Shown here piece by piece: positions 1 to 64,000 of a stretch of 64,000 nt of DNA (positions are counted from its first letter, which is position 1; every line of letters starts with the position of its first letter). The notes beneath the pieces were generated by a model. It searched no databases. It saw only the letters and a program-made list of their open reading frames with translations, and was not told where the DNA came from. The stretch lies in NCBI GenBank assembly GCA_964019335.1, contig OZ025699.1, positions 464,226 to 528,225 of the forward strand, given 5' to 3'. This DNA comes from Diplonema japonicum (Eukaryota; Protista; Euglenozoa: Diplonemea). The position numbers and the translations under genes are program-made.

Positions 1-10869: not shown

Positions 10870-12288
10870 GAAGGGTGTTTGAAAAAAAAAAAAAGAGAGA
10901 GAATAGTAGACTCGTACCCCCTCCCATTTTTACTGAATTCCGATCTAATCAAAAAGGAGTTCTAAATGCTTTATTTTTTTTCTCTTCTCTTCTACAAGAG
11001 AAAAAAAAAAAAGAAATTATTTTTTTTATTATGCCCCTTGTGCTTTTGTGCCGAGCAAAAAGTTTTTTTTTTTTTTTCTACTTTTACTCGTGCGAAACAA
11101 CAAATGCACACATGTCATAATAAGAATTTTTTTTTTCTTCCTTTTTCTCTCTCTCACTTTTTCTTTCTTTTATTTCCCTTCCCTTCTATTACAACCAAAA
11201 AAAAAAAAGGGGGTTTCTCAGAGCTCTTCGTAGCTGGACCCCTTCTATCTTATACTTCAAAAAATACCCCCTTCCCTTCCCTCCCCCATTCCAATTATTT
11301 TTTTTGTTTCTTTACCTTCTTTTCCCCCCCTTTTCTTTTGTTACGACTTCTGCCTTTTGTTGGCTGCTCTAGACAGGTATTGAGGCAAAAGCCGCCATCT
11401 TTCTTAGAATGAAGCCCTCAGTTCCACAGCCCACTCTGTGGGCTGTGAGGAAAAGCCATCGTTCTTCTTTTATGTGCGGTGCCGACTGGCCAGGAGCTTG
11501 GCAGCTGTTTTTGCTTGAGTCGTTCCTTTCCTTTCTTTTTTTTTTTTTTTTTTTCTTTCTCTTTTTCTTTTTTAAATTCCATTTTTAAAACCTAAACAGT
11601 GCGCATCTCCCTTGCATACTGAAAATTTTATCGAAAAATCTTAAAATCTCATATACATCAGCTGCTACGGCAGCTGAAGGGCTCTCTATTCCCCGCACCC
11701 CGCCCCGCCCCACCCCTCTTATTGCTCCCATTGAAAATTTCCCAGCTGGTTGCAGTTGTTTTCCCGCTTTTTTTTTTTTTTTTTTTAAATTTTCTTTTTT
11801 TTTTTTTTTTCTGGTTTCTTTCTGTTCTTTTATATTTATAAATATATATAGATAGATATATATATTTCTTTTTCTTCTTTTTATTTTCTCTTTTTTTTTT
11901 TTTTTTTTTTTTGCAAGAAAAGGATATGTTGGCTGGATATCTACATTCCCAATTCCCCCTTTTTTTTTCCCCCCACTGCCTTGCTCGAGAACATTCGAGC
12001 AGATGTAGAAAAGGTAGAGAGAAACCGAAAGAAGAAGACGACAATGGCAACAAAAAAAAAAGGAAAAAAAAAAAAAGGAAAAAAAAAGCGGCTTTATTTT
12101 TTCTCGGCAAAATGAATAGTAAAACAACTGTGCATCTCCCCCCTCCCCCCCCCCCCCCCTCCCTCCCCTTTTCTTCTTCCTCTTTTTCTTGTCCCTCCCT
12201 CCCTCCTTCCTTTCTTTTTTTTCCCCCCCCTCTCTTTCTCTCCCCGTTTTACCGCACAGTTCCCACCCCCCCCAAAAAAAATAAAAAC

Positions 12289-13620
12289 ATGCTTAGCCTT
12301 CGGGTAGAGGAAGATTGCGTTCCGTTCGTGTCCGATAAGAAGGCGTGCGAGTCCCCCTTCGACACCCGCAGCACGAAGAAGCTCATGAAAGACCTGGGAT
12401 GGTCGCTGGACAACTGGACAGACTCGCTCCTCGAACAGCTCAACACAGACAGCGACGAGAAGCTCAGCAATGTTCTACGCATCATACTAAACAGCAGTAC
12501 GTGCAAGGACAAGGTGTCTGTCAACAGACTTTTCACAGAAGCTGCCCGCCGTGGCCTTCCTAAGTGTGTGCAATACCTCACCGACGAGCAGAATGTGAAC
12601 AGCTACGCCTACGCATTGTACTGTGCAGTGGCCGCTAGCCACGGGGACGTCGTAAGGGTTCTTTTGAAACACACCGAATATGTCAGCCCGTTGGTCGTTT
12701 ATAAAGCCGCTCGTAACAATGACACCACAATTTTGGAAATGCTCCTTTCGCACGGTGGGGGCCTGAACGAGATGCTTCCCAGTGGTATGGCGCCTCTTCA
12801 CGACGCGGTACGGCGCCGTGACGTCACTTGCGTGCAGATACTTCTTGTGTATGGTGCGGATCCTAATGTGGAAACCGCTGCCAAGGAGACGCCCGTGTTT
12901 GTTGCATCAAGAAAAGGATACGTTGGCATCTTAAAGCTGCTGTTGTCGTACGGTGGGAAACCGAACACAGGTTCCGGATACGGTCCGCTGCACACCGCGG
13001 TGCTACGGGGCAACGACCGACAACTTCGAAAACAGATTCAGGAAAACAAATTCATCCATCCTGTGTTAACCTGCGCACCACCACCACGCACAAAGTACTC
13101 CACTGTGGTGGAACTGCTTCTTGCCTATGGAGGGGATCCTAACGCGCTTTCATGCGATGGGCATTCACCTTTACATCTTGCCGTCATGGTGCACAGCGAT
13201 ACTTTAGCGAGATTGCTACTCGCGCACAATGCAAATCCCAATGTGAAGACTTTTAATGGAGCGACGCCGTTGGCTTTCGCTGTGACGTTGGACGCGATGT
13301 GTGGTGGGACTTCCTTCGCTGAGATGCTGCTTGAATATGGAAGTGATCCTGGAGTGATGGATGCCCGGGGGTGGACACCGGTGAATGTCGCAGTTGCTTT
13401 CAAGGATAAGGCGTTGGAACGGGTGCTGCTTGATTCATCGAAGAAGGTGAAACGGGCGAGGAAAGCGACGCGTGCCTGTTACAGCCAGGGTGCCACGCCG
13501 CCGCCGCCGCGCTCGCCGCCTTCTTGTCGAACGTTGAACGTTTCCTCCGTTTTTAGAAGCAGCGTTGTGAAAGGCGGGGCCATGGCTTCGAGGCAATGTG
13601 TTTGTGTTTTGTTGCCGTGA
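12289..13620 (+). CDS. Ankyrin-repeat protein
   Basis: Repeated G-x-(T/S/A)PLH-x-A...LL..GA(D/N)PN motifs. Likely start is ATG 12289, after a polypyrimidine tract and CAG (12257-12259); the upstream part of ORF 11911 is homopolymer noise. Confidence 0.85.
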   Translation: MLSLRVEEDCVPFVSDKKACESPFDTRSTKKLMKDLGWSLDNWTDSLLEQLNTDSDEKLSNVLRIILNSSTCKDKVSVNRLFTEAARRGLPKCVQYLTDEQNVNSYAYALYCAVAASHGDVVRVLLKHTEYVSPLVVYKAARNNDTTILEMLLSHGGGLNEMLPSGMAPLHDAVRRRDVTCVQILLVYGADPNVETAAKETPVFVASRKGYVGILKLLLSYGGKPNTGSGYGPLHTAVLRGNDRQLRKQIQENKFIHPVLTCAPPPRTKYSTVVELLLAYGGDPNALSCDGHSPLHLAVMVHSDTLARLLLAHNANPNVKTFNGATPLAFAVTLDAMCGGTSFAEMLLEYGSDPGVMDARGWTPVNVAVAFKDKALERVLLDSSKKVKRARKATRACYSQGATPPPPRSPPSCRTLNVSSVFRSSVVKGGAMASRQCVCVLLP

Positions 13621-13940
13621 AGAACAAAAAAAAAAAAATTTATGAACTTTTTTTTTTTTTTATCCTGGCACATAATGCTCGCGGTTTGACACGAAGCATT
13701 CTAGTTTATCTCTAAATAGATGTGCCCCCCCCTCCCCTCCCCCTCCCCCATTTGTTTTTTAAACCCCAATATGCCTACTTTATGTCTCGACACGCGACGG
13801 ACTCAGAGTCGAGGGCGTCACCATCTTACACAGAAAATATTACTTTTTTTTTTCCGTTCTTGTTATAAAACCTCTACCTATCCATCTCCTATTTTTTTTT
13901 TTTTTTCTTCTTTAGTTACTTATAGTAATTCCTTTACCAA

Positions 13941-13987
<47 letters not shown>

Positions 13988-14064
13988 AACCAACAAAAAA
14001 AAAATCAACCAGGGTTTTTTTATTTTTATTTCTTTATTCCTGCTTGAGCGATATCTCTCTGACT

Positions 14065-14226
14065 TTTTTATTTATTTTATTTTATTTTATTTTATTTTAT
14101 TTTATTTTATTTTATTTTATTTTATTTTATTTTATTTTATTTTATTTTATTTTATTTTATTTTATTTTATTTTATTTTATTTTATTTTATTTTATTTTAT
14201 TTTATTTTATTTTATTTTATTTTATT
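14065..14226. repeat. (TTTTA)n microsatellite
   Basis: Pentamer tandem run directly visible upstream of the ABCA start. Confidence 0.95.
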
Positions 14227-14327
14227 GCCCTCCCCCCCCCCCTCCTTCTTTTTTTTTTACAACAACCCCTTACTCACAGGTTTCTCCTTTTTTTGTCAAA
14301 AAAAAAAAAAAGATTAGTTCGACGGAG

Positions 14328-17300
14328 ATGACTGACACGCCCCCCCGGGCTTCCAAAATGCTCGGCAACGAAGAAGGCGGACATGGCGTGAAAGTGGGGG
14401 AATTCGAAAGGCCGAACCTCATGGCTGCGGTGTACTTCGTGATGGTGAAGAACGCGCGGCTGAAGATGCGGTCGTGGGTGGGGATGCTGGTGGAGACCCT
14501 CCTTCCCGCCCTGTTCATGACAATGCTTGTTCCCGCCTACGTCGCTGCAGGTTTTCAAAACCACGGGAACAGGGAATTCCTGGACAACCACATGAACCCC
14601 AACGATTACTTCCGTCCCTGGATGTGCACGCGGAACGGGCAGACGGTCCCTTCAGGGTACTCCCTCTGCACGGACAGTCCGCCTGAGCATCATTGCCTTG
14701 GAAACCTGTGTTTGAACTCATCTTTATCTGACAACGGTAAGGTCAGTGAAGTGCTGCAGCCGTGGTATCAAGTCACAAATTCCACGTCCATTCCCAGCTT
14801 CGATGTTGTAGCCCTGTGGAGGAACTACGCAATGACGAAATCCCTTCCTGGAGAGAGCGAGGAGGGGGTCAATATGGCGAATGCGTTGAGAACAGGGATC
14901 AACATCAGCGTGCACGGGGATGGTGCGGCACGCTTCGACGACTGGTTCACGCAGAACACGTACACGTACCAGTTCGTGAGGACGAACCAGTTTGCAACGG
15001 AGAAGGAAGCGACCGACTACGCGTCCACACGTTCCGGGTCTAGCAAGATCTGGGCTGTCATTGTCCTCACAGGAAACACCGAGATCTCCATCAGAATGAA
15101 CCGTACCTCCACGCCCACTGAGGTGGAGTCTTCTGACACCAACGGTCTTAGCGGAAGTTTCCGCACCTACCTTGGCGGGGGATTCCTCACCATCCAGACA
15201 CTCTACACTCGCAACATCACAGGGTCAACTGTTGCAGACGAGCCTCTCCTGGTCCCCATGCCCGTGCAGGGGTACCGCTCCAACAGTTTTCTGAAGAGTG
15301 CTGGAGACTTCCTCCCGATGATCATGACGCTCGCCTTCCTCTTCCCCCTCTCGCAGATCGTGTCCGCCATCGTGAAGGAGAAGGAGTCGCGCATCCGAGA
15401 GGCGATGCTCATCATGGGGCTGCCCTCCGCCGCCTTCAAGCTCTCCTGGCTCCTTACTACGATGCTTCAAATGACAATCACGGGCCTCCTCCTCTCTATT
15501 GTGGTGGTAGCCTCCTTCTTGAGCGACGTGAACTACAGCATCGTCCTCATCGTGTGCCTGAGCTACTGCCTGTCTCTGGCGGCAGCTGGAATCCTGATGT
15601 CTGTGTTCTTCTCGAAGGCGTCGCTCGCGAGTCTTGTGAGCCCGATGATCTACCTGATGACGGCGATCCCTTCGTTCATCTTGACAAATCCGGCTTTGAC
15701 TACAAAGCGGGGTTTGTCTTGCTTCAACACGTACGCCTTTTCGCAGGCCTTGGACATCCTCTTCAAGGCATCAGGCAAGGGCGACCCGATGACCTGGGGC
15801 AACGCCGGGAACGGTTCGTACTCCCTGCTGACGGCCCTGGGCTTCATGTGGGGCGACATGGTGGTCTACCTCCTGCTCGCGGCGTGGCTGGACCAGGTGC
15901 TGCCCAGCGAGTGGGGGGCGAAGAAGCCCTTCTACTACTTCTGCTGGCCGCCCTTGTGGTTCAAGTCGGAGGGGACTGAAGACGAAGATGATATTGAAGA
16001 CGGGATGATGAACCGGGACAACCTGGAGGCAATCACGGACCAGAATCTCCTCCAAAAGGAGAGGATCAAGGTGAAGAACCTTCGGAAGGAGTTCCACATG
16101 GACGGCAACACGAGAGTCGCTGTGAACAACGTGAACCTGTCGCTGTACGAGGGGCAGATCCTGGCGCTGCTGGGGCACAACGGAGCGGGGAAGACGACCC
16201 TCATCAACATGCTGACGGGGATGCTGCCTGTGACCTCGGGGGATGCCTCCGTGTTCAACAACTCGGTGCGGTACAACATGGAGGCGGTGAGGAAGGACAT
16301 CGGGCTGTGTCCGCAGCACAACATCTTGTGGGACAACATGACGTGCGCGGAGCACCTCCGCTACTACGGACGGGTGAAGGGGGTGCCCTCGGCGGAGTTG
16401 GAAGAGCACGTGGACGACATCCTGAGGAAGGTGGAGCTGGACGACAAGAAGGACGTGTACTCGATGGCGCTGTCTGGCGGGATGAAGCGGAAGCTCAGCG
16501 TGGGGATCTCCTTGATGGGGGGCCCGAAGTTCCTGATCCTCGACGAGCCGACTGCCGGGATGGACGTGCAGGCAAGGAGGGCGGTGTGGGATCTGCTGAA
16601 GACGGTGCGGGCGGGGCGCACCATCCTGCTGACGACGCACTTCATGGACGAGGCGGACCTCTTGGGGGACTCGATCGCCATCCTGCACGACGGGCGCGTG
16701 AACTGCTGGGGGTCGTCGTTCTTCCTGAAGCAGAAGCTGGGGGTGGGCTACAACCTCACCATGGAGCTGGCGCCGGGGACGAACGTCTCAACCATCACCA
16801 ACACCATCAAGGAGGAGGTGGGCCCGCTGAGGGGAGATGGTGACGAGCAAAACATCGAGCTGCTGTCGTCGGCCGGGTCGGAGCTTGCATACAGGATTCC
16901 CATGTGGGGGCTTCCGAACTTCGCGAGCCTGTTCGAACAGCTTGAGGTGAGGGGCAAGGAGCTGGGGGTCAACACCTTCGGGATAAGCGTGACGACCTTG
17001 GAGGAGATCTTCATCAAGATCGCACACGACAACACGGAGCCGACGAACACGACGCCCGACGTGCAGCCCTCGGGCACAGGGCAGCAGCATCTCCTGAAAA
17101 ACATCGACATCGACCCGGCCGACAAGATGCGGGGAGCGGAGCTCTACAGCTCGCAGTGGACGGGCCTCTTCTACAAGAGGTTCATCTACAGCAAGCGCGA
17201 CAAGTGCACCGTGTGCTTCCAACTCGTGCTGCCTGTAGTGGTGGTGCTGTTCACGCTTGCTTTGGTGACGACTTCTGTGGGTGAGCTGGGTGAGATCAGC

Positions 17301-19403
17301 CTGTGGGGGTATGAGGAGGAATCCATCTTCCCCGTGTCGCCTGTGAACAGCCCGTACGCAGTGGGAGGGTTGATCGGTGGCATGACCCCAATGCCTGCTG
17401 ACTACGGGACAGCGGCGAACATGAGCAACTACCTGCTGCACAGGGACGGGAGAAACGTGAAGTGCTGGCAGGCTCTGTTCCAAGAGACGGCCGGTTTAAC
17501 AACCCCACGAACAGCCTTCTTCAACTCAAGTGAACCACACAGCATTCCTATCATGTTGAGCGGGTACGCTTCGCTGCTTTACAGAGAGACCCAGAATGCG
17601 TCCGGTGGGATCTACGTGACGAACAGCCCCCTCCCTTACAGCGACTACTACAAAGACAGGGAGAAGTCCATGATGGCTGTGATGATCGCGATCAACATCA
17701 TCCTCCCCTTCTGCTTCATCCCCGCCAACTACGTCGCCTTCCTTGTGAGGGAGCGCGTCAGCAAGTCGAAGCACGTGCAGATCGTCTCGGGGGTGCGCCT
17801 CAGCGCCTACTGGATGTCCAACTTCTGCTGGGACCTGGTTTCCTTCATCGTCTCCACCTTCCTCTCCATCCTGATATTCCTCCTGTTCAACAGGGAAGAG
17901 TTCGTCGGGAGCTCGGAGGCCTTCATCGCCGTCTTGTTGCTGTTCTTCTTCTACGGGGTGACCGCGATCTTCGCCTCGTACTTTGCATCCTTCTACTTCG
18001 AGAGCGCCACGACGGGGCAGAACACGGTGCTGCTCGGGAACTACTTCTCGGGGTTCGCGCTGACCATCACAATCGCGATTCTGCAGCTACTCAGCTCAAC
18101 GAAGGACGTGGCGAAGGTGCTGCGGTTCATCTTCCGCGTGGTCCCGGCCTTCTGCCTCGGGGACGGGGTCCTGGCCTTGGCACAGCTGCCGGCGAACCGC
18201 AGAATGGGAGCGACCTCCGACACGCCGCTGTCGATGGACGTGGTGGGGTGGGACATCGTGTTCATGTGCATCATGTTCCCCCTGTACGCGTTTGGGGCGA
18301 TGTCGCACGACTTCCCGGAGATCTGGTACAAGCTCGGGCTGCGGACGCCTCCCAACACGGACGGGGTGGCGGACGAAAGGGCCGCCATCATGGACGACGA
18401 CGTCGCAGCGGAGAAGGCAGCGGTGATGGCGAAGCGGGACGGGGACGTGGTGGAGGTGCGCGGGGTGCGAAAGGTGTACCCGGCCCGCGGGAACCAGCCT
18501 CCGAAGGTCGCGGTGCGCGAGGTGACGTTCGGTGTGAAGACGGACGAGATCTTCGCCTTCTTGGGGACGAACGGGGCGGGGAAGACGAGCACCATCTCCG
18601 TTCTGGCGGGGGACTACGCCCCGACGGCGGGGACGGCCTCGATCAAGGGCCACGACGTAGTGACGGACGCTGCGGAGGCGAAGAGGGAGCTTGGGTACTG
18701 CCCGCAGTTCGACGCGCTGCTGGACATGCTGACGCCGAGGGAGCACATCGAGCTGTACGCCTCGCTTCGCGGGGTCCCGACAAGCATAAGGGGCGAGATG
18801 GCGAACAGCCTGATCCAGGTGCTGGGGCTGCAGGAGCACGAGAACACGGTCTGCAAGAAGCTGTCGGGAGGGAACAAGAGGAAGACGAGCATCGCGATCT
18901 CCCTGATCGGGGGCCCGTCGTGCATCCTGCTGGACGAGCCGACCGCGGGGATGGACCCTGTGGCGAGGAGGGGGATGTGGTCCGCCCTGCAAGTCATCGG
19001 GAAGGGGAGGTGCGTGGTCCTCACGACCCACCACTTGGAGGAGGTGGAGGCCCTGGCCCACCGCACGGCGATCATGGTGGACGGTGGCCTGCAGTGCTTG
19101 GGGACGCTGTCGCATTTGAAGAACAAGTTCGGCGGGGCCTACGAGGTGCAGGTGAAGGTGGCCCCCGAAGGCGAGGCAACGCTGCAGAACTTCTTCAAGA
19201 CCACCTTCCCCTCCTCCGACCTTGTGGAGCAGACCAACCACAGGCTCACCTACCAGCTCCCCGCAGGGCAGAGGCTCTCAGAGATGTTCTCCATCATCCA
19301 GTCCTCCAGGGACAAGCTAGGCATCGTGGACTACTCCATCAGCGAGACCTCCCTCGAACAGGTCTTCATTGCTATTTGCAAGAAGTATGTTTCTGAGTCA
19401 TGA
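14328..19403 (+). CDS. ABC transporter, subfamily A (full size, TMD-NBD-TMD-NBD)
   Basis: Walker A GHNGAGKTT and GTNGAGKTS; signatures LSGGMKRKLS and LSGGNKRK; LDEPTAGMD twice; ABCA hallmarks EKESRIREAMLIMGL, TTLEEIF, TSLEQVF. Confidence 0.95.
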   Translation: MTDTPPRASKMLGNEEGGHGVKVGEFERPNLMAAVYFVMVKNARLKMRSWVGMLVETLLPALFMTMLVPAYVAAGFQNHGNREFLDNHMNPNDYFRPWMCTRNGQTVPSGYSLCTDSPPEHHCLGNLCLNSSLSDNGKVSEVLQPWYQVTNSTSIPSFDVVALWRNYAMTKSLPGESEEGVNMANALRTGINISVHGDGAARFDDWFTQNTYTYQFVRTNQFATEKEATDYASTRSGSSKIWAVIVLTGNTEISIRMNRTSTPTEVESSDTNGLSGSFRTYLGGGFLTIQTLYTRNITGSTVADEPLLVPMPVQGYRSNSFLKSAGDFLPMIMTLAFLFPLSQIVSAIVKEKESRIREAMLIMGLPSAAFKLSWLLTTMLQMTITGLLLSIVVVASFLSDVNYSIVLIVCLSYCLSLAAAGILMSVFFSKASLASLVSPMIYLMTAIPSFILTNPALTTKRGLSCFNTYAFSQALDILFKASGKGDPMTWGNAGNGSYSLLTALGFMWGDMVVYLLLAAWLDQVLPSEWGAKKPFYYFCWPPLWFKSEGTEDEDDIEDGMMNRDNLEAITDQNLLQKERIKVKNLRKEFHMDGNTRVAVNNVNLSLYEGQILALLGHNGAGKTTLINMLTGMLPVTSGDASVFNNSVRYNMEAVRKDIGLCPQHNILWDNMTCAEHLRYYGRVKGVPSAELEEHVDDILRKVELDDKKDVYSMALSGGMKRKLSVGISLMGGPKFLILDEPTAGMDVQARRAVWDLLKTVRAGRTILLTTHFMDEADLLGDSIAILHDGRVNCWGSSFFLKQKLGVGYNLTMELAPGTNVSTITNTIKEEVGPLRGDGDEQNIELLSSAGSELAYRIPMWGLPNFASLFEQLEVRGKELGVNTFGISVTTLEEIFIKIAHDNTEPTNTTPDVQPSGTGQQHLLKNIDIDPADKMRGAELYSSQWTGLFYKRFIYSKRDKCTVCFQLVLPVVVVLFTLALVTTSVGELGEISLWGYEEESIFPVSPVNSPYAVGGLIGGMTPMPADYGTAANMSNYLLHRDGRNVKCWQALFQETAGLTTPRTAFFNSSEPHSIPIMLSGYASLLYRETQNASGGIYVTNSPLPYSDYYKDREKSMMAVMIAINIILPFCFIPANYVAFLVRERVSKSKHVQIVSGVRLSAYWMSNFCWDLVSFIVSTFLSILIFLLFNREEFVGSSEAFIAVLLLFFFYGVTAIFASYFASFYFESATTGQNTVLLGNYFSGFALTITIAILQLLSSTKDVAKVLRFIFRVVPAFCLGDGVLALAQLPANRRMGATSDTPLSMDVVGWDIVFMCIMFPLYAFGAMSHDFPEIWYKLGLRTPPNTDGVADERAAIMDDDVAAEKAAVMAKRDGDVVEVRGVRKVYPARGNQPPKVAVREVTFGVKTDEIFAFLGTNGAGKTSTISVLAGDYAPTAGTASIKGHDVVTDAAEAKRELGYCPQFDALLDMLTPREHIELYASLRGVPTSIRGEMANSLIQVLGLQEHENTVCKKLSGGNKRKTSIAISLIGGPSCILLDEPTAGMDPVARRGMWSALQVIGKGRCVVLTTHHLEEVEALAHRTAIMVDGGLQCLGTLSHLKNKFGGAYEVQVKVAPEGEATLQNFFKTTFPSSDLVEQTNHRLTYQLPAGQRLSEMFSIIQSSRDKLGIVDYSISETSLEQVFIAICKKYVSES

Positions 19404-19850
19404 AAGGCATAGAAGAGAGACATAGAAGAGGGGGTTTTACTTTTTACAATCAAAAAGAAAGGGGGGAAATAACATGAAGAGAGAAATGAAGAAGAAGAAA
19501 AAAAAAGGAATAAAAAGAAATTTTTAAATAAAAACCCCGCTTTCCTCCTGCTTTCCTCTTTCATTTACATTTTTTATTTTATTTTTTTTTTGAGCACAGG
19601 ATCCCGTTTCGTATTCTTGTTCTGTTTTATGCAAGAGGGGGTTCTTTTACAATCCTCAAAAAGAAATTTAATTGTCCTGGCAAAGTAAAAAAAAAAAAAA
19701 ATGTATGGGACTTATACAATAAAGGGGAGAAGAAGAAGAAAAAAAGGGAGTGGTAGTGCCTTCTTCTCTTCTTTACCCATTTTTTTTTTTAAAGCAAATT
19801 CTTTTGATTTTGTGCTTAGTGAGCCTTCAACCACAGGTGATCCAACACAG

Positions 19851-19890
<40 letters not shown>

Positions 19891-20653
19891 CCACCTTACA
19901 GCCTACATAGGAAGGAGGAAGAGAACACAGAGGGAGGAAGTGGGAGGGGCGGGGGAATCTTCCCCCCCCTCTCCCTTGCCTTAGTTCCTTTCTCTCGGCA
20001 CTTCCATATTGATTTCTTTTTTTTTTTTTTTTTTTTTTTTCTTGTTTCAATTTCAATTGTATTTACAATTCCTTCCTGGATTATCCATGAACGAACCAAA
20101 ATCCCTATCTACATGATTTCCCCCCCTCTTTTTTATTATTATTATTTTGTTTTCCCCTCCCCCATTTTGTTCCCTGTGAAGCTTTGGACATTTGAAGCAA
20201 GAGACACGTAATGATACCACAAGGACCCTGCTTTGTGGTACATTCCGTTGGCATTCTTGCCTACTCCCCGGATTGGATGGAAAAAGAAATAAGAAAAAAA
20301 AAAGAAAAAGGAAATACAACTGCAATCTGCTTGCATCTTCCCTTTTTTTTTTGTTTTGATTTTTTGAAGGCAGAAAAATTAAAATAAAATAAAATAAAAA
20401 GATGATGAACAAGAGAAGGGGAAAAAAAAAAGAAAAAAGAAAAAGTAAGGGTGTGCGTGCCAACCCTCTTTTTCTACCTTTCTCTCTCTTTTATTTCTCC
20501 CCTCCCCCCATTCTGAGCCCAGTCCTCAGGAAATATACAAAGAAAGAATTATTCATTAAAAAAAAACCTACCTCCCTTCACTTCCTTTCAATCTGCATAT
20601 TCCTTTTTTTTTTCTTTCTTTTTTTCTTTACCCACTTACTTCCATGCCTAGCT

Positions 20654-20694
<41 letters not shown>

Positions 20695-21183
20695 AGAGGA
20701 AACGAGAAGAAAAAAAAAAGAAGAGGCAGTACCCCTGCCTTGCCTTTTTCTCTTCTTCTTTTTTTTTTTTTTTTTTTTTTTGTTTGTGAGACAAGACAAG
20801 TCACAAGCAGCAGAGAAGTATATGCCCATTCCACGTTGAACATTACTTTTGCCCAAGAGAAGTACTCCTTGAACCACCCAAGCAACTGGGGAAACTTCAA
20901 AAGTAGGGGCGTAAAATATAGTTGCCCTGGAGGGGGGGGGACACTTAATATGGGTGGACACCCCCCCCCTTTTTTTCGCCTCATTACTCCAGATCTTCGA
21001 CAAACCTGTAAAAGAAAAAAAAAGCAAAGTTTTTCTGATAAAACCGACACTCCTTTCTTGGGCAAGGGGCATTCTTCTTGTTTTTTTTTTTTTTTTTTTT
21101 TTTTTTTTCGTTGACTTTCTTTCACGCTGCCCTCTTTTTTTTTTTTTTTTTTTTCCATTTTAAAAGATTCGATTCTTAAGAAA

Positions 21184-21214
<31 letters not shown>

Positions 21215-21287
21215 ACAGATTTATGTATTTCGTTTTTCTTTGTCAAAAAAAAAAAAAAAAAAAAAATTATTATCAGGTAGGGGAAAG

Positions 21288-21995
21288 ATGAACAATGAAA
21301 AGCTTGGAAGGATCCTTCAAGAAATCTTCGGCGACAAGTTGAACCGTGTCGGTGGCGGCAGGTGGATGGCTCTGCTTGAGGATGGCTTAAAGTTCCAGTG
21401 CATGACTGACGAAAGGGCAGACAGAATGCGTTTTATCGTACCGGTGATGCCCGTGGGTGGCGCACCCAATGAGTTCCTCCAAAGGCTGCTCCAAGCAAGC
21501 TTTCACTCAGCACTGGACGCAAGATACGCAATAGCCGATGGCCTTGTATGGTCATGTTTCATCCACCCCTTAGGAAGCCTTACTGAAAGCTTTGCTAAAG
21601 ATGGTGTAAAGCAGGTGCTGAAGCTAGCCCACACCACGGGTTCTACCTATTCTAGTTGTGATTTGGTTTTTGTAGGATCCGTGGAAAGGGGTGAAGCACC
21701 CAAGGCGAGAAAGACGGCTTCGGAAGCTTTTGAGGCCGCTGTACAGACTCTCAAGCCGGAGGTCCTGAACGCACCGCCTCATCTTTGCGATCCGCTGACT
21801 TTTGAGCTGCTTCAGGACCCGGTTCTGATCCCTTCCGGGCACACCTTTGAAAGGGCCACCATTATGGAGCATATTGCAAGGTTTCACAACAATCCTTTCA
21901 CCAGAGACCCGCTCAGCGTGAGCGACCTGACGCCCAACAGGGCCATCCAAGAAGCGTTGTCGGAGTGGTCTGGGTCGAGCGAAATGAACCGGTGA
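21288..21995 (+). CDS. CesT/YbjN-like (type III chaperone-fold) domain fused to a C-terminal U-box
   Basis: C-terminal LCDPLTFELLQDPVLIPSGHTFER...PFTRDPL...LTPNRAIQEALSEW is a U-box. N-terminal TDERADRMR...FHSALDARYA...WSCFIHPL...TYSS resembles a bacterial chaperone-fold family. Start is ATG 21288. Confidence 0.75.
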   Translation: MNNEKLGRILQEIFGDKLNRVGGGRWMALLEDGLKFQCMTDERADRMRFIVPVMPVGGAPNEFLQRLLQASFHSALDARYAIADGLVWSCFIHPLGSLTESFAKDGVKQVLKLAHTTGSTYSSCDLVFVGSVERGEAPKARKTASEAFEAAVQTLKPEVLNAPPHLCDPLTFELLQDPVLIPSGHTFERATIMEHIARFHNNPFTRDPLSVSDLTPNRAIQEALSEWSGSSEMNR

Positions 21996-21997
21996 TG

Positions 21998-22031
<34 letters not shown>

Positions 22032-22033
22032 CC

Positions 22034-22072
22034 AACCAACGATTCTAAAGCTACAGTTTCTGTACTTTATTG
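22034..22072 (+). other. 39-nt spliced-leader exon copy (diplonemid type) at the 5' end of a LINE
   Basis: AACCAACGATTCTAAAGCTACAGTTTCTGTACTTTATTG is 39 nt long, with the euglenozoan conserved 3' part (CAGTTTCTGTACT(T/A)TATTG) and the diplonemid AACCAACG 5' end. Confidence 0.9.
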
Positions 22073-22279
22073 GTGTCCGACCGTGCCAATAAAGTTCACA
22101 CAGCAACGGTTTGAAAAGAAAATACAAATATTGGAAGTTGAAGCGCGACACAGATCAGCAACGTAAAGGAGAAGAGAAGAGAAGAGAAGAGAAGAAAAAT
22201 CGAGTCATATCAGATCATATCAGATCATATCAGATCACAGCAAACACATTGACAATCTAAGCTACCGCGTCAGTCTAAG

Positions 22280-24512
22280 ATGGACGTTCACAAAGCTTTG
22301 AAGGGGTACGGGATGACAGCCCGCGGGAAGGGGTACCGGATTGGAAACGGAAACTCCTTCTACGGAGTGGTCGGAGAGAAGACGGGAAAGAAGGGGAGCG
22401 ACGTTAGGCGCCGCATGATACAAGAGCTGCGAGGAAGCGAGGAGTACCGGGCGAGTGTCATCGGAGACTACGACCTGTACTGCTCCCAGCACGCCAGGGA
22501 GGGGACCGCCGCGGACCCGGTTACCATCCAAGCCACCGCCCGCGCACTGAAGACCGACATCCACCTGATTACGGCCGACGGCGGCGCCCTCATCGTCTCC
22601 CCTATCGTGGGAGAGTCCAAGTCCAAGAAGCAGCCCATCCACGTCGCCTTCGACGGCCGGGCATACCTCAACGCCACGGAGCCGTTCAACGTGAACGTGC
22701 TGAAGAAAGCTATGCAGCAGTTCAAGCTGCCACGGGTCGGGATTCCAACCTCAGACGGAGAGGCGAAGGCATGGAGGGGACCGAACAGCAAGCCACCACG
22801 GAAGGAACCGCAGGCAAAGAAATGCTGGCTCCTCGAGCAGGGACAGTTCGACCTACCCTTCATAGAGTGGGAAGAGCTGGTGGCAGGAAAAGATGGCATA
22901 GCCATCGCGACCGAGGTCAACGTGGAGGAGGCAGAAAAGATGTCCTGGGACGGGAACAAGGCAGTCCTCCTCAACGCAACGGCAAGGGTCGATACGAACA
23001 CGACGTCGTGCTCAAGGCGGCTGGAGAGTACTCGAACAGGACAATGTTCTTGCACGTACTGAGCGGAAAGATCTCGCGCTCTCAAAAAAACAAAAACACG
23101 GTGGGTATTGACCTGGCCGCGATGTACACGCGGGTAGCTTTCGTCGTCTCGAAGACGCACACCCCAGCCCAGACATGGGAGAGGGTGACCTCCGAACCCC
23201 GGAAGCTGGTCCAGGAGATGCTGGGCTGTAGAACGATCCACAGGATCGACAAATACGTGGATGGACCGGCCCCAAGGGTTGACGTGCTCGTCACGATCGC
23301 AACCGAGAACCGCCGCCGCCTCGTAGGTGCATCCGGGAAGATGGGGGTCTTCGTCAAGCCGAAGGACGTGGAGAAGTCCCCTGTCGCCTGGCTCCCGAAG
23401 GAGATCACTCTGGAAGAGGCACTCGAGCTGGCGGAGACTGAGAAGCAGGGGTTAGCGCTGCGCGAATCCGACGGCCGTCTCGGGGTGAGGACATCGGAGG
23501 AGAGGAAAACCACGCTCCTCGACAAGGTATTAGGCGAGGAGGAGCGACAACGCGGGCAGCATGGGGAGCCCAGGTGGCGTTTGTCGGGACTGTACGGGCA
23601 GTGCGGAGCCGAACACGTTGAGGCGATACTCGAGGCGATTAAGTGGGAGGCCACGGCGGATGGTGCAACAGCATGAGGTGCTGGTACATCCGAGGGGGCG
23701 AACCCCCAACCACGTCACTGAAGATCACGTCCCCAACTGGGCGGGTCCTCAACTGCAGGATAGCTCCCGACGTTAGAAACCGACCCGCCAAAAAGACACC
23801 GCCAGCTCAGTCCTGGGGAAGGCCGAAAACGGGGACCACAAACAACGCGGGCAAGTCGTACCTCGGAGCAGTGACGGGGTCCTCTCAACCAGACCACAAA
23901 CCACCAGCTTCAGGAAAGAAGGTTGCCCCTGCGGGTAAAGCCGCCCCACCGAAGTCCGGTAAGTCGCCCACAACATCGAAGAAAGCCGATCCCCCGGCCT
24001 TTGAGGACCGCCTCACAGCAATCGAAAACGCACTTCGTAAACTAGCAGGGGAACCGGTCAGCGACGTCAAGCCGCCGGCTGAGGTGGTCAGTCTACGGAG
24101 GGAGAACGCGGAGCTACGGGAGGAGGTCCGGCAGATGCACATCCAGATGGCCGCGCTCACCGAGCAAATTAAGAGACTCACGGAAGCGACGCTCTCGAAG
24201 CCCGTCCCCGGGAACCGGGCCCCGATGATGCGCCCTGCTGCCGGGGAGGAGATGATGGACGACTCCGAAGATGACTTGGGTCCCCCCCCAACTGACGATG
24301 ACACCGACATCGACCTGGACGAGGGCCCCGCCGACATTGACGACTGCCTGGGCAAGGGCATCTGCCACGTCTACAACGGGACATATCAATGCTGGAAGGG
24401 TGTATGCCACTACTGCGGCGGGAACATCACAAAGAGCAACCCAGCACAGACCTGCATATTACCAGACTGCAAAAGGGTAAAATGCCGCGGGTGCGAACAA
24501 TGCGAACAATGA
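22280..24512 (+). pseudogene. LINE ORF1 (OTU-like N-terminus, central domain, coiled coil, Cys-rich C-terminus), with frameshifts near 23000 and 23660
   Basis: Three overlapping + ORFs (22280-23062, 22771-23676, 23643-24512) join into one plausible protein. The frameshifts could be real decay or sequencing indels. Confidence 0.7.
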
Positions 24513-24605
24513 CTCCATGAGGGCTCCCCCCAAACCCACCCCCCAAACCCATTCCCTCCGCCCCGTTCCCATCCTTCCAAATACAATCCGATACGCTTAT
24601 CTGAC

Positions 24606-27600
24606 ATGAAATTTGAACGTCTCACCGAACAGGGTATCGAACCCCACCCCGGACCAGAGCCAGAACACGAGAAATTCACCATTTTCACACACAACGGCTC
24701 ATCACTTAACAACAGGCTGAGCGAGTACTCCACCGTCCTCCCGGACGCATTCTGCATCCAGGAGACAGCCCTCACGGCTCAGACGCAGCTGGAAATCGAA
24801 CACGTGCTGAGAGACGATGACTGGGGCAAACGATACGCCAGATTCTGGAGCAAGCCACAGCCAGGCAGGGAGTCCAGTGGTGTCACATCTCTGACGATAG
24901 CGAAAGCAAACGGTGGCTTCACCTGATCAACGTCTACTGCCACTCGGGCCAGGACCAAGCCAAGACGAAATACCGTGAAGAGCTTCTCCACTACATCCTT
25001 TGCCGTCTTAAGTTCGAACTGGGAGACGTGCCTGTGGCCGTGGTGGGCGATTTCAACACGGACGAAGTACGATCCCCCACGTTAAGGAAAGCTATACAGA
25101 CAGACTGGGTAGACGCCGCTGCGTTCTGTGCAAGAAGGGATGGTGTGCAGGCGGAGGACACGTTCGTTAGGACCAACTGCAGCACGAGGATTGACAGGGT
25201 CCTGCTGAATAACATCGCGGCCCAAGGTCTCGAACATTGCGGAGTAAGCGATATGATCACCGGGTCGGACCACCGATGCTTGTCGGTGACACTCAACATC
25301 CCAGCTTTTCGTCAAGAAGTCCTGAGGTACACCATCCCACAGGAGATACCGAAGACCAAGAAGGCGCCTGGCGAGGTGGCGAAGGCACTGATGCAGAAGT
25401 CGAGGTACCGGGAGTTCATAGCAGCACAGGAGCCCACCGAAGCTTTCTCGGAGATATCAGACCTCGCAGAGGAGTACCTATTACATGGGTACAAGGGGCC
25501 GACGCGCAGCGTGTACACCGGGAGAGGCAAAGTACGGGAACCTACGAAATCGGAGCTAAGTGCGAGGTCGGCGGAGTCGGCGGTCGGAGCGGCATCGAAC
25601 AGACAACAAAGACTGGAAAAGCTGAAGCACAAGATCCGCAGTGCGCAACAGCAAATGCTAAGGCTTTATGAAAACGGACACTGCGGTCCGCTGCCGGTAG
25701 AGTTACGGAACGTCCTCAGAAATATTGCGACACTAGGAGAAGAACTGAAGGTTGACAACTGCCAGGTGGACGCGACAGGGGGTATCGACGGCATCAGGGA
25801 GGAGCTGGACATAGCAGAGGACTTCGCTCAGGGAATGCTATCAGAGCTACTCCAATACCGCAAGAGAACGCAGACGAAGGCCTACGAACGCTCAGTCCGT
25901 GCTGACTTTGGGAAAGAACGCAAGCACATCACAGCCTGGGTCAGAGACCGCCCAAACCAGAGAACGGACGTGGTTGAGGTAGCAGACGGAGGGGTGACGG
26001 CGAACCTACAGGAAATGGACAAGGTGATGCGGAACGCGTGGTCGGGCGTCTTCTGTGCGCGAACACCCGAGGAAGAGCCACAGTATGAGCGGTTTGCACA
26101 ACGTTACGGGGACCTGATCAAGAAAGCCCCAATGGCACGGACTCCCATCACAGCAGAACAGCTGAGGGAAGTGATCAGGAAGAAGCCGGAGAAAGGAGCA
26201 TGTGGCGTGGACGGTTGGCGGATGAGTGAACTGAAGCGTCTCCCAACGAGCATCCTGAAGGCTTTCGCAGACCTCTTCAACCTGATCGAGGAAACAGGCC
26301 AGTGGCCGAGACAGATCACGACAGCACTGGTGTCCCTGATTCCGAAGGGTGAGGGGTCAGCACCACTGAATCATCGTCCCATCACAGTGACCAGCACCAT
26401 CTACCGCTTGTGGGCGTGTACGAGGCTGAAGGGTGTCTTGACTGGCAAGAACGCTGGATCACGCCGAGACAGCACGGGTTTCGACCCAAACACAGTACGA
26501 CAACTGCCCTCATGGAGTTATGTACCAAGCTGGAACTAGCTCTGGTGGAAGGAGAACCGCTGGAAGGACTAGCCCTAGACTTTCGGAAATGCTTCGATCT
26601 AGTGCCACAACGGCTGTCTCTCGACCTCATGGACGCCCTGGGGATGGACCAATCCATAGGGAGAGCACTCCAAGGGATGTACACCCAAATCACAAGGAGG
26701 TTCAAGTACCCCATAGGAGTGGGAGAAACATTTGAGACAACGAACGGAATTCTCCAAGGATGCCCCCTGTCAGTCATCGTCCCCTGTCAGTCATCGCCCT
26801 GTCAGTCATCGCCCTGTCAGTCATCGCCCTGTTGTCCATCATGGTGCGGGCAGTCGAGCAAGTCGCGCCAGACGCCGAAGTGCTAGCCTACGCTGACGAC
26901 GCATACCTGCTGGCAAAGCTGCGTGGCTCACTACAAGCTGCGGTCAATGGGACATTGGAGTTCTGCGACCTGACGGGGATGGAAATCAAGAGAAGACTGT
27001 TGGTTTCGGCACTGCTGAAGATTTCAAGTCGAAAGTCATAGGAAACCGAACGGAGATGAGGAAAGGCTTGGAGGTCGCGGTACCCTACAAGACGGTGACA
27101 GACCTCTGCGGACTGGGGGTGAAGATCAACAGACGCAGGACAGGAACGACGTGGAACAAACCGACCACGGGGGCGCTTGGCTCGCTGGACCGACTGGGGG
27201 GCACAAGGATTGCTTTCGAAACCAAAGCACACTTGGTCAGCACGACGGTCCTGCCATCTTGCCTATACAGTGGGCCGTTCTCCCCTCCATGTGATGAGGC
27301 ACTCAAGAAGCTAACGACGAAGATCACTTGTAACCTGTGGGGCCCTCATCACCGTGGACGGTCGCCCACCGCGGTAAACACAGTCCTGCTGAAGGGGCAC
27401 ACCAATGACCCCCTTTCCTACGTAATGTACCACTCCCTGAAGGTAGTATCCGGAGCACTCGATGACAGTCGGCTACGGCAGAGATGCATACAGATCGCTG
27501 CGGGGTATGACGCGGGTTCCATCCCGATGGGGCCGGTTGGCAACCTGGTCTGCCGGTGGCTTCCCCGAATAGGATGGAGTTGGGCGCAGCTACTAGGTTG

Positions 27601-28718
27601 CAACACATCTTGGGCCGAACGCGGACACATCTTTAGAGAGGTGGTGAGGAAGGCCCGAAGTAGGACGCTGGCGGTCGAGAGGAGCACGATAAGCGGGATA
27701 GAGCCGGGGGCGGACCCCAAGACGAACCGATTATGGAGGACGGCCAAGGACCCGCTCATGTCCTACAGCCTGAGACGAGTGATCGCAGGAGGGGTTCCCT
27801 ACCTAAACCCGCACGCAAATGCGAAGCGAAAGAGCGTCCCACTGGCGCCTGAAGGTGACGACAACGGTGACGACGAGGAGAACATGGGCCAGGCACCAAC
27901 GACGGAGGTATCGCACACGCAAGGATTCAGATGCGACCTGTGCAAGTCTCCACACCCGGACACGGTGACCTTACTCCGCCATCAGCTGTATGAGTGCGCC
28001 TGTGCACAAGAGGAACTGGCACTAGACGGAATGGAGCCGTTGCGCAACAGATCAGGATGGCCCCTATGTCTGGAGCTGCACGCGATACTGCCGAGGGGGC
28101 ATGTCTTCGCACACCTGGAGAAGCTGCAGCAGTACATGGCTGTGGTGGTCGGGAAACGGGATGTGGAGCTCATGCAAATAGACAACGCCAGCACACAGCC
28201 GCTGCCGTGGGTACGCAATGTGGAGGGAAGGAGATGCCTCGTGCCAACGGCGGGGGAGCTCGAAGGAGTGGGAGGAATCGTCGCAGAATTCTTGAACCCG
28301 CTGCTGCAGTGGTTGTCACAGCTACGATGGGTGAAGGAGGACACCAGCTCTGAAGTGTCAGCGGTGGAATTGGCCATCGACTTCGAATGGACGACAGGCA
28401 AGTTACTGGGAGGTCTGCTGGAAGATAGGGCTCGCAAGATCATAGCACTGATAAGAAAGCTGAACGCGGCATGCAGGGCACGGAAGAAGCCACGCCCCTT
28501 CCCAGCAGATGAACAGAAGAGAGTGAAGTCCCTCATCGCAATAGGTGGGAAGACGGCTATGGGTTCGCCAGGAGGCCCATCTTCGCCACCCACTCCACGC
28601 ACGACAAGCTGATGGAACTGAAAGCCGCTTACAAGCGAGACCGCATCACACGACTCCGCAAGACGCTCAAGGCCTCGATTGGAACGAAAGCAATGCTCCA
28701 GAAGGGGAGTATAAATAG
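24606..28718 (+). pseudogene. LINE ORF2 (APE-RT-CCHC), disrupted
   Basis: Pieces at 24606-24926, 25028-26539, 26410-26886, 26760-27041 and 27056-28612. The C-terminus (KAMLQKGSINR) is shared with the copy at 36008-37249. Confidence 0.85.
26764..26832 (+). repeat. 15-nt tandem repeat (CCCTGTCAGTCATCG) x4 inside the RT QGCPLS motif
   Basis: Directly visible; one unit is 17 nt, which causes a frameshift. Confidence 0.9.
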
Positions 28719-28777
28719 ATAGCCCCCCCCAACCCACCCAAGGGCGGCCCTCCATGAGGGGGTTTGTCCTGCACTTT

Positions 28778-28820
<43 letters not shown>

Positions 28821-29513
28821 CCCCTAGCCCTCGCTTTCTCAATCGATCAAAAAAAAAGTTTTTTTTTTTGATGTGATTGATTTTTTTTTTTTAATTATTC
28901 GTTCTCTCATTTTTTTTTTACACCCCCTCTTTTTGCTTTTTTTTGAGACTTAAGAAAGAAGAAAAGGGGGGGGGGGGGGGGGTGAAGAGGATGGGGGGAA
29001 TTGTGCAAATCTGCTCTCCCCCTGCAAAAAAAAAGAAGAAAAAAAAAACGAGCGAAAAAAAAATTGTTTTCTCTCATTTTTACTTTTTTTTTCTCCCCTT
29101 TTATTTCCCCTTCCTTCCCCCTTCTTTTACTTTTTTTTGAGACTTAAGAAAGAAGAAGGGCAAGGAGGGGATGGGGAGAGAACCGGAACATATGCTCAAA
29201 CAAAAAAAAAAAAAAAAAAAAAAAAACAAAAAAAACATATCTACCATATCTGCAAAACTTCTGCTGCCTCTCTAAATCCCCCACTGTGCTGCAGTGAATT
29301 TCCCTTCCCCCCCCACCTTTTTTTTCCCCATGCCAAAAAAAAAACGTTACTTTTATTTTTCCTCCCCCCTCCCCCATTCGTTTTCCCCCCAGCACCAACA
29401 CCAAACAGGGTTTTCTTTTGCTTCTTTTTTTTTTCTTCTTTTTTTTTTTTCTTTGGGGGAGGAGAGGGGATTTTTTTTTTGTCCCCTCTTTGGGTTTAAA
29501 AAAAAAAAAAAAA

Positions 29514-31783
29514 ATGGGGCTCACCGACGAGCAACAGGACCTGATGGAGGAGAGCTGGAAGATGGTAAACAGCGCGGGACTCGACCAGCTGGGCTTCAGG
29601 CACTACAAGATCCTGGTGCAGATGGGCGGCGACGAAATCAGAACCATGTTTATGTACACCCATCTGGACAGACAGCAGAAAATGCTTATATCAACAATGA
29701 AATGGATGATGTTCAACGTGAATAACTCGGAAGGGCTGAGAAGGCTAGCCCTATACCACGCGCACCTAAAGGTCACCGAAAGACTTTTCGGACTATTTGG
29801 AAAAGCCTTCATCGAGGCCATGAAGGAGACGGTGGGTCCTCAATTCGACCTTAAGTACCAAACAGCTTGGGCTACTGCTTATCAACTCATCGCCGACTCT
29901 TTCGTGAAATTTTTAAAAGTGTATGGGGAACAAGTAACCCGCGCTGCGAAGGAAGAAGAAGAAGTCGCAAAACGAAATACCTACAACGAGCTACGAAACT
30001 ATTTTAGAGACGAACGGGCAGAGAATTTTCTCGCCTTGTCGGACAAAGAGGGTTCCGTGTACGTCTCTCAGTACGAGCGGGAGCAGCTCCCCACATCAGT
30101 GGAACAACACGACAGGACCATGTTTCGAAAAAGGTGGTTGGTTCTAAGAGGCAGATACCTTTACATCCAGAAGAAAGAGAACCAACCTCCTCAAAACATT
30201 CTCGACTTGGGCTATTGTTCACTTGAGGACACCTCTACCCCCGGTGGAAGGCTTCCCTCCCCATCTCCCTTTTCATTCGCGCTAACCGACGATACCGGCA
30301 TGGTCACGTATTTCCTACTATCTGGTGACGATGAAAAAGAAGTCTGGGGGCAGATTCTACTCCAGGTCCTCTCAAGATTTTATTACTTAAGAGAGGCTGT
30401 TCCAAGATCAACTGGTGTGTTGTCCATCACCGTGTTAGGCGAAGAACTCATACCGAAAGAATTTTGTGAGGATGATTTTGAAATGCTTGTGCTTATAGGT
30501 AAAGGGACCTTCGGCAAGGTGTACAAGGTGAAGGAGGTTGCCACAGGGAAGATCTATGCGGTAAAGGTGTTGAAGAAATCCGCATTGAAGCGCGAGTCGC
30601 AGATCACAGACCTGAGAAACGAGAAGGGGATCTTGCTAAACATCTCGCACCCGTTCATCGTGAAGCTGCATGCTACCTTCCAGTCGAAAGACCGGCTCTT
30701 CTTACTATTCACCTTCCTCAGCGGAGGCGAGTTGTTCTTCCACATCCAACAGTCAGAGTCGTATTTCTCGGTATTTTTTTTTGGGGGGGGGACCAATGTT
30801 TCCAACCTCCCTGTGGTGGTTCCTGGTAATTGTGGTTTGGAGAAACACAAGCGAAAGGGAAACTCTCGTTCTAAAGCCGTACACGTGGGGAAACCTGAAC
30901 GGGGGTGGAGAGCCCACCCTACGCGTGGCGCCAGTTAGCATCGCCCTCAACGGAGAGTCCCTTATCCCATTACATCGAACAAGGAGGTGGCTTCACCAGG
31001 TCAGGCAAGTAGCCTCCCCGCGGCATCGTGCCAGTGAAGCTAGCCTCCCACAACTCTCTAGTTGGTGTTTAATTGCTTCTGTGGCCCCTCTCCCTATTTC
31101 AATTTCCAAGCTTTCTTTACCTCTCCACTTTTACTTTCTACGGGACCACAGGGGACTTGGGAGGCTTCGGGGCGAAGTTTCACAAGGGTGGCCGCTGTGT
31201 CACATACTGCATGGCACCACTAAAATCGAGACAACTTTTTTTTTTTTTTAAAGTCGATGGTGACCTTTAACGTTGATCCTGACCTGCTGAGGGTGTGCCT
31301 GCTGAGGGTGTGCCTGCTGAGGGTGTGTGCCTGCTGAGGGTGTGTGCCTGCGTCCTTTTGGTGAACTCTTCCACGTACACCTTGTCAAGCTCCACACGGC
31401 CTCCTTCGCCTAAGTGCAGCACCACCATACCAGCATCCGTCAGCACGGAAGTCCCTAGGGATTCTGACTTTATCGTTTCCCGTCGCATCTTCTTTTCTTG
31501 GATCACCATCTTATAATTGTAAAAACCCCCTTTTTTTTTTTTTTTTTTGCTTACGCTCCATATTCGCTAATGTGACCCGGCCTATGTCCTAAAAGGATTA
31601 TAAATAAAGATAATTTGTTTCCCCCTCCCCCCCCCTCCCCCAAATAAAAAACCTTCAGGAAGCCAAGTCTCGTTTCTACATCGCCGAGACCGCGCTGGCG
31701 GTGTCGTACCTCCATGAGAACAACATTGTGCATCGTGATTTGAAGGCTGAGAACCTGGTGTTGAGCGCAGAGGGGTATGATTG

Positions 31784-31818
<35 letters not shown>

Positions 31819-32219
31819 CAGCCACGTGTGTTTGACCGATTTTGGCTTCGCAAAGACCATCGAGAAGGACGCGGTTCCAAACCAAACCTGTGGAACTCTA
31901 GCGTATATGGCCCCAGAGATCTTCTCGAAATCAGCAATGGGGTACGGACAGGAGGTGGACTGGTGGTCGTTGGGGGTCCTCTTGTTCAATATGCTAACCC
32001 TGTGCTACCCTTTCCTGAGGGCCACCACCATCGAGACTGTGACAGCCATCACCAGCGAACCGCTGAAGTTTCCAGAACAGCCCATTCTCAGCGAGGATGC
32101 CGTGGACTTGCTCATCCGATTGTTGACAAAACGGCCCAAAGACAGATTGACGGATATGAACGATATGAAGAACCACCCGTGGTTCAGAGGCTTCGATTGG
32201 GAGGCGTGTTTGAGGTTAG

Positions 32220-32256
<37 letters not shown>

Positions 32257-32656
32257 ACAGGAAAGAACTTGCCCCACCATTTGTGCCGATCTCGACAGGG
32301 CGGAACACGAAGTACTTCAGACCGTGTGAGAAGGGAACATCTTTGGCGAGGTGTGTTTCAATAAAAAACAAAAAAAAAAAAACAAAAAAAAAAAAAAAAA
32401 AAAATACAGCATTGCGCAAATAGAGGAACAGATGGAGTTGTCATCTTTTTTCGACGTTCACCAAACATATTTCACGCAGCACGTGGTGGCTGCAGAGAAG
32501 GGGACGAGAGATGCCTTAAATTCTAAGATGGACATTCAGGGCCTGATGACCAGAGGAGAGGAGCTGAAGCGAAGACAGGAGAGCGGCGAGGCAGAGGGTA
32601 CAGAGACCATTGATAAGACGACCGGCGATAAAGTAACAGACAAAGAAAAAGAGTGA
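29514..32656 (+). CDS. Globin-PH-AGC Ser/Thr kinase; 5 exons (29514-30770, 31659-31774, 31822-32214, 32261-32350, 32410-32656), 700 aa
   Basis: Globin motifs (SW helix A, B10 Tyr, CD1 Phe, E7 Gln, F8 His in YHAH, AW helix H); PH motifs (RKRWLVL...EKEVW); kinase motifs GKGTFGKV, YAVK, GGELFFH, HRDLKAEN, DFG, GTLAYMAPE, VDWWSLG; AGC tail DW...KELAPPFVP...NTKYF. Four GT-AG introns restore a continuous frame (exon total 2103 nt). Confidence 0.88.
30879..31055 (+). repeat. Dispersed repeat (copy in kinase intron 1; homolog at 39553-39672)
   Basis: Shared blocks GTACACGTGGGGAAACCTG, GTGGCGCCAG, TTCACCAGGTC.GGCAAGTAGCCTC.CCGCGGC and AGCCTCCCACAAC. Confidence 0.8.
31283..31350 (+). repeat. (CCTGCTGAGGGTGTG[TG])n tandem repeat, ~4 units
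   Basis: Directly visible in kinase intron 1. Confidence 0.85.
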
Positions 32657-33314
32657 TTTCTTTTCTTTTTTTTTTTTCTTCTTCTTTTTTTTTTAGCCCA
32701 TAAAATGAAATGATAGTGTTTTTTTTTTGGGGGGGATGAGGGGGGGGGTTCTTTTTTTAATTCTTTTCTCTTTTACATTTTGCGAGGGGGGGAGTAGGGG
32801 GGGGGGGGGGGGGGGGAGGGGGACAAAGAAAGAAAGATAAAGGGTGGGAGAAAAAAAGGGGGGGGGTACTATAGATCTCATAAAAAAAATGAAAAAAAAG
32901 GGGACAAAAGCTTTTTCTTCCCTGCCAAAATTAAGAGATTTACAGTAACGTCTTTTGTGTTTTTTTTTTCTTTTTTTTTTCTTCTTCTTTTTTTTGGTGG
33001 GCCGTTGCTAACCACTTTGTTTCCTATCATGCTGATTGAATGTTGAGTTGGGCCAGGGATAAAAGGAAAAATAAAAAGAATAAGAGAAGAAAAAAAAGGG
33101 GAAAAAAAAAAAGAAAAGAAACGAAAAAGAAGGAAAAAAAGAAACTGTAAGTTTTTTGATTATTATTTCCTCATAAAAATATTTTCTTCTGCTTTGCTTC
33201 TCAAAAGTAGTTGGTGGCAGCGTAATGAGCCATTTCAATTTTTTTAAAAGTAAAATTCCGAAATTTCTTTTTTTTTAAACAAATAATTTCGGGAATAATA
33301 CTTAAGAGGTTTAC

Positions 33315-33374
<60 letters not shown>

Positions 33375-33882
33375 AAGAGATTTATTAGCCCCTAAAGGAC
33401 CAATTGCCTATTTTACGGACACAGGAAACGGTGTGATGGCAGCAAGAGAGAAGAGAAAAAAAAAGAAAACTACGAGGAAAAGTGAAAAGCGTCCGCTTGG
33501 TCCTTTAGAGTTTAAAAAAAAAAAAAGAAAAAAAAAAGGATGAGACTTACTTCTTCTTTTTTATGTTCATTTTGTTTCTTTTCCCCCCCCCCCCCAAAGA
33601 GAGAAAAAAAAAGAAAAAAAGAAGAAAAAAAGAAAAGAAAAAAAAAAGGGCTCAAGGCAATTCGCAAAAAAGTTTCTTTTTCCCTCTCTTTTTTTTTTAA
33701 AGAAAGAAAGAATGAAACCACCGTATTTTGCTATTCCCCGCACCAACTGAAGGACCCCCTCCCTATGGACTATGTTGGCAAGGAAACGCGTTTCTAAGCT
33801 TTTTCTTTTTTTTTTTTTTTTTTTATTTTTTTTTTATTTTTTTTTTTAAGGGCCGTTTCTTCCCTCTGAGAAGGAAACGCGT

Positions 33883-33913
<31 letters not shown>

Positions 33914-34581
33914 GGCAAATTGAAAAAGTGACTTTATCGGCGTTATAAGGCTACAGACCCCCCCCCCCCCCCCCCCCCCCCGGCAATACAAAAAAATCGG
34001 CGTCGGGAAATGAATTTGGGTGATTTTCTTCTTCTTCCCCCTCCCCCATAGCAGTTTTAGCTTGTGACTTTTATTATACTGGTGATGTGACTGTTCCCGG
34101 CGGTCGGGTAGATGCTCCCAAAGAAGTGTAGAAAAAAAAATGTTCCCCCCTCCCAAAAAAAAAAAAAAAAAAAAAAACCTTTCACTAAAATCCCAATTAG
34201 AACGAGCTCCACCCCCTTTTTTTTTATGTTTTGTTCAGTCCTATGCCTCATATCTATATAGTGCCCCAGGTGCTCATAAAACGTGTCTCAAGAGAGATCG
34301 ACCCCCCTTTTTTTTTGAAGAGAAAAACAACGTGCACGGCACCAAATAACTTTTTTTTTTTTTTTTTTTTACACCGTACGCGGTCTACTTACGTGGTTCA
34401 GTGGACAAAAAAAGATTGTGGGAATTCTGCTTACAGACTTAGGTGGTTAGGTGGAAAAAAAAAAAAAAGTTAACAGGTCACTGTGTATTGGTGTTTCTTT
34501 CTTTTTTTTTTTTTTATTATTATTCTTCCCTTCGAGCATTCCATGTAACTTAATAGACTCTAATCACTTTAGAGATATGAG

Positions 34582-34618
<37 letters not shown>

Positions 34619-34821
34619 GAAAGAAAAAAAGGAAAAGAAGAAGGAAACTTCACTGCTGCTTTCATCATTAAAGCCGCACCCTGGCAAAGTCATGAAGGGG
34701 GGGACACGTTTATTTTTTCTTCTTTTTTTTTTTTAGCTACATACTGTAAAGTGAAAAAGGCCTGTCGGAAGGCTTTTAAACTTTTCTTAAAACTTGAACA
34801 GTGGGCTGCACGCTGAAATCT

Positions 34822-34852
<31 letters not shown>

Positions 34853-35115
34853 CCCTTTGCCAAAGGGCACCGCAAGATTCGAAAAAAGACTTAGAGACGT
34901 TTTGCCAGGGGGGGTTTTTTCACTTTACAGTATTCCCCCCCCCCCCCCCCATGACCATTCTCATGCCACGGGTTGGAACATGGCTGGATCGTGCTGGGGA
35001 AAACAAAAAAAAAAGACAAGATCAAGAAACATATAACCTACATTTGTTCGTAAAGGGATGTATTGCATATTAAATTTAGTTTTTTTTTTTTTTTTCTTTT
35101 TTTTTTTTTATTTCC

Positions 35116-35221
35116 AACAATATTATTGTCGAGACTAAAAACTAGTTGTTGGCAGCGTAACGAGATATTTTATTAAGTAAAATCCTGCTCGTGCGCACAA
35201 ACACATGACGCGCCAAACTAG
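35116..35221 (+). repeat. Short dispersed element ending in CTAG + T-tract (other copies 56680-56784, 59834-59868; inverted left end 57015-57046)
   Basis: AACAAT..TATTGTCGAGACTAAAA(A)CTAGTTGTTGGCAGCGTAA ... GCTCGTGCGCACAAACA.ATG..GCGCCAAACTAG recurs. Confidence 0.8.
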
Positions 35222-35261
35222 TTTTTTTTTTTTTTTTCTTTTTTTTTTTTCTTTATCTTTT

Positions 35262-35594
35262 AGGTGGTGGGGATATCACAGAAATATGGAAATATAAAGA
35301 AGTACATCAGATGTGTTGTTCGCTGTTGACCTCCTCGTCGGTCATCACCGGTAGCACCCGAGTGGAAGAACGTAACGCAGATGCTCAGGGTGACGAACAG
35401 GCAGAAACTGCACGGGCTCAGAATCTTGGTTACCAGGGGCACCATGGCTGGGGTTGAGTTGCACACCGCACGCATTAAGGACACGACGCGGAACGCAGAA
35501 GAAGCTACAACTCGGCCGAGGCGCGCCCCCTGTAATCAAGTAGACGATACTTGTGCAGGGCGCCCTGCCACATACTGCAGGCACCCTTAAATAG

Positions 35595-35595
<1 letters not shown>
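35262..35595 (+). repeat. ~300-bp SINE/MITE-like dispersed repeat (other copies 54857-55128, 58715-58986)
   Basis: Shared CATCAGATGTGTTGTTCGCTGTTGACCTCCTCGTCGGTCATCACCGGTAGC ... GGAACGCAGAAGAAGCTA ... TGTAATCAAGTAG; each copy is preceded by a T-rich tract. Confidence 0.85.
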
Positions 35596-35635
<40 letters not shown>

Positions 35636-35929
35636 CCCTTCCCTTCTTACTCGGGCGGAGATGAAAAAAAAAAAAAAGAAGAAGAAAAGAAAAGAAAACT
35701 GAGAGAAAAAAAGAAAGAAAAAAAAAAAGACAAATTTTATCATGTTGTAAACCAAAGCAAAATCTCTTTTTCTTTTCTCGCTTTTCTCTTTTTTTTTTTT
35801 TTTTTTTTTTCCGTGCAAGAATGAGTATTTTGACTTGAAAAGCACTTGGAGGGGGGGGGGGGGGGGGGGCAACGTGTTTACGGGTTATAAAACTTCTCCA
35901 AGTTTTTAGCCAATTCCTTTTTTTTTTTT

Positions 35930-37312
35930 CGATCCCCTCTCCTATGTGATATACCACTCCCTGAAGGTGGTGTCCGGAGCGCTCGACGACGAACGACTAC
36001 GACAGAGATGCATGCGGATCGCTGCGGGGTACGGCACGGGGTCCACCCCGATGGGACCAGTAGGCAACCTGGTCTGTCGGTGGCTCCCCTATATAGGATG
36101 GAGCTGGGCGCAATTGCTAGACTGTGGGAACAAACCCTGGCCGAACGCGGACACGTCTTTAGGGACGCGGTGAGGAAAGCCCGGAGCAGGTCGCTGGCGA
36201 ACGAGAGGAACACAGTGAGAGGGATGGAGGCGGGAGCGGATCCCAAAACCAACCAACTATGGAAAACAGCCAAAGACCCGCTCATGTCCTACTGCCTGAG
36301 ACGGGTTATCACCGGAGGGGTCCCCTACCTTAGCCCGCATGCAGGAACGAATCAAAGAAGCGTCCCCCTGGCACCAGAAGGTGACGGCACCGAAGAAGTC
36401 GAAGAGAGCATAAGCCAAGTCCCAACAACGACAGTATCACGCACACAAGGGTTCAGGTGCGACCTGTGTGAATCACCGTACCCGGACACGGTAACCCTAC
36501 TCCGCCACCAACTCTACGAGTGCGCCTGCGCACAGGAAGAGCTAGCACAGGACGGCTTGGAACCACTGCGCAACAGGACAGGATGGCCCCTATGTCTGGA
36601 ATTGCACGCGATTCTGCCGAGAGGACATGACTTTGCGTACCTAGAGAAGCTGCAACGATACTTAGCCGTGGTGGTTGAGAAACGAGACGTAGAGCTCATG
36701 CAGAAGGAGGATGTCAACACACAGCCGCTACCGTGGATTCGAAATGTGGTAGGTAAGAAATGCCCCGTTCCGATAGCTGGCGAGCTCGAAGGAATGAGCG
36801 GGGTCCTGTCCCAGTACCTGAACCCGCTGCTACAATGGTTGTCACAACTGCGCTGGGTGGAGAAGGACACCACCTCGGAGGTGTCGGCGGTGGAACTGGC
36901 CATTGACTTCGAATGGACGACCGGAAAGTCTTTGGGAGGCCTGCTGGAAGATAGGGCGCGCAGAATCAAAGCTCTCATCGTAAAGATAAACACAGCATGC
37001 AGGGCACGGAAGAAGCGACGCCCCTTCCCAGCGGACGAGAGAAAAAGAGTGAAGTCCCTCATCGCCATTGGAGGAAAGGCAGCTATTGGTTTCTCCAGGA
37101 GGCCTATTTTCGCCACCCGCTCCACGCACGACAAGCTAATGGAATTGAAAGCCGACTACAAGCGGGACCGCATCACACGACTCCGCAAGACGCTCACGGC
37201 CTCAATCGGAATGAAAGCAATGCTCCAGAAGGGGAGTATTAACAGATAGACCCCCCCCTCCCATAGGGCGGCCCTCTAGCGGGGGGCTTGTCCTGTACTT
37301 TGAGTTTTTTTT
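35930..37312 (+). mobile_element. 5'-truncated, diverged copy of the SL-headed LINE (ORF2 C-terminus and 3' end)
   Basis: ORFs 35946/36008-37249 align by eye with 27400-28718 (YHSLKVVSGALDD, RCDLC, ELAIDFEWTTG). Same 3' hairpin followed by TTTGAG(T)n; a T-tract also flanks the 5' side. Confidence 0.92.
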
Positions 37313-37736
37313 GAACACAACAATGAAGGGGGGGAAAAAAGAGAAAAAAAGAAAAGAAAAGGGAGCGCCGTTGTGCATAAACAAAAGAATAACTTGCCCC
37401 CCCCCCCCCCCCCCCCCTCCTTTTTTCCCTTCTAAGTTTATCGATGACGCCTTGTGAAGAAGAAAAAAAAGAAAAACTGTGGTCACGAAACCATAGTTAC
37501 AGGTGGGAGAAAGGAGGGGGGGGGGGGGGGGGGGGGATCGATCAAACCTCAGGCATACCCCATGACACGATTTTGTTATTAGAGGCAACTATCACAAAGA
37601 GAAGAAGAAGAGAAAAAAAAAAGAAGAAAAAAAAAAGAGAAGGGGTACTTGTAAAGCGGTATCTAGGGGGGGGGGGGAGGGCACCACCGACTGCTTCCCA
37701 CTCTGCCAAGAAAACCCAGAGGGTACTTCTGTTCCT

Positions 37737-37785
<49 letters not shown>

Positions 37786-38591
37786 TTGTTTCCCATTTCT
37801 CATACTGTCACCACCCCCTGTAAATCTGGGCCATTGGTCCTTCGTTTCTTTGAGTATGTTAGTTCAGGCCCCCGCCCCTCCCTTACCCACTAAAAAAAAT
37901 TTTTTTTTTTAAAGTGTCTCGCAAAATAAGCATTCTTTCTTTCCTGTAAACAAAACAAAAAAGAAGAAGAAAAAAATCGTTTTAATATATATGCTTTCGT
38001 CATTTTTTTTTCCTTTTTTTTTTTTTATTCTCGCACTCGGCGACCTTAAATTTTTTTTTTCTCCTTCTTTCTTTTCCCCAGAGATTTTTTTTCTTCTTTT
38101 TTTTTATTGAATGGGGTTCTCGCCTCTTCCCTTTTTGTGAAGGTTTAAAAAAAAAAAGGAGGGAAAAAAGGAGGTTTTTTTTTCTTTTTTTTTTTTTTGC
38201 ATTGCTGTTCTCCCCTTCCCTTCTTTCCTCCCCCCATTTTTATTCTCATATCTCCAAACATTTTCCATCATTTTTTTTTCTTCTTTTTTTTTTTCTTTTT
38301 TTTTTTTTTCTCTTTTTTTTTTTTAAGGGAACACAGGACAAGGCCGGGTCCCTAAGATACTTATTCAAGACTGGCCCCATTTTTATAGTTATGGTTAACC
38401 GGTGAGGAATCAACATTTCCTTTTTTTTTGTAGTACCGCAAACTAAAAGGGAAAAAAAAAAAAAAATCAAGGCCACGACAGAGAAAAGGATGGTTTGAAT
38501 GGCAGCAACGATCTGAAATCAAAAACAAAAAATTCCCGTCCATGTTCAAACAAACTCGGATGATGTGTCGCTTTTAAAAAAGCGACACATC

Positions 38592-38628
<37 letters not shown>

Positions 38629-39757
38629 AGAAAGAAGATTTCCCGTTTCTTGCCAACATAGCCCGTAGTATAAAAAGCCCCCCTAAAATCCCCATGCAAA
38701 GGTTGTTTTTTTTTTCTTCAGTTTTTTCGAAGAAAAAAAAAAAAAAAAAAAAAAAAAAAAACGCTTTTTCTAAGGCCATTTCGACCATTTACCTTGACCC
38801 AAAACCCCGTCAAAAAAACACCCAAAAATGTGCCAGGATGTGGCACCTGGGGGGATGTGCCTGACGCGGTAAAGATGCCACGTGACCCACCACCACTACC
38901 ATCTTGTATTCTGGAAAAAAAAAACACCTTTGCATGGGGCTTTTGATACCCCCCAACCCTCTCCTCTTTTTTTTCTTTTTTTTTTTTCTTCTTTTTTTTT
39001 TTTTTCTTTTCTTTCCTCATCATAAAAAACAAGACACACTGAAACAAAACACCATGGGATAGAAAACCCAAGGGCTCCTGAGCAAAGTTGAAGGGCTTCT
39101 TTTTTTCTTTTACCCCCCCCCCGTCTGCCCCGGAATAAATAGTTATTTATCTTTCAGCACACCTTTTCCTTCACACGCACTTTTGTTCCTCTTGGGTCCT
39201 TTTTTTATTTCTTCTTTTTTTTTTTGCTGCCATGGAGAAAGAAAGGGGAGGGGGGGTTTTTTTTTTCTTTTAAATGGGCTTTTTAATATTTTATGTAGTC
39301 TTTTTTTTTTTTTTTTTTTTTTTTCTTCTTCTTTTTTTTTTTTTTTTTCATTGGCGGCCCTTCCCCCCTCCCTTTTTTTCCTCTTGCCCCACCCCTTTTG
39401 TTCCCGATTTTTTTTTTACTTCTATTTTTTTTTTTTTTTTTTTTTTGTAATCGCGCCGCCAACACCGGCCTCCTTTAACTCATATATTTTTTTTCATTTA
39501 TTTATGTCCTGTCGGCATACCTGTTTCAAGGAGACACAAGCTTGTCTCAAGCGTACACGTGGGGAAACCTGGACGGGTGGCGCCAGGTAGCAAGAGAGCA
39601 TCGCCTCCCATTAGGTTGTTTCACCAGGTCTGGCAAGTAGCCTCTCCGCGGCCTTGTGACAGCCTCCCACAACATATGCTCCTCCCTATCGAGGCGTTTT
39701 TTCGGGCTGGGTATCCATCATCTAAGGGGGAGAAAAGAACCATATGTTTGTGCTGTG

Positions 39758-42697
39758 ATGTCGAAACACATAACCCATGTAAAATATGCAGCTGTAGGCT
39801 TTGCCAGCCACGCGGTGCGCACCTTATTTGAACAGCTGGGAGGGTCTTGGGAGTGGGAGTATGGGGGAACGCTTGCCGTTGTTTTCTGCACGGGTGCGCT
39901 GGTCTTGCTGACATTTTTTTTCTTCGGCAGAACGGGAGAGCAAAAAGAACCAGAAGAAGGAGGTGGGTTGTTCTGGAGGAACTCATGGAGGACTTTTAAC
40001 AACGTGCTGAGCCCCTCTTCAGCCAGTTCGAGAACCCAGAATAATTCTTTCCGGCTTCTGTCCCCGCCTCCTCTCTCCACTCAGACCCACAACAGCTCGT
40101 TATTGTCGGCTCCTCTCTCTACTCGTTCTTCCTTAGCAATCGTGGTTACAAAATGTCCCCCATCCTATGCAGCAAAGCCCCTGTCACCCCTTCAAGAGAG
40201 TAAAGTGCGTGACGTGACTGTAGTTGTGTACCATTTCCGGTTCAATCTCGACAGCTTGCTGTCCGTTCGCCGCGAAGGCCCCGAGCTCGATACCCTGGTC
40301 GACGCCATTTCATCATTGCACGCCCGGTTCATGCAAAGCAGCACCGCCCGTTCTAAGGAACACTTCGTCGAAATGGAACCTGTTATTGGGATCGATTCCA
40401 TCAAGTTCCTTGTTTTCCCAACTGCTTCTGCAAAACGTGCAGTGGATCTTGCTGTTGTCCTGCATGAGGACTTCGAAAAAGCAGCGGCAACATGGATGGA
40501 TGAGTTGAAGACAGAGAACAACCTTTTCATTCAAGAGGAGTACGCCCCGTTCCAAAAAGCTGCGAGGGCAAAGAAATCGTTTCTCAGAGGGTTGTTGGAA
40601 CCTGTCGGGGACGAGCATGCGGCGTTGTGTTTCTCAGCCGGCATCGCGGCGGGGAAGATTATACAAATCGGCAGATCGTTAACACATTGCCCGGCAGGCT
40701 CGCGCGCACAGGTCATCGCAAGGCTGGGGGAAATCCTGAACGCAAGCATTTTGGTCGAAACCTTCATTGCAGAGAACGTCAAAAGCGTTGAGTTCAGACA
40801 CGTGAGCAACATTGACTACACTCCTGAGCTTGTCGAACCGTCTCAGAGAAGCAAACAGCTTGTCATGAAAGTCTTCGAGGTCACTGCGTCGGCCAATGGG
40901 AAAGACAACTTCATCATCGCCATGGAGACGTACTTTTCAGGCGACTATGAAGAATCGCAACTGTTGTTTTCTGTCATCCCCGACGACCGGATCGCTTCTG
41001 CGTATTCGTCACTTTGCGCGAAAGCCATCAAAGGGAACATATCCTCTCCGACCCAGTTCATTGGACACAGCACGTCGGTTCAAGCCCTGACACTGGGGCA
41101 TTCACGTGATCATACACCGGCAAAGATGAGCATGAGTGTGAGTACGAATATACGTCGTTCGACATGTCTTTCAACTGATGTGAACGGGTTGGTTGATCTC
41201 ATAGCGTCTTCTGCAGAATGTTCTGAAGGAGGCAGGACTTGTTCAAGCACGGAGGATGCGATTCGCATTCTTCAACGATGCCCCACCCGAAAAAGATTCA
41301 TCACCGAGGAGCAAAGTTTGTGCGATGTGATTGAGAAGCAAAGGCTGCGCAGGGAGATAACTTTCAAAGTCTTGTGTCTCTTCACCATCCTTTACTACCA
41401 CATCACCGTGCCCTTGCAGATCGGGCTGGATGTCAACTACCGTTCCATCCCGGCCGACGTGGTCTCGTACTTCATCTTTGCAGGACACCTGTTTTCAGAG
41501 TATGCACACAAACCCTCGCCGAACCCGGGAAGGATTCTACTCCACGTTGTACAAATCCTTCCAATAGAGCTTTTTATGCTCACGTTTGGACATTCATACC
41601 ATGAACCGTTTTCAAGGCTGAACAAACTGGTCTACATCCTGCTGTTTTCGGAGATGTGGGACGGTGTGTGGGGTGCCGTGTACCAGCTTACGCCGGTGTG
41701 GGTCACGCTGTCTAAGTTCCTGGTTCGAATTGGGGTCCTGGTGCATTTTGTGGCATGTTTGTGGTGGTGGTCGTTGCCCCAAAGCCAAAGATCGGCGACG
41801 GAGCAGGGCATCGAGTACATTACGTCCTTCGGGTGGGCGGTTCGAACGCTGCCTGGGTACGCAAACCGGTCTTGGCCCGATGATGACAAACAGCATTGGG
41901 TCTACTGTTTTGTCAGCATAACGGGCGTTGCAGCCTTTGCACTGACACTGGCCACCGCGAACGCGTTGATGGCCATCTCCGACCCAAACAAAAGAAGTTA
42001 CGAGGCGACCCTGGACGAAACCCTCGTCTGGCTTTCCATCAAAAACGCACCGAAGGACTTTATCGACGATGTAGTGTACTATTACAAATACTTGTGGTCG
42101 GTCACAAAGTCAATATCCACCAAGGAGTTCTCCTTTTTGGTGAAGGAGATCCCGAACTGTCTCCCGGCATTGCCCAGTTCAATCGCCGATCGGTTGCAGT
42201 TTCATCTGAACTCAAGCATCATCACGCAGGTTGATCTTTTCAAGCGGCAGACCGGGAACGTCCAGTTTTTAAATGACATTGTTTGCTCGCTTGACTTAGA
42301 AGCTGGTGTCCCGGGTGCGAAGCTCACCGAGCAGGATGAAGAAGGTGACTGTATGTACCTTCTCGCGCAAGGGTTCGTTGATGTTATCCTGGACCGATCG
42401 ATTATGGTCGCCTCCCTCTCCAGCGGTGCTGTCTTCGGTGAGATGTCGCTCATCTACGGCACCCGCCGATCATGCACCGTTATCTGCCGCAGCTATGGGC
42501 AGTACTATGTCTTGAGCAGGGTGAAGTTCGTCACGCTCGCCAAAAAGTTCCCCGAGTGCTTCCGAGACATCCTCAACATCGCCACAGCAAGGCACACTGA
42601 GCTCGAACAAATAAAAATTGCGAGCCCCAAGAATCTATCCAAGAGCGTTGAGAAGTCACCCAGATACAGAAAAGATCAGTCTTTTTATCTCAAATGA
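39758..42697 (+). CDS. Membrane protein: degenerate class III nucleotide-cyclase-like domain + cyclic-nucleotide-gated-type ion channel + cNMP-binding domain
   Basis: CNBD: GDCMYLLAQGFVDV...GAVFGEMSLIYGTRRSCTV. Pore/S6-like: YITSFGWAVRTLPGYAN...ITGVAAFALTLA. Upstream SAGIAAGKII...ARLGEILNASILVE resembles a cyclase fold. First in-frame ATG is 39758. Confidence 0.75.
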   Translation: MSKHITHVKYAAVGFASHAVRTLFEQLGGSWEWEYGGTLAVVFCTGALVLLTFFFFGRTGEQKEPEEGGGLFWRNSWRTFNNVLSPSSASSRTQNNSFRLLSPPPLSTQTHNSSLLSAPLSTRSSLAIVVTKCPPSYAAKPLSPLQESKVRDVTVVVYHFRFNLDSLLSVRREGPELDTLVDAISSLHARFMQSSTARSKEHFVEMEPVIGIDSIKFLVFPTASAKRAVDLAVVLHEDFEKAAATWMDELKTENNLFIQEEYAPFQKAARAKKSFLRGLLEPVGDEHAALCFSAGIAAGKIIQIGRSLTHCPAGSRAQVIARLGEILNASILVETFIAENVKSVEFRHVSNIDYTPELVEPSQRSKQLVMKVFEVTASANGKDNFIIAMETYFSGDYEESQLLFSVIPDDRIASAYSSLCAKAIKGNISSPTQFIGHSTSVQALTLGHSRDHTPAKMSMSVSTNIRRSTCLSTDVNGLVDLIASSAECSEGGRTCSSTEDAIRILQRCPTRKRFITEEQSLCDVIEKQRLRREITFKVLCLFTILYYHITVPLQIGLDVNYRSIPADVVSYFIFAGHLFSEYAHKPSPNPGRILLHVVQILPIELFMLTFGHSYHEPFSRLNKLVYILLFSEMWDGVWGAVYQLTPVWVTLSKFLVRIGVLVHFVACLWWWSLPQSQRSATEQGIEYITSFGWAVRTLPGYANRSWPDDDKQHWVYCFVSITGVAAFALTLATANALMAISDPNKRSYEATLDETLVWLSIKNAPKDFIDDVVYYYKYLWSVTKSISTKEFSFLVKEIPNCLPALPSSIADRLQFHLNSSIITQVDLFKRQTGNVQFLNDIVCSLDLEAGVPGAKLTEQDEEGDCMYLLAQGFVDVILDRSIMVASLSSGAVFGEMSLIYGTRRSCTVICRSYGQYYVLSRVKFVTLAKKFPECFRDILNIATARHTELEQIKIASPKNLSKSVEKSPRYRKDQSFYLK

Positions 42698-42752
42698 ATG
42701 TGGGCTCTCTCAATTTTCGTTTCAAACGTTTTTGCAGACAGGGAGAAAAAAA

Positions 42753-42825
42753 TGGTCGTGACAGGGCTCGAACCTGGGACCGTTGGCTTATTAGACCAAT
42801 GCTCTACCGACTGAGCTACACGACC
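42753..42825 (-). tRNA. tRNA-Ile (AAT)
   Basis: Reverse complement GGTCGTGTAGCTCAGTCGGTAGAGCATTGGTCT-AAT-AAGCCAACGGTCCCAGGTTCGAGCCCTGTCACGACCA folds to a cloverleaf; A/B boxes present; oligo-T terminator follows. Confidence 0.95.
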
Positions 42826-42832
42826 TGACGGA

Positions 42833-43240
42833 TTTTTTTTTTTTTTTTTTTTCAAAATACCAATGCAGGGCCGCCATGGAGAGCAACACCTGAGAAAAGG
42901 GAAAAAAAAGGTGAAGGGAAACCATGGGGAAATAGGGAGGGCAATGGACCAGGCTTCTGCAAGCAGGAGGAGCCCTGGTCCCCCACCAACCCGTGCTCTG
43001 CTTTGGGACAGCCGAAGAGGGCTGAATTACATTATTCCCTCAGTCAAGTGAGAGAAAAACGGGGGCCTACCTTCCAGCTGGATGTCCTTCTTTGGCTGGA
43101 ACCTCCGGCGGAAAGCCCCCCAGGGAGGTATTGCTCCTATTGAGCGAATCATTGGTGAGTGTGAAAATAAAATAAAAAGGGGAAATGGGAAACAGTGAGA
43201 GGAAGGTGAAGGAAGGGAAAGGAAAGTGGAAAACACAACA
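42833..43240 (-). mobile_element. Family-A (tRNA-targeting) retroelement, 3'UTR + poly(A) only
   Basis: Near-identical reverse complement of 53287-53696. TSD TGACGGATTT at 42826-42835 and 43267-43276. Confidence 0.92.
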
Positions 43241-43283
43241 CGGACGGATTTTTTTGGATTTACTTTTGACGGATTTACTTTTT

Positions 43284-43400
43284 AATAATAATAATAAATA
43301 TTCCACTACCAGGCGGGAGGATCGAAGGGGAGTAGAGAAAACCATTCAAGGGAAAGGGAAAGGGACATCACTTCAAACCAAGAGAGGTGTTTGAAAGTGA
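43284..43400 (-). mobile_element. Family-B element 3' end with (TTA)n tail (second copy 46970-47090)
   Basis: AATAATAATAATAAATATTCCACTACCAGGCGGGAGGATCGAAGGGGAGTAGAGAAAAC...GAAAGTGA occurs twice. Confidence 0.7.
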
Positions 43401-43899
43401 TTCTTTACTTTTTTTTTTTCCACTACCAGGCGGGGGGGATGGGGGGCGGAGAAAGTTGAAACCATAAAAACTGGGAAGGGAAGGTTAAAAACAGTCTCTC
43501 TTACTGAGCCATATCGGGGGGGACCTCTTGCTCGTTTGCTCGACCTCTTGTATATTTTCCTGGGGCCCCCGACATCCACCTTTCTTATTTTTTCCCCATT
43601 CCCCCGCCACGCAGCTCCTGGGCCTCGAAGGCTTCGGCTGTCACCAAATAAAGACAACCCCAAATATTAAAGACGATGAGATCCCTAATTTTGATTTATC
43701 CAGCCACAGGGACCCCACCATCTGCTGGTTTTGTTGGGCTGTGGGAGCCTAAAATATAAATTTGAAAAGGAAATGTAAAAGGAAAAGTCAAGTTCAGAAC
43801 TCAACTTCCACAAAGAAGGGAGGAATGCATAACTAGAAAAGGAGCCTGGTAGGGAAAATAAAAAGAAAGGGAAACCAATGGGGGAGGGGAAAAAAAGAA

Positions 43900-43903
<4 letters not shown>

Positions 43904-43931
<28 letters not shown>

Positions 43932-45081
43932 CAAAATACCAATGCAGGGCCGCCATGGAGAGCAACACCTGAGAAAAGGGAAAAAAAAGGTGAAGGGAAA
44001 CCATGGGGAAATAGGGAGGGCAAAGGACCAGGCTTCTGCAAGCAGGAGGAGCCCTGGTCCCCCACCAACCCGTGCTCTGCTTTGGGACAGCCGAAGAGGG
44101 CTGAATTACATTATTCCCTCAGTCAAGTGAGAGAAAAACGGGGGCCTACCTTCCAGCTGGATGTCCTTCTTTGGCTGGAACCTCCGGCGGAAAGCCCCCC
44201 AGGGAGGTATTGCTCCTATTGAGCGAATCATTGGTGAGTGTGAAAAAAAAAAGGGGAAATGGGAAACAGTGAGAGGAAGGGGAAGGAAGGGAAAGGAAAG
44301 TGGGAAACACAACATTCCATTTTACACACACACACGCGGGGCGATCCCTTAGCGCAGCACGGGGGCCGCGGGACCGGCGTCAAGAGAGACCGGAGGAGGG
44401 GGCGGCACGTTTGAAGGTGCAGTGACGTCTGTAGACGCCAGGGATGATGGCGAGGTGAACAGTCCGGAGCGTGACCAGGCGAGCAGGCCAGACTCAACAA
44501 CGAGGTCGTAGATCTGGGTCACGCGTCTCGACAGGGAGAACGCTAGGGAGGGAGTACCAGCAGGAGTGTCGATCGCCCCCCTCCCGATCACAGGGCACCC
44601 ACCGACAACATGCTCCCTGGACATCGGTGCTGCGTGGCAGGCTGGGCACCGGAGCACACCCTTGTGCTTCCTGTTCGGGCCAGCAGTCTGCAGGAAGCCG
44701 AAGAAAAGGGCCGAATGACCAATCCGCAGCCGCGAGATGACCGTTTCAGCTTGTCTGGGGAAGCCAAGGGGGAAGTGCGCTGACCGAAGCTCGGTCGCCA
44801 CCGCGTAGTTGTGGGCGAGGGATGTTATGAGCTCCGCGGACCTCCGCACCACCCACCGTCGCACCAAGGCCCTCACTGATCGGTAGTCAAGGGAGGGCCT
44901 GTCCTGCTTCCGCTTCGTTCCCTCCACGGCCAGAGCGTCAGCCTTCTCGTTCCCGTCCACCCCACAGTGGGAGGGCACAAACTGGAGGACCACCGGTGTC
45001 CCCTGCGTGCGCGCCGCGGTCACCAGCCGGCTCCACGTCTGGTGGTCGAGCTTCTCCCTCTGTCGCGTTGGGCCAGCTCGC
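43904..45081 (-). mobile_element. Family-A copy (RNase H C-half, CCHC, 3'UTR, poly(A))
   Basis: ORF 44349-45122(-) encodes the same peptide as the C-terminus of 49805-53257. Confidence 0.93.
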
Positions 45082-45138
45082 TGCGATCCCACCCACCAGG
45101 TAGCACCTGGGTCTCGAGGCATTAGCCGTCTCCTGTAA

Positions 45139-45273
45139 CAAGAGACGACCTCCCAGATTTTAAGAACCTTGGTGGAGTTTCAATTGTGAATAAATTAACC
45201 AGCTGACTGTGAAACTCCAGTCTGCTGGACTTGTTGGGCTTTCGGGAGCCAAAATTCAATTCATTTAAGTTTC

Positions 45274-45305
<32 letters not shown>

Positions 45306-45571
45306 CTTTTTTTTTTTCCCCCAAGATAAAAGACTTCAAATCAAGCTCGATCGTGTACACCAAAACTTGACTTTTCTGCCTTTTTTCTTTTTTTTTTTTT
45401 TCTTTTTTTTTTTTGAAAGGTGAGTGAAAAGTTCGAATAACACTGGGGGCGGGGGACAGGGGCCTGGTAATGGAAAATAAGGGAAGACACTAGGGAGGGA
45501 GGGGAAAGAATGGATAGGAGTGAATTGTAATTTAAAAAAATCCGTTGTATGAAGATGAACAGTACAGCTTC
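45139..45571 (+). mobile_element. Inverted 5' segment of the family-A derivative (homolog of 47218-47793)
   Basis: CAAGAGACGACCTCCCAGATTTTAAGAACCTTGG ... GATGAACAGTACAGCTTC is shared with 47218-47793. Confidence 0.8.
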
Positions 45572-45574
45572 AAA

Positions 45575-46550
45575 CTCAGGATAATTTAAAAGAAAAGTAT
45601 ATAATATATAAAGGGGTTTTAATCTTATAATTGGTTATACGGTGTCGGTCACAACAGGCCCTGCTGTTCCAAGAATTGTACGGTTTTCTCGGCGTCTGTT
45701 GACGTGGGGCCCTGAGCGAAGGAAGGGAGGAACCGAAGATCTGACTTCTCTGGTCAGCTATACCATCGTCCTGGCATTCTTTCAGGAGGTGGCTCAGCGT
45801 CTGAGGCATCGAACAAAGGTGGCATGTGACCACATCGGCCGGGGGATTGAGTAGATACCCGCTTATGAAGGGGCTCTTCCCCACTCTCAGCCTCATGATC
45901 GCAACTTCTTGTTCCCTGTTTAGCTCTTCAAACTTCTCGAAATTCCCTGCGAAAAGCTCTCGGTATGTCTCCTTGACACCCGTTTTTTTCCAGAAGAGGA
46001 GGTGGCTCGCCTGACCCCATACGAAGCTTTTCTCTCCCCTCGCAACAGTATCGCAGCAGCTCCTCCGTTCCTGCCGTCCTTCAATGACCCGTCTGTGAAG
46101 ATCATGCAGAAGGCTTTTCCGTGCTTCTCGATAAGCCGGTTCAGAGTGTCCTCTGTTGCTTTCCTTCTGACTTCACTGGTGTCCGATCTCTTCACATGTA
46201 TGTCGAGGAAGGGGGCCAGTATCAGTTTACCCTCGAATCTCTGCCAAGGTGTAACTCTGTACTTCTTTTCGAAGGCATAACCTGAGAACGGTGTTGCCGC
46301 TCTCTCTGGTAGATTGTAGGCCCTGGCTGCCTCCCTTTGTCGATCTGACCATGTTTCTTCGGGAAAAGTACCTCGTATCTGGTCAGATCCTTCAGGGGTT
46401 GCGTAGCTTGAAAGGCAGCTGTGTTCTCCTTCCTAATGATGGACTCGTACAGCAGTAAACTGTCGTGTTCGATCAGCGCATCGAGTGTCCACAAGCCAGC
46501 CTCGTTTAGTGTAGCGAATGTCTCTGATGACGCTACACATCCTGTGATCG
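45575..46550 (-). pseudogene. Divergent ingi/I-like retrotransposon fragment (RT-RNase H linker, RNase H start, CCHC), internally deleted
   Basis: ITGCVASSETFATLNEAGL, KRSDTSEVRRKATE, IFTDGS and RLRVGKS...CHLC...HLLKEC parallel family-A motifs ITGC...LAEAGL, YTDGS and RLRIGHS...CPAC...H. Confidence 0.8.
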
Positions 46551-47217
46551 TTACTTTTAATAATAATAATAATAAATGAACCACTGACGTGCGAAGCAAA
46601 GGCTGGGGGGGGGGGGATAGAACAGGTGACCAAGGGTCTCCCTGTATCTAACGAAAGGGGGAAAGGAATGAGATAACCTTGAAACTTCCGCTAAATTATC
46701 CATACGTACCGAGGACGGAGGTGGAGCCGGTACGTGGTTCCAGTGTTCGCGACTTCGCCCACCTCCGTGACCCCGGCAGCTCTTCAGCCCGCTTCCCAAG
46801 CCAGCACCCTTCGGGCGAACCTCCGGGTTTTTGAGGAGTGGGGTACCTCGTCCGTGCTCGCCCTCACGAGCGGCACACTGGCACGGAGGCATCCCCTTCA
46901 GCCAGCTTTGTTGGGCGGCGGAGCCTTAGAAAATTCAAAACAATGGAAAATGATACGGGATTTACTTTTAATAATAATAATAAATATTCCACTACCAGGC
47001 GGGAGGATCGAAGGGGAGTAGAGAAAACAATTCAAGGGAAAGGGGAAAGGGACATCACTTCAAACCAAGAAGAGTGTTCGAAAGTGACTTGTGAAAAGCA
47101 ATCTCTGTTGCTGAGCCATTGGTCGAGGGGTCCTGGTCCGCCTCCCTGCAGTACATTACTTGGACCCCCTCACCACGCTCTTTTCATAATAAAATCGATC
47201 CCAGCCGCCTCTAGTAG

Positions 47218-49624
47218 CAAGAGACGACCTCCCAGATTTTAAGAACCTTGGAGGAGTTTCAATTGTGATTAAATTAACCAGCTGACTGTGAAACTCCACC
47301 GTCTGCTGGACTTGTTGGGCTTTCGGGAGCCAAAAATTCAATTCTTTTAAGTTTCGTTCTTTTTTTTACCACCGCAGTAGGAACCCGCCAGAGCCCCCAG
47401 AACGGGGACAACGGGGACTAAGAACAGCGCGGCCGGTGAGCGCAAAAACGCATACCTTAAAAGAATAGTTTTTTTTTTCTTTTTTCTTTTTTTTTTTTTT
47501 TTCTTCTTCTTTTTTTTTCCCAAGATAAAAGACTCAAAATCAAGCTCGATCGTGTACACCAAAACTTGACTTTTCTGCCTTTTTACTTTTTCTTTTTCTT
47601 TTTTTCTTCTTTCTTTTTTTTTTTTTTGATAGGTGAGTGAAAAGTTCGAATAACACTGGGGGCGGGGGACAGGGGCCTGGTAATGGAAAATAAGGGAAGA
47701 CACTAGGGAGGGAGGGGAAAGAATGGATAGGAGTGAATTGTAATTTAAAATAAAATAAAAAATCCGTTGTATGAAGATGAACAGTACAGCTTCGGGTTTG
47801 CCATTCATGCCTCTGTGGCCCCCAGCGCTGCCTCCGTGGCCTCCAACGCTTCCAGCGCCGCCAATGCGGCCAACAGAGCCACCGTGGCTTCCAATGCTGC
47901 CTCTGCAGCCAACCAGGCCCCTGCGGCTAACAACGACTCCGCGGCACCTAATGCCGCCAACGCCGCCACTGCGGCCAAACGCGCCCACGAGGCCACCAAC
48001 ACCACCAACGCCGCTGCTGCGGCCAACAGCTCCGCCAACGCCGCTACCGCGGCCAAACACGCCCCCGGGGCCAACAAGAAAGCCGAACCCACGACCGAGA
48101 CCGCCGCGTCCACGCCGGCCAAAACCGCCTCAGACACCTGGGAGGAGAAGCGGGTCTCGCTGGTCCCCGAACTATGGGACGGCGAAGTGATACACCCAGA
48201 GAAGACAGGGGGGAAATCCCGAGGGGTCATCCTTACAAGGAACCCGGAGGTCTTCCTCAAGCACCACACCAACAAGCACGGATCATGGACAGTGCTCTCA
48301 CTGAAGCCCTTCTCAGGGTCCTCATCTGCCACCTTGTTCACCAAACAGGGTATCAAGACTATGCACCTTATTGAGCTTAAGGGCGACGGTCCACCACCCC
48401 CGAAGTACACTGCTCCTAGAACAGTCCAGACAACCGCGACCCCTCGTCGAGCAGCTGCGAGCTGGCCCAACGCGACAGAGGGAGAAGCTCGACCACCAGA
48501 CGTGGAGCCGGCTGGTGACCGCGGCGCGCACGCAGGGGACACCGGTGGTCCTCCAGTTTGTGCCCTCCCACTGTGGGGTGGACGGGAACGAGAAGGCTGA
48601 CGCTCTGGCCGTGGAGGGAACGAAGCGGAAGCAGGACAGGCCCTCCCTTGACTACCGATCAGTGAGGGCCTTGGTGCGACGGTGGGTGGTGCGGAGGTCC
48701 GCGGAGCTCATAACATCCCTCGCCCACAACTACGCGGTGGCGACCGAGCTTCGGTCAGCGCACTTCCCCCTTGGCTTCCCCAGACAAGCTGAAACGGTCA
48801 TCTCGCGGTTGCGGATTGGTCACTCGGCTCTCTTCTTCGGCTTCCTGCAGACTGCTGGCCCGAACAGGAAGCACAAGGGTGTGCTCCGGTGCCCAGCCTG
48901 CCACGCAGCGCCGATGTCCAGGGAGCATGTTGTCGGTGGGTGCCCTGTGATCGGGAGGGGGGCGATCGACACTCCTGCTGGTACTCCCTCCCTAGCCTTC
49001 TCCCTGTCGAGACGCGTGACCCAGATCTACGACCTCGTTGTTGAGTCTGGCCTGCTCGCCTGGTCACGCTCCGGACTGTTCACCTCGCCATCATCCCTGG
49101 CGTCTACAGACGTCACTGCACCTTCAAACGTGCCGCCCCCTCCTCCGGTCTCTCTTGACGCCGGTCCCGCGGCCCCCGTGCTGCGCTAAGGGATCGCCCG
49201 CGTGTGTGAAAAGTGAAATGTTGCTTTTTCCACTTTCCTTTCCCATCCTTCCCCTTCCTCTCACTGTTTCCCATTTCCCCTTTTTTTTTTATTTTCACAC
49301 TCACCAATGATTCGCTCAATAGGAGCAATACCTCCCTGGGGGGCTTTCCGCCGGAGGTTCCAGCCAAAGAAGGACATCCAGCTGGAAGGTAGGCCCCCGT
49401 TTTTCTCTCACTTGACTGAGGGAATAATGTAATTCAGCCCTCTTCGGCTGTCCCAAAGCAGAGCACGGGTTGGTGGGGGACCAGGGCTCCTCCTGCTTGC
49501 AGAAGCCTGGTCCTTTGCCCTCTTGCCCTCCCTATTTCCCCATGGTTTCCCTTCACCTTTTTTTCCCCTTTTCTCAGGTGTTGCTCTCCATGGCGGCCCT
49601 GCATTGGTATTTTGAAAAAAAAAA
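47218..49624 (+). mobile_element. Internally deleted family-A derivative: 5' structured region, ORF1-like start (47767-48440) joined to RNase H/3'UTR/poly(A) (48441-49624)
   Basis: 48441-49624 matches 52509-53696. The upstream Ala/Asn-rich ORF is cut at the junction. Poly(A) ends 7 nt before tRNA-Gly. Confidence 0.75.
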
Positions 49625-49631
49625 CTGTAAG

Positions 49632-49702
49632 GCGTAAATGGTCTAGTGGTAGAATGGCTCCCTGCCACGGAGTCGGCCCGGGTTCGATTCCCGGTTTACG
49701 CA
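49632..49702 (+). tRNA. tRNA-Gly (GCC)
   Basis: GCGTAAATGGTCTAGTGGTAGAATGGCTCCCT-GCC-ACGGAGTCGGCCCGGGTTCGATTCCCGGTTTACGCA, followed by TTTTTT. Confidence 0.95.
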
Positions 49703-49769
49703 TTTTTTCCCTGACCACTTCACTCTCCTACCATTGGACATATAGAGAAAAGCCCCACCCGAAGGCATG

Positions 49770-52700
49770 AGCCGAAGACTTAGAGAAAAGCCCCACCCGA
49801 AGGCATGAGCCGAAGGCTTGAGCCGAAGACGCTGGGCACGTGGGGCTCCGATCATAGTCCCGTATCCTTTCACCTGCCTCTTGAGGACGTCTACCGTTCG
49901 GAGCGCCCCTTCCCCACCTGGAATTTCAAAAAAGCCAGATGGGATGACTACACTGCTGCTGTTGCCCGCCTGCTTGCTGGTGTTGACACGGCGGCTCCGA
50001 TTGACTCTGTCACGAAGGGGTTTACACAAGCCCTTTTGACTGCGGCGAACGACCACATTCCCCTCTGTGGGATGCGACGTGGCCCGACCCCCTGGTGGAC
50101 TGCTGAGCTCGAGGACGCCTTCGAAGAGCGGAACACCCTGCGCGAACTCCTGCTTCAAGAGGCGGACGTGGTGGAGGAGTACAGGGCGAAGGTGAAGGAA
50201 GTCAACCGACTCCTTGACGAGACGAAGCGTGAGGCATGGGGAAGGATGGCGGCCGACCTCAGCCGGAGCAAGGACCTCGGGGCTGCGTTCAGAGCGGTGA
50301 AGAAGCTGGACGGCAGGCACCGAAAGACACACCTTCCTGTACTCGAGGGAAGATTTGTGTCGGACAAGGCGAAGGCCGACCGGCTGGGGGCGCACTTCGC
50401 TAAGCTCTACGGCAGGCGTGGTGACGGGAACTCGAAGGACGCCGCTCCTTCTGCAAGCAGACTCGGGTGTCAAGCGTTCACCGTGGACGACCTCACCCGC
50501 GGCCTGAGAAGGATGAAGACGCGCAGCGCGGCCGGGGAAGACGGAATCTTCTCGGAGATGCTCCTACACCTGAACACGGACTCCCTCGGTGTCCTCCTTC
50601 TACTCCTCAATCGCTCCTGGCTGATGGGTGTCGTCCCCGGTGCCTGGAAGAAGGGAGTGATCGTCCCGGTACCGAAACCTGGAAAAGATGCGACTCTCTT
50701 GGCTTCCTACCGGCCGATCTGCCTGACCAGCTGCCTCTGCAAGCTGCTGGAGAGGATGATCGAGGAGAGGCTCACGTTTCTTCTTGACGCGGACGGGACG
50801 GGAGTCGAGGGACTCCACGACAGCCAGGCTGGTTTCAGACGCGGCCGCTCCACGGAGGAGCAGGTGGCAACCCTCACTGAGTGCATGTCGAGGAACAAAG
50901 ACGATCGACGTCTCTCGGCCGCTCTGCTGTTCGACTTCTCTTCTGCCTTCGACCTGGTGCCCCATGGTGCCCTGCTGGACAAGATGCGAGGGAAGGGTCT
51001 CCCCGAACCCTTCGTGGAGTGGACGCGGTCCTTTCTATGCGGCCGTACTGCCGCGGTCACGATTGGACGGTCGAGGGGGTCGACGACGAAGGTGCGACGG
51101 GGTGTCCCCCAGGGCTCTGTCTTGGGTCCCATCCTGTACACCATCTACGTCGACGAACTCGCCAGGAGACTGGAGGGACTGGCGGACGTCTCGGTGCTCT
51201 ACGCCGACGACGTGGCGGTTGTGATCTCCTCTGGACAAGGGGACGTGGCTGGGCTGGAGCGGAAGGCGCAGGCAGTGGTGGAAGCGGTTGAGGACTGGTG
51301 CAGGGAGCGTGACATGCTGCTGAGCACGTCCAAGACGCAGGCAGTCTGCGTCCCCCCCCAGAAACGTCTCGGGGTCTACTTCACTTCGTCACGAGTCCCC
51401 CTTCAGCCAGGTGCCTTCCAGAACCCACTCTTCGGCCTGGGGGTGAACGCCGATGGCACGATCTCCGGGGACCAGGAGTTGGCGGGCCTTCAGGTTGTGG
51501 AGGCGGGTGGTGTGCGGATCCGCTGCGTGCGGGACATGCATGCAGCCGTGCGACGGCCCGACGTGGATTACGTTGCGGCCCGTCCCCTGCCTCTGTCTGA
51601 ACACGCGAGGTACCTTGGGGTTACGGTGGACTCTGGGCTCACGTTCGGTGAACACGCACAGGACATCCTACGGCGGGCCAGCAAAAGGCTGAGGGTGCTG
51701 AAGCTCTTGTCCGGCACGTCCTGGGGCAGCAAGAGGGACACTCTGCGGTCTCTCTACGTTACGTACATCCTCCCGCTGCTGCGCTACTGCATGGGGGTCT
51801 ACTACAGCAGGCTCGATGATGTCGGGAGGAAGGACCTGGCTGGGCTTCACCAGGAGGCGGCGGTGCTGATCACGGGCTGCTGGAGTGGCTCCGGAGGGTA
51901 CAAGCTCCTAGCAGAGGCAGGACTGCTTCCCCTCGAAAGAATGGCGGAGGGTGCTGCGGCGACGATGACGGCGAAGGCCTTCTGCTGGCAGTCTTCCCCG
52001 GTTCACAGGGAGACGGTCAAGCTGAAGCAGGCGAACAGGCTGGGGTGTGGGTGGCTGCGCTCTGGCTACCAAGCACTGCGTCGATGCGGGTTGGAACCAA
52101 AGGTGCACTTCGAGTACCTGTCGGCCACGCCCCTGGCGGCCCCGTGGCAGACAGGCATGGTCGACTTCAGGACTGACCTCCCCGGCGGGGTCACGCGATC
52201 GTCGCCAGACGCGGACAGGCGGAAGGCGGCCGAGGCTGCTCTTGCGGCTCTCCCCCCGGGCATCCATGCCTACACGGATGGCTCGGTTGTACAGGTCGGA
52301 CAGAAGGCGAAAGGTGGCTCTGGGGTTTATCTGCAGCTGCCTCCCCCCCTGACCCCTGTGTCTGTGTGCCATGGCGTCAACGACTTCTGTTCATCTTTTC
52401 GGGCAGAGGGCATGGCTGTGAAAACGGCGCTGGATATGGTGGCTACCCTCCGAAAAACACACCCTTCGCTGGCGAAGTCCCCGCTGTCGATCTGCACCGA
52501 CTCCCTCTCCCTCGTCGAGCAGCTGCGAGCTGGCCCAACGCGACAGAGGGAGAAGCTCGACCACCAGACGTGGAGCCGGCTGGTGACCGCGGCGCGCACG
52601 CAGGGGACACCGGTGGTCCTCCAGTTTGTGCCCTCCCACTGTGGGGTGGACGGGAACGAGAAGGCTGACGCTCTGGCCGTGGAGGGAACGAAGCGGAAGC

Positions 52701-53696
52701 AGGACAGGCCCTCCCTTGACTACCGATCAGTGAGGGCCCTGGTGCGACGGTGGGTGGTGCGGAGGTCCGCGGAGCTCATAACATCCCTCGCCCACAACTA
52801 CGCGGTGGCGACCGAGCTTCGGTCCGCGCACTTCCCCCTTGGCTTCCCCAGACAAGCTGAAACGGTCATCTCGCGGCTGCGGATTGGTCACTCGGCTCTC
52901 TTCTTCGGCTTCCTGCAGACTGCTGGCCCGAACAGGAAGCACAAGGGTGTGCTCCGGTGCCCAGCCTGCCACGCAGCACCGATGTCCAGGGAGCATGTTG
53001 TCGGTGGGTGCCCTGTGATCGGGAGGGGGGCGATCGACACTCCTGCTGGTACTCCCTCCCTAGCCTTCTCCCTGTCGAGACGCGTGACCCAGATCTACGA
53101 CCTCATTGTTGAGTCTGGCCTGCTCGCCTGGTCACGCTCCGGACTGTTCACCTCGCCATCATCCCTGGCGTCTACAGACGTCACTGCACCTTCAAACGTG
53201 CCGCCCCCTCCTCCGGTCTCTCTTGACGCCGGTCCCGCGGCCCCCGTGCTGCGCTAAGGGATCGCCCGCGTGTGTGTAAAGTGAAATGTTGTGTTTTCCA
53301 CTTTCCTTTCCCTTCCTTTCCCTTCCTTCACCTTCCTCTCACTGTTTCCCATTTCCCCTTTTTATTTTATTTTCACACTCACCAATGATTCGCTCAATAG
53401 GAGCAATACCTCCCTGGGGGGCTTTCCGCCGGAGGTTCCAGCCAAAGAAGGACATCCAGCTGGAAGGTAGGCCCCCGTTTTTCTCTCACTTGACTGAGGG
53501 AATAATGTAATTCAGCCCTCTTCGGCTGTCCCAAAGCAGAGCACGGGTTGGTGGGGGACCAGGGCTCCTCCTGCTTGCAGAAGCCTGGTCCTTTGCCCTC
53601 CCTATTTCCCCATGGTTTCCCTTCACCTTTTTTTTCCCTTTTCTCAGGTGTTGCTCTCCATGGCGGCCCTGCATTGGTATTTTGAAAAAAAAAAAA
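49770..53696 (+). mobile_element. Family-A ingi/I-group-like non-LTR retrotransposon, 5'-truncated, with 11-bp TSD CCGAAGGCATG
   Basis: Uninterrupted ORF, ~430-nt 3'UTR, poly(A) at 53685-53696. TSD at 49759-49769 (again at 49797-49807) and 53697-53707. Confidence 0.95.
49805..53257 (+). CDS. Retrotransposon pol: APE C-terminal remnant, reverse transcriptase, RNase H, CCHC finger (N-terminally truncated)
   Basis: GSDHSPV; YRPICLTS, QAGFRRGRST, DFSSAFD, GVPQGSVLGP, YADD, RYLGV; RNase H YTDGS/AE/TDS/VPSHCGVDGNEKAD; CPAC..H..C. Confidence 0.93.
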   Translation: MSRRLEPKTLGTWGSDHSPVSFHLPLEDVYRSERPFPTWNFKKARWDDYTAAVARLLAGVDTAAPIDSVTKGFTQALLTAANDHIPLCGMRRGPTPWWTAELEDAFEERNTLRELLLQEADVVEEYRAKVKEVNRLLDETKREAWGRMAADLSRSKDLGAAFRAVKKLDGRHRKTHLPVLEGRFVSDKAKADRLGAHFAKLYGRRGDGNSKDAAPSASRLGCQAFTVDDLTRGLRRMKTRSAAGEDGIFSEMLLHLNTDSLGVLLLLLNRSWLMGVVPGAWKKGVIVPVPKPGKDATLLASYRPICLTSCLCKLLERMIEERLTFLLDADGTGVEGLHDSQAGFRRGRSTEEQVATLTECMSRNKDDRRLSAALLFDFSSAFDLVPHGALLDKMRGKGLPEPFVEWTRSFLCGRTAAVTIGRSRGSTTKVRRGVPQGSVLGPILYTIYVDELARRLEGLADVSVLYADDVAVVISSGQGDVAGLERKAQAVVEAVEDWCRERDMLLSTSKTQAVCVPPQKRLGVYFTSSRVPLQPGAFQNPLFGLGVNADGTISGDQELAGLQVVEAGGVRIRCVRDMHAAVRRPDVDYVAARPLPLSEHARYLGVTVDSGLTFGEHAQDILRRASKRLRVLKLLSGTSWGSKRDTLRSLYVTYILPLLRYCMGVYYSRLDDVGRKDLAGLHQEAAVLITGCWSGSGGYKLLAEAGLLPLERMAEGAAATMTAKAFCWQSSPVHRETVKLKQANRLGCGWLRSGYQALRRCGLEPKVHFEYLSATPLAAPWQTGMVDFRTDLPGGVTRSSPDADRRKAAEAALAALPPGIHAYTDGSVVQVGQKAKGGSGVYLQLPPPLTPVSVCHGVNDFCSSFRAEGMAVKTALDMVATLRKTHPSLAKSPLSICTDSLSLVEQLRAGPTRQREKLDHQTWSRLVTAARTQGTPVVLQFVPSHCGVDGNEKADALAVEGTKRKQDRPSLDYRSVRALVRRWVVRRSAELITSLAHNYAVATELRSAHFPLGFPRQAETVISRLRIGHSALFFGFLQTAGPNRKHKGVLRCPACHAAPMSREHVVGGCPVIGRGAIDTPAGTPSLAFSLSRRVTQIYDLIVESGLLAWSRSGLFTSPSSLASTDVTAPSNVPPPPPVSLDAGPAAPVLR

Positions 53697-53707
53697 CCGA
53701 AGGCATG

Positions 53708-53779
53708 GGGCGTTTAGCTCAGTGGAAGAGCGCCCGTTTCGCATACGGGAGGTCGAGGGTTCGAACCCCTCAATGTCCA
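53708..53779 (+). tRNA. tRNA-Ala (CGC)
   Basis: GGGCGTTTAGCTCAGTGGAAGAGCGCCCGTTT-CGC-ATACGGGAGGTCGAGGGTTCGAACCCCTCAATGTCCA; G3:U70 alanine identity pair; oligo-T terminator. Confidence 0.95.
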
Positions 53780-53955
53780 CCTTTTTTTTGCGGGCCGTTG
53801 CTAACTTAGTGAATTTTTTTCTCTTTTTTGCTTTTTGCTTTTTGTTTTATCGTCTTGTCTTAAACGAAAATCTCCGGAAGGAAAAATGTCCGGAAGCCCT
53901 GACCGGCCGGATGATGTCGGACATTTTTCCTTTGGGGGGTTTCTTTCTTTTTTTT

Positions 53956-54388
53956 TTTTATTTCACTCTTCGTCATTTTCTTCACTCACTAGGGGCCTCA
54001 TTATTTAACGCGAAATGGCCATTATTTAACGCGAAACGGCCATTATTTAACGCGAAATCGCCATTATTTAACTAGTTAAATAATGAGATTTTGCAGTTAA
54101 ATAATGGCCCTTCAGAGTGAAAAAATGGGTCTTGTCGTGGAAAAAAATGCACCCAACCCCTTGAAAAATTTTTTTGGGGTGGGGGTATTTTGACTATTTT
54201 TGGCCATCTGAGGCCATTCCAGCCCTTAAAAGTGGGAATAAGTGCCTTACTTCCCCTTTAAATGCCACGGCGAAATAGCTACCCTGTATTACCTTAGGAA
54301 AATCCCCAAAAAGCTGACCTGCGTGAAAAAAAACAGCAGTGAAAGCAGTGAAGAGTGAGTGACTCAAATGACGAAGAGTGAAATAAAA
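53956..54388. mobile_element. MITE-like element with ~35-bp terminal inverted repeats and internal 21-bp phased repeats
   Basis: TTTTATTTCACTCTTCGTCATTT..TCACTCACT (53956-53990) versus its reverse complement (54354-54388). Confidence 0.75.
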
Positions 54389-54396
54389 CGACTTAC

Positions 54397-54518
54397 TTGC
54401 CGCCAAATGAGCCATTATTTAACACTCGTTACCCGTTTTTTTGCACTCGGGCCCTGCGGGCCCTCGTGCAAAAAATTCGGGAACTCGAGTTAAATAATGA
54501 CTCATTATTTGTTGGCAA
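54397..54518. repeat. ~120-bp imperfect palindrome
   Basis: AATGAGCCATTATTTAAC...TTTTTTGCAC.CGGGCCC..CGGGCCC.CGTGCAAAAAA...GTTAAATAATGACTCATT. Confidence 0.8.
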
Positions 54519-54587
54519 TAAATAGTTATTTTTTTTTGTTACAAATATTTATGTTTCAAAAAATGATTTTATAACTATATGCAACTT

Positions 54588-54672
54588 GTGCCGAGCAAAA
54601 AACTTTCGCAGCTCTTTAAAAAACCTTTTTTGCTCGTGCGAACAACAAAGACATATAGTCATAAAGAATTAT
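54588..54672 (+). repeat. Short dispersed repeat (other copies 57089-57183 and degenerate 11048-11128)
   Basis: GTGCCGAGCAAAAA...CTCGTGCGAA...GTCATAA(A/T)..GAATT recurs. Confidence 0.75.
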
Positions 54673-55734
54673 TTTTTTTTTGTACTTCAGTAAGTAGTTC
54701 TATTCTTCCCTTCGTCTTTCGAGTTCCACTCACTGCTACTACTAAAAAGAGAGAACATGGTGGCCCTTTATTATGACACCCTCTTTTTTTTCTTTCTTTT
54801 GGCCGGTGAACGCAAAAGCGCATACCTTAAAAGAATAGTTTCTTTTTAATTTTTCCAGGTGGTGAGGATAACATGAAAATATAAGAAAAACATCAGATGT
54901 GTTGTTCGCTGTTGACCTCCTCGTCGGTCATCACCGGTAGCGCCCGAGTGGAAGATCATAAAGCAGATGCTCAGGGTGACGCAGAATTTTGGTTACCCGG
55001 GACGCCCCGGCTGGGGTTGAGCTGTACACCGCACGCATTGAGGACACGGCGCGGAACGCAGAAGAAGCTACAACTCGGCCGCGGTGCGCCCCTTGTAATC
55101 AAGTAGACAGTTCTTGTGCAGGGCGCCGTCAACACCGGCCTCCTTTAACTCACATATATATAAAGGGGGGGTCCGAATATTCCCTCCCAAATAATGCGTT
55201 TTTTCCCAAATACTGTAAAACAAAAATCCACCGGAAGATAAAATATCCGGACCGCCGAAACATCCGGTGATTTTTTTCTTCTGGACATTTTATTTGGGCA
55301 CTTTTCTAAGGGGGTACCTAGCCTGACCTACGCACTGTACCCTCTGTCTGGAAAACTTATATTTCTGTTGCAAGAGTCTTAAGAACGGCAAAAATAAAAT
55401 TCAAATCCGACGAAAGCTGCATGCTCTAAAAAGGGGAAGGACATATCTCGCGACTCCTCCAGGTGCTGACCTCATCAGGTGACTGAAATGATATTGCAAG
55501 TGGGAATATCTTCAGGTGGGAGGCACCCTTCAATGGCTGCGTCCCAGCAGGTTGGAGAGTACTTTTCCCGACCAATAAAACTAAAAAAGGGGCGAGGAAA
55601 GGGCTACCTGTCCGCACGTCTGGCCGTCTTGTTTGCTGCTTAACTTACAGTCATTTCAGCTGCCTTCGCAGTCTTGGCAGTGCGCCTGGCCTCGGCCTCA
55701 GCAAGTCTTGGGCTGGCACAAATTGGTGAAGTCT

Positions 55735-56110
55735 GGGGGACAAACGCTAAGTGAACGTTTGTTTCTGAAAACAAGTTCACAAAAGCCTGCGTAGTGTGGA
55801 CATTGTAGTCATCAAGGATGAGTAAGATGGGCTCGGTGGGTGCTCAGCCCGATGACTCGATGAGGTTGTAGCAAAGGGGAGAAACAAATCTTTTACCCAG
55901 AGCCGAAGCGTTTCCTGGGTGGCCCAGTGAGATTTCGAAGCTGTTAAACTCCAGCCTTTTGGGGGGTGTGCAACATGAGGGACGGACCCGGGGTATTTCC
56001 TGCCGCGAGCTGGTTCTGTTTTTCCCGTGTAAATTAACTGCGGGTGCAGTTTGCCACCAGACAGGGAAACGCAAAACTGTCCGGTGACGGCGCGCTTGTC
56101 CCAAATCCCT
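55735..56110 (-). pseudogene. DDE_1 (pogo/Tigger-like) transposase fragment
   Basis: DKRAVTGQFCVSLSGGKLHPQLIYTGKT...SKSHWATQET..., then after a frameshift ILLILDDYNVHTT...VHLAFVP. Confidence 0.8.
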
Positions 56111-57778
56111 AACCTTGACAACCTTGGGACCCCTTTTCGTCTTCTTCCCAGTGGCAGCAGCTGGCCCATGTTCCAGGTCAACCGGCCTGATCCCTGTGAA
56201 CCTCCTCGCTGCTTGGGTGTCTTTGGGGCTGCTAGACTTCCCTATTGTTGGGCGGCGGCTTGTGATGCCATGCTTGGAGCACAGCTGGTTGGCCCTCTAC
56301 AGACACTAGTTTCATCTGTTTTCGGGTCCAGCCCTTTAAAGCTCCCTTGAAGCTCACGCCATTTTTTACAGAATAGTTTATTTTTTGCCATTTCTTTAAA
56401 AACTCTTGCCACAGAGCATTGAGTTGTTTCAGCAGACATTTCTTGGGACAGGGTAGGTGGCCGTGTCAAAGAAAAATGCCCCGGATTTCACGTTATTTCA
56501 TGTTGTTCTTCTGTTGCTCTATTCTTTAAAAAAAAAAAAAAAAGAGTTTTAAAAATGCATAAGTTACATCACGAATGAAGAAGCAATGCGGATGGTTATT
56601 GCCTTGCATCCATTCACCCTTTATATACCTTTGTCCTTCCCTACGCCCTTAACCTCTGTTCCCCCCCCCCCCTTTTTTTAACAATGCTATTGTCGAGACT
56701 AAAACTAGTTGTTGGCAGCGTAATGAGCTATTTTATTAGGTAAAATCCCGCTCGTGCGCACAAACAAATGAAGCGCCAAACTAGTTTTTTTTTTATCAAG
56801 CGCACTGAGAAGCTCTCCTCCCTTTTTTTTTTTACCCGAGCATTTTTAGCTTTTTGAGACGGGACTGCGGAATTAAAAATTGTAAAAATATGTTGTTTCG
56901 ATGCTCAAAGGGTCGATTTTTCCGGGAGACGAAGAGGGGCATAATGCTGCTCCATTGTCATCAATTGAAAACCCGATTGTAATATTAACCATTTGCCAAG
57001 GCCATGCCTTTCTCAACTAGTTTTTAGTCTCGACAATAATATTGTTAAAAAAAAAGAAAAAAAAATGATTTTATAATTATATGCAACTTGTGCCGAGCAA
57101 AAAGAAGCTTCCGCAGCTTTTTAAAACCCCCCTTTTTTTTCGCTCGTGCGAACAGCAAAGGCGTATAGTCATAAAGAATTATTTTCTTCTTTTTTTCTTT
57201 TTCCTCTCTCTCTGTCTCTCTCCCTTTCCTTTTCTCAAGAAATCTATCCGGATTTCAGGGGAATCTCTCGCCCTCCGAGCCCTTTCCAGGTTTCGGAGTT
57301 AAGAAAAGATAATATCTAGATCTAATGCCAACAAGTACTGACTTTAACACCACTGCAGGCCCTCGGCGGAACTGAGAATGGCGGTTAAAGCAATACTTGG
57401 AAGCATAAGGTTATATGCTGAGCTTGCATACAAACTTTTTTCCCGTAGAAGGGTACCTGTAACCTCTTGTCGCATGAAAAAATATTTTTATTTTTATTTT
57501 TATTTTAAATGTCCCCCTCCCCGGTCGTGAGGCCTATGGGTGTGGCACGCCATGTCTGAAACGTTTAGCTCCCTTGAAGCTCACACCAGTGTGCGAGTTT
57601 AGCCCATTTTTTGGCACGTTGGCGATGGCTGTGGTGGTCGTTGCAAGAGCGCCTATAGGTAGTGTTGGACGATTCAGTTAACAGAATAGTTTATTTTTTT
57701 TTTATTTAATATATTCCCCCCCCCCCCCCCCACCCCCCTATTAAACAAACAGCCAATTCTTTTTTTAAAAAAAAAAAA

Positions 57779-58678
57779 ATGGGCCCTGACTCAGAAATGC
57801 CCCCCAGGAAGCTTGTAATGTTTTTCTTGAACGGGTTCGTTGACGAGATGCACACAGGTGGTGTGGGGGAGTACTTCGATCACTGGATGCACGACGATGT
57901 TACATGGGTCAGCTCACCGGAGCTCGGCTTGGGTTTCAACGCGAAGGGGAAGGAAGAGGCCTGCGAGGTTTACAACTCCGTCTTGTCAAAGGTGTTTGGA
58001 GGTGCTGATCAACGCGTTGAATTCGAACTGTGCGAGTTCGCCCAGTGCGCGGCCGACGAAGTACGGGTAGACTTCGTTATCACCGTGGAAGGAATGCAGT
58101 TCCCCCGCAGATGGTTTGTAAAGGTAAAAGACAACAAAATATTCTCGATCTTCGCAAAATCAAACAATGAAAGCGAGGCCGCTTCGTCATCAACCGAACC
58201 AGAAAGCATCGAAGAAGAACCTATCACCCTTCAAGGCATCACCATCCCGCCCCTCCCCACACCATCTACCTCTAAGCCCTGCGAACACAACCAGTGGGAT
58301 TCCGTCCGTGTAAAAAGAAACCAAGCACTTCTCCGATGCCGGGAGTGTTCTGCGCAATGGAAACTTGAAGCAACCGCAATGAGCAAGTGCACCAATTTCT
58401 CAAACGGTTCTTGCACCAAGGGAACTTCCTGCACAGATTTGCACATTCACACGAGGAAGCAGACGAAGGCACAGAGACAGGCTGCATTGATAGCCAACGA
58501 ACTTGCTAAAAAGCTCAAGGCTAGGGAGTCTGAAAGAGATCAGGAGACTGCAGGAGCGTCTGAAGCATCTGTGCCTCCTTCTTTCGCAGACGACTCGGGT
58601 GTGGGGGATGACGCGAGCATTGACGAAATGCTTGCCCGAGATATAGCAGCTAGCAGTGCTAATGAAGCCGTCCCGTGA
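57779..58678 (+). CDS. NTF2/SnoaL-like domain + Cys zinc ribbon + CCCH zinc-finger protein
   Basis: N-terminal DDVTW...GKEE...(beta-rich)...KI resembles SnoaL; CEHNQWDSVR...LRCRECSAQW; CTNFSNGSCTKGTSCTDLH (C-x7-C-x5-C-x3-H). Confidence 0.7.
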   Translation: MGPDSEMPPRKLVMFFLNGFVDEMHTGGVGEYFDHWMHDDVTWVSSPELGLGFNAKGKEEACEVYNSVLSKVFGGADQRVEFELCEFAQCAADEVRVDFVITVEGMQFPRRWFVKVKDNKIFSIFAKSNNESEAASSSTEPESIEEEPITLQGITIPPLPTPSTSKPCEHNQWDSVRVKRNQALLRCRECSAQWKLEATAMSKCTNFSNGSCTKGTSCTDLHIHTRKQTKAQRQAALIANELAKKLKARESERDQETAGASEASVPPSFADDSGVGDDASIDEMLARDIAASSANEAVP

Positions 58679-59579
58679 GGAGGTGAAGCGAACGTTTTCC
58701 TTTTTTCTTTTTTTGGGTGGTGGGGATAACATGGAAATATAAGAAGTACATCAGATGTGTTGTTCGCTGTTGACCTCCTCGTCGGTCATCACCGGTAGCG
58801 CCCGAGTGGAAGAACGTAACGCAGATGCTCAGGGTGACGAACAAGCAGCAAACTGCACGAGCGCAGAATCTTGGTTACCCGGGACGCCCCGGCTAGGGTT
58901 GAGTACACCGCATGCATTAAGGACACGACGCGGAACGCAGAAGAAGCTATTGCTCGGCCGTGGAGCGCCCCCTGTAATCAAGTAGGTATTTCGTGCTTCG
59001 TTGCACGCTTAACGCCACCTAGTGTTGCAATCAAAGCCCCATTTTTTTTCTTTTTTTTTTTTTTCCCTCCAAATTAAAAAAACTTTAAATTCGTTTCTTT
59101 CTTTCTTGTCTTGTGTTTACATGACGGTTATGATGCCTCCCTCCCCCTCCCCCCCGCTTTGCGGTGTTTTCCCCCCCTTTTGCGGTTCTGCGGGAGAGAG
59201 GCGAGAATAAGGCAAAACCCTTTGGCATATGCTACTGCACGTCGGGCCAGGCACGCCAGGTCTCGGTGCCCTTTGACCATTAACACCTGCACTTTATGGT
59301 ACACGGTTAGAGCCAGGTGGCTGTGGTGGTCGGCGCAGTTGCACCTTTGCGTTAGAAAAAAAAAAAAAAAAAAGAAAAAGAAAGAGAGAAACACACACAC
59401 ACACAGTCTGAGATAAATGTGTATTTTCGGGGGTCTGTCTGTAAACTTTTCTAGTTTTTGAAAATCTCAGCAGAGATCTGATTTTTTTTGGGGGGGGGGG
59501 GGGGGGGGCAAATTCACTTAATACCCAAAACTGGTTTCTTGGGGTCCAGGGGCCCATCTACTAAATATCACTGAAAATA

Positions 59580-59613
<34 letters not shown>

Positions 59614-59985
59614 TCTGCCTCAAGTGAAATGTCTTACTTTGGGCTCTTTTCCTACAAGTACCCCTCAAGTAAAAATCTGGCTGATTTTTATTTAGTACCG
59701 GATTTGTACTTATATTGTTATGTGAAAAGTCCCAAATTGGGCAAAAAATTCGAAAAAGGTACATAATATTTACAGAACACCATTAAGACAGAACATAAAA
59801 ATTACAAAAATAAAAGAAATCCCAGAAAATTCCGCTCGTGCGCACAAACAAATGGAGCGCCAAACTAGTTTTTTTTTTTTATTCAGGGTAGGGTTGGATT
59901 TTTTTAAATGATTATTTATGTTGGAACTGCTTTGGTAAATAAGTAGGAAAACGTGACTTTGATTTTAGTGGGGCCTGTCCTAGGG

Positions 59986-60184
59986 CTATGCTGGCATGGA
60001 AACGCGTTTCCATGCATTTTTTGAAAAAAAGGGAAACGGAAACGGATACGGAAACGGGAACGGAAACGGAAACGTTTCCTTATGTTTCCTTAAGAAGGAA
60101 GCCGTTTCCATAAGAATTTTGAAAAGTATGGAAACGGAAACGGGAACGGAAACGGAAACGTTTCCACGTTTCCTGCCAGCATAG
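59986..60184. mobile_element. hAT-type MITE with 8-bp TSD TCCTAGGG and internal (GGAAAC)n repeats
   Basis: TIRs CTATGCTGGCA.GGAAACG / CGTTTCCTGCCAGCATAG; TCCTAGGG at 59978-59985 and 60185-60192. A degenerate left end is at ~33770-33794. Confidence 0.85.
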
Positions 60185-60631
60185 TCCTAGGGGGGGGGGG
60201 GGGGGGGGGGGGATTAGGCCAAAAATAATAAAAATAATCTGAATAAATTTCGATGTAATTTTTTCATTTTGAGGTTTTTACCCCTGAAAACCCGATAAAT
60301 TATAGGGGGTGAATTTTCTTGTCCCACATATTATAGCGGGGCGTTTTGATGCATTTATAAGGGTTTCTTCTTCTTTTTTTTTTTAAACATTTTCTTGCTA
60401 AAGTAGAACAATAAAAAATCTAGATGAGAATATGTCCATCCTTTGTGTTTCCCCTCCTCTCACGCATGACCCACCCGGTTGCTGACAGACGTGGTCTCGT
60501 TTGTTTTCTTTCCTCTCCACCCAGCCTAAAGAGTGCCAGATAGACTACGGTTTGTTTAGGTAGGGTGCCTGTCCTTTCCTTCTTTTTTTTTTTTTTTTTT
60601 TTTTAAACATTTTCTTGCTAAATATATTTAT

Positions 60632-61595
60632 GAGCTCGTCCGGAAAAGAATGTCAACAAATGACCCTCTTTTGCAACGGAAACCCCTCGGAAAATTTCTA
60701 AGTACAAAAGTAGTCCGACACCACTTTGTGTCCAGAATTGCGGTCTAAGTGTAGGTCACAATGCGCGCCGTTTGTTTCATTTCTAAAACGCGCGTGCAAA
60801 AAGATGCTTTTTAGAATGGTTTTTTTTTAGTTTTTGGCATCCGGAAATTGTAAATGACGCTTCATATTCCTTTTTTGTTTTCTTCAATGAAAAGCGAGAA
60901 CAAATGGACGCAGATGGGAAATCTGTGAAACTTAAGGGGTCATTTTGGGTGGTTTGGACTCTTTATCACTATTAAAATGGGGTGGGGAAAATACTGCCAT
61001 TTTGGCCTATTTTAGGCTACAATGCCCATTATAGGCTAAAATCCCTTAAGGGCCCTTTAAAAGCAAACTTCTCAATTTTTAATTTGTCATGACAAACCTC
61101 AGATGGGTAGAGAATGCATATTTGGCCCCAAAGATACCGGATGTCGAGCAGGCAAGTGTTAAGAATTGGGTTTTCAGGAAAATGGGCCTTTTAGGCCAAT
61201 TCCCTTAGGAACCCCTCGAAAAAGCAAAAAATAGGGCTAAAAAAACCGGTTTTTTTGGGGGCTATGCAACGCCATATATTTTTCGCTAAGTACTTTTAAC
61301 AGTAACCCGACCCTGGGTTGTACCCAGGGGTCACAAAGGTGTGTTCACTTTTAAACTGCATTTTAAACATTTTTCGTCGTTTTTCTGACCTCTGTTTTTC
61401 GCTTCCCGGGGGCAGCCGGTTGCAAAGCCTGCCACCCTCATGGCAAAACAAGCTTCGCAATTGAAAGAACGGCAACAGGTACACCATATATGTCATCCTA
61501 TGGTTGCATGCTGCCCTTTTTTTGCTCAAATAATCAAAACAAGAAAATTTAGGAGGTGCCCAAAAAAATGTTGACATTTTCTTTCGGACGAGCTC
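60632..61595. mobile_element. Non-autonomous TIR DNA transposon (GAG...CTC termini, AT flanks)
   Basis: GAGCTCGTCCGGAAAAGAATGTCAACA versus TGTTGACATTTTCTTTCGGACGAGCTC. Confidence 0.75.
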
Positions 61596-61601
61596 ATATA
61601 T

Positions 61602-63089
61602 GGTCACCTCTCCGCTATTTGTCAATGCTTTTTTCGAAAAATGCGAAAAAACGCTTTTTTTAAATTTTCACAAAAAAAGGGGCAGCATGCAACCACAGGA
61701 AGTATGAAAGAAACGTGTAAATAGTCCCGAAAACTCCGTTAAAGGGCTTGCTTTTGAGAAAAAAAAAATACAATGTGGAGGGATGAAACATAAAAATGAA
61801 CCGAAATTCGGCTTGTCACGAAAACGGGGAAAATGCAGCAAATCCCGATTTATTCACCCAGAAACGCGCAGCATTTAACCATAGATCTCTTGTTCAAAAT
61901 TTTAGGGTCCCACTGGAAGGTGCTTTTGTTTCTGTACGATCTTCGGTGGGCACTAGTGAGCCAATTTGTGTGCGTTTTTTTGGCCCGTTTTTGGCCCTCC
62001 TGATTCAGGCAATAAAATCAGATTTTCTACACAGCGACACTTCTAAGTTCTTCAGAGTGCTCTTTTGGCCCAGCAAACACCATGAGGTACTTGTGGGGTG
62101 CTGTTGGGACTCTTGCAGCGGCTTTTCGGCATCTACTGCAAAGAGCCGGATGAATTCGGTGGGAGAAACGGTGGTTCAGAACCCGAAGGACAACAGCGAC
62201 ACGCGTTTGTGTTACAGAACACGAGAGTCCCCTGCAGGGAAAACGCGTTCTGATGCATTGTCGGCAGGCATAGCCTGCACTATTGTGACTTGGTGGCAAA
62301 ATGAATCGATTCTGCATCAAAGTCGCAGAACAATTCGTGTTTCTCCCGGGAGTGATCAACGCATTGGGCTGCGATACGCCCAAGGCACTTTTCATGAGTT
62401 CCACGTACAGTACCTGGGCTCGGGTGCTGATGTAGTTGGCTACTCCACTGAAGAAATGCCCGAGACAAATCAGGCCAAATTTCCCAATGGAAAAATTCCA
62501 AAAAATGGCCTACTGGGACACCAGGTGGCCCCAGAAAAAAAAAAAAATAAAGTCTGTTTTTTGGGGTGCCAAGAGTGTGTGGGTCTCCAGAAAACTTTTT
62601 GGTACCCAGGTCCCCAGGTCCCAGGGACCTTGCCAGTTCCCACAGACACCGAGGTGCTGATGCAAGACCCACACCCAAACCCGATACTTCTTAGAAGCCC
62701 ACAACGCCGCTATGCGCCGTATCGGCTGCACCGATTGCTCTGAAGTCACTACCCTTGAAGGGCTTCACAACTTCACAGTGTGTGACCCCAACAGCTTCGA
62801 CTGCATGGCCTGAAGGAAGGTGGATAACAAGGTACCGGTTCTCGTGGCGTATGAACACAGTTTGCACAACTTTGACATGGAATTAAAGGGAAAAGTAGTG
62901 TAAATCCTGCTTAATTTTCGCTGGGTTTAAAGAAAGTAAAAAAGAAAATGACAGCACCTAGCCATGATTTTCTTATTCAAAATTTTATTCCACTTCTGGA
63001 GCAAATCCAGGCATGGCTTTTGATTTTTACACTTAAAGAAATATGAAATTTGCGGGCAGTACTTTGTGACAAATAGCGGAGAGGTGACC
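61602..63089. mobile_element. TIR DNA transposon remnant (GG...CC termini, ATAT flanks)
   Basis: Perfect TIR GGTCACCTCTCCGCTATTTGTCA / TGACAAATAGCGGAGAGGTGACC; the internal ORF 61796-62743 is unassigned. Confidence 0.8.
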
Positions 63090-64000
63090 ATATATTTATA
63101 TATATATATATTTTTTTTTTAAACGCTGCTGAAAGGGGATAGACGCAGGTAGAAGATGAAAACAATGGGGCGTCACAATGACCCCTTTAAATATACTGTA
63201 AACCAATAAATTACCGGGGGGTAAAAACTTCAGGCACGTCTGAGCTTCAGGTAATTCTTTCTTTTTTTTCAAGCACCGGGTTGCGTTGTAGTCATCTACT
63301 ATGGGCTCCCACGACAACTCCTTCAGGGTTGTCACAGAAGGGGAGGAGGAACAGTTTCTTTGAACCCAGAGCCTGAGCGTGTCTTGGGCGGCCCTCGGTG
63401 ATTTCTTCGAAATAATTGTTTTACAGTATATTTTTTTTTTTTGAGCTCCCCCCCCCCCCGTGTCGGGTACAGAATGGTACTTCTTAAATACCGGTTACGT
63501 CATGCATAGTGAAAAAAAAAAAAAAAAAAAAAAAGAAAAGAAAAAAAAAAAAAACACAACATTTCCGAACATAGCTGTTATAAAGTTAAAGGGCGTGTTG
63601 CCACGAGGTGCGATTTTTCACTCTTGTTTCTTTCCACTACCTGAGGGGCTCATGGTCCAAACCCGCAAAGCCGCACTACTTGCAAACCTGACAACAGCAG
63701 TGCGGCAACGCAGTAGGTGAACAGGAGGGTTTTTTTTCCTTCCCCCCACCCCCCCCCCCCCCCCCCCCCCCGTTGTTTGTACACATCGCTGCTGAATAGG
63801 AACCACGACCCTGAGGCACTACCACGACAGAAGGGATCAAACACTAGATGAGTTGATTGTCGTAAGGCGATCCTGTCACATACTGCAGGTACCCTTCAAG
63901 GGGGGGGGGGGGGTACAGCTCTGCAATAGTTCTTCCAAATTCCTTCAACAAAGGGTATCCTCAGTTGGTGCTGTAACGGCACCACCCTCCCCCTTTTTTT

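What the first reader, a model, noticed from the sequence alone, without database searches (positions are those of the whole stretch)
42826..47090. Polarised stack of serial insertions in front of tRNA-Ile, punctuated by copies of the target
Seen (minus strand): several head-to-tail units from different families each end in a tail plus a piece of the same target AAAAGTAAATCCGTCA: (TTA)n-AAAAGTAAATCCCGTATCA (46951-46969), (TTA)n-AAAAGTAA (46551-46558), polyA-GTAA (43900-43903), (TTA)n-AAAAAGTAAATCCGTCA (43267-43283) and polyA-TCCGTCA|tRNA. No such copy is visible at the end of the 45575-46550 fragment. Inference: several lineages compete for one site; each new insertion lands next to the tRNA and pushes older ones away, leaving a chronological record, and the farthest long target copy is the mutated one.
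Basis: partly seen in the sequence, partly recalled or inferred. Interest (0 to 1): 0.8.

Follow-up and report, generated by a model that had tools for sequence, protein, structure and literature searches.

The report
Layered retrotransposon pile before diplonemid tRNA
In a marine Diplonema flagellate, eight pieces of jumping genes from five families lie head-to-tail in front of one tRNA gene, with the farther pieces more decayed, likely because each new copy is steered to the start of the tRNA gene and pushes older ones away, a habit already shown in slime moulds.

Summary
It holds eight pieces from five families. Two are LINEs with RNase H; family A matches a Diplonema japonicum APE-RT-RNase H protein at 99%. 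Three are non-coding tails. Family A also ends 7 and 11 bases before tRNA-Gly and tRNA-Ala in this window, on unrelated targets, so targeting goes by position, not sequence. Seven tail junctions from other loci carry other spacers, so AAAAGTAA is not an element end. Divergence from the family majority rises with distance: 0-0.8% for the four near units, 1.4-5.7% for the three far ones (rho 0.71-0.93). One detail fails: the 'mutated' far target copy is mostly the next element's own sequence. Two junctions have lost tail and target. The behaviour is published for Dictyostelium (TRE5-A tandems; Dp_NLTR-A 2-6 bp upstream of tRNAs); nine paper searches found no report for euglenozoans. This scan already noted the same system on three other pieces of this genome and a similar pile in a fungus. 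Verdict: new member of a known kind. Guidance by Pol III factors is inferred, not tested.

The parts
42753..42825 (-). tRNA-Ile(AAT), intact, followed by a T7 terminator; about 10 near-identical copies in the genome (rough)
   Evidence: (64.4 bits), 18 record 26, 54
42826..42853 (-). tRNA-side target remnant TCCGTCA (-7 to -1) and poly(A) tail of U7
42854..43240 (-). U7: 3' UTR of LINE family A, 5'-truncated; 1 fixed difference from the family majority in 387 nt
   Evidence: table 3, 25
43241..43283 (-). 5' junction of U7: full 17-nt target copy (43267-43283) reaching tRNA position -1, then two partial re-copies of the target
43284..43403 (-). U6: 3' end of non-coding family C with (TTA)n tail; 0 of 115 letters differ from the majority contig
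   Evidence: record 29
43413..43904 (-). U5: 5'-truncated copy of family D (family contig runs at least 680 nt further 5'); its first letters AGTAA overlap the target copy 43900-43907
   Evidence: records 31, 32 and table 7
43905..45084 (-). U4a: family A, RNase H to stop, 3' UTR and poly(A); open frame, 97.6% to P0001
45085..45571 (-). U4b: 5' part of a family C copy, cut off and fused to U4a with no tail or target copy
   Evidence: loose ends at 47195 and 47203
45572..46553 (-). U3: decayed 3' fragment of a second RNase H LINE family (32-42% to P0004), three frames, internal deletion near 46011; tail and target lost; family contig overlaps U4b by 14 nt (45558-45571)
   Evidence: (records 2, 9, 10, 11)
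46551..46558 (-). target copy AAAAGTAA; last three letters shared with U3
   Evidence: record 11
46559..46959 (-). U2: 5'-truncated copy of non-coding family E with (TTA)n tail; 7 letters + 1 gap differ in 270 nt
   Evidence: record 13
46960..46969 (-). farthest target copy AAAAGTAAAT, unmutated
46970..47793 (-). U1: long copy of family C with (TTA)n tail and an internal deletion near 47195-47203; 2.5-5.7% from the majority; no target copy found at its 5' end
   Evidence: records 14, 15, 53
47794..48440 (+). unidentified Ala/Asn-rich open frame between the two back-to-back stacks
   Evidence: no relative found
48441..49631 (+). family A 3' fragment, poly(A) to 49624, 7-nt spacer to tRNA-Gly; no matching target copy at its 5' end
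49632..49702 (+). tRNA-Gly(GCC)
49746..53707 (+). family A copy truncated inside the APE domain (RT and RNase H intact); 11-nt target duplication (49759-49769, re-copied at 49797-49807, and 53697-53707) ending at tRNA position -1
53708..53781 (+). tRNA-Ala(CGC)

Best explanation
The region is a pile of eight retrotransposon pieces from five families, likely laid down one after another by target-primed reverse transcription at a spot set by distance from the tRNA gene (first cut 7-17 bases before its first base), probably through the RNA polymerase III machinery, so that each new copy would land next to the tRNA and push older ones outward. Shown: the units, their common orientation, tails facing the tRNA, target copies at 5 of 7 internal junctions, the same placement of family A before all three tRNA genes of the window, and higher divergence in the far units. 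Inferred: (1) The APE endonuclease nicks the bottom strand 7-17 nt upstream of the mature tRNA start. (2) Reverse transcription starts on the poly(A) or (TTA)n tail and usually stops early. (3) The cDNA end pairs with the upstream target strand through 0-5 nt of microhomology, so the copy left behind is a prefix of the target of variable length; where it paired far upstream inside the previous element, or by later recombination, tail and target were lost (45084/5, about 45571). (4) The non-coding families C, D and E are 3' parts of longer elements or passengers that use the same machinery. (5) The site is chosen through TFIIIB/TFIIIC or Pol III bound at the tRNA gene; this last step rests only on analogy with TRE5-A and Ty3.
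For: Family A ends 7-10, 7 and 11 nt before tRNA-Ile, -Gly and -Ala (3 of 3 tRNA genes in the window), in the tRNA's orientation, on three unrelated target sequences. Exact 11-nt duplication at tRNA-Ala. Two copies of a LINE without an RNase H match lie about 5 and 14 kb from any tRNA. Seven junctions from other loci join a (TTA)n tail to a 5'-truncated family A, D or U3-family copy through a 6-24 nt spacer: 4 of 9 joints plus 2 further 5c rows, 1 of 7 joints. None has AAGTAA (6 checked, 1 by eye). Order: the copy left of U2 reads AAAAGTAAAT while the copy right of U2 now reads AAAAGTAA-CG (U3), so U3 came after U2 (rests on 2 letters). Divergence near to far 0.26, 0, 0.6, 0.78, 2.9, 2.6, 5.7%: rho 0.93, exact one-sided p 0.003; with the strictest count for U1 rho 0.82, p 0.017. 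Same family C, same majority contig: near copy 0 of 115, far copy 7 letters + 1 gap of 125. Precedent: de novo TRE5-A landed 46 bp upstream of an already occupied tRNA gene and formed a tandem (PMC5391098, passages).
Against: Only 3 tRNA genes could be examined; no whole genome was held. The other-locus junctions show no tRNA, have short sides of only 20-28 mostly repetitive letters, several lie below single-copy depth, and none appeared in runs X4 or X11. The gradient weakens without U4 (rho 0.71, p 0.068), and the same-interval family C contrast is 0 vs 3 substitutions (p 0.13) or 5 events (p 0.03). Family A shows no significant gradient (9/1160 vs 12/2320, p 0.36). Distance from a majority contig can reflect subfamily rather than age, and U4 was measured against two window copies only. 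Apart from U2/U3, the junctions fit either order. No target copy at the far end of U1 or at the 5' end of the tRNA-Gly copy. No test of any Pol III interaction.
Confidence: 0.8

Rival explanations
1. Sequence-driven chaining: the endonuclease prefers A-rich tail/target junctions, so each element inserts at the tail of an earlier one anywhere in the pile; the tRNA only seeded it and order does not record age.
For: Most cuts at the Ile site fall in or next to an A-run; all junctions but one pair fit either order; stacks at other loci were seen without proof of a tRNA.
Against: Cuts at Gly and Ala are in unrelated targets, the Ala one not A-rich; the U2/U3 pair gives near = younger; far units are more diverged and structurally broken; left-over target copies do not shorten steadily outward (17, 9, 8, none, 8, 10 nt).
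Confidence: 0.1
2. No targeting: elements insert broadly and survive only in safe places such as tRNA flanks; recombination and segmental duplication then built the pile.
For: Two junctions lack tail and target, one with a 14-nt overlap; both family C copies start at the same point (45571 = 47793); the original Ile-Gly spacer seems lost.
Against: Selection does not give base-pair placement 7-17 nt from +1 at 3 of 3 genes in one orientation; repeated family copies differ by 1-5% and are not recent duplicates of each other; five junctions keep target copies.
Confidence: 0.07
3. Assembly artefact: repeats were mis-chained next to a multi-copy tRNA.
For: No listed contig spans the stack; the single-copy contig stops inside the tRNA at 42774.
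Against: A mis-assembly would not place copies of this tRNA's own upstream 17-mer at five junctions; each unit has private differences; like junctions occur in public runs.
Confidence: 0.03

Closest known systems
Dp_NLTR-A (Dictyostelium purpureum); PMC5006619, passages and sections 9 and 11 read
   Same: Non-LTR element with RNase H downstream of RT, found 2-6 bp upstream of the first base of mature tRNAs.
   Different: Amoebozoan host; here cuts fall at -7 to -17 and five families share the site; sequence kinship not tested; the sections read give no multi-family stacks for NLTR-A.
TRE5-A / TRE-TRE tandems (Dictyostelium discoideum); PMC5391098, passages read
   Same: Position-specific insertion upstream of tRNA genes; a new copy lands at the preferred distance from an occupied gene and forms a tandem; target duplications and extra bases at 5' junctions.
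   Different: TRE5-A inserts about 47 bp upstream and has two ORFs (APE and RT in ORF2; ORF1 binds TFIIIB in vitro). Here the element has RNase H, the site is 7-17 nt upstream, and the pile has eight pieces.
Ty3 (yeast) and DGLT-A (dictyostelids); PMC5006619
   Same: Insertion about 12-16 bp upstream of the mature tRNA, near the transcription start, which overlaps the window seen here.
   Different: LTR elements that use an integrase; these are LINEs.
Ingi / L1Tc retroposons of trypanosomatids; PMC12278014 and PMC3708506, passages read
   Same: APE-RT-RNase H in one ORF, poly(A) tail, target duplications, short non-autonomous partners, a 2A-like motif near the N-terminus; same phylum.
   Different: No tRNA targeting mentioned in the passages read; Pr77 5' signature untested; the 2A-like motif in P0001 lacks the canonical D; no tree with named ingi sequences.

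Membership tests
Ingi clade non-LTR retrotransposon (family A) | APE, RT and RNase H in one ORF | tested here: met
   P0001 (99.2% to the window ORF) hits Exo_endo_phos and RVT_1 above cut-off and RNase_H at 33.1 bits vs 25.8; window copies are truncated inside or after APE
Ingi clade non-LTR retrotransposon (family A) | poly(A) tail and target site duplication | tested here: met
   A11-A28 tails on 4 of 4 copies; 11-nt duplication at tRNA-Ala, partial at tRNA-Ile, none found for the tRNA-Gly copy
Ingi clade non-LTR retrotransposon (family A) | 2A-like motif GD(V/I)ExNPGP before APE | tested here: inconclusive
   P0001 has GLVETNPGP (no D); relative P0002 has GDVHKNPGP; motif from PMC3708506, which also finds 2A in other clades
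Ingi clade non-LTR retrotransposon (family A) | Pr77 5' signature with ribozyme activity | not testable with these tools
   no 5' end of family A in the window and no genome held
Ingi clade non-LTR retrotransposon (family A) | RT groups with Tbingi/L1Tc in a tree | not tested
   no named ingi or L1Tc among the 120 of 195 and 39 of 39 hits listed; I therefore say 'Ingi-like' only
tRNA-gene-targeted retrotransposons (works like TRE5 / NLTR-A / Ty3) | narrow insertion window upstream of different tRNA genes regardless of sequence | tested here: met
   3 of 3 tRNA genes in the window, -7 to -17; genome-wide share unknown
tRNA-gene-targeted retrotransposons (works like TRE5 / NLTR-A / Ty3) | repeat insertions form tandems, newest next to the tRNA | tested here: met
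   target copies at 5 of 7 internal junctions; divergence gradient rho 0.71-0.93; two junctions break the pattern
tRNA-gene-targeted retrotransposons (works like TRE5 / NLTR-A / Ty3) | dependence on B box and TFIIIB/TFIIIC | not testable with these tools
   needs an insertion assay
TRE or NLTR-A family by descent | sequence kinship of RT/RNase H to dictyostelid TRE or NLTR elements | not tested
   no such sequence came from any tool; not filed as a member

The most novel reading that the evidence does not exclude
Diplonemids hold an independent origin of tRNA-start targeting in Euglenozoa, made by Ingi-like LINEs, in which at least five families share one docking route and leave datable piles at many tRNA genes. 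Both fully preserved left-hand target copies end at tRNA position -1 (within one base), which would mean that the second cut is set by the mature tRNA boundary, a geometry not given in the papers read.
Probability: 0.35. Interest if true: 0.65.

Novelty: new member of a known kind. Interest (0 to 1): 0.45.

Why it matters
It extends tRNA-gene targeting, documented in the papers read for yeasts and dictyostelids, to a third eukaryotic supergroup and probably to another LINE clade, which would be one more convergent origin. The piles give the order in which families were active, so family succession can be read at single loci. A near-intact, transcribed family A (about 110 copies by rough depth; a complete ORF is in a D. 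japonicum transcriptome) offers a way to test how a LINE finds the Pol III start. The principle itself, including newest-next-to-tRNA tandems, is already shown in Dictyostelium, which caps the interest.

Tried and rejected
1. Whole-genome test: no genome is held for this window, so the share of tRNA genes hit is unknown.
2. Strain or allele gains: no empty-site joint was listed, but the tool skipped 42824-42863, exactly the tail/tRNA junction, so this is untested. No RNA holder was listed.
3. Relatives in metagenomes: 80 loci at 22-36% identity (one 64th of the collection scanned) gave 1 tRNA call, which lies inside the matched coding stretch of L023 on the opposite strand and not behind an element end. 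The contigs are short and distant, so this says nothing on targeting.
4. 'Farthest target copy is mutated': rejected (record 13).
5. Families C, D, E as short SINEs starting at the shared GGCTCC motif: mostly rejected, since D and E contigs run 680 and 148 nt beyond the truncation points. One low-depth junction does start family D at that motif.
6. Ribozyme in that motif: no Rfam match and no convincing hit with my HDV-type descriptor.
7. Twin priming from the neighbouring tRNA-Gly copy as the source of U4: considered because orientations fit; rejected because U4 differs from that copy at about 16 of 1150 letters and the 40-nt linker is family C sequence.
8. The 47794-48440 frame as ORF1 of the 22-29 kb LINE or of a known family: no support.
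9. Clade placement by tree: no named reference sequences available.
10. Literature: searches found no report of tRNA-targeted retrotransposons in diplonemids or other euglenozoans. The D. papillatum genome paper (PMC10161547; passages; 7 supplementary files searched for four terms) does not mention it. Subscription papers, Repbase and bioRxiv supplements were not searchable.
Full report
What is there. ARAGORN and Rfam find three intact tRNA genes in the window: Ile(AAT) 42753-42825 (minus), Gly(GCC) 49632-49702 and Ala(CGC) 53708-53781. The long ORF at 49784-53257 has RT and RNase H domains and is 99.2% identical over 1152 residues to P0001, a 1383-residue APE-RT-RNase H protein whose accession label is a Diplonema japonicum transcriptome; the next relatives, at 30-44%, are labelled D. 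ambulator. I call this LINE family A. No whole genome was held, so the analysis rests on the window and on contigs of public runs.

All five junctions quoted are at their coordinates. AAAAGTAAATC occurs three times in the stack and nowhere else in the window; AAAAGTAA occurs six times against 0.31 expected. Reading away from the tRNA on the minus strand, the units are: U7, the 3' UTR of family A (42854-43240); U6, the 3' end of family C with a (TTA)n tail (43284-43403); U5, family D (43413-43904); U4a, family A from RNase H to poly(A) (43905-45084); U4b, the 5' part of a family C copy fused to U4a (45085-45571); U3, a decayed fragment of a second RNase H LINE (45572-46553; 32-42% to P0004, three frames); U2, family E with a (TTA)n tail (46559-46959); and U1, a long family C copy (46970-47793). 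That is eight pieces from five families, all facing the tRNA tail first. All families are multi-copy: single-contig depth in run X4 over the flanking single-copy contig gives roughly 113 (A), 64 (C), 22-25 (D), 26 (E) and 12-19 (U3 family) (the tool warns that depth is not a copy number, so these are rough). About 89% of the 6.8 kb between tRNA-Ile and tRNA-Gly is such sequence.

The target is not an element end. The original site reads AAAAAGTAAATCCGTCA, positions -17 to -1. Copies behind U6, U5, U4a, U2 and U1 are 17, 9, 8, 8 and 10 letters long and are all prefixes of it. In public contigs, seven junctions from other loci join a (TTA)n tail to a 5'-truncated copy of family A, D or the U3 family through spacers of 6-24 other letters (4 of 9 joints and 2 more rows of table 5c; 1 of 7 joints); none contains AAGTAA (six checked, one by eye). 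These rows have short, repetitive sides, some lie under single-copy depth, they came only from runs X1 and X2, and they do not show a tRNA. They support stacking elsewhere, not its anchor.

Targeting goes by position. Family A ends in poly(A) 7-10 nt before tRNA-Ile, 7 nt before tRNA-Gly and 11 nt before tRNA-Ala, in the tRNA's orientation, on three unrelated sequences. At tRNA-Ala the 11-nt duplication is exact and ends at -1. The earlier insertions at tRNA-Ile cut at -15/-16 (families C and E) or between -12 and -17 (hidden in A-runs). Two copies of another LINE with no RNase H match lie about 5 and 14 kb from the nearest tRNA. At both junctions where the left target copy is complete (U7 and the Ala copy) it ends at -1 within one base and is followed by re-copied pieces of target, as if the polymerase jumped back several times while joining the 5' end.

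The 5' junctions explain the short copies and remove one claim. Family contigs reach into the target copies: family D to 43904 (5 shared letters, record 32), the U3 family to 46553 (3 letters, record 11) and family E to 46959 (record 13). So CCCGTATCA at 46951-46959 is most likely U2's own sequence, and the farthest target copy is an unmutated AAAAGTAAAT. Two junctions have no tail or target: U3/U4b, where the U3 family contig overlaps U4b by 14 nt (records 2 and 9), and U4b/U4a, where the 40-nt linker is family C sequence (loose ends at 47195 and 47203). These look like deletions made during insertion or by later recombination; I cannot tell which.

Is the pile a time series? One pair is ordered by anatomy: the copy on U2's far side continues AT, as the target does, while the copy on its near side now continues with U3, so U3 arrived after U2. 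This rests on two letters. The other junctions fit either order. Divergence from the majority contig, near to far, is 1/387, 0/115, 3/503, 9/1160, 30/1027, 7/270 and 14/247 substitutions; U4 was measured against the two other long window copies, not the runs, and U4b was left out because no comparable count was listed. Spearman rho is 0.93 (exact one-sided p 0.003). With U1 counted strictly as 3/119 it is 0.82 (p 0.017), and without U4 as well it is 0.71 (p 0.068). The near four units pooled give 13/2165 and the far three, counted conservatively, 19/1028 (p 0.002, a split chosen after seeing the data). The cleanest contrast is family C against one and the same majority contig: 0 of 115 for U6, 7 letters and 1 gap of 125 for U1; on the strictly shared interval this is 3 substitutions (p 0.13) or 5 events (p 0.03). 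Family A shows no significant gradient (p 0.36). The far units also carry deletions and frameshifts. Tables 3, 4, 7 and 8 were partly cut by the tool, and distance from a majority can reflect subfamily. So near = younger is supported as a step between a young inner block and an older outer block, less firmly unit by unit.

Mechanism. The most likely account (0.8) is serial target-primed reverse transcription at a site set by the tRNA gene. Shown: anatomy, placement at 3 of 3 genes, target copies, gradient. Inferred from established knowledge of TPRT: the nick, priming on the tail, 5' truncation and microhomology joining. Inferred by analogy only: tethering to TFIIIB/TFIIIC or Pol III. Rivals are chaining into A-rich tails (0.1), survival plus recombination without targeting (0.07) and mis-assembly (0.03).

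What is known. In Dictyostelium discoideum, TREs that hit an occupied tRNA gene typically form tandems, and a marked TRE5-A landed 46 bp upstream of an occupied gene (PMC5391098, passages). Dp_NLTR-A, an RT-RNase H element of D. purpureum, sits 2-6 bp upstream of tRNAs, and Ty3 and DGLT-A about 12-16 bp upstream (PMC5006619, passages and sections 9 and 11). Family A has the domain order, tail and duplications described for Ingi elements (PMC12278014, passages) and an imperfect 2A-like motif (PMC3708506, passages); Pr77 and tree placement were not tested, so it is Ingi-like only. Nine searches, passages of the D. papillatum and Phytomonas genome papers and seven supplementary files of the former gave no report of tRNA targeting in euglenozoans; other papers in those listings were seen as listings only. 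Earlier notes of this scan describe the same system on three other pieces of this genome and a similar pile in a fungus; they are unchecked and not counted as support. One says 'exactly 12 nt'; this window shows -7 to -17.

Verdict. New member of a known kind; interest 0.45.

Noticed in passing
window 47180-47335, 45095-45255, 46770-46930, 43600-43755 (minus): Families C, D and E share a roughly 150-nt block (GGCTCC..GCCCAACAA, a long hairpin that folds in each family with different letters, then GGAGGT and a second hairpin). No Rfam match and no convincing HDV-type ribozyme fit. It may be a conserved RNA signal.
   Followed up: partly
window 47794-48440 (+): Ala/Asn-rich open frame with no start codon, fused by a few shared letters to the RNase H part of family A at 48441; no relative found.
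   Followed up: partly
window 49746-49820 and 43241-43283: Both complete 5' junctions show the target copied two or three times with bits of element between, suggesting repeated template jumps during 5' joining.
   Followed up: partly
window 45571 and 47793; 45084 and 48454: The two family C copies begin at the same base, and two family A copies are truncated within 13 nt of each other; unexplained (true 5' end, preferred stall site or shared history).
   Followed up: no
window about 22250-28800 (+) and 35900-37300 (+): A different, frameshifted LINE (APE hit below cut-off, no RNase H match) and a 3' fragment of a relative, neither near a tRNA.
   Followed up: partly
window 29298-30938 (+): ORF with globin, PH (below cut-off) and protein kinase matches in one frame.
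   Followed up: no
window 54019-54128 and 54406-54506: Two imperfect palindromes of about 100 nt with repeated CCATTATTTAAC units downstream of tRNA-Ala; 47431-47484 inside U1 matches 54801-54854.
   Followed up: no
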